Source: an uncultured Anaerolineales bacterium
Lineage (GTDB): Bacteria; Chloroflexota; Anaerolineae; UBA7937; JACPPX01
DNA length: 64,000 bases
Assembly (NCBI GenBank): GCA_964348195.1
Contig: CAYGBX010000003.1
Coordinates: 4,789 to 68,788 of the forward strand
Direction of reading: 5' to 3'
Part shown: one piece after another, positions 1-64,000 of the stretch
How the letters are laid out: every line of letters starts with the position of its first letter
Position numbering within the stretch: the stretch's first letter is position 1
The notes under the pieces: generated by a model
Databases searched by the model: none
What the model was told of the DNA's origin: nothing
What the model saw: only the letters and a program-made list of their open reading frames with translations
Translations under genes and position numbers: made by a program

Positions 1-572
1 CGAAAGGTTACCACCTCGAGTATGGATACTCCTGCATGGGATACGAGATTGCCGGCGGGTTGGGGGTGAAGATGGCCGCGCCCGATCGGGAGGTGTATGT
101 CATGGTTGGGGACGGCTCCTACCTGATGATGGCCAACGAGATCGTGACCTCCATCCAGGAGCGGCACAAACTCAACATCGTTCTGGTCAACAACCACGGG
201 TTCTCGAGCATCGGCGGGCTCTCTCAGTCCGTGGGAAGCGGGGGCTTCGGCACCCGGTATCGGTACCGCAACGCCAAGACCGGGCAGCTTGATGGGGACC
301 TCCTGCCAGTGGATCTCGCCGCCAACGCCAAGAGCCTCGGCGCCCACGTCATACAGGCCGCCGACCTGCCCAGCCTCACCGCCGCGCTCCAAGAGGCGAG
401 GCAGACCGATGTCACCACCGTGATCGTCATTGAGACCGACCCGGAAGAGAGGGTGCCCGGGTACGAATCGTGGTGGGATGTCCCCGTAGCAGAAGTATCG
501 GAGATGGCCTCAGTTCAGAAGGCTCGTGCCGAGTATGAGAAGGGCCGCGGGCGGGAGCAGCACCTCCTCTAG
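1..572 (+). CDS. iolD: IolD-like TPP-dependent acylhydrolase (3D-(3,5/4)-trihydroxycyclohexane-1,2-dione hydrolase), C-terminal part; 5' end outside window
   Basis: Open from the window edge in the frame of nt 3 (KGYHLEYGYSCMGYEIAGGLG...VGDGSYLMM...VNNHGF). This is the GDG-x(24-27)-NN TPP-binding motif of the acetolactate-synthase/IolD family. Other iol genes lie in the window. Confidence 0.8.
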   Translation, partial: KGYHLEYGYSCMGYEIAGGLGVKMAAPDREVYVMVGDGSYLMMANEIVTSIQERHKLNIVLVNNHGFSSIGGLSQSVGSGGFGTRYRYRNAKTGQLDGDLLPVDLAANAKSLGAHVIQAADLPSLTAALQEARQTDVTTVIVIETDPEERVPGYESWWDVPVAEVSEMASVQKARAEYEKGRGREQHLL

Positions 573-751
573 TCGGGACGATCGAGTGCCGCAATCAGGA
601 TCATGGACAACGCCCTCGGGAACCAATACCTGACGTCCCATACCCGAGGTCGATGGCCCTGGAGCCTCCTCCACATCCGCGAAGGCACGCCAGTCAGCGT
701 GCAGCTTCCTGACGAGATCCCCGCTCTGCGGGACTGAGGGCTGAACCCACC

Positions 752-1288
752 GTGCCACGTATCCTCGCCATCTGCTTTGACTTCGGCGACACACTGGCCG
801 ACGAGGCCACCGAGGTCAAAGACGAGACCCTAACGACCCTGCGCGCCGAGCTCATCCCCGGTGCGGCTGACGTGCTGCGGGAGCTCAAGCGCCGTGGGTA
901 TCGACTGGCGCTGATTGCCGACGGACGACCAGGGACCTACACCAACGTCCTCGCCCAGCACGGCGTCCACCCTCTGTTCGACGCCTTCGCCATCTCGGAA
1001 CTTCTCGGGGTGGAGAAACCAGATCGCCGCATATTCATGCACGCTCTGGACCACATGGGGATTGACGAGGCCGATTACCCTGCCACGGTGATGGTGGGCA
1101 ATCGGCTAGACCGCGATGTCAGGGGCGCCAATCAGCTCGGTATGATCAGCGTCTGGATGGACTGGTCGCCTCGAGGGAAGAAGCTCCCTGCTGACGCATG
1201 GGAACGGCCGCGCTACACCATCCGGGAGCCATATGAGCTGCTAGACGTGCTCGAAGCCCTCGAGGAGAGGCCCCCGGAGCTGGGCTGA
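752..1288 (+). CDS. HAD-superfamily hydrolase (phosphatase-like)
   Basis: GTG start. N-terminal motif I FDFGDTL, later LIADG and GNRLDRDV, matching the HAD motif I-IV pattern. 178 aa. Confidence 0.75.
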   Translation: MPRILAICFDFGDTLADEATEVKDETLTTLRAELIPGAADVLRELKRRGYRLALIADGRPGTYTNVLAQHGVHPLFDAFAISELLGVEKPDRRIFMHALDHMGIDEADYPATVMVGNRLDRDVRGANQLGMISVWMDWSPRGKKLPADAWERPRYTIREPYELLDVLEALEERPPELG

Positions 1289-1559
1289 GCGGGCCACTTT
1301 CTACCCAAGCGCCAAAACCAAGACTTGTGCGCACCCGGGCGAATCTCGAGTCGCTCCAGCGAGGAGCTAGGTCGCTCGTTGACCCCCCGATTCGCGCCAT
1401 TCGCCTCCGCAATCACTGCACCAGAAAGGCGATACTTCAGAGGCGGCAGAATGAGAAGCGCCGCTGGGATGGTTCCTTGAGTGAGCATCAATACTAGGAG
1501 CTAGAGCATGCTCCAGCCGATAGAAAGTCAGAACCGTGCGCACAAAGGCAGGGTGCACC

Positions 1560-2260
<701 letters not shown>

Positions 2261-2267
2261 CTCGCGA

Positions 2268-3917
2268 TCAAAGAGCTCGCCCGAGCTGCCGGTAGGTTTC
2301 TGCCTCACTGCGCCGGCGCGCTTCGTCCCAACCAAGTTCTTCTGCCAGAAGCTCGACCACGCGGGGCAGCGCCTCGATTGCCGCTGCCGGATCAAGGAAT
2401 GCCAGCCTTGTCCGGCGAGCGAGAACGTCGAGAGCGGTTTGCGCCAGTTCTTGGCGCGCTGCCCAAATCACCTCGGCCTCAATGTACGGGTAAGCGGGCG
2501 CTAGGCGTCCATCCAGGCCCTGTGCCGCTATGGCCCCCACCTCTTCGGCCCGATCGCCGTAGGCACGCTGCAGGTTCGCCGCCACCGGCGTGTCTAGAGA
2601 ATAGGCCGTCGCAAGCCGGCTGGCGGTCTGTGGCCCGTACCGCGCGCCTCCGACCAGCCGTATTTGGTCGGTGCTGCAGCTCGATCCTCGACGCAAGCCA
2701 CAATGCCGAACCGCGAAATTCATGGCGTCTTCCGCCATCTTCCGGTAGGTGGTCCATTTGCCCCCGGTGATGGTGATGAGATTTGAGGCGCTCAGCACAA
2801 TAACATGGTCGCGCGACAGCCGTGCCGTATCCTTCGCATCAGGAACCGCGACCAGAGGCCTGATCCCAGACCAGGCGGCCTGAACGTCGGCGCGGGTCAC
2901 TTGGAGATTGGAGTACATGTTCACGTGGTGCAGCAGGTAGTCGATCTCCTGCCCGCGAACCTGTGGGTGTTCACTGAGCTCAGTAGGGTTGTCGGTCGTT
3001 CCAATCAAGATATTGCCCAACCATGGCAGGACGAACAACACCCGCCCGTCCTCCGTCTCGGGTATGAGCAGACCTGCGTCCGGAGAGTCGAATTGGGTCT
3101 TGAGAACAACATGCACACCCGAGCTGACGCTCAGCATCGGCTCCGCATGGGGGTCATCCAGTTTGCGGACCTGATCGGCAAATGGACCTGTGGCGTTGAT
3201 CAGGGTGTTGGCTCTGATTTCCCAACGGTCGCCTGTGAGCTTGTCTTGGACCTGTGCTCCCGTCACACGCCCGGTTTCCTTCACGAGGGAGGTCACCTCG
3301 ACATGGTTGACCACCACCGCGCCATGGTTAATTGCCGTCACTGCGATGGCTAGGTTCATGCGCGCGTCGTCGAACTGTCCATCGTAGTAGAGAACCGCGC
3401 CGAGGAGCCTCTCAGGCTTCAGGATCGGGCAGCGCTCCAGTGCTTCTCCGGTTCGAAGGAAACGGCTCGAGCCAATACTCCCTTTGCCTGCCAGCGCATC
3501 GTAGATCTTGAGGCCGACCCAATAGTATGGGACCTGCCAAGCACGGTAGAGCGGTACAACGAGGGGGATCGAATTGGCAAGATGAGGGGCGATGCGGAGA
3601 AGTACGGATCGCTCGCGAAGCGCATCGCGAACCAAGTTGAACTGACCGCGATCCAGTTCTCTGACAGCCTTCTCCAGGTAGCCTACACCACCATGAATAA
3701 GCTTGGTGCTGCGCGAGGACGTGCCCGAGGCAAAATCGTTCTTCTCGACCAAAGCGATCTTCAACCCTCGGCACGCGGCTTCCAACGCGATACCGGTACC
3801 CGTGGCCCCGCCGCCGATCACCAGCAGGTCAAAGGTCTCGGCCCGGAGCTTCCCGACAAGGTTCTCCCGCAGAAGAGACCGACTAGGTGTGGCTTTCGAG
3901 CCATTGCTCGAGGTCAC
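2268..3917 (-). CDS. glpD: FAD-dependent glycerol-3-phosphate dehydrogenase
   Basis: 549 aa. N-terminal dinucleotide fold DLLVIGGGATGTGIALEAACRGLKIALVEKNDFASGTSSRSTKLIHGG, typical of GlpD. Full-length intact ORF. Confidence 0.9.
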   Translation of the reverse strand: MTSSNGSKATPSRSLLRENLVGKLRAETFDLLVIGGGATGTGIALEAACRGLKIALVEKNDFASGTSSRSTKLIHGGVGYLEKAVRELDRGQFNLVRDALRERSVLLRIAPHLANSIPLVVPLYRAWQVPYYWVGLKIYDALAGKGSIGSSRFLRTGEALERCPILKPERLLGAVLYYDGQFDDARMNLAIAVTAINHGAVVVNHVEVTSLVKETGRVTGAQVQDKLTGDRWEIRANTLINATGPFADQVRKLDDPHAEPMLSVSSGVHVVLKTQFDSPDAGLLIPETEDGRVLFVLPWLGNILIGTTDNPTELSEHPQVRGQEIDYLLHHVNMYSNLQVTRADVQAAWSGIRPLVAVPDAKDTARLSRDHVIVLSASNLITITGGKWTTYRKMAEDAMNFAVRHCGLRRGSSCSTDQIRLVGGARYGPQTASRLATAYSLDTPVAANLQRAYGDRAEEVGAIAAQGLDGRLAPAYPYIEAEVIWAARQELAQTALDVLARRTRLAFLDPAAAIEALPRVVELLAEELGWDEARRRSEAETYRQLGRAL

Positions 3918-3920
3918 GCA

Positions 3921-4574
3921 CTACCTCTCCGTGGTCGTTATGAAGTGAGCGAGAATGTCGCGGACCCCGTCGCCAGTTGGGCGAGGGGCCGCGTAGTAGA
4001 CCAGACGCTTGACCGCCTGGTTGGCATTGGCTGGCGCCGCGCTATGGCCCACCGCGGAGAGGAACTGGAGATCCACGTCAGAATCACCCACCCCCAACAT
4101 CTCCCCGAGCCCATAACCGGTGTGGTCCGCCAAGAAGGCGACGCCCCTGCCCTTGTGGATGCCACGCGGATGCTCATACAGGCAGGATCTGGAGTAGACG
4201 AGATCCACCGTATCGCGCAGCGATCCGAGCGCCGAGGTGGCCTGCTCCCGCAAAGTGTGAGTGTCCTCGGGGTGCGGATGGCCCCACTCCGGGTGTCGCA
4301 GGAACCGATAGCCGTCGGGCACGTAGAGTCCCGCGCCGTTCTCGAAGATCCCGGGCAGGTGGCCGTCGATCGCTTGCAGCATCCCCTCTACATAGGGAGC
4401 CGCACGGCCTGTATAGACGGTGACCTCCGGTCGGGTGGGATCTGCCCGGGCTGCCCGATTCAGTTCGGCCACCTCCTCAAGCAGCCAAAGATCCACGGGT
4501 CTGGCCTCGCCCCGGGTCAGCACCCCATCGATGTCAAACACCATCAGCCGGATCGGAATCACGCCTTGGGGCAC
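3921..4574 (-). CDS. HAD-superfamily hydrolase, subfamily IIB-like (Cof/sugar-phosphate phosphatase-like)
   Basis: GTG start preceded by GAAGGAGG. Motif I VFDIDGVLT and C-terminal GVGDSDVD (motif IV). Ends 4 nt before glpD. Confidence 0.65.
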   Translation of the reverse strand: MPQGVIPIRLMVFDIDGVLTRGEARPVDLWLLEEVAELNRAARADPTRPEVTVYTGRAAPYVEGMLQAIDGHLPGIFENGAGLYVPDGYRFLRHPEWGHPHPEDTHTLREQATSALGSLRDTVDLVYSRSCLYEHPRGIHKGRGVAFLADHTGYGLGEMLGVGDSDVDLQFLSAVGHSAAPANANQAVKRLVYYAAPRPTGDGVRDILAHFITTTER

Positions 4575-5047
4575 GATTCATGCCTCCTTCAGTGCGGTAG
4601 GATCGCCAGTGTAGTTTCACCCATACAGGCTTTCAATCTTGTCGAACGACACGCTGGCCGTCCGCCGAGCCCCCAGCACAGACCCGAAGCCGGTCATGGC
4701 GTCCATCTTGATCACGCTGCCATTCGAAGATGTCGTGCTGGCCCCAATTGACAGCACTGGCGAAGCCGTGTAGGGTGATCACAGAGAGAAGGTCTTCGCT
4801 TCGCAAGGCACGTCTGCAGCAACGCCGGCGCCGTCCAAGCTTCGTTGCCCCTCTACCTTTCCGCGAACGGCTACGCGGAGTCGCGTTTCGTTGAGTGGAG
4901 AGAGTTCATCGCCTGCATTCGGGATGACACGCCGTTGAGAGTGACTGGGCGCGACGGTCGCATTCCGGTGGTCATGGGCTTGGCAGCGCCGTTTCATCAG
5001 GAGAATCGGCCGGTCTAGCCGAGGGAACTTGACCCAGGTTCAAACGG

Positions 5048-6163
5048 ATGACACCGTTTCCAACTGCCGTCATCGGCAGCCTGCCACGACCGAAGTGGGT
5101 GCTGGATCTGCTGATGCACCATCACGCCGGCCATCTCTCTGGCCGTCAGCTTGACGCCGCGCTTGACCGGGCGGTCGGTTTTGCCATAGGACTACAAGAG
5201 ACCGCTGGCATCGACGTCATCTCGGATGGTGAGTGGCGGCGCATCGGCTATTTCGAGGTGTTCGCGGAGCGGGTCGGAGGTTTTCGAGCAGGTGAATACG
5301 CGACCGCGGCTCTGAGACCCGAAGAGGTGCCCGATGCAGGGCGAGCTCTCCCCCAACAATGGGTTCTCAAGCAGTTCAAGCAGGCCTTGGCGGTCGAACC
5401 CATCAGCTACACACAGCCGATCGCCGCCGACGCCGCTCGCTTCCTGCGAGCCAACACCGAGCGCCAGATCAAGGTCGCCTTGCCCTCACCCCACATGGTG
5501 GGCCGCAGGCTCTGGCATCCTGACTACTCCCGGGATGCCTATCCCGCACGACGGGACCTTGTCGAGGCAGTCATCCCGATCCTGCGATCAGAAGTCGAGG
5601 CGCTCCAATCGACCGGTGTCGATCTTGTCCAGTTCGATGATCCATGGTTCTGTTTCTTTGTCGATCCCAATTACCGGCAGCGCTTCGACGATCCAGAGGC
5701 GGAAATGGAAGAGGCCATTGACGGTCTCAATCGGGTGGTCGAAGGGGTCGACGGGATCAAGACGGCACTGCACGTCTGCCGGGGCAACCGCGAGCGAAGC
5801 CTGTACGCTCGCGGGGATTACGAGCCTGTACTGCCCTTCCTGATGGAGGCAAGGGTCGACCAACTGGCGATGGAGTTCGCGGCGTCGGAGGCGGGGGATA
5901 TCGGGGTTTTCGAAGGGCATTCCTGGGACAAGGAGATCGGGCTCGGCGTGGTCGATGTGCGAAGCCCAGAAGTCGATTCCGAAGAGGTCATCATCGAGCG
6001 GGTCGACCGCGCCCTGAAGCACTTCACGCCGGAGCAGATCACCCTGACCCCCGATTGCGGCTTCGCTCCGAGCAGCACCAATCCTATCCCGTTGAACGAG
6101 GCCTACCTGAAGCTGGAGACCCTGAGCCAAGCCGCCCAGACCTTGCGGAAGCGCTACGCCTAG
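5048..6163 (+). CDS. MetE-like protein (cobalamin-independent methionine synthase catalytic-domain family)
   Basis: 371 aa. N-terminus TAVIGSLPRPKW. Zn-ligand pattern retained: ALHVCRGN (H-x-C), LAMEF (E), TPDCGF (C). The physiological substrate cannot be inferred. Confidence 0.6.
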   Translation: MTPFPTAVIGSLPRPKWVLDLLMHHHAGHLSGRQLDAALDRAVGFAIGLQETAGIDVISDGEWRRIGYFEVFAERVGGFRAGEYATAALRPEEVPDAGRALPQQWVLKQFKQALAVEPISYTQPIAADAARFLRANTERQIKVALPSPHMVGRRLWHPDYSRDAYPARRDLVEAVIPILRSEVEALQSTGVDLVQFDDPWFCFFVDPNYRQRFDDPEAEMEEAIDGLNRVVEGVDGIKTALHVCRGNRERSLYARGDYEPVLPFLMEARVDQLAMEFAASEAGDIGVFEGHSWDKEIGLGVVDVRSPEVDSEEVIIERVDRALKHFTPEQITLTPDCGFAPSSTNPIPLNEAYLKLETLSQAAQTLRKRYA

Positions 6164-6224
6164 GCGGGACATTTCAACTCGACGCCAAGGGACTGGGCGG
6201 CTCCAGCCATGAAAGGAGGTAAGG

Positions 6225-6240
6225 ATCGAATATATTCGAT
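6225..6240. promoter_or_regulatory. 16-bp perfect palindrome ATCGAATATATTCGAT, candidate operator upstream of the ABC operon
   Basis: Perfect inverted repeat in an AT-rich patch. It lies 41 nt upstream of the GTG start of the binding-protein gene (RBS GGGAGGGGAGGAG at 6262-6274). Confidence 0.4.
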
Positions 6241-6280
6241 ACGGTCAACGGCCAAACTTTAGGGAGGGGAGGAGCATAAA

Positions 6281-7720
6281 GTGAGAAAGTATCTTGGGTT
6301 GGCGTATCTCCTGGGTGCTGCCGCTGTCCTGGTCCTGGCCGGATGCGCCACCCCCACCCCCGAAGTGATCGAGGTCCCCGGCGCCGAGCGGGTTGTCGAG
6401 GTCGAGGTCCCCGTCGGCGCCCAACTGGTCACCCTGACCGCGCGCTGCAAGGCCAGCCCCCCCTACGAGAACGGGCGCTGCGACAACCTGGTGGCCGCGA
6501 TAGGCGCCGCCAACACGGCATTGGCCCAGGCGGGCGACGAACGTCGCATCGAAGTCAACCCCATCCAGGATGACGCGGATTGGGGCGACTACAAGACCGA
6601 GTTCGAACTCGCCTCCGAGGCAGGTGAGGCGCCCGACATCATCGTCTCCGGCCACGAGCACATCGGCGACTGGGCCACGGCCGGATATCTCGTCGATGTC
6701 ACGGATCTGCTCGCCGACTACGCCGAATTCGACGACGTGATCGACAGCCTGTGGAGCTCGACCGAGTTGAACGGTCGGCGCTGGGGCGTCCCCCAGGATG
6801 CCGAGGCTCGCCCCATGTACTACAGCAAGCCACTCTTGCGCGAGCTGGGTTGGACCGAGGAAGAGATTGAAAGCCTCGACGAGCGCATCGCCGCCGGCGA
6901 GTTCACCTGGCAAGACATGCTCGACACCGCTGCTGAAGCCGTCGAAAAAGGCATCGTCGAGCCTGGCAACGGCTGGTGGCATCGCCCCGCCAACGGCCCC
7001 GACTTCCTGTATTATTACTACGCCGCCGGGGGAGAGGTTGAGCAGGAGGGATTTGACGGGCTCGTCTTCGACCAGGATGCTGCCCTGAAAGTCTACCAGT
7101 TGCTGTACGATGCCACACAGGTGCGCAGTATCCTGCGGCCCGACCGGCTGGACGGCGACTGGCCCGCCTTCAAGGAGGAAACCGCCCGGTTCGACAAAGT
7201 CATGTTCGTGTTTGAGGGGACATGGCGCTGGGCCTTCTGGCACACCAACATCCTCCAGGAGGAGGGCGGCGAGGACTACCTGTTCGAGAACGTGGGCTTC
7301 GCCCCGATCCCGGCAAATGCTGAGGGCACTGGCCAGGCCATCACGCTGACCCACCCGCTGGTGTATATGATCAGCTCGGAGTCCGAACACCCCGACCTGG
7401 CGCTGCTGCTGATCTCCAAGGCGACGGTCAAGGAGCTCAACACCACCTACGCTGTGGATAGCGGCCACCTGGGCATCCTGAAGTCGCAGTCCGACTACGC
7501 ACCTTACACGAGCGCCAAGTTCTTGAGCGCCACACTGCCGTTGCTCGACTTCACCACCTTCCTGCCCAACAGCCCCTACTGGAGCGCCTACTCGGAAGCC
7601 TACTACCTCGGCATCCAGGCCGTGGAGTCTGGCGATCGGACTCCGGAGGCCGCGCTGGACATCGTTGTGACTCAGCTCCAGAACGAGCTCAGCGACAACG
7701 TGATGATCGTCGGCGGATAA
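6281..7720 (+). CDS. ABC transporter extracellular solute-binding lipoprotein (family 1, sugar-type)
   Basis: Signal peptide plus lipobox VLAGC. 479 aa. Followed by two MalF/MalG-type permeases and a MalK-type ATPase. Confidence 0.85.
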   Translation: MRKYLGLAYLLGAAAVLVLAGCATPTPEVIEVPGAERVVEVEVPVGAQLVTLTARCKASPPYENGRCDNLVAAIGAANTALAQAGDERRIEVNPIQDDADWGDYKTEFELASEAGEAPDIIVSGHEHIGDWATAGYLVDVTDLLADYAEFDDVIDSLWSSTELNGRRWGVPQDAEARPMYYSKPLLRELGWTEEEIESLDERIAAGEFTWQDMLDTAAEAVEKGIVEPGNGWWHRPANGPDFLYYYYAAGGEVEQEGFDGLVFDQDAALKVYQLLYDATQVRSILRPDRLDGDWPAFKEETARFDKVMFVFEGTWRWAFWHTNILQEEGGEDYLFENVGFAPIPANAEGTGQAITLTHPLVYMISSESEHPDLALLLISKATVKELNTTYAVDSGHLGILKSQSDYAPYTSAKFLSATLPLLDFTTFLPNSPYWSAYSEAYYLGIQAVESGDRTPEAALDIVVTQLQNELSDNVMIVGG

Positions 7721-7731
7721 CGACCGTCGGT

Positions 7732-7773
7732 GGCAGGCAGGAGAGGGAGGGCATCTCCTCCCTCTCCCCTGCC
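7732..7773 (+). terminator. Strong GC hairpin after the binding-protein gene (intra-operon attenuator/stabiliser candidate)
   Basis: ggcagg-ca-ggagagggagg / gcatct loop / cctccctctcc-cctgcc. This is 11 + 6 bp of pairing with a 2-nt bulge. No U-tract. Confidence 0.4.
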
Positions 7774-7900
7774 CCGCCGGGCAGGGCGGCATCCCTGCAA
7801 GGACGCGGATCCTCTTTGATGGCGAGGAGTTGCACTCCGAGCCCTAGGTCGGGTGTAGAAACCCCTCCCATCGCGCGTGTAACCAAATGAGGAATCGGAT

Positions 7901-9331
7901 ATGCCGTCAACAAGCCAATCGTTGACTGCCGCACTCCCTGCTTCTCGATCAAGGATATCGGGCCACACGATTGCCATACCCGGCGCGGTGCTGGTCATCA
8001 TCTCGTTTTTCCTGCCGTGGTTTGATTTCATCGCTGGCGCCAAGGCATTAGCAACGCTAAGTGGGTTTCAGGTTGCATCTGGTGTTGCGCTCCTATCGAG
8101 TGAGGGGGCAGAACTCTTCCGCGGCTCCCCAGTTCATTTCCTGGTGCCGATGGTCGGCCTGGTTGTCCTGGTGCTGATCTTTTTTGCCTACCGGCGCGGG
8201 TATGTGACGGAGATGGACGGTTTCGCCACCATCGGCCTGAGCCTGATTGCGCTGCTCACCCTTTGGGGGCGATCCGTGGGAGCGCAGGGTGTTGCTGAGG
8301 AAGAGGGCGTGAACTTGCAGTTTCAATATGGCATGATGGCGGCTTATCTCGCCTTGATCGGGCTGATCGTCGCCGGCGCAATGTATCTGCGCGCCGTCGG
8401 GGAGCGAAAACCCGCCTTCCGCGGCACGTTGGGGGCGTGGGGTTTCATGAGCCCGGCGTCATTTCTCGTGCTGGTGTTCTTCTTTATCCCCGCGATCCTA
8501 CTGTTCATCCTCAGCCTGACCGACCTCTCCAGTTCCAACTTCAGCGATCCCTGGACCTTCATCGGCCTCGGGAACTACAGGAGGATGTTCAGCGACCCGT
8601 TCTTCCCCAAGATATTGGGCAACACCTTTCGCTACGTCATCCTCACGCTGGGCCTCTTCAACGTGGGCCTGGCGCTGGTGCTGGCTCTGTTGACCACCCA
8701 CATCAACCGTCGGGCGGGCTTTTTCTTCCGCCTGCTGTGGCTGCTGCCTCGCATCACACCCTCGGTGGTCTACATTGTGATGTGGCGACGCATCGCCCAA
8801 TCACCTCCCTCCGGCATCGCCAACCAGTTCTTGGGGATGTTCGGCGCTGAAAACCTGCCCTATTGGCTCCCCGAGCAGCCGTGGCTTTTTGTCATCCTGG
8901 TCAACGGCTTCGTCGGCGCCTCCTTCGGCCTGATCATCTTCAGCTCGGCCATCGAAGCCATTCCCAAAGACCTCGTCACAGCGGCGAAAGTGGATGGGGC
9001 CTCGGCATGGCACATCATCCGCGATATCACCCTCCCCCTACTGAAGTGGCCGCTGCTGTTCGTGACCACCTACCAGACCCTCTCGCTGCTCGTGTCCTTT
9101 GAGTACATCCTGCTGCTGACCGAGGGTGGGCCGGGGCTGTTCACCACCGAGGTGTGGGCGCTCACGTCTTACAAGCGGGCCCTGTTCACCTATTTCGGGA
9201 CCAATCAGTGGGGCTACGGTGCGGCCTGGGGGTTTGTCCTGGTGGCCATTGCCATCGGGGCGTCCATCATCTATCTGCGTATCTTTCGTTTCGGCGAGTT
9301 GGTGCAGGAACCCAAAATCGACGTTCTGTAG
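7901..9331 (+). CDS. ABC sugar transporter permease (MalF-like) with ~170-aa extra N-terminal membrane region
   Basis: C-terminal 300 aa have the typical CUT1 permease layout, including the EAA-like loop (AAKVDGASAWHIIRDITLPLL). The N-terminal extension is hydrophobic. Confidence 0.85.
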   Translation: MPSTSQSLTAALPASRSRISGHTIAIPGAVLVIISFFLPWFDFIAGAKALATLSGFQVASGVALLSSEGAELFRGSPVHFLVPMVGLVVLVLIFFAYRRGYVTEMDGFATIGLSLIALLTLWGRSVGAQGVAEEEGVNLQFQYGMMAAYLALIGLIVAGAMYLRAVGERKPAFRGTLGAWGFMSPASFLVLVFFFIPAILLFILSLTDLSSSNFSDPWTFIGLGNYRRMFSDPFFPKILGNTFRYVILTLGLFNVGLALVLALLTTHINRRAGFFFRLLWLLPRITPSVVYIVMWRRIAQSPPSGIANQFLGMFGAENLPYWLPEQPWLFVILVNGFVGASFGLIIFSSAIEAIPKDLVTAAKVDGASAWHIIRDITLPLLKWPLLFVTTYQTLSLLVSFEYILLLTEGGPGLFTTEVWALTSYKRALFTYFGTNQWGYGAAWGFVLVAIAIGASIIYLRIFRFGELVQEPKIDVL

Positions 9332-9343
9332 GCGGGAGCCAAT

Positions 9344-10246
9344 ATGTCAGTAACAACGTTTGAAACCGATCGCGCCTATGGCGCGCGGCGCGTCCTCGGC
9401 CAGACCATTCCCTACGTTCTGCTCATCATCACCATTCTGCCCATCGTGGTCGGCTTTGCCTGGATACTGATCGCCACCTTCTCCGTTCGAACCCACGGTC
9501 TGCTGCCGGTGGATGTCAACGGCAACATCGGCGGGTGGACGCTGCGAAACTGGACTTTCCTGGTGGATCCCCAGATCTGGCAAAGGACCCTGAACTCGTT
9601 CCTGATTGCTATCGGCATGGTCGTCGGGGTTGGATCTGTCTCAACGCTGACCGGCTACGCGCTGGCGCGCATGAACTTCTCTGGGCGCAAGGGCTTCCTG
9701 GGGCTGACCCTGGTGCTGCATGCCTTCCGCCCTGAATTGCTGCTCATCGCCATCTTCCAGGTGCTGCTTTTCGTCGGAGGTCTTCCGCTGATCGGAAACT
9801 GGGTCGGTTTCAACACCGCCGGGGGCGTGGCCCTGGTCATGGTTGCCCTAGAACTGCCGCTTGGGGTGTGGTTGATGAAGGGCTTCTTCGACAACATCCC
9901 CTGGGATATGGAGCGGTCCGCGCTCATTGACGGGGCCTCGCGCTTCCGCGTCTGGTGGGAGATCATCCTCCCCCAGATCCGTCCCGGCCTGGCCGCGCTG
10001 GCCATCTTCAACTTCATCACCGGCTGGAACGCCTGGTTGATCCCCTTCACCTTCACCATCGGCACAACGACATCCAACCTAGCGATCTACATCAACCAAC
10101 TTTCGACCAGCGACATGTCGCCCGTCCACTGGAACCAGATCGCCGCTGTCGGGCTATTTCAACTCGTCCCGGTGATGATCTTCTTCATCTTCACCCAGGA
10201 GATGCTGCTCAACATTTACTCCGGCGGGGTCAAAGGGGGGACGTAA
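9344..10246 (+). CDS. ABC sugar transporter permease (MalG-like)
   Basis: 300 aa, six hydrophobic segments, EAA loop SALIDGASRFRVWWEIILPQIRPG. Confidence 0.9.
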   Translation: MSVTTFETDRAYGARRVLGQTIPYVLLIITILPIVVGFAWILIATFSVRTHGLLPVDVNGNIGGWTLRNWTFLVDPQIWQRTLNSFLIAIGMVVGVGSVSTLTGYALARMNFSGRKGFLGLTLVLHAFRPELLLIAIFQVLLFVGGLPLIGNWVGFNTAGGVALVMVALELPLGVWLMKGFFDNIPWDMERSALIDGASRFRVWWEIILPQIRPGLAALAIFNFITGWNAWLIPFTFTIGTTTSNLAIYINQLSTSDMSPVHWNQIAAVGLFQLVPVMIFFIFTQEMLLNIYSGGVKGGT

Positions 10247-10305
10247 GCGGTGAGACGTTATGGGTCTTGCGCCTCCCGTTTCACACAATACGCGGGGAGA
10301 GAACC

Positions 10306-11382
10306 ATGAAAGTCGAACTCGAGAATCTCACCAAACGCTGGGGCGATGTGGTGGGGGCTGACTCTATCGACCTGGATATCGAGGATGGCGAATTTGTCGC
10401 CTTCCTGGGCCCCTCCGGCTGTGGCAAAACCACCACCCTGCTCATGGTGGCAGGCATCTACAAGCCGACGGAGGGCACCATCCGCTTCGACGGGCGGGTG
10501 GTCAACCAGGTGGCGCCCAAAGACCGCAACGTCAGCATGGTCTTCCAGAGCTACGCGCTCTATCCTCACATGACGGTCTTCCAGAACATCAGCTACCCCC
10601 TCAAGCTCAAGAGAACTCCGAAAGATGAGATGCGCGAACGGGCCCAGCGGGTGGCGGACATGATGGGCATCGGCCACCTGATGGATCGCAAACCGGCTCA
10701 ACTCTCCGGCGGTCAGCAACAGCGGGTTGCCCTCGGCCGGGCCTTGGTCAAAGAACCTCAGTTGCTGCTGTTTGACGAGCCGCTCTCCAACCTGGACGCC
10801 CGCCTGCGCCTTTCCATGCGGAGCGAGATCAAGCACCTCCAGCTAGATCTGGGTATCACCTCGATCTACGTCACCCACGACCAGGTGGAGGCCATGACCA
10901 TGGCTGACCGCATCGCGGTCATGAATGAGGGCAAAGTGCAGGCATACGCCACCCCCGACGAGTTGTACGACCAGCCGCGCACGCTCTTCATCGCCGGCTT
11001 TGTGGGCAACCCGCCGATGAACTTCCTGGAAGTGGAGGTCACCCGCGAAGATGGCGACTATCACGCCCGTGCGGAGGGGATTGACTTGAGTGTGCCCCCC
11101 GATCGGGGCGAGAAGGCGGCCGGCAAGGGGAAGGTCATCATGGGCATCCGCCCTGATGACGTGACCGTCGCCGACGGGGGCACCAGCGGCAAGATCTACG
11201 TCGTAGAGCCGCTTGGCCGCGATGACCTGCTTGACATACGCATCGGCGAGGCTGGCGTTCACGTGTTGGCCGATCCCACGTTGCGCCTGAAGATGGGCGA
11301 AAGCATCTCGATCAGATTCGACACTAACAAGATCCAGTTCTTCGACCCGGAAACTCAGCGATCACTGCTTTGGTCACAATAG
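10306..11382 (+). CDS. ABC transporter ATP-binding protein (MalK/UgpC-like)
   Basis: ATG at 10306 after GGGGAGAG. Walker A GPSGCGKTT, signature LSGGQQQRV, Walker B LLLFDEPLS, and a C-terminal TOBE-like domain. The longer track ORF from 9955 overlaps the permease gene. Confidence 0.9.
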   Translation: MKVELENLTKRWGDVVGADSIDLDIEDGEFVAFLGPSGCGKTTTLLMVAGIYKPTEGTIRFDGRVVNQVAPKDRNVSMVFQSYALYPHMTVFQNISYPLKLKRTPKDEMRERAQRVADMMGIGHLMDRKPAQLSGGQQQRVALGRALVKEPQLLLFDEPLSNLDARLRLSMRSEIKHLQLDLGITSIYVTHDQVEAMTMADRIAVMNEGKVQAYATPDELYDQPRTLFIAGFVGNPPMNFLEVEVTREDGDYHARAEGIDLSVPPDRGEKAAGKGKVIMGIRPDDVTVADGGTSGKIYVVEPLGRDDLLDIRIGEAGVHVLADPTLRLKMGESISIRFDTNKIQFFDPETQRSLLWSQ

Positions 11383-11389
11383 AGTTGGG

Positions 11390-12553
11390 GTGAGGAGCGT
11401 CGCCACCACGACCTTCACCCTCGCCATGGGCCTCGTCGCCCTGGTCGGCTGCGCTCGGGCCAACACACCTCTATCGCCCACCGCTGAGGTCATCCTCACC
11501 GGTCTGGACAACCCCCGCGGGGTGGCCGTCGGCCCCGCGGGCGAATTGTTAGTGGCCGAAGCTGGCACAGGCTACAGCGCGGTCGATCCCACTCAAATGA
11601 CGGGCAAATTGACCCAATTCACCGACCTCAATGGTGACGGTCATTTCGACGACGCGGGAGAGGTCGAGCGCTGGTTCAGCCATTTTCCGACCTATAACGC
11701 GCAGCATTTCACCCGCTCTGTTCGGGACGAAGTGGGTGGCCCCGGCGATCTCTTGCTGCACCGCGATGGGCGTCTCTTCCTCACGCTGGACGGTGGGTTC
11801 GAAAGGCGGTTCCTCTACGAGATCAGCCCAGATGGGCGGATAGGCCGCAATCTGTACCATCGAGGCGGCAATGTGAACGGCATTGCCTTCGACCCTAGCC
11901 AGGCGCGTATCTACGCGGTTGAGAGTTCCTTCAACCGTCTGATCGAGGTCACTCTCGACGGAGAGCTTCGCGATGTCGTCGAATTTCCCCCCCTGGACAG
12001 TGGCCAGGAGGCGGTCCCAGCTGGTTTGACGCTGGATCCCCAAACCGGTGACGTGCTCGTGGTCCTGTTCTCTGGGTCGCTTGTCGACGACGAGACGGGC
12101 GAGGTCATCCTGTTCATGCCGGGCGACGCCAAAGTGGTGCGCGTGAACCCCGAAACTGGTCAGTTCACCGAAGAAATCACTGGCCTGACGACTGCCATTG
12201 ATCTAGCAGCGGACGCCATGGGCAACCTGTTCGTCGTTGAGATGACATCATCCTTTGTCGAACCTTTCCCCACCGGGTTTGATTTTTTCGACCCCGATGC
12301 CCCCCCACTTCACGGGGGCTACCAGCGCTTCAGCGGGCGGGTTACCCTCTACCCAGCCGATGGTGGCCCGGCCCGGGTGGTGGCGGCGGGGCTCGACACG
12401 CCCACCAACATCACCCTGGGCCCCGACGGCGCGCTCTACATCTCCACGGGACAGGGCACGCCCGGCCGCCCCATTCCTGGCCCGCATGGGCCCACGACCA
12501 TCGTCGGGGAGATTCTGCGAATCACGAACTTCTTGAGAAGCACAGGAGGCTGA
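11390..12553 (+). CDS. Lipoprotein with beta-propeller (NHL/ScyD-ScyE-like) repeats
   Basis: Lipobox LVGC. N-terminal GLDNPRGVAVGPAGELLVAEAGTG and repeated hydrophobic-D/G-rich blades. Starts 8 nt after the ATPase gene. Confidence 0.55.
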   Translation: MRSVATTTFTLAMGLVALVGCARANTPLSPTAEVILTGLDNPRGVAVGPAGELLVAEAGTGYSAVDPTQMTGKLTQFTDLNGDGHFDDAGEVERWFSHFPTYNAQHFTRSVRDEVGGPGDLLLHRDGRLFLTLDGGFERRFLYEISPDGRIGRNLYHRGGNVNGIAFDPSQARIYAVESSFNRLIEVTLDGELRDVVEFPPLDSGQEAVPAGLTLDPQTGDVLVVLFSGSLVDDETGEVILFMPGDAKVVRVNPETGQFTEEITGLTTAIDLAADAMGNLFVVEMTSSFVEPFPTGFDFFDPDAPPLHGGYQRFSGRVTLYPADGGPARVVAAGLDTPTNITLGPDGALYISTGQGTPGRPIPGPHGPTTIVGEILRITNFLRSTGG

Positions 12554-12680
12554 AATGATTGTTCTTTGCGGACGCTCCGTCGCTGCTGACCAAGCTCTCT
12601 GTGAAGGCACCAGCTGGGCGCAGGCGCATCCAACGCCGCGGTAGTGTGTTCTAGTACGAGAAGGCACGGCCGCCATCGGG

Positions 12681-13076
12681 ATGGTGCTCAGTTCGGAGGG
12701 AGCCAGTTCTCAGGGAATCGGACAGCAGATGTCCACCATCGATGGCCCGCATCCGATATCCCTATACGACGCCACTGACCAGGGCTCCCGGGACCCCGAC
12801 CACGAGCTAGTCGCTCTCCATGCTCCGATCCTCAACTTTGATACCCGCGAGCCTCTTCTTCCCAAGGCGGTGGGGTATGCCATTTTCGGCAAGAGCGCTG
12901 ACTCCTCTCCGTCTCCGCGTCGAGTCGAACTGAGGCCAGACGGACACCCCGCAGCGACGATGGCCATTGAATATGCCATCTGGTGGGATTGGGATATCGT
13001 CCATCTCTATGACTTCGAGCGCGTCTGGGTGTTCCTCGACGCCGAAGGCACCGTTGTTTGGGCAGAAGCGGGCTAG
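12681..13076 (+). CDS. Hypothetical protein
   Basis: 131-aa ORF with coding-like GC3, and its stop lies 2 nt before the next start. Contains WWDWDIVHLYDFERVWVF (H-x-x-D-F/W-E pattern). No confident family assignment. Confidence 0.4.
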   Translation: MVLSSEGASSQGIGQQMSTIDGPHPISLYDATDQGSRDPDHELVALHAPILNFDTREPLLPKAVGYAIFGKSADSSPSPRRVELRPDGHPAATMAIEYAIWWDWDIVHLYDFERVWVFLDAEGTVVWAEAG

Positions 13077-13078
13077 CA

Positions 13079-14566
13079 ATGAAAACCAATTGGATGCGAG
13101 CGCTTTCCCAGCAGTTCGACCGCGCCTGTCGAGAGGTCGAGGACAAGCCCCTTTTGCTCCTCAGCGATATTGACGGCACGATCATCGACATGCGCTACCT
13201 CATCCGATCCGTGCTCCAATCCTACGACGCCCAACACGACACGAGCTTCTTCGAGAAACTGACCCCTTCGGACATCACGCTCCACGAGAACCACATAGAC
13301 CAGCTGCTTGACGCTCTGTCCATCCCGTCTGAGCGTCGCGAGGACATCATGGCCTGGTATCGCGAGCGGCGGTGGAAGCCAGAAGCCATCCGTGAGATGA
13401 ACCAACCGTTCCCAGGCGCGCTGGAGGTCATTCGCTGGTTTCAGCTCCAGCCCAACACCCACGTGGGCCTGGTCACGGGACGGCCGGAGGCGTTGCGCAA
13501 GGACACCCTGCACAGCTTGAACCAGCTCGGCAAGCCCCAGCGGGTGGCCTTCTCCGACGATCTGCTGTATATGAATCCCGGAGATTGGGAGGAAGAGGTA
13601 CCAGAAGTCAAGGTGGCTGGGCTGCGGCACTTCCGGGAGGCCGGCTACCACGTGTTCGCAGTGATCGACAACGAGCCGGCCAACCTGAAGGCACTCGCCT
13701 CTGCCGACTCCAACAAGGAACTGCTTCTGCTTCACGCCGACACCATCTTTGAAAGCAAGCGGACGCGCCTGCCTCGCGGCGCCGTGCGGGGCAAGGATTA
13801 TCGGTTATCGGAACTCATCCCTGACGAAACGGCACTGCCCTCCAACATTCAGTTGGCCTGGCACGGCGTGAACGACAAGGCCAACCTGCGTCAGTTTCTA
13901 GCCTCCGACGTGCGTTGGGCCGAGATGGACATCTTGCTAGATCCCATTGGACGGGAGGTGATCCTGCGCCATGATTCCTTTGGCGCTGTGCCACCGTCCA
14001 GCGAAGAGCGCTGGCTGACGTTGAGAGAGGCACTGGACGAGATCAAATCTAACGGTCGGGCAGCTAAGCTCGACTTGAAGGCCTCGGGAAGTCTGCTGGA
14101 AATGACGTTGGAGTTGCTGGCCGAGAAAGGCCTCTCCGACTTGGACCTGTGGTTCAACGCCAGCATCGAGAGGCTCATGGAGGCTGGATTCCAGAGGATC
14201 GTAGATGCCCATCCCCAGGCAATCATCCAGTGCCCAATCGACTTTCTCGTCCCGCTGATCCTGGCTACCCCGAACCGGGCGCGCAGCATCCTGAAGATGC
14301 TCGCTGGATGGGGCCTCAATCGTTTCTCCATAAGCTGGCTGGGTCCAGATCTGCCGGGTGTCTTCGACCAAATGGACCGATGGGGATACGAGATGAACAT
14401 CTACAACGTCCCCGATCTGGAGGCCTTCCTGAAGGCCGTTGTGCTGATGCCCCGGTCTGTGACCTCGGACTTCAACTTCCCGCAGTGGTACTACTATGGC
14501 CAGGGCTCTGGGGAGCGCGGTGCACGCCACACCTACGAGATTCGCAAGAGCAAGGAGCGAGGCTGA
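13079..14566 (+). CDS. Fusion protein: N-terminal HAD-like phosphatase domain + C-terminal menorin/FAM151 (DUF2181) PLC-like phosphodiesterase domain
   Basis: N-terminal half: LLSDIDGTIID (motif I), LVTGRP, VIDNEP. C-terminal half: LAWHGVNDKANLRQFL...AEMDILLD...ILRHD...AAKLDLKA...DLWFNASI. This mirrors the WAHAVNS...EADV...MAHP...KLDFK...WLNADI blocks of FAM151/menorin. Confidence 0.6.
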   Translation: MKTNWMRALSQQFDRACREVEDKPLLLLSDIDGTIIDMRYLIRSVLQSYDAQHDTSFFEKLTPSDITLHENHIDQLLDALSIPSERREDIMAWYRERRWKPEAIREMNQPFPGALEVIRWFQLQPNTHVGLVTGRPEALRKDTLHSLNQLGKPQRVAFSDDLLYMNPGDWEEEVPEVKVAGLRHFREAGYHVFAVIDNEPANLKALASADSNKELLLLHADTIFESKRTRLPRGAVRGKDYRLSELIPDETALPSNIQLAWHGVNDKANLRQFLASDVRWAEMDILLDPIGREVILRHDSFGAVPPSSEERWLTLREALDEIKSNGRAAKLDLKASGSLLEMTLELLAEKGLSDLDLWFNASIERLMEAGFQRIVDAHPQAIIQCPIDFLVPLILATPNRARSILKMLAGWGLNRFSISWLGPDLPGVFDQMDRWGYEMNIYNVPDLEAFLKAVVLMPRSVTSDFNFPQWYYYGQGSGERGARHTYEIRKSKERG

Positions 14567-14816
14567 GCCTCCTCTCAATACGACTGATGGCCCCGGATGA
14601 GAATCGGATCGGCTCTTTGACGATCAAATCACTTCCGGCTGTCCATCGAAGAGAAGTGAGACGGCCGATCTCCCCGGGTCATGCGGTTCCTCCGAGTGCC
14701 GGCTCTGCTCGGTATCTCCCGGATTTCACTCACCCGAGACAGCACGGTAGCAGAGGTTGGCTACCCGCGACCCGCCTTCAAACATGCTCACCGGTGCGAG
14801 GACGGGACGCAGCCCG

Positions 14817-16295
14817 ATGAGCGCGAATGACGTGGTTCAGAACTACATCGGCGGGGAGTGGCGGACGTCGAGCGCCGATGAGCAGCTGGAGGTCACCAAC
14901 CCAGCCACCGCAGAGGTGCTCGCTCTCGTCCCACTCTCGCCGCCGGCCGAGGTCGACCAGGCAGCCCAGGCGGCGGCCGCTGCCTTTCCGAGGTGGCGGC
15001 GCACACCAGCCGTCGACCGCGTCCAGCCGCTCTTCAAGCTCAAGGACCTTCTGGAACACCATTTCGAGGACCTGTCCCACACTATCACACTGGAGAACGG
15101 CAAGACCCTGGACGAATCCCGCGGCGAGATGCGCCGCGCCATCGAGAACGTGGAGGTCGCCTGCGGTATCCCCACCTTGATGCAGGGAGACTTTTCGGAA
15201 GACATCGCCCGCGGGATCGACGAGTACATGATCCGCCAGCCGGTCGGGGTCTGCGCCACCATCGCACCCTTTAACTTCCCGGCCATGATCCCCTTCTGGT
15301 TCATGCCCTACGCCCTGGCCTGCGGCAACACCTACATAGTGAAGCCTTCCGAGAGGACGCCCCTTACCATGGAGAAGGTCTTGGGCCTTCTGGAGGAGGC
15401 AGGGTTCCCGAAAGGTGTCGTGAACTCGGTGAACGGCGGGCCCGACACCGTGAACGCCATCCTGGACCACCCCCTGATCGAGGGGATCACGTTCGTGGGA
15501 TCCACGCCGGTGGCCCGACACGTCTACAGCCGTGCGGCCGCCAACGGCAAGCGGGTCCAGGCCCAGGGCGGGGCCAAGAACCCCACCATCGTCCTCCCCG
15601 ACGCCGATCTCGGGACCACGACCCGGATCGTCGCCGACAGCGTCTTCGGCAACGCCGGACAGAGGTGCTTGGCGACCGCACTGACCATCACCGTCGGGGA
15701 AGCGCGTCATGCCTTCGCGGAGGCAATGGCGGGGATCGCCGCCAGCCGCGTGGTTGGATACGGCCTGGAAGAGGGCGTCGAGATGGGGCCGGTCATCACC
15801 CCTCAGAGCAAGGCCCGGATCGAGGGGTTGATCGAAAAGGGTGCAGGTGAAGGCGCGACGCTGCTGGTGGACGGACGCAACACCGTCATCCGAGGCTATG
15901 AAGCTGGCAACTTCATCCGTCCCACCATCCTCGATGGCCTCCCCGCCGAGGGAGAGATCGCCCAGACCGAGATCTTCGGGCCCGTGTTGGGGATGATCCA
16001 TGCCGACACGGTGGACGAGGCCATCGCCTTGGTGAACAGCGGCCGGTACGGCAACATGGCCTGCGTCTTCACCACCAGCGGGGCTGCGGCACGCCAGTTT
16101 CGGTATGAGGCAGAGGCGGGCAACATCGGCATCAACATCGGGGTGGCTGCTCCCATGGCCTTCTTCCCTTTCAGCGGGTGGAAGGACAGCTTCTTCGGGA
16201 CCCTGCATGGGCAGGGGCGCCACGCCGTTGAGTTCTTCACTCAGACGAAGGTCGTGGTCGAGCGCTGGCCCCCCACGCGGAGGCATCCCTCCTAG
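14817..16295 (+). CDS. iolA: Methylmalonate-semialdehyde / malonate-semialdehyde dehydrogenase (CoA-acylating)
   Basis: Start [15 protein letters not shown]. Aldehyde dehydrogenase catalytic region [10 protein letters not shown]. About 490 aa, sitting in the iol context. Confidence 0.9.
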
Positions 16296-16384
16296 AACCG
16301 CGTGCTGAAGACACCTCCATCGCAGACATCCAGGCCCGCTCGTCCACGATGGGACGCCCGGTGCTCCCCGTTGCCCCCTAGGCC

Positions 16385-17323
16385 GTGTCCCGGCTGAAAC
16401 TGGCCAATGCCCCGGTTTCCTGGGGTGTGCTTGAGTTCGAGGGGCTGAAGGGCCGAGCCATCGGATACCAACAAATGCTGGATGAACTCGCCGCAACCGG
16501 CTACGTGGGCACGGAGCTCGGCGATTGGGGATACATGCCCACCCAGCCGGAAACGCTCCAGGCCGAGATGGCTAAGCGCGGTCTCGCCATGGTGGGTGGC
16601 TTCGTGCCCGTCGCGTTGAAGGACCCAAGCGCGCACGTCTCGGGCGAAGCCCGAGCCCTAAAGGTGGCAGGGCTTCTGGCGGGAGTGGCCGAGCTCAGCG
16701 GTCAAGACCAGGAGCCTTTCGTGGTGCTGGCCGACGCCAATGGCACAGACCCCACCCGGATCCAGAACGCCGGGCGGATCACCCCCGAAATGAGTCTCTC
16801 CAACGAAGCGTGGCAGGTCTTTGCCCAGGGTGCAGATCGGATCGCGCTGGCCGTGAGGGATCGGACCGGGCTGCCCACTGTCTTCCATCCTCACTGCGCC
16901 GGGTTCGTGGAAACCCCAGAGGAGATCGCCCGGCTCCTGGACCTCACGGACCCTGCCCTCCTCGGGTTGGCCTTCGATACTGGTCATTTCCTGTACGGCT
17001 CCAGATCCAACGATCCTCAACAGATCCTCGACGGGCTGGACCGCTTCGACGACCGAATCCGGCACCTTCACTTCAAGGACTGCCACGCCGAGGTGGCGAC
17101 TCGATCCCGATCCCAAGGTTGGGACTATTTCCGGGCCGTGCGGCAGGGGCTCTTCTGCGAGCTGGGCCAGGGAGCGGTGGACTTTCCCTCGATCTTGTCC
17201 TGGCTGGACGGTCGCGGCTACGAAGGATGGGCGGTGGTCGAACAGGACGTCCTCCCCGGCATGGGAACACCGAGGGAGAGCGCGGAGCGGAATCGGGCAT
17301 ACCTCAGTTCGATCGGAGTCTAA
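16385..17323 (+). CDS. iolE: Inosose dehydratase-like sugar-phosphate isomerase/epimerase (xylose-isomerase TIM barrel)
   Basis: Blocks [25 protein letters not shown] and [10 protein letters not shown] align with the IolE pattern HHHMG..DTGH..HVHFKD..YKGWIVVEAEQD. Confidence 0.7.
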
Positions 17324-17326
17324 CCC

Positions 17327-18352
17327 ATGATTGCAGATGAGACCTTGACACTCGGCTTGATCGGCGCCGGAGCAATCGGCTCCCTGCATGCCGCGCACCT
17401 AAGTTACCGAATCCCCCGGGCCGACCTCCAGATCCTCGCCGATGTCGTGGAAGAGGCTGCGCAGGGGGTGGCCAAACAGTGCCGCATTCCCGAGACGACC
17501 TCGGACTACCAGCGCATCCTCGAGCGCCCGGACATCGAGGCGGTGGTGATCTGCTCTCCCACCGAAACCCACGCCCGAATCATCGAGGAGGCAGCGGAGG
17601 CCGGAAAACACATCTTCTGCGAGAAGCCCATCGACCTCGATCTGGGCAAGATCGACGGTGCGCTGACTGCCGTTGAGAAGAGTGGTGTGCTCCTACAGGT
17701 CGGTTTCAACCGCCGCTTCGACAGCAATTTCAGGCGCGTTCGAGAGGCCATTCAGAGCGGTGAGATCGGCGAACCCCACCTCCTACACATCATCAGCCGC
17801 GACCCTGCCCCGCCACCTATCGAGTACCTCAAGGTTTCGGGAGACATCTTCGTCGATATGACGATCCACGACTTCGATATGGCCCGCTATCTTATCGGCG
17901 AAGAGGTTGAGGAGATCTACGCCACGGGTGGGGTCAGAATCGACGACGCCATCGCGGAGCTGGGCGATCTCGACACGGTCCTTGTCGTGCTCAAGTTCGC
18001 CGATGGAACCATCGGAACCATCGACAACAGCCGTCAGGCAGTCTACGGCTACGATCAGCGGGTGGAGGTCCTGGGAAGCAAGGGAAGCATCCGCACAGCC
18101 AACAACTTCCCCAACTCGGCTGTCGTCAGTGCCAAGGACCGGATCTACCGGGATCTGCCTCTTCATTTCTTCCTGGAGCGATACGTGGACAGCTACCTGG
18201 AGGAGATGACGCAGTTCGTGGACGCGGTGCTCTCAAGAGGCCCCTCCCCTGTGACGGGCCACGATGGGCGGAGCGCCGTCGTCCTGGGACTCGCCGCCCG
18301 GGCCTCGTACGACCAGAACCGATCCGTCCGGATCACCGAAATCTCGGGCTGA
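17327..18352 (+). CDS. iolG: myo-inositol 2-dehydrogenase (Gfo/Idh/MocA family)
   Basis: N-terminal Rossmann LGLIGAGAIG, EKP motif FCEKPI, GFNRRFD, DMTIHDFDMARYL. Confidence 0.85.
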   Translation: MIADETLTLGLIGAGAIGSLHAAHLSYRIPRADLQILADVVEEAAQGVAKQCRIPETTSDYQRILERPDIEAVVICSPTETHARIIEEAAEAGKHIFCEKPIDLDLGKIDGALTAVEKSGVLLQVGFNRRFDSNFRRVREAIQSGEIGEPHLLHIISRDPAPPPIEYLKVSGDIFVDMTIHDFDMARYLIGEEVEEIYATGGVRIDDAIAELGDLDTVLVVLKFADGTIGTIDNSRQAVYGYDQRVEVLGSKGSIRTANNFPNSAVVSAKDRIYRDLPLHFFLERYVDSYLEEMTQFVDAVLSRGPSPVTGHDGRSAVVLGLAARASYDQNRSVRITEISG

Positions 18353-18369
18353 GGCCCCAAGGCAGGATT

Positions 18370-19344
18370 ATGCGCCTTTCTCTCGGAAAGTGGCGCCGGC
18401 TACAGCAGATCGCCAGCTCCGGCGGGACCTTCTCCGTCTTGGCCATCGACCATCGGGGCGCTATGCGCCAGACTCTGCAACCGACCGCTTCCTCCCAGAT
18501 CACGGACAGCGATCTCGCTCAGGTGAAGCAAGACATAGTTCGGGAGTTGGCCCCCTACTGCTCCGCCGTCTTGCTCGATCCGGAGACCGGGGTGGGGCTG
18601 TCTCTGACGAGCGGGGCGCTCCCGGCGAGGACCGGTCTCCTCGTGGCCCTGGACTCGGGCTCCACCGGCGATCCCCAAAGGCCGGAGACCAGCCTTGTGG
18701 AGAATTGGTCGGTGGCCAAAGCCGCGCGCCTCGGCGCGTCCGGCGTGAAGCTCCTGATCTACTACCACCCTAGGGGGTCCGACGCCCCTGCCTTGGAGGA
18801 GCTTGTGGGACACGTGGCGGAGGCCTGCCGTCAGCACGATGTCCCCTTCTTTCTTGAGCCCCTCTCCCGAGATCCTGTGTCGCCAGGCAGAAAGCTTGCC
18901 CCAGAGGAGCGCCGTCGGCTGGGTCTAGAAGCGGCTGCGCGCCTCGTCCCTCTCGGGGTGGACGTGCTGAAGGCGGAGTTCCCCCTCGATGTCGAGCACG
19001 AGCCCGATGAGCATGCCTGGGTGGAAGCTTGCCGGGACCTCACCGACGCGTGCTCCGTGCCATGGAGTCTGCTCTCTGCAGGGGTGGATTTCGAGACTTT
19101 TGTGCGCCAGGCCCGTATCGCCTGCGAAGCCGGAGCCAGTGGAGTCATCGCTGGACGCGCGGTCTGGCGCGAGGCTGCCACGACCCACTCCGAGGCACGA
19201 CGCCGATTCCTGGCGGGGGTGGTGCGAGAGCGGATGACCCGTCTAGCCAGATTGTGTGAGAGGACGGGCCGCCCCTTCACCCAGGTATACCAGCCACCTG
19301 AGCTCCCCACTGGCTGGCATGCGGAGTATCCCGAGGCCCTGTAG
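18370..19344 (+). CDS. Class I aldolase of the LacD/tagatose-bisphosphate aldolase family (possible DKGP-aldolase role in inositol pathway)
   Basis: FSVLAIDHRG near the N-terminus, GVKLLIYY, VDVLKAEFP. 324 aa, immediately after iolG. Confidence 0.65.
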   Translation: MRLSLGKWRRLQQIASSGGTFSVLAIDHRGAMRQTLQPTASSQITDSDLAQVKQDIVRELAPYCSAVLLDPETGVGLSLTSGALPARTGLLVALDSGSTGDPQRPETSLVENWSVAKAARLGASGVKLLIYYHPRGSDAPALEELVGHVAEACRQHDVPFFLEPLSRDPVSPGRKLAPEERRRLGLEAAARLVPLGVDVLKAEFPLDVEHEPDEHAWVEACRDLTDACSVPWSLLSAGVDFETFVRQARIACEAGASGVIAGRAVWREAATTHSEARRRFLAGVVRERMTRLARLCERTGRPFTQVYQPPELPTGWHAEYPEAL

Positions 19345-19353
19345 AAACACGAA

Positions 19354-19381
19354 CCGTCCGGATCCTTGCGGGTCCGGACGG
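19354..19381. terminator. Hairpin between convergent genes (bidirectional terminator candidate)
   Basis: ccgtccgga (19354-19362) pairs with tccggacgg (19373-19381). The 10-nt loop has 2-3 extra possible pairs. Confidence 0.45.
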
Positions 19382-19404
19382 CGCAAACTCAGGAGTGCGG
19401 AGTT

Positions 19405-19968
19405 CTACCGCGGGGCCACTACGTCCTCCGTCACGGCTTCTTCTGTCATCGCTTCCTCAGTCACTGCTTCGCGCGCCTTCGCCTCGAGAGCAACTTCCCC
19501 TTCAATCCCGGGCTCGACGGTCACCGCGACCACATGCTCCCGGGGCACCTCGGTGCCACAGAACGGGCACCGCTCCCAATGGAGCTCCAGCAGCCGACCG
19601 CACTCGCCGCACACGTTCCTTAGCGAAGTGTGGCAGTTCGGGCACAACTGATAGTCCGCCCGAATGGGATGTTGGCAGACGGGGCAGTCATCGCGCTCCT
19701 CGAGGTCGCGGAGCAGGGTTTCCTCTTCCAGAGAGCGGTCGAAGGCCTCGGCGAGAGTCTCCCGAGGACGCAGGATGTAGTAGAGAAACAGCCCCGGGAC
19801 ATTGAAGAACAGCACCATCGCGACGGCCAAAGCCTGCACGAAGATGTCTTGGGTCCGAGCCCCGACGTCCCGGTAGGTCCATACCACCAGGCTGGCCCAA
19901 AAAGCGAGGAAGTAGAATCCCAGGACAGCCAGGAAGACCTGTAGAATCAACTGGAGATCTATCGTCAC
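19405..19968 (-). CDS. Membrane protein with C-terminal double zinc-ribbon
   Basis: Two N-terminal TM helices, then CPVCQHPIRADYQLCPNCH...CGECGRLLELHWERCPFCG (four CxxC pairs). Confidence 0.7.
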   Translation of the reverse strand: MTIDLQLILQVFLAVLGFYFLAFWASLVVWTYRDVGARTQDIFVQALAVAMVLFFNVPGLFLYYILRPRETLAEAFDRSLEEETLLRDLEERDDCPVCQHPIRADYQLCPNCHTSLRNVCGECGRLLELHWERCPFCGTEVPREHVVAVTVEPGIEGEVALEAKAREAVTEEAMTEEAVTEDVVAPR

Positions 19969-20068
19969 AGCACGGCTCCTGTGGAAGGTCGCGGGATTAT
20001 AGCATCAGTTCACGAGACACCGCACCCCGGCTCCGACCTTAAAATGGTCCGCGATTCGCCCCATTGTT

Positions 20069-20098
20069 TTGTATCGCCATCTCGGATTATGCTATAAT
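20069..20098 (+). promoter_or_regulatory. Candidate sigma-70 promoter for the nuclease-dnaB-dnaD-dnaC cluster
   Basis: TTGTAT (20069-74), 18-nt spacer, extended -10 TGcTATAAT (20090-98), in an AT-rich intergenic patch. Confidence 0.4.
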
Positions 20099-20159
20099 GC
20101 TCATCACCCCCGAACAAGACCTATTCACCGCCCGCATCATCGGGAAGGAGCCCACAGGA

Positions 20160-20657
20160 ATGATCCGCGTCGTGGTGGACAGCATCAAGGTAAGCCTGAT
20201 CTCCCAGCACCGCCTGGTGGTACTCAAAGAGGAGGACGGAGATCGGTTCCTTCCCATCTGGATCGGCCCCTTCGAGGCCGATGCCATCACCATCGGGATG
20301 CAGTCAATCGAGATGTCGCGTCCTTTGACCCACGATCTGATCAATGAGGTGGTCGGGGGATTGAATGGCGCCATCTCCCACATCTACGTCAACGATCTGC
20401 AGGAAGACACGTTTTTCGCCCAGATCGTCATAGACCTCAACGGCAGCCGACTGGAGATCGACTCTCGGCCCTCGGATGCCATTGCCGTAGCGGTGCGGGT
20501 TGATGTGCCCATCTTTGTGTCCGAGGGGGTCTTGGATCAGGCCGGTATTCTCCCCTCAAAAGAAGAGGAAGCCCTCACCGAGGAAGAGAAGGCGAAGCTC
20601 GCCCCCTTCACTGACCTAGTGGAGAGCTTGGATCTGGACAGCCTCGGCGAGGAGTAG
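20160..20657 (+). CDS. Bifunctional nuclease family protein (DUF151)
   Basis: ATG at 20160 after GGGAAGGAG. Blocks LPIWIGPFEADAI, RPLTHDL and DSRPSDAIAVAVR are typical of DUF151. Confidence 0.8.
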   Translation: MIRVVVDSIKVSLISQHRLVVLKEEDGDRFLPIWIGPFEADAITIGMQSIEMSRPLTHDLINEVVGGLNGAISHIYVNDLQEDTFFAQIVIDLNGSRLEIDSRPSDAIAVAVRVDVPIFVSEGVLDQAGILPSKEEEALTEEEKAKLAPFTDLVESLDLDSLGEE

Positions 20658-20659
20658 CC

Positions 20660-22009
20660 GTGGCTGGCGGCCCTCTGCCTCCCCAGAACATCGAAGCGGA
20701 ACAATCGGTTCTGGGGAGTCTTCTTTTGGACACGGACGCGGTCCTCCAGGTCTCCCCGTTTCTTTTGCCCCAGGACTTCTACCAGGAGTCCCACCGCCAG
20801 ATCTACCAAGCCATCCTCGATCTTCATGAGAAGCGCCAGCCCTCCGATCTCGTTACCCTGACCGACGAGCTGGAGCGCCGGGATCAGCTGGACGCAGTCG
20901 GCGGAGCCGCCTACCTTGCCTCCCTCACCAACGCGGTCCCAAGCCCGGTCCATGTGGAGCACTACGGCCACATCGTGGAACGGATCGCTGTCCTGCGACG
21001 GCTCATCGCGGCTTCAGGCGAGATCGCGGGGATGGCCTACGAAGAATCGGAGGATGTGGACCAGATCATCGACCACGCCGAGGAGATCATCTTCGGGGTT
21101 GCCCAGCGGAGGCTCGATCGGGATCTCATTCCCCTGGCCAAACACCTGGAGGAGTACTACGACTACATCGAGCAGGTCTCCGGCGAAAAGGGCGAGATCA
21201 TGGGGCTGCCCACCGGCTTCGACGATCTCGACAAGCTCCTTGCGGGGCTCCAAAGGTCTGATCTGATCATCGTGGCCGGACGGCCCGGCATGGGAAAGAC
21301 TAGCCTGGCGCTCAGCATCGCTTTCTCCGTCGCCCAGGAGCGGAACGCCCGAATCGCCCTGTTCAGCCTGGAGATGCCGTCCCAGCAACTGGCTGCCCGA
21401 CTGATCTGCGCCGCTACCGACCGAAATTCTCGCGTCGACTCGCTGAAGCTCCGTTCGGGGAAGCTCACCGACCACCAGCTCAGCGAGGTGATGCGCGCGA
21501 TGGGGGATCTTTCCCAGTACGAGATCTACATCGACGACTCGGCGACGCTCACACCTATGGAGCTCAGAGCCAAGGCTCGGAGGCTCCATGCCGAGAAGCC
21601 GCTGGATCTCGTCATCGTGGACTACCTTCAGCTCATGCGGGCTGGCATCCGGGCCGAGAACCGCGTGCGTGAGGTGTCCCATATCTCCCAGCAGCTCAAG
21701 GCGCTGGCGAGGGAGCTCCGCGTCCCGGTTCTGGCGTGCTCCCAGCTCTCGCGCGCGGTGGAGCTGCGGCACGACAAGCGGCCGGTACTCTCCGACCTGC
21801 GTGAGAGCGGCAGTATCGAACAGGATGCAGACGTGGTGATCTTCATCTACCGCGAGGTGGTAGGCGATGAGGAAGAGGCCGAACGGGCCAACGTGGCCGA
21901 CGTGATCGTCGCAAAGCACCGGAACGGTCCTACCGGACAGGTCCAGTTGGTGTTCCTAAAGGACCGCGCTCAGTTCGTGAGCGCCGAGCTCCGAAGGGTG
22001 GCAGCTTGA
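20660..22009 (+). CDS. dnaB: Replicative DNA helicase
   Basis: PPQNIEAEQSVLGSLL N-terminus, Walker A GRPGMGKTS, IVDYLQLM, SQLSR and ESGSIEQDAD motifs. Confidence 0.95.
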   Translation: MAGGPLPPQNIEAEQSVLGSLLLDTDAVLQVSPFLLPQDFYQESHRQIYQAILDLHEKRQPSDLVTLTDELERRDQLDAVGGAAYLASLTNAVPSPVHVEHYGHIVERIAVLRRLIAASGEIAGMAYEESEDVDQIIDHAEEIIFGVAQRRLDRDLIPLAKHLEEYYDYIEQVSGEKGEIMGLPTGFDDLDKLLAGLQRSDLIIVAGRPGMGKTSLALSIAFSVAQERNARIALFSLEMPSQQLAARLICAATDRNSRVDSLKLRSGKLTDHQLSEVMRAMGDLSQYEIYIDDSATLTPMELRAKARRLHAEKPLDLVIVDYLQLMRAGIRAENRVREVSHISQQLKALARELRVPVLACSQLSRAVELRHDKRPVLSDLRESGSIEQDADVVIFIYREVVGDEEEAERANVADVIVAKHRNGPTGQVQLVFLKDRAQFVSAELRRVAA

Positions 22010-22746
22010 AACAGGAGCGGATTCCTCGCGAAGCGGGCCGAAGGGCGGAGCAGCGCGGCAAAGGTCGTGGATCGATCGAGGACCGAGAGGGCCGCCTTCT
22101 CCCAGACGCTCTCTTCCGCGGCGTGGTCCCCGCCATCGACGACCTCGCGGAGCTCAAGGTCACCCTCCATCTCCACTGGCGCCTCCGCAATCACCGCAGA
22201 CACCTTCCGCTGATCTCTCGCTCCGAGCTCGCGGCGGATGCCGTCCTGGCCCAGAGTGTGAAGGCTCCGGGCCGCAAATCGGGAGATCTCATCGCAGAGG
22301 GTCTCGAGAAGGCCGTGGCGCGAGGGACAGTCCTGCAGATCACCTCGGCTGACGAGGATTGGTATCTGTTGGCCGATGATGAGGGTCATCGTTTGGCAAA
22401 GGCCCTCGAGGCCGGAGAGATTGCCCTCGAGGGCGGCCCGCCTGACGGGGAGGCCCCGGCCCTGCAACGGCCGAACATATTCGCCCTCTACGAACAGAAC
22501 ATAGGGCTTCTCCAGCCTTTGATCGCTGAGGAGCTGCGGGAGGCGGAGTCGCGATATCCTGCCGATTGGGTGGAGGAAGCTTTCAAGATCGCGGTTGAGC
22601 AGAACGTGCGGCGATGGCGCTACATCCAGCGGATCCTAGAACGCTGGGCTGAGGAAGGAAGGGGCAATCGAGGAGCTGAGCCAGGTTCTCAAGAATCTCG
22701 ATATCGATACGTCCGCGGAAAGTACGCCGACATCGTCAAGCGATAG
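22006..22746 (+). CDS. DnaD-domain replication protein (DnaD/DnaB_2-type helicase-loading partner)
   Basis: TTG start overlapping the dnaB TGA (TTGA). C-terminal NIFALYEQNIGLLQPLIAEEL...AVEQNVRRWRYIQRILERW is the DnaD-like repeat signature. Confidence 0.7.
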   Translation: MKQERIPREAGRRAEQRGKGRGSIEDREGRLLPDALFRGVVPAIDDLAELKVTLHLHWRLRNHRRHLPLISRSELAADAVLAQSVKAPGRKSGDLIAEGLEKAVARGTVLQITSADEDWYLLADDEGHRLAKALEAGEIALEGGPPDGEAPALQRPNIFALYEQNIGLLQPLIAEELREAESRYPADWVEEAFKIAVEQNVRRWRYIQRILERWAEEGRGNRGAEPGSQESRYRYVRGKYADIVKR

Positions 22747-22837
22747 CCCGCCCGACGCAGAGGTCTGCGCCATCTGCGGCGGTCTCGGCTGGATCCGCCA
22801 GGACCTCGAACCCGACGACCCCGGCTTCGGGAGGCTG

Positions 22838-24046
22838 GTGCCTTGTCCGCACCGTGCAGGCGAGCTCGCCGAGAAGAGGCTCGACGATCTACGACGGGCC
22901 AGCAACCTCGACCATCTGGCCGACAAGACCTTCGACACCTTCCTGCCGGAGGGCATTGGACTCCCTCCCCGAAGGAAGGAGAACCTGCGGCGTGCCTTCC
23001 ATCTGGCCAAGGAGTATGCCGATGAGCCGGCAGGCTGGCTGGTGCTCACCGGCGGCTACGGGTCCGGCAAGACCCATCTCGCAGCGGCCGTCGCCAATCT
23101 GCAGCTAGAGCGAGGAAAGTCGGTTCTCTTCGTGGTGGTTCCAGACCTGCTGGACCACCTCAGAGCCACTTTTGGGCCCGAGAGCGCGGTCCCTTACGAC
23201 GAACGGTTTCAGGCCCTGCGCGAGGCGCCGCTCCTGATCCTCGACGACCTGGGAACCGAGAGCACCACGCCCTGGGCCCAGGAGAAGCTCTACCAGCTCC
23301 TGAATCACAGGCACGTAGCCCAGCTGCCCACGGTGATCACCACCAACCGTCCGCTGGAGAAGATCGAGGCTCGGCTCCGCTCACGCATGGCTGAGCCGGG
23401 GTTCTCTCAGATCTACCACATAGAAGTCCCCGACTTTCGGGGTTCGGGTGTCGGGCCCTGGGAGGATCTGGATACCCTCGGTCTCTACAGCGACAAGACC
23501 TTCGACCGCTTCAACTCGCGCCAGGGAGAACTCCCCTCGGAGGAGGTGCAGAATCTCGGGCGGGCCGTTGAGCTGGCCCGCGGCTACGCTGAGGAGCCGG
23601 AAGGGTGGCTCACCCTCACCGGCGAGTACGGGTGTGGGAAGACACACCTGGCCGCGGCGATCGCCAACCGACGCAAGGACCTGGGAGCTCCGGCCCTGTT
23701 CATCGTGGTGCCGGACCTCCTGGACCATCTGCGAGCCGCCTACGATCCCAAGAGCACGGTTTCCTACGATCAGCTGTTCGAGATCGTTCGCCACGCTCCC
23801 TTCCTAGTCCTTGACGATCTTGGGACCCAGTCGGCTACCCCCTGGGCCCGGGAGAAGCTCTATCAGATCTTCAACCACCGCTATGCTGCCCGGCTTCCCA
23901 CCGTGATCACCATGCAAGAATCCCTGGAGGAGCTGGAACGCGAGGAGCCCCGACTTGCATCGCGCCTGGCCGACGTCGCGGTCTCCACGGTCTATGCCAT
24001 TCTGGCGCCCTCTTACCGTGGGGAACCTCGAAAGACCAAGCGATAG
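22838..24046 (+). CDS. DnaC/DnaI-like helicase loader with two tandem AAA+ modules; true 5' end probably upstream (zinc-ribbon coding sequence at 22763-22850 lacks a canonical start)
   Basis: Walker A GYGSGKTHL (aa 74-80) and GYGCGKTHL (aa 264-270). Walker B LLILDDLG and FLVLDDLG, offset exactly 190 aa. In-frame upstream sequence encodes EVCAICGGLGW...LVPCPH. Confidence 0.8.
   Translation: MPCPHRAGELAEKRLDDLRRASNLDHLADKTFDTFLPEGIGLPPRRKENLRRAFHLAKEYADEPAGWLVLTGGYGSGKTHLAAAVANLQLERGKSVLFVVVPDLLDHLRATFGPESAVPYDERFQALREAPLLILDDLGTESTTPWAQEKLYQLLNHRHVAQLPTVITTNRPLEKIEARLRSRMAEPGFSQIYHIEVPDFRGSGVGPWEDLDTLGLYSDKTFDRFNSRQGELPSEEVQNLGRAVELARGYAEEPEGWLTLTGEYGCGKTHLAAAIANRRKDLGAPALFIVVPDLLDHLRAAYDPKSTVSYDQLFEIVRHAPFLVLDDLGTQSATPWAREKLYQIFNHRYAARLPTVITMQESLEELEREEPRLASRLADVAVSTVYAILAPSYRGEPRKTKR
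22916..24013 (+). repeat. Intragenic tandem duplication (~570 nt unit) of the DnaC-like ATPase module
   Basis: Module 1 is about 22916-23443 and module 2 about 23486-24013. Roughly half of the aligned residues are identical by eye, including DKTFD, PDLLDHLRA, TPWA.EKLYQ and LPTVIT. Confidence 0.8.
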
Positions 24047-24156
24047 CCTTCTACCCCATCGCAGCCCCAGAGGTCACCGTCTTGCCGTCGGACCGCCGCA
24101 GGACTGGCGACTCTATCGCTTCGCCACAGACGTCCATCTGAGAAAGAGAGGTTGAC

Positions 24157-24588
24157 ATGCCCGTTCGTCACGCTGAGGCCACTTGGCAGGGGAACCTGCG
24201 AGATGGCAAGGGCACCATGCGGTTTGGGGAGGGGCTCTTCGAGGGGCCCTATTCGTTCCCTTCCCGATTTGAGGAGGGCACGGGGACGAACCCCGAGGAG
24301 CTCCTGGGGGCCGCCCACGCCGGCTGCTTCTCCATGGCGCTTTCCTCTCATCTAACCAAGGCCGGTCACCCACCCGAGGAGATCAGAACCAGGGCCTCGG
24401 TCAGCATCGAAAAGATGGAGGGCGACTGGACCGTCACCCGCGTCCATCTCGACACCGAAGCCAACGTCCCAGGGATCGCCGAGGCCCGCTTCCTGGAAGC
24501 AACGGAGCACGCCAAGGAGAGCTGCCCCATCTCAAGGGCTCTGTCCGGCGGTCCCGAGGTCACCCTCAAAGCGCGTCTCATCGCCTGA
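24157..24588 (+). CDS. osmC: OsmC-family peroxiredoxin
   Basis: 143 aa. GTNPEELLGAAHAGCFSMAL and ESCPISRAL carry the two conserved Cys of OsmC. Confidence 0.9.
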   Translation: MPVRHAEATWQGNLRDGKGTMRFGEGLFEGPYSFPSRFEEGTGTNPEELLGAAHAGCFSMALSSHLTKAGHPPEEIRTRASVSIEKMEGDWTVTRVHLDTEANVPGIAEARFLEATEHAKESCPISRALSGGPEVTLKARLIA

Positions 24589-24844
24589 GAGACTCTTTCT
24601 CAGTCCAACGTCTACCGCCGCCGCTCTGGCAAGAAACCAGAGAAGGACAGCTGGTGCGCACATGCGAGACTCAAGACGGGGAGCGATGCAATGTTTGCGC
24701 CCGGACGGAGATGTCCCTGCATCCGGGATCGTCCCCCCGGCGCCTCATGAGCGGCTCGGCGTCACAATGAGCAGTGCCGGTGAACCTGGTGCGAGGGCTT
24801 CTAGGCGGTAACTCTACTCAAGGGTGTGCTTCAGTGGCCCCGCG

Positions 24845-26161
24845 CTAGGCAACTTCCTCCAGGAGCTGCGTTAGTTGCCGAGCCACACGAGGGTCCTGCT
24901 CCCCCAGCTCACTCAACATCGCGCCATAGTAGCTCTCAAGGAAGGGACTGATCGACCGAGGAGGCACCCCGTAGCTGACAAGGGCCTCGTGGACTCCAGC
25001 GGCCTCCCCCGCCAGGAGGGTCAGATCTCCCAGGGTGAGAGCAGCAGCGACCCTGCCAGCGAGGGCACCGTTCGCTACAGCTAGGTCAGTTGGCAGCATG
25101 CTTGCGGAATCCAGCGCCTCGCGCACCCTGTCCTCCACCTGATGTCGAACCGCCTGGAAGTGTTCTGCGGCTTCCCGACCGTCCGTGGCCGGCGGGGCTG
25201 GTGAGCTTAGGGAACGCTCGACGATGATCCGCTCTACGGCTTCAGGGACCTGGCCAAACTCCTCCCCCAAGAACGAGCCTGGGATACGATCTCGAACCCC
25301 GGGACGCAGATTGAAGATGCGGCCCCCGTAGGTCAGAGGAATCCCCTGCTGCTGGAGAAGGGGCGCGAACGGAAGCAGGTTGGCTGCGGTGTGGAGCTGC
25401 TGCGCGGAGAGGATGGTCAGCCGTGGCCGGCTTCGTGTCAAGGCATGCTTCATCCGGGCCACCGGTACATCGGCGCCCAGATTGACCACATCCCATCCTC
25501 TTCGCCGGAGGAGGTATGAGATGAGGAGAGGGGCAAAAACATGTCTTTCATCTGGGGGACAAGCGACAAGGATGCGACCGCTCCGGGTGGGGTGTGGGGA
25601 AGCGATAATCAGTGCCTCCAGCCGTCGCATTGCCTGCTCGCTCGCAAAGTGCTCCTGCTGAACCGTGGCACGCCCCTCTTGCCAATCCTCCCCCAACATG
25701 GCCAGACCTTCAGATATGATCTGCACAGAGACCGTCTCCGCGGGGTAGACGGCGAAGGCCTGCGCCAGAATCTCGTCCGCGCGGTGCTCCTCAAAGTCCT
25801 TGCAGGCTTGCACCCATGAACGTCGAAGTTCTTCGAGCGCCGGCCCCTCAGCCGAGCCAACGAGAGCCGTACGGATAGAGTCGTAGGCCAGCTCCACCAA
25901 GGGATCCTTGCCCTCTTCCTCCAGGCGACGCCATAGCGCCACCGCTTTGGAGATAATCAGACCCTCCTCCTGCCGGGCGACCAGCCACTTCAAAGTCTGG
26001 ACATCCCGGGGAGAGTAGAGACGGTGTCCGCCCGGAGATCGCTCAGGCATCGGCAGCCCGTACCTCCGCTCCCAGGCACGGACAGTAGCTGGCTTCAACC
26101 CCGTCTCCTTCACCACAGCCTTGAGATTGAAGCTCGCCGCGTCTCCTTCGTCATAGATCAT
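24845..26161 (-). CDS. MerR-family, B12-binding light-responsive transcriptional regulator (CarH/LitR type) with ~130-aa C-terminal extension
   Basis: N-terminal MerR HTH (FNLKAVVKETGLKPATVRAWERRYGL). W-x9-E-H motif (WQEGRATVQQEH). B12-binding Rossmann region ILVACPPDERHVFAPLLISYLLRRRGWDVVNLGADVP (E-x-H). Confidence 0.85.
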   Translation of the reverse strand: MIYDEGDAASFNLKAVVKETGLKPATVRAWERRYGLPMPERSPGGHRLYSPRDVQTLKWLVARQEEGLIISKAVALWRRLEEEGKDPLVELAYDSIRTALVGSAEGPALEELRRSWVQACKDFEEHRADEILAQAFAVYPAETVSVQIISEGLAMLGEDWQEGRATVQQEHFASEQAMRRLEALIIASPHPTRSGRILVACPPDERHVFAPLLISYLLRRRGWDVVNLGADVPVARMKHALTRSRPRLTILSAQQLHTAANLLPFAPLLQQQGIPLTYGGRIFNLRPGVRDRIPGSFLGEEFGQVPEAVERIIVERSLSSPAPPATDGREAAEHFQAVRHQVEDRVREALDSASMLPTDLAVANGALAGRVAAALTLGDLTLLAGEAAGVHEALVSYGVPPRSISPFLESYYGAMLSELGEQDPRVARQLTQLLEEVA

Positions 26162-26326
26162 CGGCTAGACCACCCCTCTCAATCGAGGCCTCGGCATCTA
26201 CGCCACTCTTATACAACGATTGCACACTATTTGTCTAGTTTCACTCGCACCTCCCGGATCCGTGCGCCGTTCCGCTTCTAGCCCCTGAGTCTCCCTCCAG
26301 CGGGGAGGCCTCCTGTACTTACACCG

Positions 26327-26360
26327 AATCTCGACAAGAACCTGGACAACATGTTGACAA
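26327..26360 (+). promoter_or_regulatory. Candidate CarH-type operator: three direct repeats matching nAnnTnnACAn
   Basis: aatctcgACAa (26327-37), aacctggACAa (26339-49), catgttgACAa (26350-60). Each has A at position 2, T at position 5 and ACA at positions 8-10. The element overlaps the fasciclin-gene promoter. Confidence 0.6.
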
Positions 26361-26372
26361 TGCCTGTATAAT
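26343..26372 (+). promoter_or_regulatory. Candidate sigma-70 promoter of the fasciclin gene
   Basis: TGGACA (26343-48), 18-nt spacer, TATAAT (26367-72). RBS AAAGGAGGGAG lies ahead of the ATG at 26411. Confidence 0.5.
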
Positions 26373-26410
26373 AGCGACATTCCGTATCCCCACAAAGGAG
26401 GGAGATTCAG

Positions 26411-27370
26411 ATGAAAGTGCCCGTCTTAGTAGGGCTGGCGGCCCTGATTGCCATGGGGGTGGCGGCGTGCTCGCCGGCTCTTCCGCAGGCTCCAGCTGAA
26501 CCGCCAGCCATCCCTGCTCCGCCGGAGGCCTCAGAGCCCAGGACTGCACCCGATCCAGCCGACATCGTAGACACTGCAGTGGAGGACGGCCGCTTTACGA
26601 CTCTCGTAGCTGCTCTTGAAACGGCCAATCTGGCGGATGCACTCAAGGGCGAAGGTCCCTTTACAGTCTTCGCTCCCACCGACGCCGCGTTCGGGGCACT
26701 GCCTGAGGGGACCCTCACCAGTCTACTCGACAACATCCCCGTGCTGACCGACATCCTTCTCTACCACGTGGTGGACGGTGCGCTGCTGGCCACAGACGTG
26801 TCTCAGCTGAACTCGGCTCCCTCACTGATGGGTCAGTATGTAACCTTCGAATCCGACGCCCGTGGCGTCATGATCGATCAAGCGAATGTCATCCTCACCG
26901 ACATCGAGGCGAGCAATGGCGTGATCCACGTCATCGACGCTGTCCTTTTGCCTGAAAGCCGCAGCATCGTTGACATCGCAGTCGAAGACGGACGGTTCAC
27001 CACGCTGGTTGCAGCTCTCCAAGCAGCCGATCTGGCCGAGACACTGGCCGAGAATGGTCCCTTCACGGTCTTCGCTCCCACCGACGACGCCTTCGCACAG
27101 CTCCCAGAAGGTACCGTCGAGGCCTTGCTGCAGGACATCCCGGCACTGACCGACATCCTTCTCTACCACGTTGTCGACGGAAAGACGATGGCGGCTGAGG
27201 TAGCCGAACTCGATGCCAGCGAGGTAACAACGCTCCTGGGACAGACGCTGGGCGTCACGATCGAGGGACGCCGCGTGATGATCGGCGAGGCTCAGGTCCT
27301 AATTGCCGACATCGAAGCCTCCAACGGAGTCATGCACGTGATTGACAGCGTGCTCCTTCCCAGCTCCTAG
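26411..27370 (+). CDS. Lipoprotein with two fasciclin (FAS1) domains
   Basis: Signal peptide plus lipobox VAAC. FAS1 blocks are duplicated: RFTTLVAAL..A.L...L...GPFTVFAPTD.AF..LPEGT...LL.....LTDILLYHVVDG...NGVIHVID.VLLP. Confidence 0.9.
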   Translation: MKVPVLVGLAALIAMGVAACSPALPQAPAEPPAIPAPPEASEPRTAPDPADIVDTAVEDGRFTTLVAALETANLADALKGEGPFTVFAPTDAAFGALPEGTLTSLLDNIPVLTDILLYHVVDGALLATDVSQLNSAPSLMGQYVTFESDARGVMIDQANVILTDIEASNGVIHVIDAVLLPESRSIVDIAVEDGRFTTLVAALQAADLAETLAENGPFTVFAPTDDAFAQLPEGTVEALLQDIPALTDILLYHVVDGKTMAAEVAELDASEVTTLLGQTLGVTIEGRRVMIGEAQVLIADIEASNGVMHVIDSVLLPSS

Positions 27371-27517
27371 GATTGACTCGGCCTGGCTCGCATGAGCCCG
27401 GTCGAGCAGAGCGAAGCGACCAACGAGCGGGTTGGGCGAGGCCCCAGCCCGCTCGGCCTTGAACGCACCGAAGCCCAGACCTCGGTCCGGGCCCTGCCCG
27501 TATCCGCCACGGAGGCT

Positions 27518-28282
27518 CTAGTCCGATCGCACTCCCGTACGGTCCCCCACACTGCGTCTCACGGCCACCGCGGCCGCCAGTGCAGCCAGTCCAGCAGCGA
27601 CCCAACTGGCATTGCCGACAACCGCCACGCTGACATTCCGAACCCCAATGCCGGCCAGGGCCCACACCAGAACCATGGAGAAGGCGAAGTCGGATCGCGC
27701 GAGCGCTAGGATCCAGCCGATCGTCAGCGCTACAGCCACCATGAAGACGGTCCAGACTTCGGGGTCGATCCCCAGTCCACCCCAGCCCAAGACGACAAAA
27801 ACCACGGCAGCGTTGGCGATCGTGGCAACACTGATCCAGCCAAGGTAGATGCTTACGGGAAGGTGCACCAGCAATCGCTCCCCAAGCGGGACCGATTCCC
27901 TTCCTACTCCCAGCCTCAGGTAGGTGGCGATGAGCAGTCCCAGAAGCGCGACCATCGCCACAAGTGTGAGGGGGAACAACTCATAGTGCCAAAGGAGAAT
28001 CCACGCGATGTTAGCCAGCCCGCTCATGGCAAACCAGTCTCTGCTTCGATGCAGCCGCAGGTTCTGTCGCTGGGCCGGTAGCGCCTGATACACGGCGAAA
28101 GCCACCAGCCCCAGATAGATCAGACCCCAAATGACGAACACGTAGTTTGCCGGCGTGAAATAGACGTCAAAGCGATTGGATATCTCCCCCGTTGTCTGTC
28201 CGTTGATCGGCAGCGCATTGGCCAGACCGTTTACCACCAACGTGGCCAGGACAGATACCACTACGGCAACACTTCCCATCAT
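27518..28282 (-). CDS. TspO/MBR-related tryptophan-rich membrane protein (long form)
   Basis: Start MMGSVAVVV after GGGAGGG. Five or more TM segments. Blocks NALPINGQTTGEISNRFDVYFTPANYVFVIWGLIYL and NIAWILLWHYE resemble actinobacterial/cyanobacterial TspO-related proteins. The track ORF start at 28537 overlaps the upstream gene. Confidence 0.55.
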   Translation of the reverse strand: MMGSVAVVVSVLATLVVNGLANALPINGQTTGEISNRFDVYFTPANYVFVIWGLIYLGLVAFAVYQALPAQRQNLRLHRSRDWFAMSGLANIAWILLWHYELFPLTLVAMVALLGLLIATYLRLGVGRESVPLGERLLVHLPVSIYLGWISVATIANAAVVFVVLGWGGLGIDPEVWTVFMVAVALTIGWILALARSDFAFSMVLVWALAGIGVRNVSVAVVGNASWVAAGLAALAAAVAVRRSVGDRTGVRSD

Positions 28283-28319
28283 TCGCCCTCCCGGCTGGCA
28301 GAACAGGATTGTCCCGCCA

Positions 28320-29819
28320 TCATGCTCCTTCCAGTCGAACTGCCTCCTCTGCTGCAAGGCTACCTGCTCGTCGCACCAGATTCCGCAGCAGGCCATCGAA
28401 GATGAGGCTGTGAATAGGATAGAGCAGAACCCAATATGCCAGGCCAAGTAGGCCTTTCGGCGCGTAGATCGCCGTCTGGTGGAGAACCGCCTGCCCCTCC
28501 GAAACAGGAGCGATGGCGAACTCCAACCACGCCTCACCCGGCAACTTCATGTCAGCCCTCAGTCGCAGTCGCCGGTTCGGCTCCAGCTCTTCAACCGTCC
28601 AGAAGTCTACCGTGTCCCCCACCCGCAAGCTTCTCATCGTTCCACGCCTCGCACGCAGGCCAACTCCTCCCAGGACCCGATCGATCGCGCCGCGCAGTCG
28701 CCACACCCAGTTCATATAGAGCCAGCCTCGATCGCCACCGAGCTCCGAGAGAGCTTTGAATACCCTGGCGGCAGACACCTCAGCCGTGCGCTTCCGGTGC
28801 TCTAGAATCATCCCCCTCCGCCATGCAAACTTCACGTGAAGACTGTCCGAACCACGTAGCTCTGCCATGTCCCGGTCGACCGCTGCCATACGCAACTCCC
28901 GCAGCGCAGATCGGACGGCGGTCGTATAGTCCATCGGTTCAATATGCGGGAATAATCGGCGTGCCGAATCCTCCCTAACGATCACCTCATTGCGCAAACC
29001 CTCGATCAAGGGCTGCGCAACATTCGCAGAAATCGGAGTCACTAGGTGCACCCAATAGGAAGACAGGCGCGGAGTCAGGACCGGCACCGGAAGCATGGCA
29101 CGGCGCAGACCCCGCACCTCCGCGTACCGCGTCATCATCTCTGCGTAGGTGAGAATCTCGTCTCCACCGATCTCAATGATCCGTCCCTCGCTCCGCGGCT
29201 GGGTCAGCGCCTGTTCGAGGTAATCCAGACAGTCCTCGATGGCGATGGGTTGGATCCGGGTGTATACCCACCGTGGGCAGATCATCACCGGGAGATGCTC
29301 AGTGAGGTATCGCACCATCTCGAAAGAGAGGCTACCGGCCCCTACGACGACTGCAGCCCTGAATTCGGTGACCGCGACGCCGCCCTGTCGCAGTGCTTCG
29401 CCTGTCTTCTGGCGCGACTCCAAGTGAGGCGAGAGGCTTTCCTCAGGGTTCCCGAGGCCACCAAGGTAGATGATGCGCCGTACCGCCCCCCGCTTTGCGG
29501 CCAGGCCAAAATGCCCAGCGGCCTCCACATCCGTCCGGTGGAACTGACTACCAGCCATCATGCCATGGATCAAGTAGTAGGCTGTGTGAATTCCGGCTAG
29601 GGCAGGCTTGAGAGTCTCCGGGCGAAGTACATCACCCCTCACAACCTCTACGCGGTCTCTCCAGGGTTGATCTCTGAGACCTGACGGGTCCCTGACCATG
29701 ACACGCACGTCGTATTCGGATTGCAGCAACCGAGGAATGAGTCTGCTCCCGATGTATCCCGTGGCACCGGTGACCAGGATCCGCTTCCTGCTGTTCGTCC
29801 CCGCTCCGGCTTCGCTCAT
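28320..29819 (-). CDS. NAD(P)-binding SDR-family protein with C-terminal DUF2867-like domain
   Basis: RILVTGATGYIGSRLIPRLL Rossmann motif, about 300-aa NmrA/SDR-like part plus a 170-aa C-terminal domain. Its ATG overlaps the uvdE stop (ATGA). Confidence 0.75.
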   Translation of the reverse strand: MSEAGAGTNSRKRILVTGATGYIGSRLIPRLLQSEYDVRVMVRDPSGLRDQPWRDRVEVVRGDVLRPETLKPALAGIHTAYYLIHGMMAGSQFHRTDVEAAGHFGLAAKRGAVRRIIYLGGLGNPEESLSPHLESRQKTGEALRQGGVAVTEFRAAVVVGAGSLSFEMVRYLTEHLPVMICPRWVYTRIQPIAIEDCLDYLEQALTQPRSEGRIIEIGGDEILTYAEMMTRYAEVRGLRRAMLPVPVLTPRLSSYWVHLVTPISANVAQPLIEGLRNEVIVREDSARRLFPHIEPMDYTTAVRSALRELRMAAVDRDMAELRGSDSLHVKFAWRRGMILEHRKRTAEVSAARVFKALSELGGDRGWLYMNWVWRLRGAIDRVLGGVGLRARRGTMRSLRVGDTVDFWTVEELEPNRRLRLRADMKLPGEAWLEFAIAPVSEGQAVLHQTAIYAPKGLLGLAYWVLLYPIHSLIFDGLLRNLVRRAGSLAAEEAVRLEGA

Positions 29820-30847
29820 TTCAAAGAGGCTCGCTTCTCGAAGTCTGCCGACCTCTCCCCGAAGCCGAACAACACAGCAAGGTCGGGAGCGTAGCGGATC
29901 AGATCCTCCCGCAGCTGCAGCAGGGCGAGGTCCTTGGCCTTGGCTTCCAGCATGACATCCGGCCCAAGCGGGCCTAGCGGCCGATAGAACTCAACAAAGG
30001 CGAAGGGGTCGACAAACTCGGCATGGGCCCTCCAGGAGCGCTGGGTGATCCCCGACTTCCTGCCCTCTCGAAATCCCCAGTCGGTGCGCGGTGAGGAGTA
30101 GTGCAGTTTTGGATGTGCATTCCAATCATCCCAGGTCTCCAAGCATGCCTGAGCGGCTTCGACCATCGGGATGTCGTCCGGATCGTAGCAGCGGTGGTGG
30201 TGCCCATCGAAAACCACCCGGATTCCGGTCTGGCGATGGAGGCGCAGCACGTCAGCGACGCCAAAGCGGCTGTCGTCGTTTTCCACCACCAGCCGTCGGC
30301 GAGCCACCGCGGACAAACAGTCGAGTCGGCGCGCAAAGCGCTCCAACGCGTCGCTCCAGTCACCATAGACTCCACCGACGTGAGTATTCACCACCGCGTC
30401 GTCGTCCAGGCCCATCGCCTCCAGGATTTCAGCCTGAACTTCGATGTCGGCCATCGACCGCTGTGCCAGCTCATCGTCGGGTGTGTTCAGCACAACGAAC
30501 TGTCCCGGGTGGAAAGACATTCGAACGCCCTGTTCCCGAATCGCTGCACCGATCAAATCTAGGCGCCGGCGGCTTTCTTCGACCTGGCCGTGGAACTGTG
30601 GATGATCCGGATGGGTTGCGTAGGGAGCCAATGCCGAGGCCATGCGATACATGCCGATCCCCTGGTCATGCAGGTACTCCAGGACACGGCTGAGGTGATC
30701 CAGGCTGACCCGCAGGCTGGGGCCGCTTGACCAGCGTCGCGAATCGTGGGAGCGCAAACCCGGCCGACCCAGGACCTTCACGGCAAAGCCCAGCCGGGGT
30801 CGCCGATCTGTCTCTCCCGTCGGCTTCTGCGTATCAAAGGGATTCAC
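29816..30847 (-). CDS. uvdE: UV damage endonuclease
   Basis: RLGFAVKVLG...GIGMYRMASALAPYATHP...SFHPGQFVVLN...NTHVGG, the TIM-barrel UvdE/UvsE blocks. GTG start. Confidence 0.85.
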   Translation of the reverse strand: MNPFDTQKPTGETDRRPRLGFAVKVLGRPGLRSHDSRRWSSGPSLRVSLDHLSRVLEYLHDQGIGMYRMASALAPYATHPDHPQFHGQVEESRRRLDLIGAAIREQGVRMSFHPGQFVVLNTPDDELAQRSMADIEVQAEILEAMGLDDDAVVNTHVGGVYGDWSDALERFARRLDCLSAVARRRLVVENDDSRFGVADVLRLHRQTGIRVVFDGHHHRCYDPDDIPMVEAAQACLETWDDWNAHPKLHYSSPRTDWGFREGRKSGITQRSWRAHAEFVDPFAFVEFYRPLGPLGPDVMLEAKAKDLALLQLREDLIRYAPDLAVLFGFGERSADFEKRASLK

Positions 30848-31021
30848 TGGAAGCCTTTCAGGATGTCACGCGTCGCGGATGCCTGGCCCTATGTCCGGTG
30901 GGGTGGCCCGTCACAGCATGGGGCCTCGCAGCGGAGAGGATCGATGTCGCGGAGGGTCCTTCTAGAACTCCCTACGTGTAGTCCATCCAACTCCCGGACC
31001 CATCTGGCCACCAGGATCCAC

Positions 31022-31695
31022 CTAGTCCGCATTCCGCATCACGCGATCTACGAGGGAGCGATCTTGCAGAAACGCTCCGCGGAGGGCCTGGGTGTGCATG
31101 GTGCCTCTCCGCTGCTCGACCCCCCGCATTGCCGTGCACAGGTGAAATCCCTCCACGACCACTGCAACCCCGAGCGGATCCAAACGATCGTCAATGAAAT
31201 CCGCGATCTCAGCCGTCATGCGCTCCTGAACCTGCAGTCGACGGGAGAATGCATCCACAATCCGCGGGATCTTGCTCAATCCCACCAGCCGCCCCTGCGG
31301 GATGTACGCCACATGCGCCTTGCCGTAGAAGGGCAGCAAGTGATGCTCGCATGTGCTGTAGAAGTCGAGGTCTGCTACCGTCACGGGCTCATCGTAGTCC
31401 TCATGGAAAACCGCACCGTTGATGATCGCGTCCAGGTCCACATCGTATCCGCTGGTGATCTCTCGCAACATGCTCGCAACCCGCCGGGGGGATCCCTAAG
31501 GCCCTCACGTTGCGGGTCCTCGCCTAGCTCGACGAGCAGAGTGTGCACCGCTTCAATCATCTCCAGTGGGGGCAACTGCTCGCCCCGAACGGCCATCACC
31601 CGTTCGAGCCTTCCTCTCCCAGCCAATTCCCGCCCGACGACGAGATCAGGCATAGCATCGCTGGCCCCTTCAAGGTTGAGAGCGCTCGAAGTCAT
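31022..31695 (-). pseudogene. folE: GTP cyclohydrolase I, reading frame broken by a 1-nt deletion in a homopolymer (or sequencing error)
   Basis: ATG at 31695 with GGGAGG 8 nt upstream gives ...LVELGEDPQREGLRDPP. The rest (RRVASMLREITSGY...YSTCEHHLLPFYGKAHVAYIP...) continues in the -1 frame. The join is at the G6 run 31486-31491. Total length is 674 nt, which is 225 codons minus 1 nt. Confidence 0.85.
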
Positions 31696-31732
31696 GTCTA
31701 GACCTCCCTATCTAGCACTCTTGCCGGTGGAC

Positions 31733-31761
31733 ACAATATCAGATATCGCGCGAAGTGTCAA
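31733..31761 (-). promoter_or_regulatory. Candidate sigma-70 promoter of the folE-uvdE-SDR-tspO-like operon
   Basis: Minus strand: TTGACA (31761-31756), 17-nt spacer, extended -10 TGaTATTGT (31741-31733). The -35 hexamer lies inside operator repeat 3. Confidence 0.55.
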
Positions 31762-31787
31762 CATCTTGTCTAGATAGTGTACAAGGT
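31755..31787 (-). promoter_or_regulatory. Second candidate CarH-type operator (three exactly 11-bp-spaced direct repeats on the minus strand)
   Basis: Minus strand reads accttgtACAc tatctagACAa gatgttgACAc. Repeats 2 and 3 fit nAnnTnnACAn perfectly and are 9/11 identical to repeats 1 and 3 of the 26327-26360 element. Confidence 0.6.
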
Positions 31788-32215
31788 TGCGTATGTAGAG
31801 ACTATGACGGCGGTGGGCCTTTCCCCCCAACTTTGCAGGCCAACCCTGGATCCCACTCCTCCGTAGCGTGGGTCATCACGGTCACGGGTCTGGACCCTGG
31901 GGGACATTTGGGATTCAATCACTCCACGACATGGGGTAGTCGGTAAGAACATGGACAGACCTGGCGAGGAGAGCGGCAAACCAGCTACGAGAGGGGCAAA
32001 ATCGACGATGAAAGGGGCAATTCGGCGACGAGCGAGAAACCGAGTCGCCAGTCCGCAGGGGCGACGGGGACCTCAGGTGCGCGACTTGCACGTCTCGAGG
32101 AAAGATGTCACAACCAGCGGACGGAAGGGCGAATAGTACCAAAGTCCCGCAGAGCCAATCGTGTCTTCCATCGGTTCAGACAATGCTCTCATCTTTTGGA
32201 AGGGAGGCGTAGGTA

Positions 32216-32467
32216 GTGAGAGCGTTCCTATTCCTTATCTTCATCGCCGGTTCGCTCGCGGTTGCATTCAAATGGGAGGACGTCCCGTCCGCCCTGCAAC
32301 CATACCTTCTGCCGGTGGCTGCAGTATGGGTGTTCGCCTTCCTCCTCATCATGATGGGTTGGGGCCGCTCGGGTCAGGCCGTAGCATCTACCCGTTCCGG
32401 CTACTATCCCACTCCTAAGTACCGGCGAACGGAGAAGCCCTTGCCACCCCAAGCCCGCCAGTCCTAA
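32216..32467 (+). CDS. Small hypothetical membrane protein
   Basis: GTG start after GGAAGGGAGG. Two hydrophobic segments, 83 aa. Followed by a strong hairpin. Confidence 0.4.
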   Translation: MRAFLFLIFIAGSLAVAFKWEDVPSALQPYLLPVAAVWVFAFLLIMMGWGRSGQAVASTRSGYYPTPKYRRTEKPLPPQARQS

Positions 32468-32487
32468 GTGGCAGACCGGCGGTAGAA

Positions 32488-32520
32488 GCAGAGCGTCGGG
32501 CAGAAGGCCCGACGCTCTGC
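32488..32520. terminator. Bidirectional terminator hairpin between convergent genes
   Basis: Perfect 14-bp stem gcagagcgtcgggc / gcccgacgctctgc with a 5-nt loop agaag. Weak T-rich tails on both strands. Confidence 0.6.
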
Positions 32521-32540
32521 CCTTTCCCCAATCGCAGAAG

Positions 32541-33422
32541 TCAGTCTCGGCCGGCCGCCTCCATGTCGCCTAGCTCGTACAGAATGGCCGCGGCGGCCAC
32601 CAGTCCGGCCGTTTCCGCCCGCAGAACCCGAGGCCCCAGCGTCACCGGCACCGCCCCATAGCGGGATCCTTCGGTCAGCTCGCCTCTGGTGAACCCTCCT
32701 TCAGGTCCGATGAAGAGGTTCACAGAGAACGGGGGATGCCGCCGATCGCGCAGGGCTTTCCGAAGGGGCAATCCGATGTCGTCGCCATCTCCGGTGCGGG
32801 ATGACCGTCCCCCGGCGCGCTTTGCCGGTACGCCGCGCCCATCGCCCCCGGAGGACTGGCGAGTCGGTCTCGAGTTCGTCGGCCTCGTCTCTTCTTCCCT
32901 GCCCGCAGGGCTGGCCACGAGAGTTACGCCTCCCTGGCTCGCCGCCTCCCAGGCTTGCCGCAACATCAGCGGCCCCTGCAACTCCGGCATCCGTCCCCGA
33001 CCAGACTGCTCGGCAGCCTCCTGGATGATACGTCTCCATCGTTCCTGCCGTTCGGAGCTCACGTTGTCCAGGCTGGCGATGATGGTGCGCTGGGACACCA
33101 CCGGTACAAAGGCCACCACCCCCAGTTCGGTGCCCTTCTGGAGGACGAATTCGAAGGATCTCCCCTTCAGCACCGCCTGATACAGGGTGATCTTGGTCCG
33201 AGGCTCGCTCGGGGCGAGGGTCTTCTGAAGGACCCGGCCCCGAACCTCCTCCCGATCCACCAGGGTCAGATGGATCCGATACTGCCACCCGGAGTTGTCG
33301 AGGACCATGATCTCCTCGCCGGCCCTGAGTCGCAGCACATTCCGAATCTGGTGGACCGCGGGACCCTGGAGAACAGCCTCATTTCGCCTCAACCATTCCG
33401 GCGGCACGAAGAAGCGATGCAC
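32541..33422 (-). CDS. rsmE: 16S rRNA (uracil1498-N3)-methyltransferase with a low-complexity insertion
   Basis: MHRFFV N-terminus, LYQAVLKG, EQSGRGRMPEL, FIGPEGGFT, LGPRVLRAETAG. 293 aa, against about 245 aa in typical RsmE. Confidence 0.85.
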   Translation of the reverse strand: MHRFFVPPEWLRRNEAVLQGPAVHQIRNVLRLRAGEEIMVLDNSGWQYRIHLTLVDREEVRGRVLQKTLAPSEPRTKITLYQAVLKGRSFEFVLQKGTELGVVAFVPVVSQRTIIASLDNVSSERQERWRRIIQEAAEQSGRGRMPELQGPLMLRQAWEAASQGGVTLVASPAGREEETRPTNSRPTRQSSGGDGRGVPAKRAGGRSSRTGDGDDIGLPLRKALRDRRHPPFSVNLFIGPEGGFTRGELTEGSRYGAVPVTLGPRVLRAETAGLVAAAAILYELGDMEAAGRD

Positions 33423-33904
33423 TAGAGAGCCTTACCCAAGTCCAGACTCTGGGTCGAGTACCCCTGGCTCTCGTACAATTGGCGAGCCTCCTCGTGATGG
33501 GCTGCTACGGTTACCCCCACCTTCACACAGCCCCGAATCTTGCCCCAGTCCTCTGCCACCCGGAGCAGCCGCTTCTCCAGGCCCTGTCCGCGGAAGGCCT
33601 CCGCCACGAATAGATCCATCACGACGGCCCGTCGCAATCCGGCCGCATCCGCGCTCTCTTCCATAACCCATACATAGCCTGCCATCTCTCCTTCGTCGCT
33701 CCGTGCCACGAAGGCGTCGTTGGGAGAGCCCTCTTCGTCCCTGATGCGATTCACCCGCTCGAAAGCCTGCTCGGCGACCGCACCCCAATCGGCTCGACTC
33801 TGCTGCTCCGGGCCCAGACGCGCCCAGGCGGCGAGCTTCTGAGCCTCCATGATCACCATCCAGTCTCGATCGGTGGCATCATCGATCCCGATCGCCATCC
33901 TCAT
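33422..33904 (-). CDS. GNAT-family N-acetyltransferase
   Basis: The acetyl-CoA binding region FRGQGLEKRLL is in the expected position. The start may be the internal Met at 33859, which would avoid overlap with prmA. Confidence 0.7.
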   Translation of the reverse strand: MRMAIGIDDATDRDWMVIMEAQKLAAWARLGPEQQSRADWGAVAEQAFERVNRIRDEEGSPNDAFVARSDEGEMAGYVWVMEESADAAGLRRAVVMDLFVAEAFRGQGLEKRLLRVAEDWGKIRGCVKVGVTVAAHHEEARQLYESQGYSTQSLDLGKAL

Positions 33905-34790
33905 TCCCCTTCTTGCCGGCCAGGGTCACCCAATCGCCCTGCGCCCGGCTCTCGATCCCCTCCAAGCCGTAGGCTCCGAGCACCAGCCGGCACTCCGCCT
34001 CCCACCCTGCCAGGATTCCTCCCGCAATGAAGGCACCGGAGGGAGAAAGTTGGCTGAGGAGTCCCTTCTCCACCATCTCGATGATGGTGTGGGCCAGGAT
34101 GTTCACAACAATCAAATCGAAGGAGCGAGACCCAATCAACTCCTCCGATCCCTGGACAATCTCAACCGTCGCACCCACTCCATTGGCTCGCACGTTGGCC
34201 CGGGCAACCCGAAGAGCCACGGGATCGGTGTCCAGAGCCAACACTTCATCCGCGCCCAGCTTGGCGGAGGCAATCGCCAAGATGCCGGATCCGGTACCCA
34301 GATCGAGGACCGCCGTCCCCGGCCGCAGGTACTCCTCAAGCGCCTCGAGACAGAGTTGCGTGGTGGGATGCGACCCGGTGCCGAAGGCCAACCCAGGGTC
34401 CAGCCGGAGAATGATCTCGCCAGGGGCCTCCTCGTAGGGGATCCAGGAGGGCACGACCACCAGCCGCCGGCCTACCCGTTGCGGCCTATACCCCTCCTTC
34501 CAGGCCTCTGTCCAATCGGTCTCCTCCAGAGGAGTGAATTGGGGCTCCGGGATCGGCCGGATCTGCCCAAGGTGCCAGAGCGCCCGCTCCACTTCCCGCC
34601 TCCTCCGATCTTGAGAGGAATCAGGGGCGAGGAATGCCTTGACCAGAACTGTATCCGGCTCGCCTTTGCCGTCTGGTTGCGTCTCCACGACGGCGCCGCC
34701 CTCTAGGTACCTGGCGAGGACCTCGGAGACGGCCTCGGCAGTTTCGGATTCCACCGAAACACTGATCTGCAACCAGCGGGGCTCTTTCAT
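33879..34790 (-). CDS. prmA: Ribosomal protein L11 methyltransferase
   Basis: W..ISV N-terminal domain, LDPGLAFGTGSHPTT, VLDLGTGSGILAIA. Confidence 0.9.
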   Translation of the reverse strand: MKEPRWLQISVSVESETAEAVSEVLARYLEGGAVVETQPDGKGEPDTVLVKAFLAPDSSQDRRRREVERALWHLGQIRPIPEPQFTPLEETDWTEAWKEGYRPQRVGRRLVVVPSWIPYEEAPGEIILRLDPGLAFGTGSHPTTQLCLEALEEYLRPGTAVLDLGTGSGILAIASAKLGADEVLALDTDPVALRVARANVRANGVGATVEIVQGSEELIGSRSFDLIVVNILAHTIIEMVEKGLLSQLSPSGAFIAGGILAGWEAECRLVLGAYGLEGIESRAQGDWVTLAGKKGNEDGDRDR

Positions 34791-34820
34791 AACAAAAAGA
34801 GGCTGGGACCGATCCCAGCC
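34791..34820 (-). terminator. Intrinsic terminator after dnaJ, abutting the prmA start codon
   Basis: Minus strand: ggctggga-tcgg-tcccagcc (8-bp GC stem) followed by tctttttgtt, then ATG of prmA at 34790. Confidence 0.6.
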
Positions 34821-34923
34821 ATTATAGCCCCGCGCGGGGACCCCTCCAACGGTCGGCTTGCCTTCGGCGCCTCAGGCCCTGTTCACAGGTAGGAGGCTTT
34901 CTCCATCTCAAACACGGCGCCGG

Positions 34924-36027
34924 CTACGCCGAGCCTCGAAATGCCTCCAGGATTCGGTCGAGGAACCCTCTCTCGCCTTGAGGTATGGGTTCCTTGCCGA
35001 GAGTCTTCCCCAGCTGGCCAAGGAGGTCTCGCTGCTCGTCGCTCAGCTCCGTCGGGGTGACCACGTACACTGTCACCAACTGGTCCCCTCGCCGCCTTCC
35101 GTTCAAGTGAGGGACTCCCAGGCCCTTGAGCCGAAGGGTCTCGCCGGTCTGCGTGCCGCTCGGAAGGGCGATCGTCACCTCGCCGTCTACGGTGGGAACC
35201 TCCACTTCGTCACCCAGCGCCGCCTGGGCGATGTTGATGGGCAACTCAAGCAGAATGTCTGAGTTCTGACGCTTGAAGAAGGCGTGAGGGCGGACAGCGA
35301 CGTCGACATACAGGTTGCCAGGGGGTCCTCCTCTGAGCCCTGTATCCCCTTCTCCAGAGAGTCGGATCCGGGTGCCATCGTCGATCCCAGCAGGGATGGT
35401 GACGGCTATCCGGCGCGTGGCGCGCACCCGCCGGCCGCCTCGACACTCTTGACAGGGCGTGTTCGCCACCTCGCCTTCTCCCCCGCAACGGGAACAAGTG
35501 GTCACACTCACGAAAGATCCCAAGAGTGACTGGCGGACGTGCCGTTCCTCGCCCGTCCCGTTGCACACGGGGCAGCGGGACGGTTCCGTCCCCGGCTCAG
35601 CGCCCGAACCCTGACAGCGCGGGCAGGTCTCGAGCCGTTCGATCTCGATCTCCTGCTCGGCTCCAGAGATCACGGTTTCGAATTCGACCGTCAGCCCGAT
35701 ACGCAGGTCTCGGCCCCGCTCTGCCCGCACCCGCGGCCCCCGAGCGCGGGTCCCGAACCCGAAGAAATCCTCGAAGATGTCGGAGAATCCCCCGAAGCCC
35801 ATTCCCATGTCGCCAACTTGGCCGAACCGGTCGTACCGGGCTCGCCGCTGGGGATCGCGCAGCACCTCGTAGGCGTCGTTGATCTCCTTGAACCGCTCCT
35901 CCGCCTCAGGGCTCTTGTTCACATCTGGGTGGTACTTCTTGGAGAGCCGGCGGAAGGCCCGCTTGATCTCATCCCGCGAGGAATCACGCGGAACGCCTAG
36001 GGTCTCGTACAGGTCACGGGGACTCAT
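34924..36027 (-). CDS. dnaJ: Molecular chaperone DnaJ
   Basis: J-domain with HPD (KKYHPDVN), G/F-rich region, four CxxCxGxG zinc-finger repeats. Confidence 0.95.
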
Positions 36028-36114
36028 GGATTCTCATGCGCGATCGGGGCAACAGGAGAAAGTATACCTCAGCTACCGAGCCTCAGGCAGACCAATGGAA
36101 GCGAAGACTCTGGA

Positions 36115-36576
36115 TCAGCCGGCTTCGTCGGGTGGTCGACGGAGCCTCTTCACCTCGGAGCGGCGCTTCTTCTCTGCCAGGCGCCTCTCTCTCGCCGTCC
36201 GGGAGGGACGGCTCGGCTTCCTCTTCCGAGGCCGGCGCAGGGCCTCCGCCAGGAGCCGCCGAAACCGCTCCGTGACGTCCTGTCGGTTCTGGGCCTGGCT
36301 GCGCGTCGCCTGAGAGGTCAGGTGGAGAACGCCTGCCGTATCGATGTATCCCGACAGCTTCTCATGGATCCGCTTCTTGTCGCTCTCGCTCAGGCTCGGC
36401 GAATCGTGCACGTCGAATGAGAGCTCTACCTGGGTCTCCCTCCGATTCACGCGCTGGCCCCCCGGCCCGCTGCTTCGAGCGAACCGGAACCGGATCTCGG
36501 TGAAAGGAATGGCGACCCGAGCGTTGATGCGAATGTTCCTGTCTTCGCCCCTTTGCCTATCCTCTGGCTCTGTCAT
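36115..36576 (-). CDS. arfB: Alternative ribosome-rescue factor ArfB (peptidyl-tRNA hydrolase, GGQ protein)
   Basis: SSGPGGQRVN motif and a basic C-terminal tail. The ATG at 36576 overlaps the HIT-gene stop (ATGA). Confidence 0.85.
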   Translation of the reverse strand: MTEPEDRQRGEDRNIRINARVAIPFTEIRFRFARSSGPGGQRVNRRETQVELSFDVHDSPSLSESDKKRIHEKLSGYIDTAGVLHLTSQATRSQAQNRQDVTERFRRLLAEALRRPRKRKPSRPSRTARERRLAEKKRRSEVKRLRRPPDEAG

Positions 36577-37136
36577 CCCTGTCCTGGCTCTCGGTGTCTG
36601 CCTAGGCGGCTCTGGGTGACAACTCTCCAAGTGTGGCCCGTCAGCGCTGCACGGACGCGATCGCACACCGCCTCGATCGCCTCCCTACCGCCTCGAGGAG
36701 CCTCCGGCCAGTCATCCACCCTAGGTCCCCAATACTCTCGCGGCGCTCCTGGATACCGAGGAACCACGTGCATGTGGAAATGGGGAACCCCATCCCCGAT
36801 TACGAATGCGTAGATGTGTTCTGCCCCTTCCACCTCCATGAGGGCTCGCGCGAGCCTGGACGCCTGCCACGCCACAGCCTGGGATTCCTCCTGGGTGAGG
36901 TCCCCGAGTCCCGGTGCATGGCGCTTCGTCTCAACCATGAGATACCCTAGGTAGGCCGTCTTCTGATTCTCTCGGGTATGAGCGTGACCCGCATAGATCA
37001 GGTCGTCCTGGTAGATCGCGCCCCCCGGGACGATGAAGAGGCCGCGATGCTTCTGGCAGATCACGCAATCCGACGGAAAATCATCCTCTAGTGCCATATC
37101 CCGATCCCGCCCCGGATCGTCCCGTCCCCCGCTCAT
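36573..37136 (-). CDS. HIT-family hydrolase
   Basis: CVICQK N-terminal motif and histidine triad HFHMHVVPR. The start overlaps the upstream stop (ATGA). Confidence 0.8.
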   Translation of the reverse strand: MSGGRDDPGRDRDMALEDDFPSDCVICQKHRGLFIVPGGAIYQDDLIYAGHAHTRENQKTAYLGYLMVETKRHAPGLGDLTQEESQAVAWQASRLARALMEVEGAEHIYAFVIGDGVPHFHMHVVPRYPGAPREYWGPRVDDWPEAPRGGREAIEAVCDRVRAALTGHTWRVVTQSRLGRHREPGQG

Positions 37137-37639
37137 TCCTGGGAGACGTCGGACTCATCCTCGGCGGATGAGCCGAGAGGCTTCTCCATGGTGAAGAGCG
37201 GAGTGCCGAGGAGATCGCGGGGCCCCTGGTCCGTCCGGCGGAAGCCAAACCGCTCGTAAAGTCGGATCGCCCCAGAGAGAAACGGAGTGCTGCTGAGATA
37301 CATTCGCAGCACGCCTGCTTCGAGAGCATGTGATTCCACCTCTTCGAGCAGGCGGCGCCCGATCCCCTGTCCCTGCGCTGAAGGAACTACCGCCATCCCC
37401 CTCACGTACAGTCCGTCCTCTCTCTCCACAGCCGAAGCGGTGCCCACAACTTGGCCCCCCTGTAGGGCGATCCAGATCGGGCCCTCCGTCATTCTGTCCA
37501 CGACCTCTTCGCCCGGAAGCGCGGTCGCCGCGAAGCCTTCGGGAGTGTAGAGGTGTTCGAACTCTGCGAATGCTTCGAACAGAAGCGAGGCGATCGCCTC
37601 AGTGTCCTCGGATGCAGCCCGTCGAATCTCGATGCTCAA
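37133..37639 (-). CDS. GNAT-family N-acetyltransferase
   Basis: 168 aa. VVPSAQGQGIGRRLL motif A. Confidence 0.8.
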   Translation of the reverse strand: MSIEIRRAASEDTEAIASLLFEAFAEFEHLYTPEGFAATALPGEEVVDRMTEGPIWIALQGGQVVGTASAVEREDGLYVRGMAVVPSAQGQGIGRRLLEEVESHALEAGVLRMYLSSTPFLSGAIRLYERFGFRRTDQGPRDLLGTPLFTMEKPLGSSAEDESDVSQE

Positions 37640-37723
37640 GGAGGGTTCACACTCTCAGCTAGTCCCGAGCCATCCCGACGACGGTCTGTCGCAGGAGCAG
37701 ATGGGTCACTATCCAATCCGTCA

Positions 37724-38509
37724 TTACTCCTCGATGGCTCCCCCGATTCGCCGCAGGTGCTCCCTGAAAGTGTAGGAGGGATCCGCGTCTCGCCTGGACA
37801 AGAACTCCTCGAACTTCAGTAGGTCCCGCAGCGTGGTGCCAGTCTCCACCGCCCTTGCCTGACGCCGCTCGGCCTGACGAATAGTCTCCGCAGCAGTAAC
37901 AACCTCGCCGGCCCTGCTCAGCGGCACGAAGAGGACGCCGTCGGCATCGGCAAAGACTACATCGTCCCTCCCCACCGCGAAGTCGCCAAATCGAGCCGCC
38001 TCCAGCGCTTCCGGCTCCCGCTCGTCCAGCCGCTGAGGTCCCGAAGGAATCGCTCCGTAGCTGAAGACGGGAAAACCGATCTGAACGAGATCCGCCGTGT
38101 CTCGGTGGTAGCCCCAAACCACCATCCCAGCCAGTCCGGAGGCCCTGGCCTCAAGCGCGCTGAGATCCCCCACGCACGCCTCATCTCGTCGGCCTCCATT
38201 ATCTATCACCAGGACATCGCCTTCCTCAGCTGACCCCATCGCCTCGAGAATGATGTCCACGCTGCCGTAGTGCCTAACCGGCACGACTTGACCGGCCAGT
38301 TTGCTCCCTGTGACGACTCCTCGAATCCCAGGTGGTGCAGACCGAATGGGCACCCCCTCGCGGAGGCAAGCGTCCGCTACCAGTGGCGTTGACACCTCAG
38401 AGAAGCTCTCACTGAGACTCTGGTTGTCCATTCGATCCTCCATCGCTAGGCAGCCCGCCAAGCGCAGGGAGAACTGTCCAATGGCTCCCGGCCTCGGGCT
38501 GCGAGACAT
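37724..38509 (-). CDS. RraA-family protein (RraA / HMG-aldolase / oxaloacetate decarboxylase-like)
   Basis: DVLVIDNGGRRDEACVGDLSALEARASGLAGMVVWGYHRD is the RraA-family core. The start may be an internal Met. Confidence 0.7.
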   Translation of the reverse strand: MSRSPRPGAIGQFSLRLAGCLAMEDRMDNQSLSESFSEVSTPLVADACLREGVPIRSAPPGIRGVVTGSKLAGQVVPVRHYGSVDIILEAMGSAEEGDVLVIDNGGRRDEACVGDLSALEARASGLAGMVVWGYHRDTADLVQIGFPVFSYGAIPSGPQRLDEREPEALEAARFGDFAVGRDDVVFADADGVLFVPLSRAGEVVTAAETIRQAERRQARAVETGTTLRDLLKFEEFLSRRDADPSYTFREHLRRIGGAIEE

Positions 38510-38558
38510 GGCAGCCGTCTAGCTTGGCACGAAGCTGACATTGAGACTCTGGTTCTCT

Positions 38559-38813
38559 CTATGCCTGCGCGTCGGAGTTGGCTGCCCGAAGAACACCTCT
38601 ACCCAGGAAGCCCGCGGACAAGATGAGCGATCCGGTCACGAAGAAGGTGAGTCTCACCACCCACCACTCGGCCTCTAGATATGGCTCCGTGCCGTGATAG
38701 ATGTCCGTGAGCGCTAGGTAGCTCGCCACCAGCCCGACCAAGGCCAGCACACTCAGGCCCAACGTCACGAACGCGTACCGTCTCAATCCACTCATGAGCT
38801 TCCTCCTTGGCAC
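38559..38813 (-). CDS. Small hypothetical membrane protein
   Basis: 84 aa with two predicted TM segments. No family assignment. Confidence 0.4.
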   Translation of the reverse strand: MPRRKLMSGLRRYAFVTLGLSVLALVGLVASYLALTDIYHGTEPYLEAEWWVVRLTFFVTGSLILSAGFLGRGVLRAANSDAQA

Positions 38814-38829
38814 CTAGCAGACGCCCGAT

Positions 38830-39273
38830 TCACAGATAACGGCGAACCTTCTCTCGGTACTTCCGATACTCGTCTCCGAATTGACCCTCCAAGAACCGTT
38901 CCTCTCTGCGGACGGACAGGAAGTGCATCGGGACAATGACGGCTGGGAAGAGGATGACGAGCCACAGGGAGTTCACTGCCAGGGATATTCCCAGGTATAT
39001 CATCGACCAACCCACATACATGGGATTCCGGCTCCACGAGTAGGGTCCACCCGTGATGAGTCTCGTAGGAGATTCGATATTCATCTCCCCCGCCTGTCTG
39101 GTGGCCCGTGCAGCAAGACTCAGACCTCCCAGGATGAGCGGTGCGCCAAGAGCCAGACCGATCCGCGAATCAGGAAAGATGCCGTCGGGACGGAAGAAAT
39201 GGATGACGAGCCCCAGGATCAACCCGCCCAGGTGTTCGACTGGGATGGGGAAGTTGCTCCATCTCCAGTTCAC
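38830..39273 (-). CDS. Isoprenylcysteine carboxyl methyltransferase / phospholipid methyltransferase family protein
   Basis: LITGGPYSWSRNPMYVG...REERFLEGQFGDEYRKYREKVRRY, the ICMT/PEMT signature. Confidence 0.75.
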   Translation of the reverse strand: MNWRWSNFPIPVEHLGGLILGLVIHFFRPDGIFPDSRIGLALGAPLILGGLSLAARATRQAGEMNIESPTRLITGGPYSWSRNPMYVGWSMIYLGISLAVNSLWLVILFPAVIVPMHFLSVRREERFLEGQFGDEYRKYREKVRRYL

Positions 39274-39348
39274 CCCTATACCCCCTCGGTCGGACGGACT
39301 TCGCCTCGGTTCTCTTCCGGCTCCGATCCGGGCGCTCTAGTGATCCGT

Positions 39349-39813
39349 CTAGTAGATCGGCGGGAACAAGAAGGAGGTCCGAGCGACGTGCTCCTTCCAC
39401 TCCTCGCCAAACATGCGTTCGAGGGCCTCCTCCTCTCGACTGGCGTGGGCGATGGCCGTGGGCACCATGAGCAATGGCGTAGCGACCAATCCCCAGAGGC
39501 TCATCAGCCCGATCGAAAGGCCGAGGAATGCGATGATCCACCCCAGATAGTAGGGATGACGAACGAATGCATAGGGCCCGGTGGTGACCAGGGTGTCGCT
39601 CACGGGCTCTATATCCCCGATCTTCTTGCTCGGCCTCCTCAGGTGAAGGCCTGACCAGATCACCAGAAGAACGCCGGCTCCGAAGCCCCCGAAACCCAAG
39701 GCCCTAGACAGCGTGCCATCAATGGCCAGACTATCCCTGCTGAGGAGAATGATCACCAGGACCGCGATATCAGCGATCTGATGTGCCCAGAACACCACTC
39801 TGTCGCTCATCAA
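39349..39813 (-). CDS. Isoprenylcysteine carboxyl methyltransferase / phospholipid methyltransferase family protein (paralogue)
   Basis: LVTTGPYAFVRHPYYLG...REEEALERMFGEEWKEH. Confidence 0.75.
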   Translation of the reverse strand: MMSDRVVFWAHQIADIAVLVIILLSRDSLAIDGTLSRALGFGGFGAGVLLVIWSGLHLRRPSKKIGDIEPVSDTLVTTGPYAFVRHPYYLGWIIAFLGLSIGLMSLWGLVATPLLMVPTAIAHASREEEALERMFGEEWKEHVARTSFLFPPIY

Positions 39814-39914
39814 AGGGCTCTCCTTCCCGCCGTAGGGCTCTGCCGTGGCTGAAGCGGGTCAGGTGCCAGCGCACAGTGTCCGGGCCTCGACCCGCCGGTG
39901 GTACCCGAAGACCG

Positions 39915-40226
39915 CTACCCGGTGGACTCGCTCGATCCGAAGACCTCATAGTGGTGAACCGTCACCTCCTCTATGAGATGCGCTTCCTCCTCCAACACCA
40001 CGGCCTGGGTCCAGTCCTCTCCCACCGCCTCCTTCAGAGCATCGACGTTCTGCCACAGCGAGACGATGCAGCACTCCCCGGCATCCCCGTCGATGGGTTT
40101 TCCGAAGTAGTAACCGAGCATGCCACGCTTGGATTCAAGCCAGGGAGCCGCTGCCTGCTCGGCCTCCTCCTGCCACTCTCCGAGCTTTCCCTCCCGGATC
40201 TTGGCTCGAAACACTCTCACGATCAT
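39915..40226 (-). CDS. ABM-domain-like (ferredoxin-fold) small protein
   Basis: ATG at 40226 after GGGAGGAGGAAAC. MIVRVFRAKIREGKLGEW...SLWQNVDALKEAVGEDW is typical of antibiotic-biosynthesis-monooxygenase-like proteins. Confidence 0.5.
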   Translation of the reverse strand: MIVRVFRAKIREGKLGEWQEEAEQAAAPWLESKRGMLGYYFGKPIDGDAGECCIVSLWQNVDALKEAVGEDWTQAVVLEEEAHLIEEVTVHHYEVFGSSESTG

Positions 40227-40245
40227 GTTTCCTCCTCCCTGTGCC

Positions 40246-40899
40246 TCACCCCTCCTGCCTCCGAAAGAGTGAAGGCAGGATTCCGGCCCACAGAACGAGC
40301 GCCATCGCAGCGAAACCCAGGATCTCCCCCGGCACCGGTCTCCTGAAGAACTCATCCGGCGGGAAGGAGATCAGCGCGTAGGTGATGATCTGATGAACTG
40401 CCAGCGGGATCGACGCCAGGGCCACACCCCCGAACACGACCCCGTGCACCATGAGGTACCCCCTGTGGAGAAACGACTGCCCGCGCTCCTCTGGTCCCTC
40501 CACGCGATCGCGTAGGGACCAGTGCAACAGGAAAGCAAGGATCCCAATGGCTGCGAACGCTCCACCAGCGTAAAGATCCTGGGTTCGAAGCGACTCATCG
40601 TAGCGGATATCCGACTCCTCCACGAACCGGAAGCTTGTCCGCCCTTCCACCTCTCCCAGATAGCTGAAGGGCGTTCCCAGCGCATAGGCGAGACCGGCCC
40701 TGATCAAGAGACCGCCCCCCGTGAAGAGAACCAGCGCTGCCAGGAACATCATGGCGTAGGCGTAGAACCGGTGCAGGAAGCGTTGCTGCAGGGACTCCGG
40801 TTCCCTCTCGGACCGGATGTACACAATGGCAGCGACCAGGACCGCCACGAATCCCAACATCAAGATCAGCGGAATCAGCACATCAGCGCCTATGGCCAT
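40246..40899 (-). CDS. Hypothetical polytopic membrane protein
   Basis: 217 aa with about six hydrophobic segments. RBS GGAGGAG before the ATG. Confidence 0.5.
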   Translation of the reverse strand: MAIGADVLIPLILMLGFVAVLVAAIVYIRSEREPESLQQRFLHRFYAYAMMFLAALVLFTGGGLLIRAGLAYALGTPFSYLGEVEGRTSFRFVEESDIRYDESLRTQDLYAGGAFAAIGILAFLLHWSLRDRVEGPEERGQSFLHRGYLMVHGVVFGGVALASIPLAVHQIITYALISFPPDEFFRRPVPGEILGFAAMALVLWAGILPSLFRRQEG

Positions 40900-40986
40900 C
40901 TAGCTCCTCCGTAGCCAGCAGGAAGAATCCCCGAACGGGCATGTACTCCGTGCACAGTGCCCCACGTCGCATCCGGGCGGCATTAT

Positions 40987-41664
40987 TCACTCGCTCCCTC
41001 TAACCCAGGCAAAGAACAGCTCAGTCCCAGATACGGCACCGGCGTTCGTCACTTCATTCAATTCAGCCGCGGCTCCAAACAAGGACACGAAGTCCCGGTA
41101 GTCGTCGAAGCCCTCGTCCTGGGCGCTGAACGAGTGGACCATCATCATCGACTGCACGGCATGGAATCTCGGCGCCTCAAGCACCGCCGATGCAGTACGG
41201 TGAAGAAGCTGATATCGGATCGGTCCTATCTCCATGCCCTCCAGTTCAAGAAGGCTCCTGATGAACTTCAACCTCTTCCTCTTGCCTGAAGAGGCGTCAC
41301 TGAGCCAATCCTGCACAGTGGGACCGAAGGGCTCAGCTACCTTTCCCTCGACCGCCATCGAGACTAGCCCCGAATCGGTACGGGCCAGAACCCAGAGATC
41401 GCTCTGGGATGGCGTACGTCCCCCGGGCAGTGCCACTTGATGCTCTGGAATCGCCAGAAGTAGCTCAATACTCGTGAACCTGCCCGATTTGGCCAGAACC
41501 CGACGCACTGATTCAGGGAACCCATCGGCCTCCTGCCAAGCGTGCGCCAGGGCGTGCGCTGAGTATCCAGCCTTCCACTGTCTGTCCGGCTTAGCGAGGA
41601 ATTCCTTCCAGTCGTTCGCTGATGATGCTGGAACATAGACCAAGGGCATGGGATGACCTGCCAA
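40987..41664 (-). CDS. Uncharacterised protein with PD-(D/E)XK-like motif (resembles the family I believe is catalogued as DUF6946)
   Basis: SQSDLWVL-x-...SMAVEGKV (D-x16-E-x-K) and RYQLLHRTAS...MMVHSFS. Fourth gene of the low-GC cassette. Confidence 0.5.
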   Translation of the reverse strand: MAGHPMPLVYVPASSANDWKEFLAKPDRQWKAGYSAHALAHAWQEADGFPESVRRVLAKSGRFTSIELLLAIPEHQVALPGGRTPSQSDLWVLARTDSGLVSMAVEGKVAEPFGPTVQDWLSDASSGKRKRLKFIRSLLELEGMEIGPIRYQLLHRTASAVLEAPRFHAVQSMMMVHSFSAQDEGFDDYRDFVSLFGAAAELNEVTNAGAVSGTELFFAWVRGSE

Positions 41665-41672
41665 CTAGACCG

Positions 41673-42164
41673 CTAGCTGGCCGCCCTCCTCAATCTCGAG
41701 CGCTCAGGAACGCCTTCCATCAGCTCTTCAAGCTTCGATAGCCCGATCGGTCTCTGGCCGTTCTTCTGCATCCTTCCAGCAGCCTCCCAGGCAATCTGGC
41801 CCGGGCCATTGTACGCCTCCTCGAAAGTCCCGTCCGGTTGGATTTGGATCACCAGAAGATGATCGGGGTTGATGGAGATCCCAATGGAGCGGCGCTGCGT
41901 GGCCTTTATCTGAACCAGACGGCCGTCCAGGGCTCTCGCATCATGCCCCTCTTCTGACGCCGGCAATAGCTCCAGCCCGTAGGCGTGGGCGGCGAGTACT
42001 TCTCCGATGCTTCCGACTAGATGACCATCCGGCGTGAATCGCCGGTGAGGGAACAGCTCCTCCAGCTTCGCTACGGTCGAGTAGATCTCCCGAATCAAGG
42101 TCGGAATCTCTTCAATCGCCTCTCTCTCAGCAGAGTAGTTGCCGCCCATCTTTCCACTAGCCAA
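41673..42164 (-). CDS. Uncharacterised protein with PD-(D/E)XK-variant motif (resembles the family I believe is catalogued as DUF6998)
   Basis: FTPDGHLVGSIGEVLAA...GHDARALDGRLVQIKATQ (E...D-x9-Q-x-K) and YNGPG. The start is TTG at 42164 or ATG at 42149. Confidence 0.5.
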   Translation of the reverse strand: MASGKMGGNYSAEREAIEEIPTLIREIYSTVAKLEELFPHRRFTPDGHLVGSIGEVLAAHAYGLELLPASEEGHDARALDGRLVQIKATQRRSIGISINPDHLLVIQIQPDGTFEEAYNGPGQIAWEAAGRMQKNGQRPIGLSKLEELMEGVPERSRLRRAAS

Positions 42165-42175
42165 TCAAGGCGGTC

Positions 42176-42895
42176 TCAGATCAGGTTGGCCTTGTAGTAG
42201 TGTCGCAGGTATTCGAAGTAGCCTCTCTCTTCACTCGATGGCCGGAAGACGCTACTAGTGAAGACCTTATGAAGGACCTCCGCCATGGACGCAACATCGG
42301 GCGCCTGAAATGCGTTCCAGTCCGTATCCGTGGGATGTCCAATGTTCTGCAAGTGGACCTTGTTTCTCAGGGGCCGAAGTTTCTTGAGGGACGCATAGAC
42401 GGAGTGGTCAGACCCCAGAACCCTGTGCCTCTCCGCCTTCTTTAGCATCGCATCGAAGGTCATCTCCTCCAGCTTCGGAGAGGCGAGACGGGTGAGAATG
42501 TGAGAATCAACCTTCGTGATTCTGCCGTCGATTCTCTTCGGGTTACCTGGCGCCACCGCCTTTAGTGCCCACTCCGTCACAGAGTGCACGCCTCTCGCTA
42601 CCAGGAGATAGTGGAGTAGCGATTCAATGATCGCGCACCCCACTACGATGATCGTCTTCCGCGTCTGAGTTCTGAGAACTGAGCTCAGCTTTAGGTCCTT
42701 CAGGCATCGGTCCAAGAATTCGACATGCTGCAGGTTGTAGGCGATGTTCCTGCGCAGGGCGTATGTGTGACGGTAGCCCCGGCCTGAGTAGATGACCTTG
42801 ATTAGAAGGTCATCCAAGCGCTCTATCGGGACAGGGTACCAGCCCGAGCCAGATTCGTTGACTCTAGTCAATCTGGACATTGCGGGACCTACCAC
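42176..42895 (-). CDS. Uncharacterised helical protein with HEPN-like R-x(3-6)-H motif
   Basis: LKKLRPLRNKVHLQN near the C-terminal third. About 50% G+C. Overlaps the upstream ORF by 17-32 nt. Confidence 0.4.
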   Translation of the reverse strand: MVGPAMSRLTRVNESGSGWYPVPIERLDDLLIKVIYSGRGYRHTYALRRNIAYNLQHVEFLDRCLKDLKLSSVLRTQTRKTIIVVGCAIIESLLHYLLVARGVHSVTEWALKAVAPGNPKRIDGRITKVDSHILTRLASPKLEEMTFDAMLKKAERHRVLGSDHSVYASLKKLRPLRNKVHLQNIGHPTDTDWNAFQAPDVASMAEVLHKVFTSSVFRPSSEERGYFEYLRHYYKANLI

Positions 42896-43463
42896 TCTTC
42901 TGGGATTGACCCTTCGCTTCGATTAGATTCCTCAATCTTCCCCATCCTGGATCCAAGGAATCCTCGGGGCGCTCCAATAGTCCTTTCCATCGGTCACCCA
43001 CCTGCTCCTCATCGATCATCCCGAGAAAGGTCTCGAGAGCAGGCTGAAGGGCATTGCCGATACCCGTAAAGTCCCAGCCCTTTCTTTCTCTCTGCGGATA
43101 GACCAGGTGAACGATCTGCTTGTCGACATAAAAGACCAGTTCGTCGTACTCCAAGGCAGAGGGCAGCTCTCCACGCGCTTCGCGCCAGTCGCCTTTCTCC
43201 TGGAAGAAATGCTCAGCAACCATGTCGTCTTGTCGTACGCGTCTCTTCTTTCGCTCCCTCTGTTCCTCGCCATAGAAGAAGTCGACCAGGTTTCTTGAAT
43301 GAATGGCTCCAGCTTCGATGAGCAGCTTCCTGGTCAATTGGTCGTCAACACCCTCTTCGAAGGCCTCCGCGATTCCAGTCAGCATCTGCCACTCATAGAA
43401 GAGCCGGTCAGATGCGCCCCTCAGATCCTCTGCCGTTTTCGACTCCCACCCGGTGTCGGCCAT
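42864..43463 (-). CDS. Uncharacterised helical protein, first gene of the low-GC cassette
   Basis: 199 aa. IHSRNLVDFFY and VDKQIVHLVY motifs. About 48-50% G+C. The ATG lies 15 nt after the dnaK terminator hairpin. Confidence 0.4.
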   Translation of the reverse strand: MADTGWESKTAEDLRGASDRLFYEWQMLTGIAEAFEEGVDDQLTRKLLIEAGAIHSRNLVDFFYGEEQRERKKRRVRQDDMVAEHFFQEKGDWREARGELPSALEYDELVFYVDKQIVHLVYPQRERKGWDFTGIGNALQPALETFLGMIDEEQVGDRWKGLLERPEDSLDPGWGRLRNLIEAKGQSQKSGRSRNVQID

Positions 43464-43477
43464 GGTCTTGTAAGCGA

Positions 43478-43501
43478 AGCGGGGGGCTTGCGCCCCCCGC
43501 T
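43478..43501 (-). terminator. GC-rich hairpin immediately after dnaK
   Basis: agcggggggc / ttgc / gccccccgct, a perfect 10-bp stem starting 3 nt after the dnaK stop. No U-tract. Confidence 0.5.
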
Positions 43502-43503
43502 CG

Positions 43504-45396
43504 TTACTCGTCTACCTCTTTGAATTCGCCTTCGACGGTGCCTTCGTCCTCGGGCGGAGGCTCGCCGCCAGGTTCGCCTCCTCCCGCCGCCGCCTCCTGC
43601 TGGTACATCTCGGCCCCGATCTTCTGCATCGATTCGGAAAGCTCGGACGCCTTCTGGCGGATGAGGTTGATGTCCTGGCCCTTCATAACCTCGCGAACCT
43701 CCGCCACTTTCGATTCGACCTCTGACCGAACCCCATCGGGCACCTTGTCGCCCAGGTCTCCCAGGGTCTTCTCGGCAGCGTAGGCCACGGAGTCTGCCTG
43801 GTTGCGGACCTCGACCTCCTCCTTGCGCTTGGTGTCCTCCGCCTCGTACTTTCTAGCGTCCTCAACCATCTTCTCGACCTCTTCGTCACTGAGGCCGCTC
43901 GAGCCCGTGATGGTGATGTTCTGTTCCTTGCCGGTGGCTTTGTCCTCGGCAGACACGTTGAGGATCCCATTGGCGTCGATGTCGAAGGAGACCTCGATCT
44001 GAGGCATCCCCCGGGGAGCAGGTGGGATCCCGTCCAGGTGGAACCGGCCCAGGGTCTTGTTGTCGCCGGCCATGGGCCGCTCGCCCTGCACCACGTGGAC
44101 CTCGACTGTGGTTTGGCCGTCGGCGGCGGTGGAGAAGATCTGGCTCTTCTTGGTGGGGATGGTGGTATTGCGCTCGATGATTCCCGTGGCCACCCCGCCC
44201 AGGGTCTCGATGGAGAGTGTCAGGGGCGTCACATCGAGCAGGAGGATGTCCTCCACCTCGCCCCCGAGGACCCCAGCCTGGATAGCAGCACCCACTGCCA
44301 CCACCTCGTCGGGGTTGATTCCCTTGTGTGGCTCCCTGCCGAAGAACTCCCCCACCATCTTCTGCACGGCCGGCATACGGGTCTGGCCACCGACCAGGAT
44401 CACTTCGTCGATGTCGGAACCCTGCAGCTTGGCGTCCTCCATAGCCTGCTTCATGGGCGGCATGGTTCGCTCCACCAGGTCTCCCACCAGCTGTTCCAGC
44501 TTGGACCTGGTGAGCCTCATCTGGAGGTGCTTCGGGCCCGAGGCATCCGCAGTGATGAAGGGAAGGTTGATCTCGGTCTCGCCGACGGTGGAGAGCTCCA
44601 CTTTGGCCTTCTCCGCCGCCTCCTTCAGCCTCTGGAGAGCCATCCGATCCTGGCGCAGATCGATTCCGGATTCCTTCCTGTACTCCTCAGCCACCCACTC
44701 GATGACCCTCTGATCGAGGTCGTCCCCGCCCAGGTGGGTGTCCCCGTTGGTGGATCGGACCTCGAACACGCCCTCCCCGATGTCTAGGATGGAGATGTCG
44801 TAGGTGCCGCCGCCCAGGTCGTAGACGGCGACAGTCTCGTCCTCCTTCTTCTCGAGACCGTAGGCCAGGGATGAAGCAGTGGGCTCGTTGATGATGCGGA
44901 GTACCTCCAGACCGGCGATCTTGCCGGCGTCCTTGGTGGCCTGGCGCTGGGAGTCGTTGAAGTAGGCAGGAACGGTGATCACCGCCTGGGTGATCTTTTC
45001 TCCGAGGTAGGCCTCGGCGTCGGCCCGCATCTTCTGAAGGATCATGGCGGAGATCTCCGGAGGCGAGTAGTCCTTGTCGCCCATGCGCACCTGGACATCG
45101 CCGTTGCTGGCCTCGCTCAGCGTGTACGGGACCAGCTCGATATCGTGTTGGACTGTGGGATCCTTGAACCTTCGGCCCATAAACCGCTTGATGGAGAAGA
45201 TGGTGTTCTCGGGGTTGGTGATGGCCTGGCGCTTGGCCACCTGTCCCACCAAGCGCTCGCCGTTCTTGGAGATGGCCACCACCGACGGAGTCAAGCGGTT
45301 CCCCTCGGCGTTGGGGATGACGGTAGGCTCTCCGCCCTCCATCACCGCCATCACCGAGTTGGTGGTACCTAGGTCGATTCCCAGAATCTTCGCCAT
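43504..45396 (-). CDS. dnaK: Molecular chaperone DnaK (Hsp70)
   Basis: [17 protein letters not shown]-type (DLGGGTYD) and full-length Hsp70 blocks. 630 aa. Confidence 0.97.
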
Positions 45397-45414
45397 TTGA
45401 TCTGCTCCCTGAGT

Positions 45415-46131
45415 CTAGTCTGATGTCTCAGAAGGTTCGGATGTCTCGTCAGTCTCGGCCGCTTCGGTCTCCTTCGATTCGGCGGCCCCGCGCGCCACCT
45501 TGACCAAGGCGGGACGGATCACTCTGTCGTGGAGCGTGTACCCGCGCTGCAGCTCCGCCAGCACCGTGCCCTCCTCGTGGTCATCGGAGGGTTCGTAAGC
45601 CACAGCCTCGTGGAGCATGGGATCGAAGGCCTGACCCACCGCCTCGATAGGCTTGAGCCCCTCCGCCTGCAGCGTCCATTCCAGCTTTCGATGGATGAGG
45701 AATATTCCGTCCACCCAGGTCAGGTGGCTGAGGTTGGAGGGCAGCGTGGCCCCCGCTCGCTCGAAATCGTCCATGATAGGCAAGAGCTTGTTCACCAGAA
45801 CGCTGTTGGCGAACTGGATCACCTCCTCCTTCTCCCGGTCGTTTCGCTTCCGAAAGTTGGCGAAGTCGGCGCGAGCTCGACGCCACCTGTCCAGGTACTT
45901 CTCAACCTTCGCCCGCTCCTTCTCGACGAGCGCCTTCAAAGCGTCAGGATCATCGGGGAGCGGCTCCAGCGCCTCGTCCTCTGCTTCCTCACCCAGCTGC
46001 TCCTGGACATCGGCTGCTTTCGAATTCTCGACCGCCTCCAAATCATCCGGTTGGACTGGCTCTTTCTCTTCTGATTCCACTCTCTCTACCATTACGCCCC
46101 TACTCACTCCCAACGGTGCGAGCGCTCGCAC
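45415..46131 (-). CDS. grpE: Nucleotide exchange factor GrpE
   Basis: RARADFANFRKR, FDPMLHEAV, RPALVKV. The start may be the internal Met at 46092. Confidence 0.9.
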   Translation of the reverse strand: MRALAPLGVSRGVMVERVESEEKEPVQPDDLEAVENSKAADVQEQLGEEAEDEALEPLPDDPDALKALVEKERAKVEKYLDRWRRARADFANFRKRNDREKEEVIQFANSVLVNKLLPIMDDFERAGATLPSNLSHLTWVDGIFLIHRKLEWTLQAEGLKPIEAVGQAFDPMLHEAVAYEPSDDHEEGTVLAELQRGYTLHDRVIRPALVKVARGAAESKETEAAETDETSEPSETSD

Positions 46132-46274
46132 CCAACCCTACCCATTCTACGCCGTCTTGCCGTCCTCGAGGATCTAACCGTCCTAGCCCGTCTTGCTGTT
46201 CCAGGCGGGCTAGCCATAGCAGACAGTCTGCCGTTCCCAGACGGTCGAGCCACCCTGGTCTAGCTAGCCATCCT

Positions 46275-46301
46275 AGGCGGTCTGGCATGGCCAGACCGCC
46301 T
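46275..46301. other. 12-bp-stem palindromic hairpin inside the hrcA-grpE spacer
   Basis: aggcggtctggc / atg / gccagaccgcct. Confidence 0.35.
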
Positions 46302-46371
46302 GGCCACATGAGACGGCCAGGCCACCCAAGACTGTATCGCCCTCCAGAAGACTCTAAACATGCTACATGTC

Positions 46372-47391
46372 CTAACCGTACCAGACCGAGAAGAGATCGC
46401 TCATCACGTCCGACACGTAGCGCACTGCCGAGACGGACCGTTCATAGGGCATGCGCAGCGGGCCCAAGACTCCTACGAGGCCCGTGGCCCGTTCCACAGA
46501 GCCGTATCGGCTGACCACGATGCCAAAGCGACGGACAGCCTGCCAGCGCCCCTCTCCCGCAATCAAGATTTGGACTCCAGCCGGACCAAGGGGTGCCTGA
46601 GCCAAAATGGTCGTCAGGGCCCCAGGACCCTCCAGCAATGTCAGAACTTCCTGGATCCGTTCTGCCTCGGCGAATTCCGGTGCCTCCAAAATGTGCTCCA
46701 ACCCATCATGGAACAGCTCGCCCTCGGCGATCCGCTGGGGTCCCACCATCAACTGGGCAACGTGCAATCCGACATGGGCCTGACGAGGATCCAAGGACTC
46801 CAAGAGCGCTTCGATCTGGATGTCTGTCATCCCCTCGAAGCGGGCGTTCAGGTCGGCGGCTAGCCGATCCAGCCCCCTCTGAGAGGATGGAGGCAGCTCC
46901 GTCAGGATCTCCTGGCGGATGGCGCCGTCCCTCGAGACCGACACCAGCAACACGCCCCCCTCCTGCAGCCTCACAAGCTCCAGGTGCTTGAAACGCGTCC
47001 TCTCCGATGTAGGAGCCGTCACGACCGCCGCGGAGCGCACATTCTCCGCCAGAATGGCCGCGGCCAAGCGCAGCCACTGCGTCAGGTCGAGGGCGGACTG
47101 GTGAAACTGGTGGCGGATGGTCCGCTGTTCCGCAGGCGTCAGATCACGCTCCTCCATCAGATTGCGCACGAAATAGCGGTAGCCCTTCTCAGTGGGAATC
47201 CGTCCCGCGGAGGTATGAGGCTGGCTCAGGTATCCTGCCCGCTCCAGGCGCGCCAGCTCCTTGCGCACCGTGGCAGATGACACCTCCAATCCCGCCCGTC
47301 CGGCCAGAGCCAACGACCCAACTGGAGCCGCGGTCACAATGTGGTCACGAACCACATACGCCAGAATCCGCTCACGACGATCGGTAAGCAC
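46372..47391 (-). CDS. hrcA: Heat-inducible transcription repressor HrcA
   Basis: LTDRRERILAYVVRDHI...PVGS N-terminal winged helix, SSATVRKELARLE, GYLSQPHTSAGRIPT. Confidence 0.9.
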   Translation of the reverse strand: MLTDRRERILAYVVRDHIVTAAPVGSLALAGRAGLEVSSATVRKELARLERAGYLSQPHTSAGRIPTEKGYRYFVRNLMEERDLTPAEQRTIRHQFHQSALDLTQWLRLAAAILAENVRSAAVVTAPTSERTRFKHLELVRLQEGGVLLVSVSRDGAIRQEILTELPPSSQRGLDRLAADLNARFEGMTDIQIEALLESLDPRQAHVGLHVAQLMVGPQRIAEGELFHDGLEHILEAPEFAEAERIQEVLTLLEGPGALTTILAQAPLGPAGVQILIAGEGRWQAVRRFGIVVSRYGSVERATGLVGVLGPLRMPYERSVSAVRYVSDVMSDLFSVWYG

Positions 47392-47406
47392 CCCTATACC
47401 CTCAAA

Positions 47407-47433
47407 CTAGCACTCTAAGACAGAGAGTGCTAA
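47407..47433. promoter_or_regulatory. CIRCE operator (HrcA binding site)
   Basis: CTAGCACTC-N9-GAGTGCTAA against the consensus TTAGCACTC-N9-GAGTGCTAA. It lies 16 nt upstream of the hrcA start. Confidence 0.9.
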
Positions 47434-47438
47434 CGGCA

Positions 47439-47467
47439 AGGATACCACGGCCCCAGGAGGCTGTCAA
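47439..47467 (-). promoter_or_regulatory. Sigma-70-type promoter of the hrcA-grpE-dnaK operon
   Basis: Minus strand: TTGACA (47467-47462), 17-nt spacer, TATCCT (47444-47439). CIRCE begins 6 nt downstream. Confidence 0.6.
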
Positions 47468-47539
47468 GAACGGCTCGAATGGGGAAAAGTCCCCACTCCG
47501 AATTGAGTATGAAGGGAAACGGAGCGCCGCTTCGGACGT

Positions 47540-48943
47540 CTAGCGGGCGTTGTTGTCCCGGAAGACCTGGACGACGGTCTTTACCAGGATCTTGAGGTCT
47601 AGAAGCAGCGACCAATGCTCCACGTACCAGAGATCGTACTTGGTCCGGTCCACGATGGAGGTGTCGCCGCGCAGCCCGTTGACCTGGGCCCACCCCGTCA
47701 TCCCTGCCTTCTCGCGGTGACGGGCCATGTACCGCGGGATGGCCTGCACGAACTCCTCCACGAAGACCGGTCGCTCGGGGCGCGGGCCGACCAGGCTCAT
47801 CTCCCCCAGGAGCACATTGATAAGCTGCGGCAGCTCGTCCAGGCTCAAGCGCCTCAGGATTCCTCCGATCCGGGTCCGCCGAGGGTCATCTGCTTTGGAC
47901 CACACCGGCCCAGTCTCCGCCTCGGCATCGGCGCGCATGGATCGAAGCTTGATCAAGTGGAAGGGAATTGCGTCCAGTCCCATCCGCTCCTGCGTGTAGA
48001 AGACCGGACCTTTGGAGTCGAGCTTGATCAAGATGGCCAGGAGCAAGAGGACTGGGGATAGAACGACGAGTCCCACAGCGCTGAGCACCACGTCCATAGC
48101 ACGTTTCAGCGCCAACCGCCAACCCCGTAGAGCCACATCCCGAACGGTCAGCAGCGGCATCCCCCCCAGATCGTCCACGCTGGCCTCGGACGTAATGATC
48201 TGAAAGACATCGGGGTACACCTTCACCGTCACGTTCTCACGCTGACACTGGTCGATGATGTCGAGAACCTCGTCGCGTGAGGCCTGCGGCAGCGCGACGA
48301 TCACCTCATCCGGCATGTGCTCTGCCACGAGTTCGGATAGATCCGACATTGTCCCCAGCACCTCGCCCGGGACTTCATCCTCCTCCGCGGTCGCCCCATT
48401 GGATACGAACCCCAGGATCCGGTATCCCAGTCCCGGGGTCTGCACAATTCGCCGGTAGATGGCCCGTCCGACCTCATTCCTGCCCACGATTAGCACCCGA
48501 TCCCCCGCCACTCCGCGGCTGCGGAGGATCCAGCGAAGCCGGTTGTGGAGGTACCTCCCCAGGGTCACGAGCAGTATCGTGAGGCCCCAGGCGTAGGCCA
48601 CCATGAGCCGCGGGTAGTCAGGGTTGTTCTTGAACAGGAAGAAGCTCGCGGCTACTGAGATCAAAATCCCAACCGAGGTGCCGGCCAGAATCCCGTAGAA
48701 CTCATCGACGAACGATCCCGCGCGGGCTCGATGGTAGAGCCGGTAGAAGAAGAACACCCCAACCACTGCTACTACCTGGATGATCGCGACCGGGACATAG
48801 GCATCGAGCGAGGGGATGGCCACCAGCGGCGGGCTCTCCGTCCGGATCCGAAGATGATAAGCCAGGACGAACGCGACGGTCACCAACTGGATATCGAGGA
48901 AAAGCAGCGTTGCCGTCAGGACAGGCGCAGATCGCTGCCTCAT
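47540..48943 (-). CDS. Polyprenyl-phosphate hexose-1-phosphate transferase (WbaP/bacterial sugar transferase family)
   Basis: N-terminal TM bundle plus the C-terminal block KRAMDVVLS...[11 protein letters not shown]...KLRSM...[24 protein letters not shown]. Confidence 0.85.
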
Positions 48944-49857
48944 CTCGCCGCCTCCGACGCTCCCTGTGGCGGCGTTCCGAACAAGACCTCCCTCCCCACC
49001 GTCACTCCCCCACGCAGGACGATACCGGCCAGGATCAACCAGTGCAACCAGCGCGGCGTCGTCTCCGCATAGTGCTTCTTGTAGAACAGGTGCTGGGCCT
49101 GATAGAAGGCCGTTCGTGCCACCTTCGGATTCTGGGTGCTGGCGCTGCGTTTGTAGTGCAGCACCTCCACCTGGGGGTTGTAGTAGACCTTCCAGCCGGC
49201 CGCCTTCGCTCGGTAGGCGAGGTCCAGGTCCTCTCCGTACATGAAGAAGGCCTCGTCTAGGTACCCCACCTGCTCTAGGGCCTCGGCTCGAATCAGCATG
49301 AAGGCCCCCACCACAGAATCGACCTCCGTTATCTCATCCGGGTCGAGATAGGTCAGGTTGTACCGACCGAAGCGCCGGCTCCGCGGGAAGAGCCGGCTCA
49401 AGCCCACCATTCGGTAGAAAGCCACCTCGGGACTGGGAAAGGAGCGTCGACAGGCCAGGTCCAGACGGCCGTCGGCCATCACGAGCTTGGGTCCTGCGAT
49501 GGCAACCTCGGGCCGCTCCTCCATGAAGCGCAGCATGTTGGCCAGCGCCGCTCGGGGCAGGACTGTGTCAGGGTTCAAAAGGAGATAGTAGTCGGCCTCG
49601 GCCCGGCGCAGCCCCTGGTTGTTGGCCTGAGCATATCCCAGGTTCTCGAGGTTCCGCGCAAGGTCGACCTGAGGATAACGTTCCTCGACCGCCACCGCAC
49701 TTCCATCCGTCGAGGCGTTGTCCACCACAATGACCTGAGAAGAGAACCCGTCCTCGCTGGCGAAGATCGAGTCCAAGCAGGCGAGGAGGAGATCCTTCGT
49801 GTTGTAGTTGACGATAACGATGGCCAAGTCCGGCATCGTTCTCTTGCTGCCGCTCAC
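48940..49857 (-). CDS. Glycosyltransferase family 2
   Basis: AIVIVNYNTKDLL...VIVVDNASTDGS...YGEDLDL (DxD-like). Its stop overlaps the downstream start. Confidence 0.85.
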   Translation of the reverse strand: MSGSKRTMPDLAIVIVNYNTKDLLLACLDSIFASEDGFSSQVIVVDNASTDGSAVAVEERYPQVDLARNLENLGYAQANNQGLRRAEADYYLLLNPDTVLPRAALANMLRFMEERPEVAIAGPKLVMADGRLDLACRRSFPSPEVAFYRMVGLSRLFPRSRRFGRYNLTYLDPDEITEVDSVVGAFMLIRAEALEQVGYLDEAFFMYGEDLDLAYRAKAAGWKVYYNPQVEVLHYKRSASTQNPKVARTAFYQAQHLFYKKHYAETTPRWLHWLILAGIVLRGGVTVGREVLFGTPPQGASEAAR

Positions 49858-49926
49858 CTGATCCTATCAGGATGAGGTGCTTGTCACAACGGTCCGGCCG
49901 ACCCCTCACCTTCCAGGGTCATACCC

Positions 49927-52662
49927 TCATCCAATAGAAACCGTCGCCAAGGGGAGGAAGCCGCCCTCCCCCAAATCGGGGTCTACAGCCAGCCTCTCCA
50001 GGCTTCTTGGGTCGTAGATCCCCACACCCAGAGTGTAGTCGCCCGGCGGGATCTCACGCGAGATCGAGATCTCGTGTACCTCCGACACACGCTCCCCCGT
50101 CCTCCAGCGGGTAGTGGGATAGAGAGCCCCCACAAACAGGTTGTCGTGCTGGGCATAGATCCTTCGCGAGGCATCGGTTAGGTGTACAAACGAGCTGTAG
50201 GTGCGGTCCAGGGTTTGGTGCACGTGCCAATAGAGGGTCAGCCGCAGTCTGTCGCCCGGCCCAGCATCGCCGGTGTCCAACACGTACCCCGACAGGGTGA
50301 TCAGATCCCCGAAGTCGACGTCTCTCAGGGGCTGGCCCTCACCCGGAAGTGGCTGCGCCACCTCGCCCACGGAGACGCTCTGCAGGATGGCAGAGGGCTG
50401 CCAGACCCTGAATCCACTATCGGACACCACCGGCAAGTTCTGCCCTGTCCCTCCGTCGTAGAGCCCTGCCTCGACAAGGTAGTCCCCAGCCGGAAGCGTC
50501 TCCGCGATGGGGATTAGGAACGCGTCGCGGTTATATTCGTCGAGATCCCAGCGAGAGCTAGGATAGTTGAGACCAGGATGGACGTGATCCTCCTGTGCAT
50601 GGATGTTCCAGCGGCGGTCGATAAGATGCACGAAGGAGCGGTAGTCGGTGTCAAGCGTCTCCCGCGCGCGCCAGTACAAGGTCACGCCCAGAGTGTCCCC
50701 AGTGTGCAGTGATTCCCCCGCAAGATCGTAGCCCAGCAGAGACACCTCATGGCCAAAGTCAATCTGGACCGAGACCTGCGCCGATTCCACCTGTTCCCCG
50801 TCGAACCCGTACTTCAAGGGCGTGTCTTGGTTGTCTAGGTAGGAGACCTTGAACATGAGGACCAGTATTCCAAGCAGAGCCAGACCCCCCCATGGCGGTG
50901 TCGCCCCCTCATGAGAGGACGCTGGCCGCGTGATACCCTTGCCCGAGGAACGCAACACCACAGCGGCCAAGGCCAAGAGCAGAACCACGCCTCCTCCCGA
51001 AATCAGATCGGCGGCGAGGCGAATTGGCGTCTCCTCGAACCGAAGAAGGATTTCGCGCTGTCCGGCGGGGACGCTGACCTCAATCAATCCCGTCCCCGAG
51101 GACGGCACCGCCGCGACGCGGTTCCCGTCGACGTACGCTCTCCATCCCGGGAAGTACAGGGTGTTGAAAGTAACGGAGGTCGGTTGAGGGACATATAGGA
51201 CCATCTGTGTCTCAGTTGGCCGCGCCTCCACTTCCACCACTGAGCTCCCATCAGGAAGGGAACTGTGATCTATCCGCGCCACGGCTCCCGAACCGTCCGG
51301 CATCGTCTCCACCCAGATGGGCAGGATCTCGCCGTAGGAGGTAGCTCCCAGCGTGCCGTAGCGCCTCTCTAGGGACCAAAGCTCATCCAGGGCCGGATCA
51401 GCTGGGATTCCCTCTTGGTAGCGCGGATAGAGGAGCGGCACGCTCGAGATCATGAGAAGAAGGAGGACCGAAACGAGCACCGCCAGCGCTCGACGCTCGC
51501 CCTCCCACCTTTCGATCATGATATGAACCGCTGTTCCAGCCAGACTTGCCACCAAGAAGGTTAAAGGAGCCATCAGGCGATAGGTCCATTGCAGAATCGT
51601 GAGTACAGACGCGTTCTCCCACAGCGGTCCGGAAAGGGGGAGCAGAAGCACGGCCAAGATCCCAGCTCCCCACAGAGTCAGCCCGAAGTGCCACCGGGAA
51701 CGATGGTCCCGAAGCTGGCGCAGACCAACCACAGCCACAATCACCAAGAGTGTTTGCACCGACCCGATTCCTACCACGCCGGTGTTCATCAGCCCAAGGT
51801 CGCGAGGCGGCGGGCCAGTTAGGAGGCGGGAAATCGGCAGCAGTGCCACTGCCAGAGGAATTCTCTGGGTTTGAATCCAACGGCTGTCCGCCACAGCCGG
51901 TATCCAGAAGAAGGCGCTCAGAGCAAGACCCATTAGCAGGGCGGCCCCATTCAGGTTGAAGCCACGCCTTGACCACATCCCGCTCCCGAGAAGACCAACC
52001 CAGAAGAACAGGATCAATGGCGACAGGAGAGCCGCCGTGGCGTGATGGGTCAAGATGAGGGCTCCATAGGCCAACCCGGTGGCTATGAGGTAGCCAAGGT
52101 TCAACCTTGAGGCCAGTCGATAGGAAGCCCAGAGCACCAGCGGGAACAGGGCGAGACCCAGGGTCTCCCCCAGGTTTCCCCGCTGGAACGACTGGAAAAG
52201 CATGTACGGGGCGTACATGTAGGCGACCGCCGAGAGCACGGCCGCCCTCTCGTTCAGAAGATCACGCATAAAACAATACATCGTGACTCCCGCGAGCAGG
52301 ATCGCAGCCGCCATCGCCAGGTTATAGCTAAGGACCAGGCTGGCCCCTATCCGGTGCAAGGCAGCCGGCACGAAATACGAGAACGGGGGAAAGAAATCGA
52401 AAAGCGGAAGCCCGTACCCACCCAGGAGATCCGGGGCCCATCGCGAGAAGATATGCCCCAGTCCCAGGAGATGAGAAAATTCTGCATAGCGGTACAGATG
52501 GAGAAGCCAATCCGCGCTCCGCAAAGGTTCCCAGGTAAGTAGGGGATGGACCGCGGGCAGGCCCAGGATCGTAATGGAGCCGAGCCACGGAACCGGGAGG
52601 TGCAAAGAGAAGCCTCCGGCCACAACACCAGGCCGTGCTCCAGGAGACAACCGAGATCTCAA
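49927..52662 (-). CDS. Large polytopic membrane protein (COG5617 'PTPS-related'/GT-C-like N-terminus) with two C-terminal ~100-aa repeat modules
   Basis: The start is uncertain. TTG at 52662 overlaps the TGA of the upstream GT2 gene. The first 228 codons of the track ORF run out of frame over that gene. N-terminus HLYRYAEF...RWAPDLLGGYGLPLFDFFPPFSY. The repeat modules contain LTLYW...YSSFVHL...PPGDY. Confidence 0.6.
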   Translation of the reverse strand: MRSRLSPGARPGVVAGGFSLHLPVPWLGSITILGLPAVHPLLTWEPLRSADWLLHLYRYAEFSHLLGLGHIFSRWAPDLLGGYGLPLFDFFPPFSYFVPAALHRIGASLVLSYNLAMAAAILLAGVTMYCFMRDLLNERAAVLSAVAYMYAPYMLFQSFQRGNLGETLGLALFPLVLWASYRLASRLNLGYLIATGLAYGALILTHHATAALLSPLILFFWVGLLGSGMWSRRGFNLNGAALLMGLALSAFFWIPAVADSRWIQTQRIPLAVALLPISRLLTGPPPRDLGLMNTGVVGIGSVQTLLVIVAVVGLRQLRDHRSRWHFGLTLWGAGILAVLLLPLSGPLWENASVLTILQWTYRLMAPLTFLVASLAGTAVHIMIERWEGERRALAVLVSVLLLLMISSVPLLYPRYQEGIPADPALDELWSLERRYGTLGATSYGEILPIWVETMPDGSGAVARIDHSSLPDGSSVVEVEARPTETQMVLYVPQPTSVTFNTLYFPGWRAYVDGNRVAAVPSSGTGLIEVSVPAGQREILLRFEETPIRLAADLISGGGVVLLLALAAVVLRSSGKGITRPASSHEGATPPWGGLALLGILVLMFKVSYLDNQDTPLKYGFDGEQVESAQVSVQIDFGHEVSLLGYDLAGESLHTGDTLGVTLYWRARETLDTDYRSFVHLIDRRWNIHAQEDHVHPGLNYPSSRWDLDEYNRDAFLIPIAETLPAGDYLVEAGLYDGGTGQNLPVVSDSGFRVWQPSAILQSVSVGEVAQPLPGEGQPLRDVDFGDLITLSGYVLDTGDAGPGDRLRLTLYWHVHQTLDRTYSSFVHLTDASRRIYAQHDNLFVGALYPTTRWRTGERVSEVHEISISREIPPGDYTLGVGIYDPRSLERLAVDPDLGEGGFLPLATVSIG

Positions 52663-53630
52663 GGGCCGTGGGATCCTACTGGGCGATGCCGCCAGCGCCA
52701 CCAAACCCCGACGGGGTAGCCGAGCATCTTGGCAACGTCTCCCGCAAGGCGGATCACAGGTACCCAGAAGATAGCCACCACGCGCTGGATGGGCCCGAGT
52801 TCGGACATTCTCGGAACCAGCCTGCGGAAGGGCGCCCAAAGGTGAGCCAACGCGAGCATAAAGAGAAGGGCCCAGAACCAGGGTGTGATCGCACCCCCCA
52901 AGACCAGCAGCGCCGGGCCCAGGACCAGATACGAGGCATACCTCGCGGCGTGACGGGACCGCCACAGATCCGCCTTTCCATCGCCTCGGGCGTAGAGATA
53001 GTACTGCCTGACGAAGGCCGAGATGCTGGGACGTGGGGCAAACCGAACCACGGCATCTGGGACGAACTTGAATCGGAAGCCTGCCCCTTGAAGCCGTAGG
53101 TCGAACACCAGATCCTCCGAATAGTCGAGCCACTCCGGGTACCCTCCGACTTCGGACCAGCTGCGCCTGCGGAAGGCGACCGACCGGCTCGAGGGAAGGA
53201 ACCGCTCCGGATCGACATCGGACAGGTCCGGATACGTCGTCGCTGCGAGTGCCGTCTGGAACGCGGAGCCCGAGTCGGCGACGAAGAAGCCGCTGGCCAC
53301 ATCCACCTCTTCGTCCCGGAGCGCTCCGACGAGGTGTTCGAGCCATCTCGGATCCGCCCGCACCCCGCCGTCAGTGGAGGCGATCACGTCCCCCATGGCT
53401 TGGCCTATGGCCTCGTTTCGCCCCTGCGAGATGTTGGCGCCCTCACGGCTGATCAGCTTCAGGGGGAGTCGCTCCTGGCCCTCGCGCAGAATATCGAGCG
53501 TACGGTCTGTGGACCCACCGTCCACGACAACGATCTCGTCGGCCGGCCGTTCCTGCGTCGCCAGAGAGTCTAGGAGGTCTCCAATGCTCCCTTCCTCGTT
53601 CTTCACCGTGGCGACGACAGAGACCCGCAT
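52659..53630 (-). CDS. Membrane-anchored family-2 glycosyltransferase (polyprenyl-phosphate sugar synthase-like)
   Basis: Start MRVSVVATVKNEEGSI. VVVDGGSTDRT, a DxD-like STDGG/YSEDLVFDLR region, and hydrophobic C-terminal segments. Confidence 0.8.
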   Translation of the reverse strand: MRVSVVATVKNEEGSIGDLLDSLATQERPADEIVVVDGGSTDRTLDILREGQERLPLKLISREGANISQGRNEAIGQAMGDVIASTDGGVRADPRWLEHLVGALRDEEVDVASGFFVADSGSAFQTALAATTYPDLSDVDPERFLPSSRSVAFRRRSWSEVGGYPEWLDYSEDLVFDLRLQGAGFRFKFVPDAVVRFAPRPSISAFVRQYYLYARGDGKADLWRSRHAARYASYLVLGPALLVLGGAITPWFWALLFMLALAHLWAPFRRLVPRMSELGPIQRVVAIFWVPVIRLAGDVAKMLGYPVGVWWRWRHRPVGSHGP

Positions 53631-53759
53631 CTGCACCTCAGCCGCGATTATAGGAACGGGCCAGAGCCCCCTCAATCCGCCTACTGCGAGATCTCCGTTT
53701 TCGGGTCCCGACGCTACATAAGACGACTCTGCAACACCGGGTGCCGGATCGGAGCGCAA

Positions 53760-56189
53760 CTAGCCTGGTATGGTCACGAGTCCCAGATCCAGTGTGCCCG
53801 GGCCCAACGCTCCACCCTCCCCATCCCCAACTCGCATCAGGATTCGATAACGGCCGGGGACTAGTTCTGAAGGCAGGATCAGGTGATGTGGATCCCGTAT
53901 GATCTCTCCCTCCCGCCAGAGGTCGTAGGGATGGAGTCCCTCTGAAGGCGGTATGCCCTGTGCTACGGCCGCCTCGCCCTCTGGTCCGGAGATCAGCAGA
54001 TCCAGCGACGGAGACGTGCTGGGAGGAGCCATCACCTGCCAGAAGAGGATCAGCTCAAGGACCTCGCCCGGCATCAGGACGACATCGGGTCCTGCTCCCC
54101 CTCCCAGTCGAGTCAGGTTGTACCCCAGGAGCCTCAGCGGACCGAAAGCAACCTCCCGGCGAGCCATGATCCCAAGCGCTTCGGGGGACGGAGGTGCGTC
54201 AGGTCGGGTGACTTCCAAGCTACCCAGCACCAGATGGTCTCCCACCCCGGTCCCATCCTGGCTTACGGTGAGCCGAGAGCCGTCGCGCCCATAGAGGGCC
54301 AGAATCACTTCGTAAACCCCCGGGGGCGTGCCTGGAAAGATTCCTAGGCCGATCTGATCCTGCACTTCCTCTCCTACCAACCACTCCGAGGTAGGACGGC
54401 TCCCGCCTGCGGGTTCAGAATCCCGCTGTCCCACGATGTGGCCCAGCCGATCCAGAGCCTGCAGAGACACGATGAATCGCTCAGCCGCTGGAGCCGAGGC
54501 TTCCCAAAGGAGGGAGAAGGCATGGATCCCGCCTGACTGCACCAGCTCGGCTGCCGTCGAGAATCCTGCCAGTTCAATGCCCTCCCCGAACCGGACTCCG
54601 TCAAGTTTCACGAAGCCATCCCCAAGAGACTGGGGACCGCCGTAGGAGGCCAGTCGCACGTCTCCGTACCAGGCATCGAGGGCTTGGTAGGCCTGGGTGT
54701 CCAACCACCGCTCCACCACGCCCTCGGGATCGCTGTCCTCAGTGGCCCAGAGCACGGCGTGGATCTGCCGCCGATCGGCGAGCATCTGATGCAGGGCTCC
54801 TACCGTTTGAGATGGGTCGGGTGGGCGCTCCACCGGGAAGGGGATGACCTCGGCCTCTCCGCCGTAGTAGTAGGAAAAGATCTCCACCTGGGTGGGCGCG
54901 TTCAGGAGGATGGCATCCCCCGACCCTGCGGCCGCCTCCAGATAGTGCGCCAAGCCGCGATAGTCATCCCTGGCGTAAGCGGGATCGAAGTAGTAGTTCC
55001 AGAGGGGCCCGACACTGGCGGCGGCCAGGAACAGCAAGATGGTCACCGGCAGCACACGATGTGCCACACTGCCCAAGCCCTCCGATGTATCCCGCAACCC
55101 CGCCAAGAGGGCTGTCCATGCGCCCTCGATTCCTCTTCCCAAGAGAAGGTGAAAGGCAGGCGTGGCCACCAGCAGCAGCTTGACGCTGAAGAAAGGGCGG
55201 CTCAAGGAGAGAAGGTACATGGCAATGGGCGGCGTGAGGAGATAGATCAGAGCGCTCCCCACTGAGAGTCCATAAGAGCCAGACGCCCTCTCCTGCGCCG
55301 CCGTCGAATCTCCCCCTGGCTGTGGAAGCAGCCCAACGACCGCGACTCCCAAGAACACGAGCAGCATCCAGGCTCCGCTACCATCCCAAGAGGTTCCGAG
55401 GCTGAAGCTCCGCAACATTTGCTCCCCCAGAAAGACAAGGGAGAAAGGCGGGCTGGTGGAGGGCCACCGGACGAGGGCCCCACCGGCAAAGAGGAGCCAG
55501 GGTACGTAGAGAACAGCAACCGCAGCCTGGACTCCTATCCACGGCAGTGGGACCTCTCGCAACCTCAAGGAGGGCCACAGGAGGAGCCACCAGCCAACCA
55601 CCAAGTTCGCGACAACCACGACTGTGAATCCGAAATAATGAGTGTAGAGGGCCGCCGACGCGAAGAGGAGGTATCCTGACAGCCACAGAATCGGGCGGCG
55701 GAGGCGTGCCGACGTCTGATCGGGCGGATCCGCCGAGCCTGCCAGAAAGCGGATGGTGGATAGTACAGCCAAGGCACCCCAAAGGGTGGCCAGGATGTAC
55801 ATCCGCACTTCTTGAGAGTAGTGGACCCCCAGGGGCGAGAAGGCGGCTACGGCACCGGCGAAGGTCGCAGCCCGCCGCCCCATCAGGTCCTTGCCCAGAA
55901 GGTAGGTCACCCACACTACCGCCACACCGGTCAGGGCGGAGAAGCCCCGCAGGGCGACCTCATCCCGACCGAACCCTGCTGTCCAGAGGCGAAGCATCTC
56001 ATAGTAGAGGGGGGGATGGATATCGTCGGCCGCGTTACGGGCGATGGTGATTGGGTCCCGCGCGGCAAGAGCCGCACTCGTTCCCTCGTCGTACCACAAG
56101 CTCTGGCCGTCCAGGCGATAGAGGCGCAGCGCGGCCGCCACCAGAAGGATGCCCAGCAGCATCCAGCGAGAGCGGAGTTCGTCAGCCAC
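53760..56189 (-). CDS. GT-C glycosyltransferase, family 39/ArnT-PMT-like, with C-terminal repeat modules
   Basis: LRLYRLDGQSLWYDEGTSA...DIHPPLYY first-loop signature. About 11 or more TM segments, then about 330 aa of extracytoplasmic domain. Confidence 0.8.
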   Translation of the reverse strand: MADELRSRWMLLGILLVAAALRLYRLDGQSLWYDEGTSAALAARDPITIARNAADDIHPPLYYEMLRLWTAGFGRDEVALRGFSALTGVAVVWVTYLLGKDLMGRRAATFAGAVAAFSPLGVHYSQEVRMYILATLWGALAVLSTIRFLAGSADPPDQTSARLRRPILWLSGYLLFASAALYTHYFGFTVVVVANLVVGWWLLLWPSLRLREVPLPWIGVQAAVAVLYVPWLLFAGGALVRWPSTSPPFSLVFLGEQMLRSFSLGTSWDGSGAWMLLVFLGVAVVGLLPQPGGDSTAAQERASGSYGLSVGSALIYLLTPPIAMYLLSLSRPFFSVKLLLVATPAFHLLLGRGIEGAWTALLAGLRDTSEGLGSVAHRVLPVTILLFLAAASVGPLWNYYFDPAYARDDYRGLAHYLEAAAGSGDAILLNAPTQVEIFSYYYGGEAEVIPFPVERPPDPSQTVGALHQMLADRRQIHAVLWATEDSDPEGVVERWLDTQAYQALDAWYGDVRLASYGGPQSLGDGFVKLDGVRFGEGIELAGFSTAAELVQSGGIHAFSLLWEASAPAAERFIVSLQALDRLGHIVGQRDSEPAGGSRPTSEWLVGEEVQDQIGLGIFPGTPPGVYEVILALYGRDGSRLTVSQDGTGVGDHLVLGSLEVTRPDAPPSPEALGIMARREVAFGPLRLLGYNLTRLGGGAGPDVVLMPGEVLELILFWQVMAPPSTSPSLDLLISGPEGEAAVAQGIPPSEGLHPYDLWREGEIIRDPHHLILPSELVPGRYRILMRVGDGEGGALGPGTLDLGLVTIPG

Positions 56190-56194
56190 GGACT

Positions 56195-58618
56195 CTACCG
56201 GATCTCGAGGGGCTTCAGCAGCAGCCGATCGCCCACCGGTTCGCCGCCTGCGGTCCGCACGGGCAACCGCTCTCCGGTCTCGAGGAGGTACATTCCCACC
56301 TCAACGGAGTAGCTCCCCCGCGGCGCGTCCAGATCGATCGAAAGGGTGTGGCGATCGCGAATCACCCGCCCTACCGGCCATTGGAAGGTGGGAAGCCCCC
56401 CGCTCAACGGAACCCCATCATGTTGGCCCCACACCGGGCCCTGGGTATCTGGATTGAAAGCCTCACCTACGAGGTGCGTGAAGACCGTATAGCTGCTCGC
56501 CAGTTTTTCGTCTGCCTTCCAGTAGAGATCCAGGTCGATGGTTCCACCCGCTCTAGCGCTGCCACTCACTGAATAGCCCACGAGTTGTATCACCTCCCCC
56601 AAGCGGGCGTCGACCACCTCCCGAGGAAGGGCCTCTGGTGGGAGAGTCGGCGTCTGGACCACCACTTCTCCGAACCACACGCCCGGGGCGCTGGAGGAAG
56701 ACCCGCTCAGGTTGAAGCGGTATCGACCAGGTGGAGTTCGCTCATAGACTCGAAACGAGACCTCCACCCGCTCCGTAGTGCTGCCTCTCGTCATTTCCAG
56801 TTCCCGCATCTCGAGGATCTGGCCTTCATCGTGTACCAAGGCGAGCGTCAAGGGTACGAGCTTCGGCTCACCCGGACCCGCCACATATATGGCGGCATGG
56901 ATGGTGTCTCCCTCGCGGAACTCGACGGTGGGCAAGTCGTACCCCAGGAACGCGGATCCCAGCCCCAGGTTCTCCCGCAGCGGGTGCTCGATCGGCGCCG
57001 TAGAAGCAACAGCAGGGCGCGACGGATCCGAGGCAAAGAGATTCAGAGCGTTGTGGCCGAATGCCAGACTCATTGGGCGTTCAAAGCGCGCTTCCAGCCA
57101 TGTCACTGCCAACCCCCCAGGATCATCCAGCGGTCCGTCGACGGAGGCCAGCCAGATCCGATTCAGGCCCTCCACCGCGTTCCCCATCTGCCCCTCCAAA
57201 TTGCCGCCGGACAGGGAGGGCGCCCCGTTCGGAACCAGTCGCACCGGCAGGGAAGAGTGTGTGGGCTGCAGGCGCTCGTAGTAGTAGAGGAAGATGGGGT
57301 AGCGGCTGCCGGAGACCAGGACCACGCCATCGCCAGGGCGGGCGTAGGCCGCAATGGTGCGGACCATCGACTGGAGCTCATCCCTCAGATAGCGATCCCC
57401 GTAGTAGCCTGCCAGGCTCCAGCCAAAGGCACCCAACACAAAGAGACCGGCGATGAGCCCAGCCATCCTCTTCCGACGCCAGAGGGCCACAAGGCTCCAG
57501 GCCAGCAGCAGATAGAAGAGCGGAGCGAAGGCCAGGAAATACCGGGCCTCCAGCCGAGGCACATAGAAGAGGGTGCGCGGCAGAAGCAGCAGATACACCA
57601 GAACGAGGGGTAGAACCAGGGCAATGGCCATAAGCCCGAAGGTCTGTAGGCGGAATCCGTCACCTTCCGCTCGGAGCCTACGGAGAGCGAACCATGCCCC
57701 CACTCCTGCGATCGCAGCGAAGAGAAGTCCGGAGGCCCAGTACCGATCGATGTGGGTGGAGATCCCCAGGGTCAGGAGAGTCCAGTAGAGACGCAACACG
57801 AACCCGGGCTCGATCGGCTCCGCCACGGACCAGGTCGGGATCCGTCCCAGCGCCAGCGCCAGCCAAGGGACGAACAGCCCTATCGTCGCCGCCTGGCTGA
57901 CAGTCCACCGCCGCAGAAACGGTCGGGCCGGTCGGGAGCCAGACCGCAGATAGCCGACCATCACCATAAGGTTCTGCACCGCAAGCACCGCCACCGAGAG
58001 GTAGAGGGTGTAGAGGGCTGCCGCGGTAGCCAGGATGTATCCCAACCATAGCCCAAGCGCTTCTTCTCGCCGAAGTCGGAGGAAGAGATAGACTGATGCC
58101 AACGCCAGCAGGGCCCCCAGGATGTACATCCTCATCTCCTGGGACCACCACACGGGGAACCGAGCAGTCGCCACCAGGAGAAGTGCGAGATTGGCCGCCT
58201 CCCGGCTCAAGAACATCCTCGCCAGCACGTAGAGGACCGCCACCAAGAGCACACCGAAGATCACGGAGAGGAACCGTACGGCGAACTCGCTCTCTCCGAC
58301 GGCGCGGATCCACGGCCAGAGAAACCAGAAGAAGAGCGGTGGGTGGACGTCCCCCGCTGTCCAGAGGGTCATCTCCGCGAACGGTTTGCGGGCCGCCCAC
58401 ACAGCCAGGCCTTCGTCCCACCAAATGTTCTTGGCCCCAAGCCGGTAGGTCCGAAGGGCGAAGGCGATCCATACCAGGGCGACCGCAGCCGATCTCGAGA
58501 CCGCGAAGCTCTGGACCCAAGCCGCTCTGCTCCAGCTCACAAGTAGGTTTCTGGGGGAACGCGCCGCCGCCACTGCAGAAGGCGAAGCAGGCCGATCACC
58601 AGACCAAAGGCGCCCCAA
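56195..58618 (-). CDS. GT-C glycosyltransferase, family 39/ArnT-PMT-like (paralogue), with C-terminal repeat modules
   Basis: LRTYRLGAKNIWWDEGLAV...DVHPPLFF. The C-terminal module contains IDLDLYWKA...YTVFTHL...PRGSYSVEVGMY. The start is uncertain. Confidence 0.75.
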   Translation of the reverse strand: MGRLWSGDRPASPSAVAAARSPRNLLVSWSRAAWVQSFAVSRSAAVALVWIAFALRTYRLGAKNIWWDEGLAVWAARKPFAEMTLWTAGDVHPPLFFWFLWPWIRAVGESEFAVRFLSVIFGVLLVAVLYVLARMFLSREAANLALLLVATARFPVWWSQEMRMYILGALLALASVYLFLRLRREEALGLWLGYILATAAALYTLYLSVAVLAVQNLMVMVGYLRSGSRPARPFLRRWTVSQAATIGLFVPWLALALGRIPTWSVAEPIEPGFVLRLYWTLLTLGISTHIDRYWASGLLFAAIAGVGAWFALRRLRAEGDGFRLQTFGLMAIALVLPLVLVYLLLLPRTLFYVPRLEARYFLAFAPLFYLLLAWSLVALWRRKRMAGLIAGLFVLGAFGWSLAGYYGDRYLRDELQSMVRTIAAYARPGDGVVLVSGSRYPIFLYYYERLQPTHSSLPVRLVPNGAPSLSGGNLEGQMGNAVEGLNRIWLASVDGPLDDPGGLAVTWLEARFERPMSLAFGHNALNLFASDPSRPAVASTAPIEHPLRENLGLGSAFLGYDLPTVEFREGDTIHAAIYVAGPGEPKLVPLTLALVHDEGQILEMRELEMTRGSTTERVEVSFRVYERTPPGRYRFNLSGSSSSAPGVWFGEVVVQTPTLPPEALPREVVDARLGEVIQLVGYSVSGSARAGGTIDLDLYWKADEKLASSYTVFTHLVGEAFNPDTQGPVWGQHDGVPLSGGLPTFQWPVGRVIRDRHTLSIDLDAPRGSYSVEVGMYLLETGERLPVRTAGGEPVGDRLLLKPLEIR

Positions 58619-58830
58619 CCCCCGAGAGATCTGAGCCTCGATCGCCGAACCACCACCCGTAGCGGCAGTCGGTCCTCATACCCACGGAGGATATCCACCG
58701 TCCCATCCATTGAGCCTTCATCGACCACCACCAGGTGATCCGGCGGATGCGGCTGCCCCACAAGTGACTCCAGTAGCGCTCGGGCTTTCTCCGCCTCGTC
58801 CTTCACGGTGGCCACCGTGATGACCCGCAT
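58537..58830 (-). pseudogene. Truncated family-2 glycosyltransferase remnant (N-terminal ~55 aa only)
   Basis: MRVITVATVKDEAEKARALLESLVGQPHPPDHLVVVDEGSMDGTVDILRGYEDRLPLRVV parallels the first 60 aa of the GT2 at 52659-53630. It then degenerates and runs into the 5' end of the next gene. Confidence 0.55.
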
Positions 58831-58847
58831 TCTCCGTCCAGCCCCCT

Positions 58848-60584
58848 CTAGAGAGTAGCTCTCGAGGCCCGCCACCGCTGTAGCCAGGCCGCAACTCCGA
58901 GCAATCCCATGATGCCGAAGCCCACTATAGCCACGCGCGTCACCTCGGGGCCTGGATTCCGGCGGACAATCACGCCATCGATCGAGATGCTACCGCTCTG
59001 GACCGTCATCTCAAGAGAGTGCTCTCCATAGGGCAGGCCCTGGGCCACGACCACCTCACCCACCTCAGCGGCCTGCTCCAGAGTCCGCCTCGTGTTGTCG
59101 ACCACCAGTTCGACGGATCCCCGAGCGGGCCCGAAGACCAGGCTCAGATCCGTTCCCGAGAACCGGAAGGACAACCGATCTCCGGCCGCACCGCTCCGAC
59201 GATACCCCCCGAGGACCGCATCTCGATCCAGCACATCCTCCCACGCGCCATCGTAGATCAACGCCCAGTGGTCCTCCTGTCTGTAGCCCAGGCCCAGGAC
59301 AGGCACCTGGGAGGCCAGCTCGCTGAGTGAGTCATAGACCGGAAGGGGCTCAAGATCTGGCTCCAACATCCGGAAATAGTAGAAAGGCTGATCCGCCTCC
59401 CGGTCGGAAGCCCGTTTGAGAAACCAATAGCTCATGGGCCCCATCCAAGGCCACTCCGCCTGTGCCCTCAGGTAGGCTTGCACCGCGTAGGCAGCCTGAC
59501 CCTCCTCGGTGACCCGACCGTAGATGGGATCTCCAGCGAAATACTCGGGCAACGCGTTCCAGCCCATCTCCGATGCCCAGATTGGCTTGGAGCCGTCTCC
59601 GTTTCGGACCATGATCTCACGCAGGAGGAGCGGGCGAGGGAAATTGGTCCGGGAGGGATCGACCCGTCTGTCGGTCGGTCCCGTCCAAAGCCCGTAGGCC
59701 TGAGCCGACATGATGTCGAAACAGGCTGAGGCCCCATGGTCGTACATGGCCTCAAGATAGAGGAGGTCGCTCAGATTCAGGGGACCGGTCTCAATGGTGG
59801 CAGCCAGCGCCGCACTCAGGACCACGGCGCCGGGATCTGCCGCTTTGATCCGGCGCGTGGCTTCACACATAAGATCTGCGTAGGCAGCGGGATCCGGTGG
59901 GTCCCCTCCCCACTCCACCGCCAAGTTGGGCTCGTTCCATATCTGATAGTAGACAATCCGGCCCCGGTATCGCGCTGCCACTGCCTCAGCGAATGCCCCA
60001 AAGTCCGACGCGTCGCTGGGTGGAGACTGAATCACGCCGGGCTTTGCCTCAGTGTCCAGCGCCCAACGTGGAGGCTGGTCGAGACGGGCGATGACCCCCA
60101 GACCACGCTCCACCGCCGCCTCCACGATCCGATCGTACTTATTCCATGCCGAGCGAGCGGGCTCGTGGCGTCGGTCCTCAAAGTCTCCCTGGCCGTGGAT
60201 CTCGATGTCCTCCCAGGGGAACTGCTGGCGGATCCAGGCAAACCCCGCCTCTCGGACTCGGTCCAGGCTTGCTTCCACGACCTCGTAGTCCGGTTCCTGC
60301 TCCAGAAAGGTATTCACACCGTAGGGTTTGGAGCTCGTGTGGTCTATGGGCACCATCGGTTCGGTGCGGAGCGAAGGTTGGGTCAGACGGAGCAGGATAA
60401 GAGCGCCGGCTCCCTTAATCTGTTCACTGAGGGCCGTCTCGCCCGTCCAGTCGAAGAGCGCCTGTCGGAGCCATCCGGCAGCGGGGACGGCCGAGGCGAC
60501 CACCACCACCAAGAGGACTGCGAGGAGCGGATGGAGGAATCTCGGTCTCGGCGTGTATCGGTCTGTCGTCATAGGGCAGGGCAA
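58848..60584 (-). CDS. Membrane-anchored clan-A (GH5/GH39-like) glycoside hydrolase
   Basis: N- and C-terminal TM helices. TIM-barrel blocks FAWIRQQFPWEDIE and YYQIWNEPN (catalytic acid/base NEP). Confidence 0.65.
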   Translation of the reverse strand: MPCPMTTDRYTPRPRFLHPLLAVLLVVVVASAVPAAGWLRQALFDWTGETALSEQIKGAGALILLRLTQPSLRTEPMVPIDHTSSKPYGVNTFLEQEPDYEVVEASLDRVREAGFAWIRQQFPWEDIEIHGQGDFEDRRHEPARSAWNKYDRIVEAAVERGLGVIARLDQPPRWALDTEAKPGVIQSPPSDASDFGAFAEAVAARYRGRIVYYQIWNEPNLAVEWGGDPPDPAAYADLMCEATRRIKAADPGAVVLSAALAATIETGPLNLSDLLYLEAMYDHGASACFDIMSAQAYGLWTGPTDRRVDPSRTNFPRPLLLREIMVRNGDGSKPIWASEMGWNALPEYFAGDPIYGRVTEEGQAAYAVQAYLRAQAEWPWMGPMSYWFLKRASDREADQPFYYFRMLEPDLEPLPVYDSLSELASQVPVLGLGYRQEDHWALIYDGAWEDVLDRDAVLGGYRRSGAAGDRLSFRFSGTDLSLVFGPARGSVELVVDNTRRTLEQAAEVGEVVVAQGLPYGEHSLEMTVQSGSISIDGVIVRRNPGPEVTRVAIVGFGIMGLLGVAAWLQRWRASRATL

Positions 60585-60644
60585 AGCCGACCCGCAGGTG
60601 AGAGCCGTGGAGACCGAAGGAGAATCGGATCGTGTGCGGGGAGA

Positions 60645-61277
60645 CTAACGAGTTGCGACGAAGGTGATGTCAATCCAGTTGCGAGCGCCAGAGTTGCAGT
60701 GATCGTCGCTATCGAACGTAACGACCTCGGAAAGAGGATTGTTGTTGGCATCGACCACAGCGACCCACCACCGCCACCCCATGTTAGTCCCTTGCAGGAA
60801 GAAATCGAAGTTTCCTTCCCCCCCCACCACCTGGATGGGAACCTCTCCCCCGTCCCACCAGACCCGCACACGGGCACCGACAGCTCCCGAGACACCGTCC
60901 TTCTGATAGACGCGTCCTATCGCCCGGGTCTGGTCGCAGTAGGTCGCGAACCCCACTGACGACGCGACGTAGTCGAATTGCGGGGTCGGAGTGGCAGTGG
61001 GCGGCACCGGCGTAGCTGTCGCCGGGAGAGGGGTCTGCGTGGGCGTGGCGGTTGGTTCGGGAGGAGTAGTGGCCGTGGGAGTCGCGGTTGCGGTCACGGT
61101 CGGTGTGTCGGTAGCCGCCGGGGAAGCCGTGTAGGTCGGCTGGAGAGGCCTAGTAGGGCTAGGACTGGGGGTAGGGAGCTCCGCGACAAGGAGCCTGCCT
61201 CCCGCCACAAGCCCAATGGCGGCCCCCAGGAGTAGCCCCACTCCGGCCAAGATCAATGGCAACCGCTGACGAGTCAC
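60645..61277 (-). CDS. Membrane-anchored hypothetical protein with Pro/Thr-rich linker and Cys-containing C-terminal domain
   Basis: N-terminal TM helix, about 70 aa of PT-rich linker (TPTVTATATPTATTPPEPTATPTQTP), and a 110-aa C-terminal domain with two Cys. Confidence 0.5.
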   Translation of the reverse strand: MTRQRLPLILAGVGLLLGAAIGLVAGGRLLVAELPTPSPSPTRPLQPTYTASPAATDTPTVTATATPTATTPPEPTATPTQTPLPATATPVPPTATPTPQFDYVASSVGFATYCDQTRAIGRVYQKDGVSGAVGARVRVWWDGGEVPIQVVGGEGNFDFFLQGTNMGWRWWVAVVDANNNPLSEVVTFDSDDHCNSGARNWIDITFVATR

Positions 61278-61317
61278 CGCCCAATCCCGGCCTCGGCCCT
61301 GGCGAATCCCACTGCGC

Positions 61318-62601
61318 CTACTCCTTGATGTATGGCTTGCCGTCGGCGGCAGGAGGGATGGCCCGCCCTACCACACCGGCCACCACGATGATCGTCACCA
61401 GGTAGGGGGTCATCAGAATGAATTCAGAGGGGATGGGAGTGGCCAGGATTCCCAGTTTCTGCTGCAGCGCTCGCGCGAACCCGAACACCAGGCCCGCGGC
61501 GAGAGCGCCAAACGGTCTCCATCGGCCGAAGATCATCGCCGCCAGCCCGATGAATCCAATGCCGGCAGTCATGTTCTCTTCGAATCGGGAAACCTGGGTG
61601 AGCGAGAGGAACGCCCCGCCTGCCCCCGCGATCATGCCACCCAGGATCACATTCCGGTATCGGGTCCAGTAGACGTCGATCCCGACCGTGTCCGCGGCTC
61701 GCGGGTGCTCACCGACCGATCGTGACCTCAGCCCCCAGCGGGTGTAGAAGAAGCCCAGGTGAAGCAGAACCACCAGGAGAAACGTGGCGTAGATGAAGAG
61801 GTTGTGATTGAAGAACATCGAGCCCAGCACCGGGATGTCGGCGAGGATCGGGATTCGAATCGCGGCGAACTGAGGCGCAGAGTTGAGGTGCTGGGCCTCC
61901 GCGAGAACCCGAGTGGCCAAGAACGAAGTCAACCCAAGAGCGAAGATGTTGATGACCACTCCGGCGATGATCTGATCCACCAGGAAGCGGATCGTCAGCC
62001 ACGCCAGGAAGGCCCCGAGGAGCGCCCCCACCACCAATGCACCGAAGACACCTCCCCAAAGTCCGAATGCGCTTCCCAGAATGGTAGCCGCGAACGCCGA
62101 AGCCAGCATCTGTCCTTCGATCCCGATGTTGATGATCGCCACGCGCTCGCACATTAGTCCGGTCAAGGCACCCAGGGTGACCGGCACCGACAGGATCACT
62201 GTCGAGCGCAGCATCCCAACCATGCTGAACGACTTCCCGGCCGCCGCCCACGCCAGGAAGGCCAGAGCGAAGAACCCTAGTCCCACGGCCAGCATCAGAT
62301 CCGTGCGCTTCACGTTCCAGCGCCGAACCTGTAGCCCGCCCAGGAACGCCAGGACGCCTGCTACCACGAACGCCAGGATCCTGGTATTGACGACCCAGAG
62401 GATGTCGGGGAACCGATCGGTGGGGAAGGCAAGGTTGAAGGTGGCGTCCAGATCCCCCATCACATTCAGACCGAAGGCCCAGAAGACGAGAGCCGCCAGA
62501 ACGATGAGGATGACGCCAACGTAGGTGGCGCGTCGCTCCTCGGGCGTCGCCCTCACTCTGGTCTGAGGAATCAAGCCTTCCGTCGCCATCACTCGGCCCA
62601 A
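61318..62601 (-). CDS. ABC transporter permease (Bmp/nucleoside-simple sugar type, NupQ-like)
   Basis: 427 aa with 8-10 TM segments. Overlaps the upstream permease gene by 13 nt. Confidence 0.8.
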   Translation of the reverse strand: MGRVMATEGLIPQTRVRATPEERRATYVGVILIVLAALVFWAFGLNVMGDLDATFNLAFPTDRFPDILWVVNTRILAFVVAGVLAFLGGLQVRRWNVKRTDLMLAVGLGFFALAFLAWAAAGKSFSMVGMLRSTVILSVPVTLGALTGLMCERVAIINIGIEGQMLASAFAATILGSAFGLWGGVFGALVVGALLGAFLAWLTIRFLVDQIIAGVVINIFALGLTSFLATRVLAEAQHLNSAPQFAAIRIPILADIPVLGSMFFNHNLFIYATFLLVVLLHLGFFYTRWGLRSRSVGEHPRAADTVGIDVYWTRYRNVILGGMIAGAGGAFLSLTQVSRFEENMTAGIGFIGLAAMIFGRWRPFGALAAGLVFGFARALQQKLGILATPIPSEFILMTPYLVTIIVVAGVVGRAIPPAADGKPYIKE

Positions 62602-63812
62602 CCTCTGCTGACCTGAGCCGGCTCCTTCTCGGCACGCCTGACCCTGAAGATGGCTCTCACCAGCTCAGGAGCAGCGATGAACACAATGATGAGCGCCTGG
62701 ATCACAACAACAAGTTCAATCGGAATCTGGGCTGCGGCCTGCATGTTCCGTCCACCCGCCTTCAACGCACCAAAGAGCAGGGCCGCCCAGAGGACACCCA
62801 CCGGATGCGACCGTCCCAGCAGCGCCAGGGCGATGGCATCAAACCCGATCGTGCCTGAGAACCCAGGGGTCACCTGGTACGGCGGAAGCCCCATCACCTG
62901 GTTGGCTCCCGCGATCCCTGCGAGGCCCCCGGAGATCGCCATCACGCCCACGTAGAGCCAAGCCACGTTCATGCCCGCGTATCGGCTGGCGCTCGGGTTC
63001 AAGCCCACTGCCCGGAACTCGAACCCCAGCGAGGACCGAAACAGCAGCCAGTTGACGAAGATAACCGCCGCGAAGGCTATGAAGAGGCCGATCGTGACCC
63101 GGTAGTCGCTGCCGAAGATCGCCGGAAACTGCGCCGAGGGCGGAAGCTTCTCGGAGAGAGGGCTGGCCCTACCGACCTCCTGGAACACTGGGGTCTTCAG
63201 CAAGAACTCGACCAGGCGGAGGGCTACAAAGTTGAGCATGATGGTCGTGATGACCTCATGGGCGCCGGTCCGGGCCTTCAGAAAACCGGCGATCGCGGCC
63301 CACATGGCTCCCCCGAGCACTGCCGCCACAAGAGCCAAGAGAATGTGCGGGCCCGTGGGCAGAGAGATGTGAAGCCCCACCCACATACCGGCCATCCCAC
63401 CGATCAACATCTGACCGTTGGCTCCGATGTTGAACAGCCCGGCTCGGAACCCCAGCGCCACCGCCAGTCCAGCCAGCATCAGCGGGGTGGCGGCAAAGAG
63501 CGTCTCGGACAGTGCGTAGATGGAACCGAAGGCCCCCAGGAGAAGGGCCCTATAGGCCACCCAAACGCCCTCCAGCATCTGGCCGAGGGCACCCGCTGGA
63601 TCTGTGTTCATCACAGCCCAGGCATCGAGGTCCGTCAGTGCGATGACGAAGGCCCCCACAACCAGAGCCACCAGCAGTGCTAGCGCCGGCATCAGCAGCG
63701 CCTGCCCCAGACCAGCTCCGACCCCGGTGGCCCGAGCCAGCACATCGGGCCGCCGGTCCTCCGGCGCCGCTTCCTCCGACCGAGATGGGGGAGAGTCCAT
63801 CGGGTCGCTCAT
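62589..63812 (-). CDS. ABC transporter permease (Bmp/nucleoside-simple sugar type, NupP-like)
   Basis: 407 aa, polytopic. Its ATG overlaps the stop of the upstream ATPase gene (ATGA). Confidence 0.8.
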
Positions 63813-64000
63813 GTCGTCGCCCCAAGCATGGCCAGACCGATCTCAGTGGTTGTAGCTTTGTCGGGATCGAACTCGCCGACGATCCGGCCTCGATACATCA
63901 CCAGCAGTCGATCGGAGAGGGCCACCACTTCGTCGAGTTCTGAGGAGACGATTAGCACACCCGCGCCTTCGTCCCTCTTCTCCACGATCCGGGCGTGAAC
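63809..64000 (-). CDS. ABC transporter ATP-binding protein, C-terminal end (5' part outside window)
   Basis: The minus strand reads [44 protein letters not shown]..., the distal part of the second ATPase domain of a Bmp-type transporter. Confidence 0.75.

Follow-up and report, generated by a model that had tools for sequence, protein, structure and literature searches.

Hyperthermophiles synthesise di-myo-inositol phosphate (DIP) and related solutes, and gene content suggests that deep-sea archaea do so too. The known class of such solutes includes DIP, mannosyl-DIP and diglycerol phosphate (PMC1224877), and both IPCT/DIPPS genes and DIP-type solutes are present in deep-sea and sediment microbes (PMC7265257). 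In the available literature, we found no description of an enzyme that degrades DIP-type inositol-phosphodiester solutes. Glycerophosphoinositol is converted to inositol phosphate and glycerol by GDE3 (PMC3725514), and in the agrocinopine acc operon, ABC import is followed by the action of the AccF phosphodiesterase and then of the AccG phosphatase (PMC4526662). The Menorin/FAM151 proteins of animals are involved in dendrite patterning in C. elegans and in photoreceptor survival in mouse, and their substrate is stated to be unknown (PMC6965129). A literature search found no paper on a family in which a HAD phosphatase is fused to a Menorin-like domain, and the database labels of such proteins are limited to hypothetical, HAD and DUF2181 proteins.

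One such fusion gene is encoded in the window analysed here, i.e., the whole stretch of 64,000 nucleotides (Table 1). An earlier note on this DNA had placed the gene at 13079-14566, which is right because homologs begin at the same ATG (13079, MKTNWM...), the frame being open over 13058/13079..14566 on the plus strand. The sequence motifs quoted there were all found, namely DIDGT (aa 30-34), VTGR (132-135) and DNE (197-199) in the N-terminal half, and AWHGVN (260-265), AEMDI (281-285), LRHD (296-299), KLDLK (330-334) and LWFNASI (357-363) in the C-terminal half, and the full set is far beyond chance. The AF2 model describes a confident, rigid two-domain protein (pLDDT 86, pTM 0.83) that matches both GDPD and HAD structures in Foldseek with E-values of about 1e-7. 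The fusion protein has a two-domain architecture of HAD and PLC-like barrel folds, in which both catalytic sets are conserved. Searches of PDB sequences by phmmer and hmmsearch, using the whole protein and a profile of its C-domain, returned noise only. An exact-sequence look-up of the 495-aa protein yielded no record; in a public copy of this locus (L113), the gene call is 405 aa long because it is truncated by a small scaffold gap.

Table 1. Genes, domains and catalytic motifs of the fusion locus (window coordinates).
Feature	Coordinates	Strand	Details
MetE-like (Meth_synt_2) protein	5048..6163	+	Pfam PF01717, E 2e-33
CUT1-type ABC substrate-binding protein	6281..7720	+	Pfam SBP_bac_1, SBP_bac_8
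ABC permease 1 (MalF/UgpA-like)	7901..9331	+	Pfam BPD_transp_1; NCBIfam
ABC permease 2 (MalG/UgpE-like)	9344..10246	+	Pfam BPD_transp_1; NCBIfam
ABC ATPase (MalK/UgpC-like)	10306..11382	+	ABC_tran plus OB_MalK
ScyD/ScyE-family beta-propeller	11390..12553	+	Pfam SGL/NHL; NCBIfam NF033206, 104.7 bits (cutoff 80)
orf131, truncated member of a ~200-aa family	12681..13076	+	Stop 2 nt before the fusion ATG
HAD-Menorin-like fusion gene	13079..14566	+	Intact ORF, 495 aa plus stop
C1-capped HAD phosphatase domain	13079..13780	+	aa 1-234 (HAD fold ~20-230)
HAD motif I, D30-x-D32-G-T	13166-13180	+	D30-I-D32-G-T34
Other HAD motifs			II T133; III K178; IV D197-N-E199
PLC-like (Menorin/DUF2181, GDPD-fold) phosphodiesterase domain	13826..14494	+	aa 250-472
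Key residues of the barrel			H262; E282/D284; R297-H298-D299; K330/D332/K334; W358/N360
IolA-type CoA-acylating methylmalonate-semialdehyde dehydrogenase	14817..16295	+	Aldedh; TIGR01722, 539 bits (cutoff 448.5)
IolE-like sugar-phosphate isomerase/dehydratase TIM barrel	16385..17323	+	AP_endonuc_2; TIGR04379 iolE, 169 bits (below cutoff 290)
IolG, inositol 2-dehydrogenase	17327..18352	+	TIGR04380, 455 bits (cutoff 355)
Class I (LacD/DeoC-type) aldolase	18370..19344	+	Pfam DeoC; NF009498, 239 bits (cutoff 184)

The proposed HAD identity of the N-terminal half is borne out by its motifs, its sub-threshold Pfam HAD matches and its capped-HAD fold. Four Pfam HAD families match the window protein with E-values from 2e-4 to 3e-3, each scoring under its cutoff (Hydrolase, 22.4 bits against 26.4; Acid_phosphat_B, 21.2 against 27; HAD, 21.6 against 27; HAD_2, 18 against 23.8), and Acid_phosphat_B is matched by 37 out of 38 fusion homologs at E<=0.01. 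This half represents a divergent HAD subfamily. In the AF2 model, a helical insert (aa 38-123) is located between HAD motifs I and II and is therefore a C1 cap. Foldseek matched the HAD half to capped HAD phosphatases with E-values from 1e-7 to 1e-4. The top PDB match attributable to it is 7ocp (the MtlD mannitol-1-P phosphatase, E 3.4e-7), taken at the HAD-domain level only because the alignment covers both domains with a high rmsd. Conservation was counted in 111 fusion genes from at least eight phyla, among which the HAD residues are retained at nearly 100% (D30 in 107/108, D32 in 108/108, T133 in 106/110, K178 in 111/111 and D197-N198-E199 in 110-111/111).

The assignment of the C-terminal half to the Menorin/DUF2181 family was likewise upheld. 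The Pfam Menorin profile PF10223 matches it with 27.6 bits against a gathering cutoff of 25 (E 2.5e-6), the alignment being limited to profile positions 9-112 of 242, with the remainder of the barrel visible in the structure model only. The same profile is matched by 28 out of 38 homologs at E<=0.01 (best 1.9e-8), some of which have the public names 'DUF2181 domain-containing' or 'FAM151A/B family protein'. The earlier note had made its reading depend on this half modelling as a PLC-like TIM barrel, and by AF2, Foldseek and hhalign it does model as a PLC-like/GDPD barrel. The Foldseek matches of the C-domain are the GDPDs 3qvq, 3ks6, 1zcc and 1vd6 (TM 0.6-0.66), and hhalign against neighbouring GDPDs gave 88.8% probability (E 2.5e-6), with the catalytic His/E-x-D/His/D-x-K residues in register. 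Pfam GDPD (PF03009) has no match in the fusion protein at E<=1, and the kinship to GDPD is visible only via fold and HMM-HMM comparison. At the position of the GDPD H-R-G motif, whose Arg binds glycerol-phosphate, the fusion has W-H262-G-V-N, and the Arg is absent.

The phosphodiesterase residues are kept in 97-107 of the 111 fusion genes (88-96%). About 10% of the family lack these residues yet retain those of the HAD domain, and the HAD half is therefore evidently able to work alone. The link of the C-domain to animal FAM151 seems remote at the sequence level: an exhaustive C-domain profile search (367 clusters) revealed no eukaryotic FAM151-like protein among the 150 listed matches, which are bacterial proteins of the fusion or stand-alone type, and a stepping-stone search from the stand-alone bacterial C-domain reached bacterial proteins only, with no eukaryotic FAM151. 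The earlier remark that FAM151/menorin-type domains have no established bacterial function still holds.

The barrel could be directed at lipids, cutting PI, inositol-phosphoceramide or a lyso-form like a PLC or SMase D and passing inositol phosphate to the HAD domain. Among characterised proteins, HHpred places the spider PLD/SMase D toxins closest to FAM151/Menorin (PMC6965129), and PI-PLC has the same fold and chemistry. We consider this role very unlikely given that the top structural matches are soluble GDPDs, that the fusion is co-transcribed with a soluble-solute importer, and that no signal peptide, TM segment or obvious membrane-binding element is present in its sequence; the lack of an N-terminal hydrophobic signal leads us to read the protein as cytoplasmic.

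The earlier note had raised the case of a fusion restricted to this genome with disrupted catalytic residues. The fusion is found well beyond this genome, with over 1,300 relatives (>1,355 homologs) in at least eight phyla, and the catalytic residues are intact in the window protein and in about 90% or more of the 111 members. The best 120 homologs are all full length, and full-length homologs are 53-92% identical to the fusion protein; the C-domain profile search gave 367 clusters at 50% identity. A split form, in which a separate HAD gene stands beside a stand-alone C-domain, was looked for and none was found, and a stand-alone barrel without HAD persists in the same type of operon.

In the window, an ABC importer, the fusion gene and the IolA, IolE-like, IolG and aldolase genes follow each other on one strand. 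The gene had been described as lying between a sugar ABC transporter and iolA-iolE-iolG. This is correct as to the ABC genes upstream and the IolA-like, IolE-like, IolG and aldolase genes downstream, but the propeller gene and the truncated orf131 intervene between the ABC genes and the fusion. Of the iol identities, that of IolG is secured by a score above its NCBIfam equivalog cutoff and that of the methylmalonate-semialdehyde dehydrogenase by one above its subfamily cutoff, whereas the IolE-like protein scores under its cutoff. None of iolB, iolC and iolD was found in the window, and the inositol cluster is partial. The aldolase is a possible IolJ substitute; such an aldolase accompanies IolC/IolD candidates in two other loci (L058 and L062). 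The substrate-binding protein is weakly MalE/GacH-like and not UgpB-like, and the ABC ATPase, whose start (10306) follows the public annotation of L113, scores 416 bits against the UgpC subfamily, slightly under the 432-bit cutoff. A label of Ugp-type glycerophosphodiester uptake was rejected, as the binding protein and permeases fit MalE/MalF/MalG better than UgpB/A/E. The window also encodes GlpD (2268-3917, minus strand), which was considered as a sign of a glycerophospho-substrate and carries little weight because its proximity to the fusion is not conserved in other loci.

Among the remaining genes, the MetE-like gene is a recurrent operon member that adjoins the fusion or the stand-alone C-domain in five other loci (L010, L033, L048, L063 and L114). 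The propeller is probably a lipoprotein, judging from its LVGC lipobox. orf131 has no Pfam or NCBIfam match, and its homologs (182-227 aa) are about 100 aa longer; a gene of this family adjoins the fusion in L007-L012 and L039, and in L011 it is fused to GDPD. A scan of the operon for promoters and terminators gave the same counts as in shuffled sequence.

Gene neighborhoods were compared in 49 dereplicated loci by tblastn rather than by ORF calls, because longest-ORF calling proved to select antisense frames where the GC content is high. The CUT1 ABC importer known from the window is present in 15 of the 49 fusion loci, a canonical GDPD is located directly upstream of the fusion in nine, and the ScyD/ScyE-family propeller also occurs in nine. 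Inositol genes (iol catabolism, MIPS, or IPCT/DIPPS-like inositol-phosphodiester synthases) were found in 14 loci, whereas in 26 the fusion has neither an inositol gene nor a GDPD or transporter gene nearby. The gene context of the fusion is not random, and the rate of inositol genes appears to be far above the one that we infer for random genes. The inositol link, which the earlier note knew from the window cluster, proved stronger than that, as it recurs in independent arrangements in other phyla, including beside MIPS and IPCT/DIPPS-like genes. Within Chloroflexota, this operon is also found with more complete iol sets (iolB, C, D, A, E, G), namely in L005, L006 and L034. In six Nitrospirales loci, the fusion and MIPS genes converge, and in L071, L072 and L074 they share a strand. 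IPCT/DIPPS-like genes, with scores far under the curated cutoff, occur near the fusion in L070, L071 and L082.

These neighborhoods can also be read as those of a general phosphodiester scavenger without a special tie to inositol, which would supply the cell with phosphorus or carbon by breaking down assorted glycero- and sugar phosphodiesters, e.g., agrocinopine-like compounds or fragments of teichoic acids or phospholipid head groups, to two alcohols and Pi. Inositol genes are missing from over half of the loci, the transporter is of the MalEFG-like sugar type, GDPD is co-located in nine loci, PhoU, PHO4 or Na/Pi-PhoU genes adjoin the fusion in L016, L019, L032 and L051, and the acc operon provides a precedent. 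However, inositol catabolic or biosynthetic genes are located within 10 kb of the fusion in about 29% of loci, in several unrelated arrangements and phyla, and we regard a general scavenger as rather unlikely.

The MIPS and IPCT/DIPPS-like neighbours would also suit an enzyme that is mainly a phosphatase of inositol monophosphate (or of DIPP/GPIP) for biosynthesis, whose HAD half acts on the MIPS product or on the phosphorylated IPCT/DIPPS product and whose barrel mostly binds the inositol phosphate or diester. The HAD residues are more strictly kept than the phosphodiesterase residues, the phosphodiesterase site is degenerate in some lineages, and no other phosphatase is in view at L071 and L082; at the IPCT/DIPPS-like loci, the HAD domain could be a biosynthetic DIPP phosphatase instead. 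On the other hand, most family members have an unchanged set of phosphodiesterase catalytic residues, the context in the window and other Chloroflexota is one of an importer plus catabolism, a barrel standing alone, with no HAD, is retained in the same operon, and the IPCT/DIPPS protein of L070 has a HAD domain of its own. Together these observations make a mainly biosynthetic phosphatase quite unlikely. The L070 domain was also considered as a relative of the fusion's HAD and is unrelated beyond motif I.

The reading that we prefer, at about an even chance of being correct, is a cytoplasmic bifunctional hydrolase that converts an inositol phosphodiester of the DIP or glycerophosphoinositol type to an alcohol, myo-inositol and phosphate. 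It draws on the repeated occurrence of the fusion beside inositol-making or inositol-burning genes, which suggests that it probably strips inositol from phosphodiesters. We infer that both domains are active and act in sequence, and likewise which substrate is used and on which side of its phosphate it is cut. The barrel would use two histidines (H262 and H298), a metal site formed by E282/D284/D332, and K334 to cut a phosphodiester whose phosphate sits on a polyol with a neighbouring hydroxyl. This polyol would most likely be myo-inositol in a solute of the di-myo-inositol-phosphate or glycerophosphoinositol type, and the predicted products are an alcohol and inositol monophosphate, with GDE3-like regiochemistry. 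The HAD domain (nucleophile D30, acid/base D32, T133, K178, D197/E199) would then strip the phosphate to give myo-inositol and Pi; the PhoU and PHO4 neighbours fit such Pi release. In the window, the CUT1 ABC transporter encoded upstream would bring in the substrate, and the freed inositol would be oxidised by the downstream IolG, IolE-like, IolA and aldolase proteins. In other phyla, where the fusion lies beside genes for inositol phosphate or phosphodiester synthesis, it may turn the solute over.

Several observations count against this model. A MalEFG-like transporter would rather suit a glycoside, the MetE-like, sulfatase and propeller genes of the operon are left unexplained by it, and the window lacks iolB/C/D. 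Where the operon includes a canonical GDPD (nine loci), that enzyme would already release the inositol of glycerophosphoinositol. Given the 26 of 49 loci without an inositol, GDPD or importer neighbour, a specificity for inositol may hold in some lineages only or be mistaken.

A soluble bacterial relative that is easy to express, and whose fused phosphatase and neighborhood both point to inositol phosphodiesters, provides a concrete hypothesis for Menorin/FAM151. If importer, hydrolase and iol pathway do work together in sediment Chloroflexota, they would constitute a new cross-feeding route for carbon and phosphorus, and the assay of one member would allow re-annotation of hundreds of entries now named 'hypothetical', 'HAD family hydrolase' or 'DUF2181'. 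A bolder proposal, which we hold to be rather improbable, is that the family represents the missing hydrolase of inositol-phosphodiester solutes (DIP, glycerophosphoinositol, mannosyl-DIP), serving turnover in producers and importer-fed growth in sediment Chloroflexota, and that it reveals the ancestral substrate class of Menorin/FAM151, i.e., inositol phosphodiesters cleaved to inositol phosphate.

Among the known systems, animal Menorin and FAM151A/B share with the fusion a PLC-like TIM barrel with the His / E-x-D / His-Asp / D-x-K pattern (PMC6965129). The C-domains of the fusion and of many homologs score above the PF10223 gathering score, and neither the animal members nor the fusion has an assigned substrate; the fusion differs in being bacterial, cytoplasmic and joined to a HAD phosphatase. 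The GDPDs (UgpQ/GlpQ; 3qvq, 1zcc, 1vd6; mammalian GDE1/GDE3) are its top structural matches with catalytic residues in register, and GDE3 exemplifies the inositol-phosphate-releasing regiochemistry within the superfamily, whereas the fusion has no PF03009 match, no sequence-level PDB match and a replaced H-R-G Arg. The two are probably not redundant, since true GDPD co-exists with the fusion. In the acc operon (AccA-E importer), diester import is likewise followed by a cytoplasmic diesterase and by a phosphatase for the phosphomonoester that the diesterase releases (PMC4526662), but by two separate enzymes, on a sugar phosphodiester opine, with an importer of another family and no inositol link. 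MtlD of Acinetobacter baumannii (7ocp) also combines an N-terminal HAD phosphatase with an enzyme that makes its polyol-phosphate substrate, although its partner domain is a dehydrogenase (mannitol-1-phosphate) and its pathway is biosynthetic. Finally, IPCT/DIPPS together with inositol monophosphatase deals with the same class of molecules, inositol phosphodiesters and inositol phosphates, but has no homology to the fusion and builds the diester that the fusion is predicted to break.

The fusion gene occupies a forward-strand open reading frame (13058/13079..14566) with an ATG at 13079 (MKTNWM...), a start shared by its homologs. The motifs from which the earlier note had proposed a HAD-menorin/FAM151 fusion were all found in this frame in the order described, and both domain assignments were borne out. 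Four HAD families match aa 27-210 with sub-threshold E-values of 2e-4 to 3e-3 in Pfam, with motif residues invariant in a 38-sequence alignment, while aa 262-363 match Menorin/DUF2181 (PF10223) at 27.6 bits against a gathering score of 25 bits, an alignment that covers only profile positions 9-112 of 242. No NCBIfam model matched the fusion protein, and by sequence alone no solved structure was found for the C-domain among PDB sequences. The Menorin/DUF2181 family has been placed in the PLC-like superfamily, with its substrates stated as unknown (Findlay et al. 2020, PMC6965129).

The AlphaFold2 model of the fusion, run with the 38-sequence alignment (pLDDT 86, pTM 0.83), confines disorder to the last ~25 residues. 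Residues 25-220 form a Rossmannoid core, and the helical insert between motifs I and II (aa 38-123) is a predicted C1 cap; in the HAD superfamily, C1 caps accompany small-molecule phosphomonoester substrates. Capped HAD phosphatases were the Foldseek matches of this half in the PDB, the best being the MtlD entry 7ocp (bifunctional mannitol-1-phosphate dehydrogenase/phosphatase); beta-phosphoglucomutase-like proteins and the BT2127 pyrophosphatase come next. Folding of the C-domain as a PLC-like TIM barrel had been set beforehand as a check, and the model gives such a barrel, with the appropriate strand/helix alternation at residues ~255-460 and Foldseek matches to the glycerophosphodiester phosphodiesterases (GDPDs) 3qvq, 3ks6, 2otd, 1zcc and 1vd6 (E down to 2.4e-7, target TM 0.56-0.66). 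A profile-profile comparison with canonical GDPDs encoded beside the fusion in other loci aligned 202 columns (88.8% probability, E 2.5e-6). In this alignment the GDPD H-R-G histidine pairs with H262, the E-x-D metal ligands pair with E282/D284 and the D-x-K motif pairs with D332/K334, and R297/H298 fall within one column of the second catalytic His; the Arg of H-R-G is absent from the fusion (H-G-V-N). Since the fold matches GDPDs and the catalytic residues align, the C-domain is predicted to be a PLC-like phosphodiesterase, filed by Pfam under Menorin/DUF2181.

Among 38 full-length homologs, the invariant residues comprise D30, D32, G33, G134-R135-P136, K178 and D197-N198-E199-P200 in the HAD half, and W261-H262-G263, N265, E282, D284, R297-H298-D299, K330, D332, K334, W358 and N360 in the C-terminal half. 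The catalytic residues, whose disruption would have spoken against the proposal, are largely preserved in the 111 fusion genes recovered from the loci. The HAD set is near-universal (D30 107/108, D32 108/108, K178 111/111, D197/N198/E199 110-111/111), and the phosphodiesterase set is retained in 88-96% (H262 105/111, E282 107/111, D284 104/111, H298 97/111, D332 107/111, K334 105/111). It is very probable that both domains are catalytic in the window copy. Several phosphodiesterase residues are lost in a minority of lineages (L021, L069, L109, L110 and L111, by our locus numbering). Three divergent genes (L088, L096, L106) share a D284H+H298R variant, which may reflect a remodelled active site and not degeneration. 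In the Nitrospirales locus L028, the fusion is split into three ORFs by two stops, with loss of phosphodiesterase residues, and is probably a pseudogene; the adjoining methyltransferase and MIPS (myo-inositol-1-phosphate synthase) genes remain intact. Because constraint is tighter on the HAD half than on the barrel, the protein may have a phosphatase-centred role, for example as a phosphatase of InsP or of DIPP, the phosphorylated product of IPCT/DIPPS. The fusion and conservation of two hydrolytic sites, a diesterase and a monoesterase, argue for sequential action, and we consider it likely that both domains act in turn on one substrate.

The fusion extends far beyond this genome: a word-indexed search returned more than 1,355 relatives, the best 120 of which are all ~495 aa long with 53-92% identity. 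In public sources they are named hypothetical, 'HAD family hydrolase', 'DUF2181 domain-containing' or 'FAM151A/B family protein'. Fusion-bearing GTDB genomes include Chloroflexota (Anaerolineales, Promineifilaceae), Nitrospirales, Gemmatimonadota, Thermodesulfobacteriota, Phycisphaerales, Acidimicrobiia, one Clostridiaceae MAG and one 'archaeon' MAG. The C-domain family is compact, with only 367 clusters at E<=1e-3 (146 at <=1e-30) in an exhaustive profile search of 1.84 billion representatives. Fusions of 470-500 aa are in the majority and fragments are numerous among the rest; P0133, P0179, P0294 and P0198 are true stand-alone C-domains, some of which have lost catalytic residues. The public metagenome contig L113 (GCA_012974985.1, JABAOH010166306.1) carries the same locus as the window; a tiny scaffold gap reduces its fusion gene call to 405 aa without the HAD DxD motif, and the window copy is intact there.

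The earlier note had placed the fusion between a sugar ABC transporter and iolA-iolE-iolG. Both flanks were found on one strand, but a propeller gene and orf131 intervene on the transporter side and the IolE-like protein scores below cutoff. No iolB, iolC or iolD was found in the window.

Features of the window (downstream genes in order) and of selected loci from other genomes
Locus	Feature	Position	Strand	Remark
Window	TPP enzyme fragment	9-560	+	at edge; 34% identical to IolD candidate
Window	GlpD-type glycerol-3-phosphate dehydrogenase	2268-3917	-	~1 kb upstream of operon
Window	MetE-like protein (Meth_synt_2)	5048-6163	+	stand-alone
Window	CUT1 ABC transporter SBP	6281-7720	+	
Window	CUT1 ABC permeases	7901-9331 and 9344-10246	+	
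Window	CUT1 ABC ATPase	10306-11382	+	
Window	ScyD/ScyE-family propeller lipoprotein	11390-12553	+	
Window	orf131	12681-13076	+	stop codon 2 nt before fusion ATG
Window	Fusion	13079-14566	+	495 aa
Window	IolA-type MMSDH		+	passes cutoff
Window	IolE-like		+	below cutoff
Window	IolG		+	passes equivalog cutoff
Window	LacD/DeoC-type aldolase		+	
Window	Replication module	20064-24046	+	just past iol genes
Window	MerR-family regulator	24845-26161	-	B12-binding domains
L011	orf131-family copy + GDPD	13830-15425		531-aa ORF
L013	MIPS + SAM-dependent methyltransferase	11521-13494		Nitrospirales
L028	Broken fusion	10067-11343		Nitrospirales
L070	Triple-domain protein	6039-8333	-	764 aa
L113	Scaffold gap in fusion gene	6475-6478		= window 13204-13245

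The window transporter is closer to MalEFGK than to UgpBAEC. The beta-propeller, encoded downstream of the ABC ATPase and ahead of the fusion, has a lipoprotein-type signal (...LVGC). Orf131 lacks the C-terminal part of its family, whose members are ~200 aa long, share the invariant motif IEYAIWW.WDI.HLY..E..W and have no Pfam or NCBIfam model; the family adjoins the fusion in several Chloroflexota loci, and its full-length copy joined to a canonical GDPD domain in L011 ties it to phosphodiesterases. The MetE-like protein recurs in importer/fusion operons (L010, L033, L048, L063, L114), in some cases with a sulfatase-family gene alongside (L001, L033, L114), and the imported compound may carry methyl or sulfate decorations. 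The replication module encodes a bifunctional-nuclease-domain protein, a DnaB helicase, a DnaB_2/DnaD-like protein and an IstB/DnaC-like ATPase with apparently two AAA modules. The proximity of GlpD is not conserved in other loci.

We gathered 112 loci, scored their neighbours by tblastn and dereplicated them at 80% identity with >=5 kb of flank, leaving 49. Inositol genes of any kind occur near the fusion in 14 (29%), comprising iol genes in ten, MIPS in five and IPCT/DIPPS-like genes in two. A CUT1 importer is present in 15 of the 49, a canonical GDPD in nine (mostly directly upstream), a propeller in nine, and PhoU or PHO4 in four. Among Chloroflexota, the conserved order is LacI - SBP - permease - permease - MalK - propeller - (orf131 and/or GDPD) - fusion - iol genes, and L005, L006 and L034 contain iolB, an iolC candidate, iolD, iolA, iolE and iolG. 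A stand-alone C-domain from Chloroflexi belongs to this importer operon too, preceded by sulfatase and MetE-like genes.

Links to inositol biosynthesis do not depend on this Chloroflexota operon. Six Nitrospirales loci have SAM-methyltransferase and MIPS genes convergent with the fusion, and a CUT1 transporter further off; the methyltransferase-MIPS pair (L013, and equivalent positions in L014, L018, L023 and L026) could synthesize a methylated inositol derivative. MIPS lies directly upstream of the fusion in L072 and L074, and L071 has fusion - orf93 - MIPS - IPCT/DIPPS-like on one strand. An IPCT/DIPPS-like gene adjoins the fusion in L082. In L070, the order is fusion, histidine phosphatase, a protein combining cytidylyltransferase, CDP-alcohol transferase and HAD_2 phosphatase domains, and MIPS; the triple-domain protein is an IPCT/DIPPS-like enzyme with its own candidate DIPP phosphatase. 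The three IPCT/DIPPS-like proteins best match NF041135 (bifunctional IPCT/DIPPS) over almost the full length (E 1e-46 to 1e-64) but far under its strict cutoff, and are thus distant relatives, whose product might be di-myo-inositol-phosphate (DIP), glycerophosphoinositol or another CDP-inositol-derived diester.

As the earlier note proposed, the protein would convert a diester to two alcohols and phosphate: the C-terminal domain would cleave X-O-P-O-Y to X-OH and Y-O-P, and the HAD domain would release Y-OH and Pi. In PLC-like enzymes (PI-PLC, GDPD, SMase D), the phosphate stays on the moiety supplying the vicinal hydroxyl. Inositol oxidation genes, MIPS and inositol-phosphodiester synthases keep recurring beside the fusion, and a single substrate class, the inositol phosphodiesters, accounts for them most economically; inositol monophosphate would then be the intermediate passed to the HAD domain. 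Against this reading, about half of the loci (26/49) have no inositol gene, importer, GDPD, propeller or PhoU/PHO4, and the importer is of sugar-type appearance; the reading leaves orf131 and the operon's genes for the MetE-like protein, sulfatase and propeller unaccounted for, and these may point to a substrate with further decorations. On balance, we rate the chance that the substrate contains inositol at even or slightly better, and any one named compound is unlikely to be the right one. A co-located canonical GDPD would have the opposite regiochemistry or attack a second diester bond; glycerophosphoinositol is cleaved in both directions within the GDPD superfamily, by GDE1 to inositol and glycerol phosphate and by GDE3 to inositol phosphate and glycerol (PMC3725514).

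DIP-type solutes are a recognised class, including DIP, mannosyl-DIP and diglycerol phosphate (PMC1224877). Transcripts of the genes for making them occur in cold deep-sea archaea (PMC7265257), and such compounds therefore plausibly occur where fusion-bearing bacteria live. In the literature searched, we found no description of an enzyme degrading them, nor of the fusion, its breadth or its inositol association, the family being annotated only generically. The fusion family thus offers a tractable way in to the Menorin/FAM151 substrate question and to the catabolism of inositol-phosphodiester solutes. Both domain superfamilies and the two-step diesterase-phosphatase logic are already known. 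Agrocinopine catabolism follows the same logic, with ABC import, the AccF diesterase and the AccG phosphatase (PMC4526662), but there the two activities belong to separate enzymes, whereas here they are fused.

What the first reader, a model, noticed from the sequence alone, without database searches (positions are those of the whole stretch)
22916..24013. Helicase loader with two tandem DnaC-like AAA+ modules in one polypeptide
The Walker A (GSGKTHLAAA / GCGKTHLAAA), PDLLDHLRA, Walker B (ILDDLG / VLDDLG), TPWA.EKLYQ and LPTVIT blocks recur with an exact 190-residue (570-nt) offset. The gene therefore encodes a head-to-tail duplicated loader.

Module 1 keeps the sensor-I-like VITTN. Module 2 has VITMQ, which suggests one catalytic and one diverged or regulatory ATPase site.

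DnaC/DnaI loaders normally act as homo-oligomers of single-AAA+ subunits, so a covalent dimer would fix the stoichiometry on DnaB. The gene sits in a dnaB - dnaD-like - dnaC-like block.
Basis: seen in the sequence. Interest (0 to 1): 0.6.

Follow-up and report, generated by a model that had tools for sequence, protein, structure and literature searches.

The report
Two-module DnaB helicase loader gene
The gene beside the cell's only replicative helicase encodes a DnaC/DnaI-type helicase loader with two ATPase modules in one chain; this layout is real, ancient and standard in Anaerolineae and related Chloroflexota, but I found no paper describing it.

Summary
The ORF contains two DnaC/DnaI-type AAA+ modules, 56% identical over 178 residues at a 190-residue offset (z = 79 against shuffles).

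It is not an artefact. The two copies are only 65.5% identical as DNA. All 120 best database relatives and 103 fetched loci carry both modules in one open frame. A module tree indicates one ancient duplication.

It is the only DnaC-like gene in the genome. It sits in a conserved BFN-dnaB-dnaD-like-loader operon beside the only dnaB, and no DciA was found.

Both modules keep Walker A and B, the box VII arginines and the equivalents of DnaC's ssDNA-binding residues, and they are equally conserved. Module 2 has lost the sensor-I Asn (Q417 here). Across 103 loci the pattern is N/non-N in 85, N/N in 13, neither in 5, and never the reverse.

My best reading, which is inferred, is that three chains supply the six-module spiral on DnaB6, with alternating hydrolysis-competent and hydrolysis-impaired ATP sites.

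The gene really starts upstream, at ATC 22667, not at GTG 22838. It encodes an N-terminal zinc ribbon and overlaps dnaD by 80 nt.

Verdict: a new variant of a known kind, of moderate to high interest.

The parts
20064..20657 (+). Bifunctional-nuclease-domain gene, first gene of the block.
   Evidence: Pfam BFN_dom, E = 3e-39.
20660..22009 (+). dnaB replicative helicase (449 aa). It is the only DnaB_C match in the genome.
   Evidence: Pfam DnaB (E = 4.7e-35) plus DnaB_C (E = 4.7e-101). Single hit in the own genome.
22006..22746 (+). dnaD-like gene (246 aa, DnaB_2/DnaD domain). Its last 80 nt overlap the loader gene.
   Evidence: PF07261, E = 6.9e-11. TIGR01446 DnaD_dom. Present upstream of the loader in most related loci.
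22667..24046 (+). Two-module helicase-loader gene, 459 codons plus a TAG stop. The start at ATC 22667 is inferred; the mechanical ORF begins at GTG 22838.
   Evidence: for the ORF and its two modules. for the start.
22667..22746 (+). 80-nt dual-coding overlap between the dnaD-like 3' end and the loader 5' end, preceded by the purine-rich stretch GAGGAAGGAAGGGG (22651-22664).
   Evidence: There are no substitutions against the 94%-identical relative L034 across exactly 22667-22746. Differences occur at 22666 and 22747, and about 38% of codons differ in the rest of the gene. An overlap of 77-86 nt (modal 80) is family-wide.
22766..22852 (+). N-terminal zinc ribbon (C34-x2-C37 ... C60-x-H62). It is the presumed helicase-binding domain, and there is only one per chain.
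   Evidence: CAIC at 22766-22777 and CPH at 22844-22852. The family consensus is CPxCxGxG...HPDFG..PCxC. AF2 gives two beta-hairpin strands (42-44, 57-59) followed by helix 61-84, pLDDT 75-81. No Pfam match.
22919..23443 (+). AAA+ module 1 (residues 85-259).
- Walker A: K135 (23060-23074)
- Walker B: D193-D194 (23237-23254)
- Sensor I: N227 (23345-23347)
- Box VII: R236/R240 (23372-23389)
- C-terminal PDFR258
   Evidence: Foldseek matches DnaC 6qem_G (target-normalised TM-score, TMt, 0.67), DnaI 5he8 (0.76), 2w58 and 3ecc.
23444..23488 (+). Inter-module linker, predicted to be flexible.
   Evidence: pLDDT below 50 at residues 259-264 in both AF2 runs.
23489..24022 (+). AAA+ module 2 (residues 275-452).
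- Walker A: K325 (23630-23644)
- Walker B: D383-D384 (23807-23824)
- Sensor-I position: Q417, no Asn (23915-23917)
- Box VII: R429/R433 (23951-23968)
- C-terminal PSYR451

Best explanation
This is the chromosomal loader of the replicative DnaB helicase, of the DnaC/DnaI AAA+ type. Its whole ATPase module was duplicated head to tail in an ancestor of a large part of Chloroflexota.

Shown here:
- One chain (about 459 aa from ATC 22667) carries one N-terminal zinc ribbon followed by two about-175-aa loader modules.
- Both modules keep the P-loop Lys, the Walker B DD, the R-x3-R arginine helix, a C-terminal [FY]-R and the equivalents of DnaC's four ssDNA-contacting residues.
- Both modules are under equally strong purifying selection.
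- Module 2 lacks the sensor-I Asn in this lineage.
- The gene is the genome's only DnaC-like gene. It lies in a conserved dnaB - dnaD-like - loader operon next to the only dnaB, and no DciA was found.

Inferred:
- Three chains, rather than six single-module subunits, build the six-module ATP-dependent spiral that opens and loads the DnaB hexamer. That gives only three helicase-binding domains per hexamer.
- In a head-to-tail spiral of tandem units the sites must alternate. Each module-1 ATP site is completed by module-2 arginines, and each module-2 site by module-1 arginines.
- So half the sites (module 1) hydrolyse ATP. The other half (module 2, no sensor I) bind ATP mainly to hold the assembly together or to time its release.
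- Translation starts at a rare ATC codon inside the dnaD-like gene, coupling the loader's synthesis to DnaD's at a low level.
For: Duplication, and not an artefact:
- 56% identity over 178 residues, z = 79.
- 65.5% DNA identity between the copies, longest shared run 16 nt.

Conservation:
- All 120 best hits have two modules, except one with three.
- 103 of 113 fetched loci have two modules in one frame.
- 33 of 34 same-class genomes have two module matches.
- About 140 of the best 150 cluster representatives (50% identity) have two stretches.
- Named hosts include Anaerolineales, Ardenticatenales, Caldilineales, Promineifilaceae, Thermoflexus and Dehalococcoidales.

One old duplication:
- 36 of 37 module-1 sequences form one clade.
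- Module-2 sequences mirror the same groups.
- Single-module proteins of four other families lie outside.

Loader identity:
- PF01695, 112.9 bits against a cut-off of 24.1.
- PRK08116, 227.5 bits against 189.
- The nearest solved structures are DnaC 6qel, DnaI 4m4w/2w58/5he8 and Aquifex DnaC 3ec2.

Sole loader beside the sole helicase:
- One DnaC-like gene, one dnaB and no DciA in the genome.
- The dnaB-dnaD-loader order is seen in 67 of 80 two-module loci with enough flank.

Motifs:
- Walker A Lys is 100% in both modules. Walker B DD is 100% and 96%. The SR arginine is 97% and 99%.
- Equivalents of the ssDNA tetrad are R 99-100%, F/Y, T/S and W 99-100% in both modules.
- Sensor I (module 1/module 2): N/non-N in 85 loci, N/N in 13, neither in 5, non-N/N in 0.
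- A four-module relative has N, N, N, F at this position, so only the last module lost the Asn.
- E. coli DnaC N203A has no ATPase activity and the worst loading of the mutants tested (PMC8213410).
- The two modules are equally conserved, 57% and 56% mean pairwise identity.

Precedent for three contacts per hexamer: DnaB6.DciA3 (PMC13696075).

Start codon.
Against: - There is no biochemical or structural evidence for the stoichiometry or for the division of labour.
- AF2 folds each module well (pLDDT 82 and 88) but gives pTM 0.50 and 0.54. No defined module 1 - module 2 packing is therefore predicted.
- The asymmetry is not universal. 13 loci keep Asn in both modules, and 5 Dehalococcoidia-like loci have lost it in both.
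- The window's own substitute is Gln, an amide that might partly replace Asn.
- HMMER's ungapped alignment to E. coli DnaC puts the SR arginine opposite R216 rather than R220. The arginine-finger assignment therefore rests on the R-x3-R motif register.
- The zinc-ribbon domain matches no Pfam family, so helicase binding is assumed by analogy with DnaI.
- ATC is a very weak start codon in the organisms where this has been measured (from my own knowledge).
- The genome is an 88%-complete MAG, so a second loader or a DciA could lie in the missing part.
Confidence: 0.7

Rival explanations
1. Assembly or sequencing artefact: either a collapsed or duplicated repeat, or two adjacent single-module genes fused by an indel near 23445-23485.
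For: The genome is a fragmented MAG (54 contigs).
Against: The two copies differ at 34.5% of nucleotides, including 78 first- and second-position differences, and the longest shared run is 16 nt. The same uninterrupted two-module frame occurs in 103 independent loci, 120 database proteins and closed single-contig genomes. Against a 94%-identical relative, substitutions across the junction are mostly synonymous.
Confidence: 0.01
2. The gene is not the chromosomal loader. It is instead a mobile-element or prophage protein, either an IS21 IstB-type transposition helper or a phage replication-module loader.
For: The best Pfam model is IstB_IS21. Brezellec et al. 2016 regard bacterial dna[CI] genes, including the Chloroflexi one, as domesticated phage genes (PMC5109545). 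DnaD plus DnaC-like pairs are typical of phage replication modules (from my own knowledge).
Against: - There is no IstA transposase nearby. The neighbours are BFN, dnaB, dnaD-like, OsmC and a MerR/B12 regulator.
- The IstB equivalog model scores below its cut-off, 132.7 against 200.
- The gene lies beside the only dnaB of the genome.
- The same synteny holds across classes.
- The module trees follow the host groups.
- Composition is uniform across the region.
Confidence: 0.04
3. It is a two-module loader without functional asymmetry. Both ATP sites turn over, Gln417 or a neighbouring residue replaces the sensor-I Asn, and the duplication matters only for stoichiometry or stability.
For: - Walker A, Walker B, the arginine helix and the C-terminal Arg are intact in module 2.
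- Module 2 is as conserved as module 1.
- 13 lineages keep Asn in both modules.
- The window's residue is the amide Gln.
Against: Across the family the module-2 position is A, S, T, Q, R, H, V, F and others. It is not conserved as any polar residue, whereas module 1 keeps Asn in 98 of 103 loci, and the loss is strictly one-directional. In the three- and four-module relatives only the last module has lost it. N203A abolishes the ATPase activity of E. coli DnaC.
Confidence: 0.15
4. Module 2 does not join the same six-module spiral. Either six chains bind DnaB6 and the second modules form a second tier, as in two-ring AAA+ proteins, or module 2 acts as a regulator within its own chain or as an adaptor for DnaD or DnaA.
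For: Foldseek's best whole-chain hits are two-ring AAA+ proteins such as p97/VCP. AF2 gives no fixed packing of the modules, and the linker is flexible. Each module is preceded by its own copy of the 'SNL..L..TF..F' linker segment.
Against: Those whole-chain matches are poor (rmsd 12-18 A, query-normalised TM-score, TMq, 0.33-0.39) and merely reflect two AAA+ folds in one chain. Module 2 keeps the arginine helix and the ssDNA-contact equivalents expected of a working member of a DnaC-type spiral. The existence of 3- and 4-module chains is easier to fit to modules strung along one spiral than to stacked rings.
Confidence: 0.1

Closest known systems
DnaI of Bacillota (B. subtilis, G. kaustophilus 2W58/4M4W, S. 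aureus 5HE8)
   Same: - N-terminal zinc-binding domain followed by a lid-less initiator-clade AAA+ module.
- LDDLG Walker B and a T/S-N sensor I in module 1.
- Works beside a DnaD-family protein.
- Per-module fold match with target-normalised TM-score (TMt) 0.69-0.76.
   Different: - DnaI has one AAA+ module per chain and one helicase-binding domain per module. Here there are two modules behind one zinc ribbon.
- The zinc ribbon is a CxxCxGxG...CxC/H knuckle that matches no Pfam family.
- The score is below the DnaI equivalog cut-off, 138.8 against 228.
E. coli DnaC (6QEL/6QEM) and Aquifex aeolicus DnaC (3EC2/3ECC)
   Same: - Best profile match among solved structures (6qel, E = 2.9e-24).
- Equivalents of Walker A K112, sensor I N203, the R216/R220 pair, sensor II R237 and the ssDNA tetrad K143/F146/S177/Y179 can be placed in the modules.
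   Different: - DnaC is a single-module protein with a small helical N-terminal domain and forms a 6:6 complex with DnaB.
- This protein is a covalent pair whose second module lacks the N203 equivalent.
- The score is far below the DnaC equivalog cut-off, 113.6 against 357.
NCBIfam PRK08116 subfamily ('hypothetical protein', DnaC-like ATPases of about 269 aa)
   Same: This is the only curated model passed above its cut-off (227.5 against 189). It matches twice in the chain.
   Different: The model describes single-module proteins. No curated model or name exists for the two-module architecture. Sources call these proteins only 'ATP-binding protein' or 'DnaC'.
IS21 IstB transposition helper (5BQ5, 8Q3W)
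   Same: Same Pfam family (PF01695) and the same AAA+ clade.
   Different: There is no IstA partner and the context is a chromosomal replication operon. The score is below the IstB equivalog cut-off. IstB lacks the upstream arginine coupler (PMC8213410), which is present here.
AAA+ assemblies with specialised or inactive sites (clamp loader RFC / gamma complex, ORC-Cdc6) and the DnaB6.DciA3 complex
   Same: This is an analogy in how it may work: a ring or spiral in which only some ATP sites hydrolyse. The precedent for three loader contacts per DnaB hexamer is PMC13696075.
   Different: In those systems the specialised subunits are separate genes, and DciA is not an ATPase. Here specialisation arose within one chain through an internal duplication. 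The comparison is a functional analogy, not a membership claim.

Membership tests
DnaC/DnaI-type AAA+ helicase loader (initiator clade; Pfam PF01695) | Score above the curated family threshold | tested here: met
   PF01695: 112.9 bits against 24.1, two stretches. NCBIfam PRK08116: 227.5 against 189.
DnaC/DnaI-type AAA+ helicase loader (initiator clade; Pfam PF01695) | Walker A GxxGxGK[TS] and Walker B hhhhD[DE] | tested here: met
   Module 1: GSGKT 132-136 and ILDDLG 191-196. Module 2: GCGKT 322-326 and VLDDLG 381-386. Across the family the Lys is 100% in both modules and the DD is 100% and 96%.
DnaC/DnaI-type AAA+ helicase loader (initiator clade; Pfam PF01695) | Sensor-I Asn (E. coli DnaC N203) | tested here: inconclusive
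   Met in module 1: N227, aligned with the T-N of DnaC and DnaI, and kept in 98 of 103 loci. Not met in module 2: Q417, non-Asn in 90 of 103 loci.
DnaC/DnaI-type AAA+ helicase loader (initiator clade; Pfam PF01695) | Box VII arginine finger, with a second Arg one helical turn upstream (DnaC R220/R216) | tested here: met
   R236-x3-R240 in module 1 and R429-x3-R433 in module 2. The SR arginine is 97% and 99% conserved, and the upstream Arg 97% and 85%. Caveat: HMMER's ungapped register pairs the SR arginine with R216, so the finger assignment follows the R-x3-R motif by inference.
DnaC/DnaI-type AAA+ helicase loader (initiator clade; Pfam PF01695) | Sensor-II Arg near the C-terminus (DnaC R237) | tested here: inconclusive
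   A conserved [DS]-[FY]-R closes each module: R258 (92% conserved) and R451 (94%). Its equivalence to R237 rests on motif resemblance only, because the profile alignments stop before it.
DnaC/DnaI-type AAA+ helicase loader (initiator clade; Pfam PF01695) | ssDNA-contacting residues of the initiator-specific region (DnaC K143, F146, S177, Y179) | tested here: met
   Via the 6qel alignment these map to R/F(Y) in DHLRATF and T/W in TPW. They are 99-100% (R, W) conserved in both modules.
DnaC/DnaI-type AAA+ helicase loader (initiator clade; Pfam PF01695) | N-terminal helicase-binding domain | tested here: inconclusive
   A zinc ribbon (CxxC...CxH) plus a long helix is present and family-wide. It matches no Pfam family, and binding to DnaB was not testable.
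DnaC/DnaI-type AAA+ helicase loader (initiator clade; Pfam PF01695) | Genomic association with the replicative helicase, as the sole loader | tested here: met
   The gene is adjacent to the only dnaB, it is the only DnaC-like gene, and no DciA was found. The synteny is conserved. The genome is 88% complete.
DnaC/DnaI-type AAA+ helicase loader (initiator clade; Pfam PF01695) | Loads DnaB onto ssDNA in an ATP-dependent way | not testable with these tools
   This needs biochemistry with protein from a cultured relative.
DnaI (NCBIfam PRK08939 equivalog) / DnaC (PRK07952 equivalog) | Score above the equivalog cut-off | tested here: not met
   138.8 against 228 for DnaI, and 113.6 against 357 for DnaC. 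It is a relative of both and an orthologue of neither.
IS21 IstB transposition helper | Adjacent IstA transposase, and a score above the IstB equivalog cut-off | tested here: not met
   No transposase lies among the neighbours. NF038214 scores 132.7 against 200.
Two-ring (type II) AAA+ proteins such as p97/ClpB | Two full AAA+ domains, each with a helical lid, stacked as two rings, and whole-chain structural similarity | tested here: not met
   Whole-chain Foldseek hits have rmsd 12-18 A and query-normalised TM-score (TMq) of at most 0.39. Each module is a lid-less DnaC-type fold of about 175 residues.

The most novel reading that the evidence does not exclude
A natural covalent pseudo-heterodimer helicase loader. 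Three chains would form the six-module spiral on DnaB6 with only three helicase-binding domains, and ATP sites that alternate strictly between catalytic (module 1) and structural or timing (module 2). The number of modules per chain (1, 2, 3, 4) is evolvable, and the C-terminal module is the one that degenerates. If so, this would be a bacterial, single-gene route to the division of labour otherwise seen in multi-gene AAA+ loaders such as RFC and ORC-Cdc6. It would also be a ready-made system for asking which DnaC ATP sites must hydrolyse.
Probability: 0.4. Interest if true: 0.75.

Novelty: new variant of a known kind. Interest (0 to 1): 0.58.

Why it matters
Bacterial AAA+ helicase loaders are studied as homo-oligomers of identical single-module subunits. 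It is therefore hard to ask which of the six ATP sites must bind ATP and which must hydrolyse it.

Here evolution has tied the modules in pairs and, in most lineages, disabled one conserved catalytic residue in every second site, while keeping that module under full selection. That makes the site-by-site roles of ATP in helicase loading directly testable with one gene from cultured Anaerolineae or Dehalococcoidia. It also predicts an unusual 6:3 helicase:loader complex.

The result also matters for annotation. Thousands of these proteins are labelled only 'ATP-binding protein' or 'DnaC'. In this lineage the start is miscalled because the gene begins at ATC inside the upstream gene.

Tried and rejected
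The artefact was excluded by divergence of the copies and by orthologues instead.
- Inter-module geometry: two AF2 runs, the full chain and the modules alone, gave pTM 0.50 and 0.54. So I could not tell which ATP site lies within one chain and which between chains.
- Whole-chain Foldseek hits to p97/VCP were rejected as meaningless (rmsd 12-18 A).
- Pfam on the first 100 residues found nothing, even at E <= 10.
- GTG 22838 as the true start was rejected. It would cut the zinc ribbon in half, and the upstream 90 nt change mostly synonymously against L034.
- ACG 22724 (the position of the 'MPT...' starts of some homologues) and CTG 22676 were considered as starts. ATC 22667 is preferred because it aligns with ATG or GTG in 60 loci and exactly bounds the substitution-free stretch.
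- A DnaD-loader frameshift fusion was considered and set aside, because homologues have ordinary ATG or GTG starts at that column.
- Look-up of P0003 found no record.
- Rfam and tRNA scans of the window were empty.
- Literature searches found no description of a two-module loader (text and supplement of PMC5109545). The library lacks most subscription journals.
Full report
**1. What is in the sequence**

The mechanical ORF 22838..24046(+) encodes 402 residues. Aligning its two halves gives 100 identities in 178 columns (56%) and a BLOSUM62 score of 514. The offset is exactly 190 residues until a three-residue insertion near the end of the second copy. Three hundred shuffles of the second half score 33 +/- 6 (maximum 69), so z = 79.

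Pfam finds two stretches of IstB_IS21 (PF01695, E = 2.2e-32), along with weaker DnaA-ATPase and generic AAA matches.

Upstream lie a DnaB helicase (20660-22009, DnaB plus DnaB_C) and a DnaD-domain protein (22006-22746). A bifunctional-nuclease-domain gene precedes dnaB, and an OsmC gene follows the loader.

**2. Not an artefact**

At the 570-nt offset the two module DNAs are 65.5% identical. There are 46, 32 and 76 mismatches at codon positions 1, 2 and 3, and the longest shared run is 16 nt. An assembly duplication would give near-identical copies.

The alternative of two genes fused by an indel is excluded by orthologues:
- All of the 120 best database relatives (375-498 aa, 91-100% query coverage, about 60-65% identity) contain two modules, except one that contains three.
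- 103 of 113 fetched loci with a module carry two modules in one stop-free frame, including loci from closed single-contig genomes.
- Against a 94%-identical relative (L034), the gene body shows 128 synonymous and 24 non-synonymous codon differences, running straight through the junction.

**3. Distribution and age**

I sampled 301 genomes of the phylum. In that sample 199 have a match, and 33 of the 34 genomes of the window's class show two module matches. By my count from the same tables, roughly 80 genomes carry the two-module form, about 100 have single-module genes and about 100 have none.

Record titles place the two-module form in Anaerolineae/Anaerolineales, Anaerolinea, Thermanaerothrix, Ardenticatenales, Caldilineales, Promineifilaceae, Aggregatilineaceae, Thermoflexus and Dehalococcoidales. 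Small closed genomes of 1.4-1.9 Mb also have it.

A search of 1.84 billion cluster representatives with a single-module profile returned two matched stretches in about 140 of the best 150 proteins. A few have three or four. P0122 (827 aa) has four complete modules, and P0004 has three.

In a maximum-likelihood tree of 85 modules:
- 36 of 37 first modules form one clade.
- The second modules form groups that mirror the same host families.
- Single-module proteins of four other families (f19, f56, f67, f29) lie outside.
- Two single-module proteins (f42, f58) nest among second modules.

This fits one ancient duplication followed by vertical descent, with occasional secondary changes in module number.

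**4. Which gene is it**

The genome is a 1.96-Mb MAG, 88% complete. It has this one DnaC-like gene, one dnaB (the neighbour) and no DciA. The order dnaB - dnaD-like - loader was found in 67 of 80 two-module loci that had enough upstream sequence.

The nearest solved proteins by sequence profile are E. coli DnaC (6qel, E = 2.9e-24), B. subtilis and Geobacillus DnaI (4m4w, 2w58), Aquifex DnaC (3ec2), S. aureus DnaI (5he8), and then IstB. By fold, each module matches DnaC 6qem_G (target-normalised TM-score, TMt, 0.67), DnaI 5he8 (0.76), 2w58 and 3ecc.

The only curated NCBIfam model passed is PRK08116, a single-module 'hypothetical protein' subfamily, matched twice. The DnaI, DnaC and IstB equivalog models all score below their cut-offs. 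So this is a DnaC/DnaI-type loader but an orthologue of neither. Nothing nearby suggests a transposon or prophage.

**5. Anatomy of the two modules**

I use E. coli DnaC as the yardstick (Puri et al. 2021, PMC8213410). Its key residues are Walker A K112, Walker B E170, sensor I N203, arginine coupler R216, arginine finger R220, sensor II R237 and the ssDNA tetrad K143/F146/S177/Y179. I combined this with the 6qel alignment.

| Element | Module 1 | Module 2 |
|---|---|---|
| Walker A Lys | K135 | K325 |
| Walker B | D193-D194 | D383-D384 |
| Sensor I position | N227 | Q417 (no Asn) |
| Box VII arginines | R236, R240 | R429, R433 |
| C-terminal motif | PDFR258 | PSYR451 |

Across 141 two-module proteins the P-loop Lys is 100% in both modules. 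The DD is 100% and 96%, the SR arginine 97% and 99%, and the tetrad equivalents (R, F/Y, T/S, W) are essentially invariant in both.

The modules are equally conserved between species: 57% and 56% mean pairwise identity over 103 proteins. Module 2 is therefore not decaying.

The one consistent difference is sensor I. Among 103 loci the pattern (module 1/module 2) is:
- N/non-N in 85
- N/N in 13 (Ardenticatenales and families f36, f43, f30, f51, f7)
- non-N/non-N in 5 (Dehalococcoidia-like f25, f50, f62 and one other)
- non-N/N in 0

The replacing residue varies (A, S, T, Q, R, H, V and others), which is the signature of a released constraint. In the three- and four-module proteins only the last module has lost the Asn. 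In E. coli DnaC, N203A abolishes ATPase activity and is the most loading-defective of the active-site mutants.

One caveat concerns the arginines. HMMER's ungapped alignment sets the SR arginine opposite R216. I assign it as the finger because the R-x3-R spacing matches R216/R220, and because the finger position in the HMMER register holds no arginine in this family. That step is inference.

**6. How it most likely works**

Shown: one zinc ribbon, two loader modules that are both under selection, and a second module without sensor I.

Inferred: DnaC-type loaders act as a six-protomer ATP-dependent spiral under the DnaB hexamer, with each ATP site completed by the neighbour's arginines. Three tandem chains would supply six modules. 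In any head-to-tail arrangement of tandem units the sites must alternate, so module-1 P-loops face module-2 arginines and the reverse. Half of the sites would then be hydrolysis-competent. The other half would bind ATP but hydrolyse it poorly, serving to hold the assembly together or to time its release.

Only three helicase-binding domains would contact DnaB6. The DnaB6.DciA3 complex is a precedent for this (PMC13696075).

I could not determine which site lies within a chain. AF2 folds each module with confidence (mean pLDDT 82 for the full chain and 88 for the modules alone) but gives pTM 0.50 and 0.54, with a disordered linker at residues 259-264.

The N/N and x/x lineages show that the division of labour is a common outcome of the duplication, not a precondition for it.

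**7. The true start of the gene**

Homologues begin about 55-60 residues upstream of the window's GTG 22838. They start with M/V-E-x-x-x-x-[IV]-L-[KR], followed by ...TPTSS..., and then a CPxCxGxG...HPDFG..PCxC zinc ribbon.

The window encodes all of this in frame (C34-x2-C37 ... C60-x-H62). However, it has no ATG, GTG or TTG between the upstream stop (22637-22639) and 22838. Among 112 loci with the CxxC motif, only this genome and its 94%-identical relative L034 lack a canonical start before it.

The evidence for ATC 22667:
- In the alignment column of ATC 22667, 44 loci have ATG and 16 have GTG. L034 also has ATC there.
- Window and L034 differ at 22666 and at 22747 but nowhere in 22667-22746, although about 38% of codons differ in the rest of the gene. 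That 80-nt stretch is exactly the predicted overlap of the loader's 5' end with the dnaD-like 3' end, and dual coding explains the silence.
- The same 77-86-nt overlap (modal 80, loader in the +1 frame) occurs in most related loci.
- A purine-rich GAGGAAGGAAGGGG stretch lies at 22651-22664.

I conclude that the gene runs 22667-24046 (459 codons) and starts at the rare codon ATC. This step is inferred, and the GTG 22838 start is rejected.

**8. Comparison with what is known, and novelty**

Brezellec et al. 2016 list one domesticated dna[CI] gene in Chloroflexi, including Anaerolinea thermophila and Dehalococcoides. Neither the text nor the supplementary table mentions two modules. Six full-text searches found no description of a tandem or two-module bacterial helicase loader. 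The library lacks most subscription journals, so this is absence in what I could search.

Databases name these proteins only 'ATP-binding protein' or 'DnaC', and no curated model covers the architecture.

Earlier notes of this scan describe the same family in other genomes and reach the same reading. They are not independent evidence. I re-derived each point here.

I rate it a new variant of a known kind. The parts are ordinary. The covalent pairing, the one-directional loss of sensor I and the variable module number are not described elsewhere.

**9. Verdict**

Confidence that this is a genuine, conserved two-module chromosomal helicase loader is about 0.95. Confidence in the fuller mechanistic reading (three chains per DnaB hexamer, alternating competent and impaired sites, ATC start) is about 0.5-0.7. 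Interest is 0.58.

Noticed in passing
window 22667-22746 (and 22637-22838): The loader gene has no ATG, GTG or TTG before its zinc ribbon. The codon aligned with the family's usual ATG or GTG start is ATC 22667, which is also ATC in the 94%-identical relative L034. The 80 nt from that ATC to the dnaD-like stop show no substitution against L034, while the flanks and the rest of the gene differ freely. This points to dual coding and a rare ATC start.
   Followed up: yes
related loci L003-L114 (e.g. L005, L022, L038, L052): A long out-of-frame overlap of 77-86 nt (modal 80) between the 3' end of the dnaD-like gene (tail motif ...GKYA.[IL]..[HR]*) and the 5' end of the loader gene is conserved across the family. 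That is far longer than the usual 1-4-nt coupling overlaps.
   Followed up: partly
P0122 (827 aa), P0123 (792 aa), P0130, P0236, P0004: Relatives exist with three or four loader modules in one chain. In P0122 the sensor-I residues are N, N, N, F, and in P0004 they are N, N, S, so only the C-terminal module has lost the Asn. P0123 and P0130 contain near-identical internal repeats and could be recent duplications or assembly errors.
   Followed up: partly
L021, L022, L026, L032 (families f25, f62, f50; small 1.3-1.9 Mb genomes): In Dehalococcoidia-like genomes both modules lack the sensor-I Asn (A/R, S/R, D/C, S/R). That leaves a loader with no canonical sensor I at all.
   Followed up: no
L019 (G220) and L020 (G087): Two single-module loaders nest inside the module-2 clade of the tree, and L020 has Cys at the sensor-I position. 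This suggests secondary loss of module 1 rather than an ancestral single-module state.
   Followed up: no
L034:1-1216: In the closest relative the dnaB gene carries an intein (Intein_splicing plus LAGLIDADG_3). The window's dnaB (449 aa) has none. L027 also shows an intein-like insertion in its dnaB frame.
   Followed up: no
P0003 (397 aa; listed as the window's own or a near-identical record): This database protein is 100% identical to the window's loader over 94% of its length. However, it begins 'MQASSPRRGSTIYDGPATW...', which is the +1 frame of 22854-22907 joined to the loader frame. A near-identical record therefore has an indel near 22905, or a different gene call. No contig could be retrieved.
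   Followed up: partly
L027 / L028 (family f29, 5.6-6 Mb genomes): The single-module loader sits at the end of a 516-518-aa open frame. The first about 330 residues of that frame are low-complexity, Arg/Pro/Gln-rich sequence preceding the zinc ribbon.
   Followed up: no
window 24845-26161 (-): A MerR-family regulator with B12-binding domains (a CarH-like light or B12 sensor architecture) lies just downstream of the replication block.
   Followed up: no
window 1-64000: There are no tRNA genes and no Rfam family above its gathering score in the whole 64-kb window.
   Followed up: yes

What the first reader, a model, noticed from the sequence alone, without database searches (positions are those of the whole stretch)
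26327..26372. Triple direct-repeat CarH-type operator overlapping the promoter of a fasciclin-domain lipoprotein gene
Three direct repeats lie in the divergent intergenic region next to the regulator gene:
- aatctcgACAa (26327-37)
- aacctggACAa (26339-49)
- catgttgACAa (26350-60)

All three fit nAnnTnnACAn. As I recall, that is the 11-bp repeat pattern of the three-repeat operator reported for Thermus thermophilus CarH.

The repeats cover the -35 (TGGACA, 26343-48) and the spacer of a TATAAT promoter (26367-72) that reads into the FAS1 gene. A secreted fasciclin protein is not a usual member of carotenoid/photolyase light regulons.
Basis: partly seen in the sequence, partly recalled or inferred. 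Interest (0 to 1): 0.7.

Follow-up and report, generated by a model that had tools for sequence, protein, structure and literature searches.

The report
Light-repressor operator on a fasciclin gene
The three repeats are real and are very probably the binding site of the neighbouring vitamin-B12 light-sensing repressor, which predicts that a cell-surface fasciclin lipoprotein is switched on by light in these Chloroflexota; the operator type is known, but this target gene has not been reported.

Summary
The three repeats sit exactly at 26327-37, 26339-49 and 26350-60 and all fit nAnnTnnACAn. DR1 lies 12 bp, not 11 bp, from DR2. A fourth pseudo-repeat (26361-71) continues the 11-bp register over the TATAAT box.

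Such arrays are far above chance: 2 in the window against 0.025 expected.

- **Second array.** It has three perfect repeats (31787-31755, minus strand). It precedes a UV/light-type operon: folE, uvdE, SDR/DUF2867, TspO-like.
- **Third, weaker array.** It covers the regulator's own promoter.
- **Regulator (24845-26161).** Its DNA-binding domain is CarH-like, and it carries the Wx9EH and ExH AdoCbl-photoreceptor motifs.
- **Spacing in 80 related genomes.** TnnACA pairs 11 bp apart occur 49 times upstream of its homologs, against 1.6 expected.
- **Fasciclin homologs.** Arrays recur upstream of them in metagenomes (6/64 vs 0/139 control upstream regions). The closest ortholog keeps the divergent regulator-fasciclin layout.

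The CarH-type operator reading is supported; binding and light response remain inferred.

Two corrections:
- The regulator is not a canonical CarH. It carries an extra photocobilin-like (photoglobin) C-terminal domain.
- Light-induced fasciclin genes have precedents in Mycobacterium kansasii and Synechocystis.

Verdict: a new member of a known kind, of moderate interest.

The parts
24845..26161 (-). Regulator gene, 438 aa: MerR-type HTH + B12-binding_2 + B12-binding + C-terminal helical (photoglobin-like) domain
   Evidence: Pfam MerR_1 7.6e-12, B12-binding_2 1.3e-10, B12-binding 1.8e-5. Best NCBIfam match is CarH at 134 bits, below the cutoff of 400. Best PDB sequence matches are TtCarH 3WHP/5C8D, E about 7e-25. 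W160-x9-E170-H171 and E205-x-H207 are invariant in 24 homologs. AF2 model pLDDT 86; Foldseek TMt 0.81-0.82 to photocobilins 8J2W/8J2X/8J2Y.
26209..26241 (-). Array at the regulator's own promoter: aaacTagACAa / atagTgtGCAa / tcgtTgtATAa (one perfect repeat and two pseudo-repeats, 11-bp register)
   Evidence: Relaxed scan, scores [4,3,3]; sequence. Two perfect units on the + strand (26206-26227) overlap it. Arrays pointing into the regulator gene are the commonest case among homologs.
26208..26237 (-). Putative regulator promoter: TAGACA (26237-26232), 18 nt, TATAAG (26213-26208)
   Evidence: Read from the sequence. The promoter scan did not flag it because the last base of the -10 is G. Inferred.
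26327..26337 (+). DR1 aatcTcgACAa (perfect unit, 12 bp from DR2)
   Evidence: Among regulator homologs TnnACA pairs 23 bp apart (11+12) are as frequent as pairs 22 bp apart.
26339..26349 (+). DR2 aaccTggACAa (perfect unit, contains the -35 TGGACA)
26350..26360 (+). DR3 catgTtgACAa (perfect unit, in the promoter spacer)
26361..26371 (+). dr4 tgccTgtAtAa (pseudo-repeat, 3 of 4 key bases, covers most of the -10 TATAAT)
   Evidence: Strict scan [4,4,3] for 26339-26371.
26343..26372 (+). Fasciclin promoter: TGGACA, 18 nt, TATAAT
   Evidence: The only promoter-like site in 26100-27600, 11 of 12 matches.
26395..26402 (+). Ribosome-binding site AAGGAGGG, 8 nt before the ATG
   Evidence: Sequence.
26411..27370 (+). 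Fasciclin lipoprotein gene, 319 aa, two FAS1 domains; signal peptide with lipobox VAAC (Cys20)
   Evidence: Pfam Fasciclin 1.7e-75, 2 stretches. A19 and C20 are invariant in 16 homologs.
31755..31787 (-). Second operator: accTTgtACAc / tatcTagACAa / gatgTtgACAc, three perfect repeats in 11-bp register
   Evidence: The only other strict array in the window, scores [4,4,4]; sequence.
31733..31761 (-). folE operon promoter: TTGACA (inside DR3), 17 nt, TATTGT with TG
   Evidence: Promoter scan, 10 of 12 matches.
27518..31695 (-). Putative co-regulated operon: folE (31695-31022, frameshifted), uvdE (30847-29816), SDR/DUF2867 (29819-28320), TspO/MBR-like membrane protein (28240-27518)
   Evidence: NCBIfam FolE 4.4e-57. 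Pfam UvdE 9.3e-51 and DUF2867 3.5e-28. Pfam TspO_MBR 24.6 bits against a cutoff of 24. ORFs are contiguous or overlapping on one strand.

Best explanation
The repeats form an operator for the divergently encoded CarH-like, B12-dependent photoreceptor repressor.

**Proposed mechanism (inferred by analogy with T. thermophilus CarH):**
1. In the dark, the AdoCbl-loaded regulator oligomerises.
2. Its MerR-type DNA-binding domains occupy successive TnnACA repeats on one face of the DNA.
3. The occupied repeats are DR2 (-35), DR3 (spacer) and dr4 (-10), probably helped by DR1. RNA polymerase is shut out of the fasciclin promoter.
4. Light photolyses AdoCbl, the oligomer falls apart, and the fasciclin lipoprotein gene is transcribed.
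5. The regulator's own gene and the folE-uvdE-SDR-TspO operon carry the same kind of array and would be induced together.

**Shown here:**
- the repeats, their position over the promoter and their rarity;
- the regulator's CarH-like DNA-binding domain and AdoCbl-photoreceptor motifs;
- recurrence of such arrays at regulator homologs and fasciclin homologs.

**Inferred:** binding, repression, oligomeric state and light response.
For: - **Motif and layout.** The motif and its overlap with the promoter match the published CarH operator definition (PMC9304148).
- **Rarity.** 2 strict arrays in the window against 0.025 expected.
- **Internal control.** The only other strict array precedes folE-uvdE-SDR/DUF2867-TspO-like, a plausible light/UV regulon. 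Its -35 TTGACA lies inside the third repeat. A DR-dr-dr array covers the regulator's promoter.
- **Regulator.** The recognition helix and wing are close to TtCarH (..[24 protein letters not shown]..). Wx9EH and ExH are invariant across 24 homologs.
- **Regulator homologs (641 kb, 80 Chloroflexota loci).**
  - 22 of 29 strict array hits lie within about 250 bp upstream of the regulator gene (17 loci).
  - 3 more precede crtI-regulator operons.
  - TnnACA pairs at 11 bp: 49 against 1.55 expected. Secondary peaks lie at 22, 23 and 33 bp.
- **Fasciclin homologs.**
  - Strict arrays lie within 250 bp upstream in 6 of 64 loci against 0 of 139 control upstream regions (Fisher p = 8e-4).
  - Adjacent perfect pairs: 12 of 64 against 2 of 139 (p = 2e-5).
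- **Synteny.**
  - L081 keeps the divergent regulator (54% identity) and fasciclin (62% identity) layout, with repeats at both promoters.
  - L017 (Caldilineaceae) has an array upstream of a fasciclin lipoprotein 3.5 kb from the regulator.
  - L096 has a short CarH-like gene next to a fasciclin gene.
Against: - DR1-DR2 spacing is 12 bp, so only DR2-DR3-dr4 are in strict register.
- TnnACA overlaps the -35 consensus TTGACA, so AT-rich promoter regions are mildly enriched for single units.
- Only a minority of fasciclin homologs carry an array: 6-12 of 64. Only 1 of 80 regulator loci has a fasciclin gene within 4 kb.
- The closest regulator homolog on a long contig (P0002) has no adjacent fasciclin gene and no clear array.
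- The regulator differs from characterised CarH proteins by an extra C-terminal domain. Its oligomerisation and signal could therefore differ.
- There are no expression or binding data.
Confidence: 0.72

Rival explanations
1. The functional operator is only the in-register core DR2-DR3-dr4 (26339-26371). DR1 would be a decayed or accessory unit that is not contacted. This mirrors Thermus CarH, which uses three of its four DNA-binding domains.
For: The strict 11-bp register holds only for 26339-26371. The regulator promoter and the L081 fasciclin promoter share the layout -35 repeat / spacer repeat / -10 pseudo-repeat. Thermus CarH uses three repeats (PMC9304148).
Against: DR1 is a perfect unit with the A at position 2. 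TnnACA pairs 23 bp apart are as frequent as pairs 22 bp apart upstream of regulator homologs (9 vs 9, background about 0.4). One-base slips therefore seem to be tolerated. L096 also shows 12-bp spacing.
Confidence: 0.35
2. The regulator binds these repeats, but its signal is not simply green or near-UV light acting through AdoCbl. The photoglobin-like C-terminal domain might bind a bilin and extend the response to red light. Alternatively the protein might report B12 availability or act light-independently, as Myxococcus CarA does.
For: The C-terminal domain and B12 module match photocobilins at TMt 0.81-0.82, and the profile aligns to 8J2Y through position 412. Photocobilins use biliverdin to drive B12 photochemistry with red light (PMC10979010). 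CarA is B12-independent (PMC9304148).
Against: Wx9EH and ExH are invariant, which argues for AdoCbl photochemistry. In my reading of the alignment, the position matching the key biliverdin-binding Asp270 of SasPcob is variable in this family (tentative). No heme oxygenase was looked for.
Confidence: 0.25
3. The repeats are a chance cluster of -35-like hexamers or UP-like promoter sequence, with no dedicated repressor.
For: TTGACA and TGGACA are -35-like, and the spacer is less GC-rich than the window (54% vs 62%).
Against: Expected 0.025 per window and 0.0005 per spacer shuffle. There is a sharp 11-bp spacing peak at regulator homologs, 49 vs 1.55. Arrays recur at fasciclin homologs but not at control upstream regions.
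Confidence: 0.04

Closest known systems
CarH/LitR operator of Thermus thermophilus and Bacillus megaterium (tandem 11-bp direct repeats nnnnTnnACAn)
   Same: Same repeat motif, with A at position 2 in all three repeats named in the finding. It has three to four units and is read on the sense strand. A -35 element lies inside one repeat and the array overlaps the -10. It sits in a divergent spacer next to the regulator gene, which appears to be autoregulated.
   Different: There is one 12-bp step (DR1-DR2). The target is a secreted fasciclin lipoprotein rather than carotenoid or photolyase genes. The cognate regulator carries an extra domain.
CarH, the AdoCbl-dependent photoreceptor repressor (PDB 5C8D/5C8E/5C8F)
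   Same: MerR-type winged HTH with a near-identical recognition helix and wing. Four-helix bundle with Wx9EH and a Rossmann domain with ExH. Family members sit next to or in operons with crtI/crtB-like genes.
   Different: 438 aa against about 290 aa. It has an additional C-terminal helical (photoglobin-like) domain of about 110 aa. It falls below the NCBIfam CarH equivalog cutoff. Its oligomeric state is unknown.
Photocobilins (SasPcob 8J2W/8J2X, AbPcob 8J2Y) and the MerR-HTH + B12 + photoglobin architecture catalogued by Schneider et al. (PMC8717448)
   Same: The B12 module plus the C-terminal globin-like domain superpose over the whole photocobilin chain (TMt 0.81-0.82). The MerR-fused architecture is listed in that survey.
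   Different: The characterised photocobilins are stand-alone proteins or are fused to a diguanylate cyclase. No DNA-binding member, operator or regulon has been described. The key biliverdin-binding Asp is not evidently conserved here.
Light-induced fasciclin genes: M. kansasii mpk83/mpk70, Synechocystis sll1483
   Same: FAS1-domain envelope proteins are up-regulated by light: 6-fold and 3-fold in M. kansasii, alongside crt, phrB and tspO. In Synechocystis the induction is by high light or singlet oxygen.
   Different: The regulators are different or unknown (RpaB/HLR1 in Synechocystis). No CarH-type operator has been reported for these genes.

Membership tests
CarH-type operator | Three or more tandem units matching nnnnTnnACAn | tested here: met
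   Three perfect units and one 3-of-4 pseudo-unit at 26327-26371. Definition from PMC9304148.
CarH-type operator | 11-bp register between successive units | tested here: inconclusive
   DR2-DR3-dr4 are exactly 11 bp apart, but DR1-DR2 is 12 bp. The 23-bp (11+12) spacing is common among homolog loci.
CarH-type operator | Overlaps the -35 and/or -10 of the regulated promoter | tested here: met
   TGGACA lies in DR2 and TATAAT in dr4.
CarH-type operator | A cognate CarH-like regulator is encoded in the genome, and the motif co-occurs with that regulator family | tested here: met
   The divergent regulator gene. 22 of 29 array hits lie just upstream of homologs. The 11-bp spacing count is 49 against 1.55 expected.
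CarH-type operator | Dark, AdoCbl-dependent binding that is lost in light | not testable with these tools
   Needs EMSA or footprinting.
CarH (AdoCbl photoreceptor repressor) | N-terminal MerR-type winged helix DNA-binding domain similar to CarH | tested here: met
   Pfam MerR_1. Aligns to TtCarH residues 13-82 and to the CarA DNA-binding domain 2JML.
CarH (AdoCbl photoreceptor repressor) | Wx9EH motif in the four-helix bundle and E/DxH lower-axial His in the Rossmann domain | tested here: met
   W160, E170, H171, E205 and H207 are invariant in 24 sequences and align to the TtCarH motifs.
CarH (AdoCbl photoreceptor repressor) | Scores above the curated NCBIfam CarH equivalog cutoff | tested here: not met
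   NF052513: 134.3 bits against a cutoff of 400.
CarH (AdoCbl photoreceptor repressor) | Two-module architecture (DNA-binding domain + B12-binding domain only) | tested here: not met
   An extra helical domain spans residues about 328-437. It is conserved in the family.
CarH (AdoCbl photoreceptor repressor) | Genomic link to carotenoid genes | tested here: met
   Met for the family: crtI-regulator operons in L021, L026 and L038, and crtB- or crtI-like divergent neighbours. No crt gene was seen beside the regulator in this window.
Photocobilin / B12-photoglobin module | CarH-like B12-binding module followed by a C-terminal globin-like helical domain | tested here: met
   Foldseek to 8J2W/8J2X/8J2Y: E 4e-14, TMt 0.81-0.82 over about 340 columns. 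The profile aligns to 8J2Y through the globin domain.
Photocobilin / B12-photoglobin module | Bilin-pocket residues (SasPcob Asp270, Trp296; AbPcob Trp289) | tested here: inconclusive
   Family residue W389 aligns to AbPcob W289. The Asp270-equivalent column looks variable. This rests on one profile alignment read by eye.
Photocobilin / B12-photoglobin module | Binds biliverdin and responds to red light | not testable with these tools
   Needs spectroscopy.
Bacterial fasciclin (FAS1) lipoprotein | FAS1 domains plus a lipoprotein signal peptide | tested here: met
   Two Fasciclin stretches, E 1.7e-75. MKVPVLVGLAALIAMGVAAC, with A19 and C20 invariant in homologs.

The most novel reading that the evidence does not exclude
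The regulator would be a natural DNA-binding photocobilin: a MerR repressor whose B12 photochemistry is tuned by a bilin in its photoglobin domain. Through TnnACA repeat operators it would place a cell-surface fasciclin adhesin, together with UV-repair and pterin genes, under broad-spectrum light control in non-phototrophic Anaerolineae. That would be light-regulated surface adhesion through a dual-chromophore transcription factor.
Probability: 0.2. Interest if true: 0.7.

Novelty: new member of a known kind. Interest (0 to 1): 0.45.

Why it matters
- **Regulon.** It would extend the CarH/LitR light regulon beyond carotenoids, photolyase and folE to a secreted FAS1 lipoprotein. It offers a regulatory handle on why fasciclin genes appear in light-induced transcriptomes of unrelated bacteria.
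- **Uncharacterised architecture.** It supplies a concrete operator, a promoter and a small regulon for the MerR-B12-photoglobin architecture, which has been catalogued but never studied. That makes a DNA-binding photocobilin directly testable by EMSA with or without AdoCbl and biliverdin, in dark and in green or red light. Such a protein could be useful as an optogenetic part.
- **Limit.** The operator type itself is already well known.

Tried and rejected
- **Intergenic alignment.** Aligning the spacer with that of the closest ortholog (L081) was uninformative. The DNA is too diverged, so only motif-level comparison was possible.
- **P0002 context.** This is the closest regulator homolog on a long contig. 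It has no fasciclin neighbour and no clear array upstream.
- **Failed look-ups.** Look-ups of the window's own regulator (P0001) and of a member of its 90%-identity cluster (P0241) returned nothing. No organism names were available.
- **C-terminal domain.** A sequence-only PDB search of this domain alone found nothing meaningful, and Pfam found nothing. The fold search and the profile search were what identified it.
- **Alternative promoter.** Pairing the perfect TTGACA in DR3 (26354-59) with a -10 placed 16-17 nt downstream (GACATT or ACATTC) was rejected as poor. TGGACA-18-TATAAT is the only scan hit.
- **Fourth GACA.** The one at 26376-79 is 20 bp from DR3, out of phase, and is not counted as a repeat.
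- **Weak relaxed-scan hits.** Hits inside coding regions (22904, 34109, 35287, 63377; scores of 10 or less with 12-bp steps) were judged to be chance.
- **Literature.** Searches for fasciclin with CarH or LitR gave only irrelevant papers.

Full report
**1. The observation**

- aatctcgACAa at 26327-37
- aacctggACAa at 26339-49
- catgttgACAa at 26350-60

All three fit nAnnTnnACAn. The promoter scan finds one sigma-70-like site in 26100-27600: TGGACA (26343-48), 18 nt, TATAAT (26367-72), 11 of 12 matches. AAGGAGGG lies 8 nt before the ATG at 26411.

Two details were not in the finding:
- The ACA triplets are 12 bp and then 11 bp apart, so DR1 is one base out of register.
- The next 11-mer, tgccTgtAtAa (26361-71), keeps the T and two of the three ACA bases. 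It carries most of the -10 box.

The in-register core is therefore DR2 (-35) / DR3 (spacer) / dr4 (-10), with DR1 one helical turn plus one base upstream.

**2. Chance**

| Measure | Observed | Expected from shuffles |
|---|---|---|
| Single 11-mer pattern, both strands of 64 kb | 51 (4 in this 249-bp spacer) | not computed |
| Strict arrays in the window | 2 | 0.025 (200 dinucleotide shuffles) |
| Triples of perfect TnnACA spaced 10-12 bp | 2 | 0.01 |
| Strict array in the spacer alone | 1 | 0.0005 per shuffle (2000 shuffles) |

A strict array is three units in 11-bp register with at least 2 perfect units and at least 11 of 12 key bases.

**3. What else is in the window**

The only other strict array is at 31787-31755 on the minus strand: accTTgtACAc tatcTagACAa gatgTtgACAc. 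All three units are perfect and in exact register. Its third unit contains the -35 of a TTGACA-17-TATTGT promoter.

That promoter reads into four contiguous or overlapping genes on one strand:

| Gene | Coordinates (minus strand) | Evidence |
|---|---|---|
| folE (GTP cyclohydrolase I), split by a frameshift | 31695-31022 | NCBIfam 4.4e-57 |
| uvdE (UV-damage endonuclease) | 30847-29816 | Pfam 9.3e-51 |
| SDR/DUF2867 protein | 29819-28320 | Pfam |
| TspO/MBR-like membrane protein | 28240-27518 | Pfam 24.6 bits, cutoff 24 |

From my own knowledge, folE is a recurrent LitR/CarH target in Pseudomonas and Burkholderia. tspO is light-induced beside phrB in M. kansasii (PMC9861118). This second array acts as an internal positive control for the motif.

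A weaker array covers the regulator's own promoter: aaacTagACAa atagTgtGCAa tcgtTgtATAa, 26241-26209 on the minus strand, with TAGACA-18-TATAAG. It has the same layout of -35 repeat, spacer repeat and -10 pseudo-repeat.

The fasciclin gene thus sits between the regulator and the end of the folE operon, inside a small light/UV-type cluster.

**4. The regulator**

- **Best matches.** Its best NCBIfam model is CarH, at 134 bits against a cutoff of 400. Its best PDB sequence matches are T. thermophilus CarH entries 3WHP and 5C8D (E about 7e-25).
- **DNA-binding domain.** The recognition helix and wing are close to TtCarH: ..[24 protein letters not shown].. against ..[24 protein letters not shown]... 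This gives a rationale for a shared DNA motif.
- **Photoreceptor signatures.** W160-x9-E170-H171 and E205-x-H207 are invariant in 24 homologs.
- **Family.** It is large (2637 proteins at E <= 1e-10). Its members are about 440 aa long, and the named ones come from Anaerolineae and other Chloroflexota.

The protein is not a canonical CarH. Residues about 328-437 form an extra helical domain (AF2 model, pLDDT 86).
- The B12 module plus this domain match photocobilins 8J2W, 8J2X and 8J2Y better than CarH (TMt 0.81-0.82).
- The family profile aligns to 8J2Y through position 412.
- Photocobilins pair AdoCbl with biliverdin held in a C-terminal globin-like domain (PMC10979010).
- The MerR-HTH + B12 + photoglobin architecture was catalogued by Schneider et al., who state that none of these loci has been studied (PMC8717448).
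- Bilin binding is uncertain. The pocket Trp aligns (family W389 with AbPcob W289). The position I equate with SasPcob Asp270 is variable. This is a tentative reading of a single alignment.

**5. Comparative evidence for the regulator-motif link**

I fetched 80 genome loci (641 kb) encoding homologs of 30-50% identity. They contain 29 strict array hits:

| Location | Array hits |
|---|---|
| Within about 250 bp upstream of the regulator gene (17 loci), mostly oriented into it | 22 |
| Upstream of crtI in crtI-regulator operons (L021, L026, L038) | 3 |
| Upstream of a fasciclin gene (L017) | 1 |
| Elsewhere | 3 |

The spacing of TnnACA pairs in the 300 bp upstream of the regulators peaks sharply at 11 bp: 49 pairs against 1.55 expected from the rest of the loci. 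Harmonics appear at 22 bp (9), 23 bp (9) and 33 bp (10). The 23-bp peak shows that an 11+12 slip, as in DR1-DR2-DR3 here, is a common variant.

Divergent neighbours include crtB-like and crtI-like genes, methyltransferases, SDRs, UvrC and the same TspO-like protein. By context the family therefore behaves like CarH.

**6. Comparative evidence for fasciclin as a target**

I fetched 80 metagenomic loci encoding the closest fasciclin homologs.

| Test, within 250 bp upstream on the sense strand | Fasciclin loci | Control ORF upstream regions | Fisher p |
|---|---|---|---|
| Strict array | 6 of 64 (L082, L083, L084, L097, L142, L158) | 0 of 139 | 8e-4 |
| Adjacent perfect pair | 12 of 64 | 2 of 139 | 2e-5 |

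Three loci place a regulator gene beside or near a fasciclin gene:
- **L081**, the closest ortholog, keeps the divergent pair: regulator 54% identical, fasciclin 62% identical. It has two perfect repeats at the regulator promoter. At the fasciclin promoter (TTGACA-17-TATTAT) it has a DR-dr array plus two perfect units on the opposite strand.
- **L017** (Caldilineaceae) has aatcTgtACAt atcaTggACAa tagaTttGCAa about 100 bp upstream of a fasciclin lipoprotein, 3.5 kb from the regulator.
- **L096** has a short CarH-like gene convergent with a fasciclin gene. The fasciclin upstream region holds two TgtACA units 12 bp apart.

The association is recurrent but not universal. Most fasciclin homologs lack an array. 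Only 1 of 80 regulator loci has a fasciclin gene within 4 kb.

**7. Mechanism**

By analogy with TtCarH (PMC9304148):
1. In the dark, the AdoCbl-bound oligomer would occupy DR2-DR3-dr4, probably with DR1.
2. That occludes the -35 to -10 of the fasciclin promoter.
3. Photolysis of AdoCbl would dissolve the oligomer and derepress three units: the fasciclin gene, the regulator itself and the folE-uvdE-SDR-TspO operon.

Shown: the anatomy, the statistics, the conservation and the receptor motifs. Inferred: binding, repression, stoichiometry and the light signal. The photoglobin domain may alter the spectral range or the oligomerisation.

Why a FAS1 lipoprotein should be light-induced is unknown. 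A role in surface adhesion or envelope remodelling is speculation.

**8. Comparison with what is known, and novelty**

The operator type is known. The regulator architecture has been catalogued but not characterised.

Fasciclin genes have been seen in light-induced transcriptomes:
- M. kansasii mpk83 and mpk70, induced 6-fold and 3-fold (PMC9861118).
- Synechocystis sll1483, which carries an HLR1 element (bioRxiv 10.1101/2023.09.22.558817).

I found no paper connecting them to CarH or LitR.

This is a new, comparatively well supported regulon member and operator instance of a known kind. Interest is moderate. It rises if the regulator proves to be a DNA-binding, dual-chromophore photocobilin.

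Noticed in passing
window 31755-31787 (-): A second array of three perfect repeats in exact 11-bp register. It overlaps the -35 of a TTGACA-17-TATTGT promoter that reads into folE-uvdE-SDR/DUF2867-TspO-like. It is the only other strict array in the window.
   Followed up: yes
window 31486-31491 (C6 run), inside folE 31022-31695 (-): folE is split into two frames. Frame 1 reads REGLRDPPGG and frame 2 reads GSPRRVASMLREITSGY. One nucleotide appears to be missing in or beside a run of six C. This is either an assembly error or a pseudogene.
   Followed up: partly
window 24845-25180 (-), regulator residues about 328-437: The regulator has a conserved C-terminal helical domain. Together with the B12 module it matches photocobilins 8J2W/8J2X/8J2Y (TMt 0.81-0.82). 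The protein is therefore a MerR-HTH + B12 + photoglobin protein, an architecture that has been catalogued but never characterised. The bilin-binding Asp is not evidently conserved.
   Followed up: partly
window 27518-28240 (-): A TspO/MBR-like membrane protein (Pfam 24.6 bits, cutoff 24) is the last gene of the folE operon. The longer ORF call (339 aa, from 28537) overlaps the preceding SDR/DUF2867 gene, so it probably has a spurious N-terminal extension. Homologs lie next to the regulator family in 6 of 80 loci.
   Followed up: partly
window 26206-26227 (+): Two perfect repeats on the plus strand (ctctTatACAa cgatTgcACAc) overlap the minus-strand array at the regulator promoter. That site can therefore be read in both orientations. 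L014 and L084 also have arrays on both strands.
   Followed up: no
window 22838-24046 (+): A 402-aa ORF downstream of dnaB (20660..22009). I read it as a DnaC/IstB-like ATPase from its GSGKT/GCGKT P-loop motifs, without a domain search. It consists of two tandem halves that are 54% identical (BLASTP E 4e-65), an internally duplicated protein.
   Followed up: partly
L021 2346-2378, L026 2349-2381, L038 2373-2405 (+): In three Anaerolineales loci the repeat array lies upstream of crtI (phytoene desaturase), which is immediately followed by the regulator gene. These are crtI-regulator operons, the classical CarH context.
   Followed up: partly
L001-L080, 300 bp upstream of regulator homologs: The TnnACA pair-spacing histogram peaks at 11 bp (49 vs 1.55 expected), with further peaks at 22, 23 and 33 bp. 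The 23-bp peak equals the 22-bp peak, so one-base slips between repeats are frequent in this family's operators.
   Followed up: yes
one search hit table (P0009 and P0044): Two distinct full-length paralogs of the regulator (50% and 49% identical to the query) are encoded on the same 4.87-Mb Anaerolineae contig. Some genomes therefore carry two such regulators; this window shows one.
   Followed up: no
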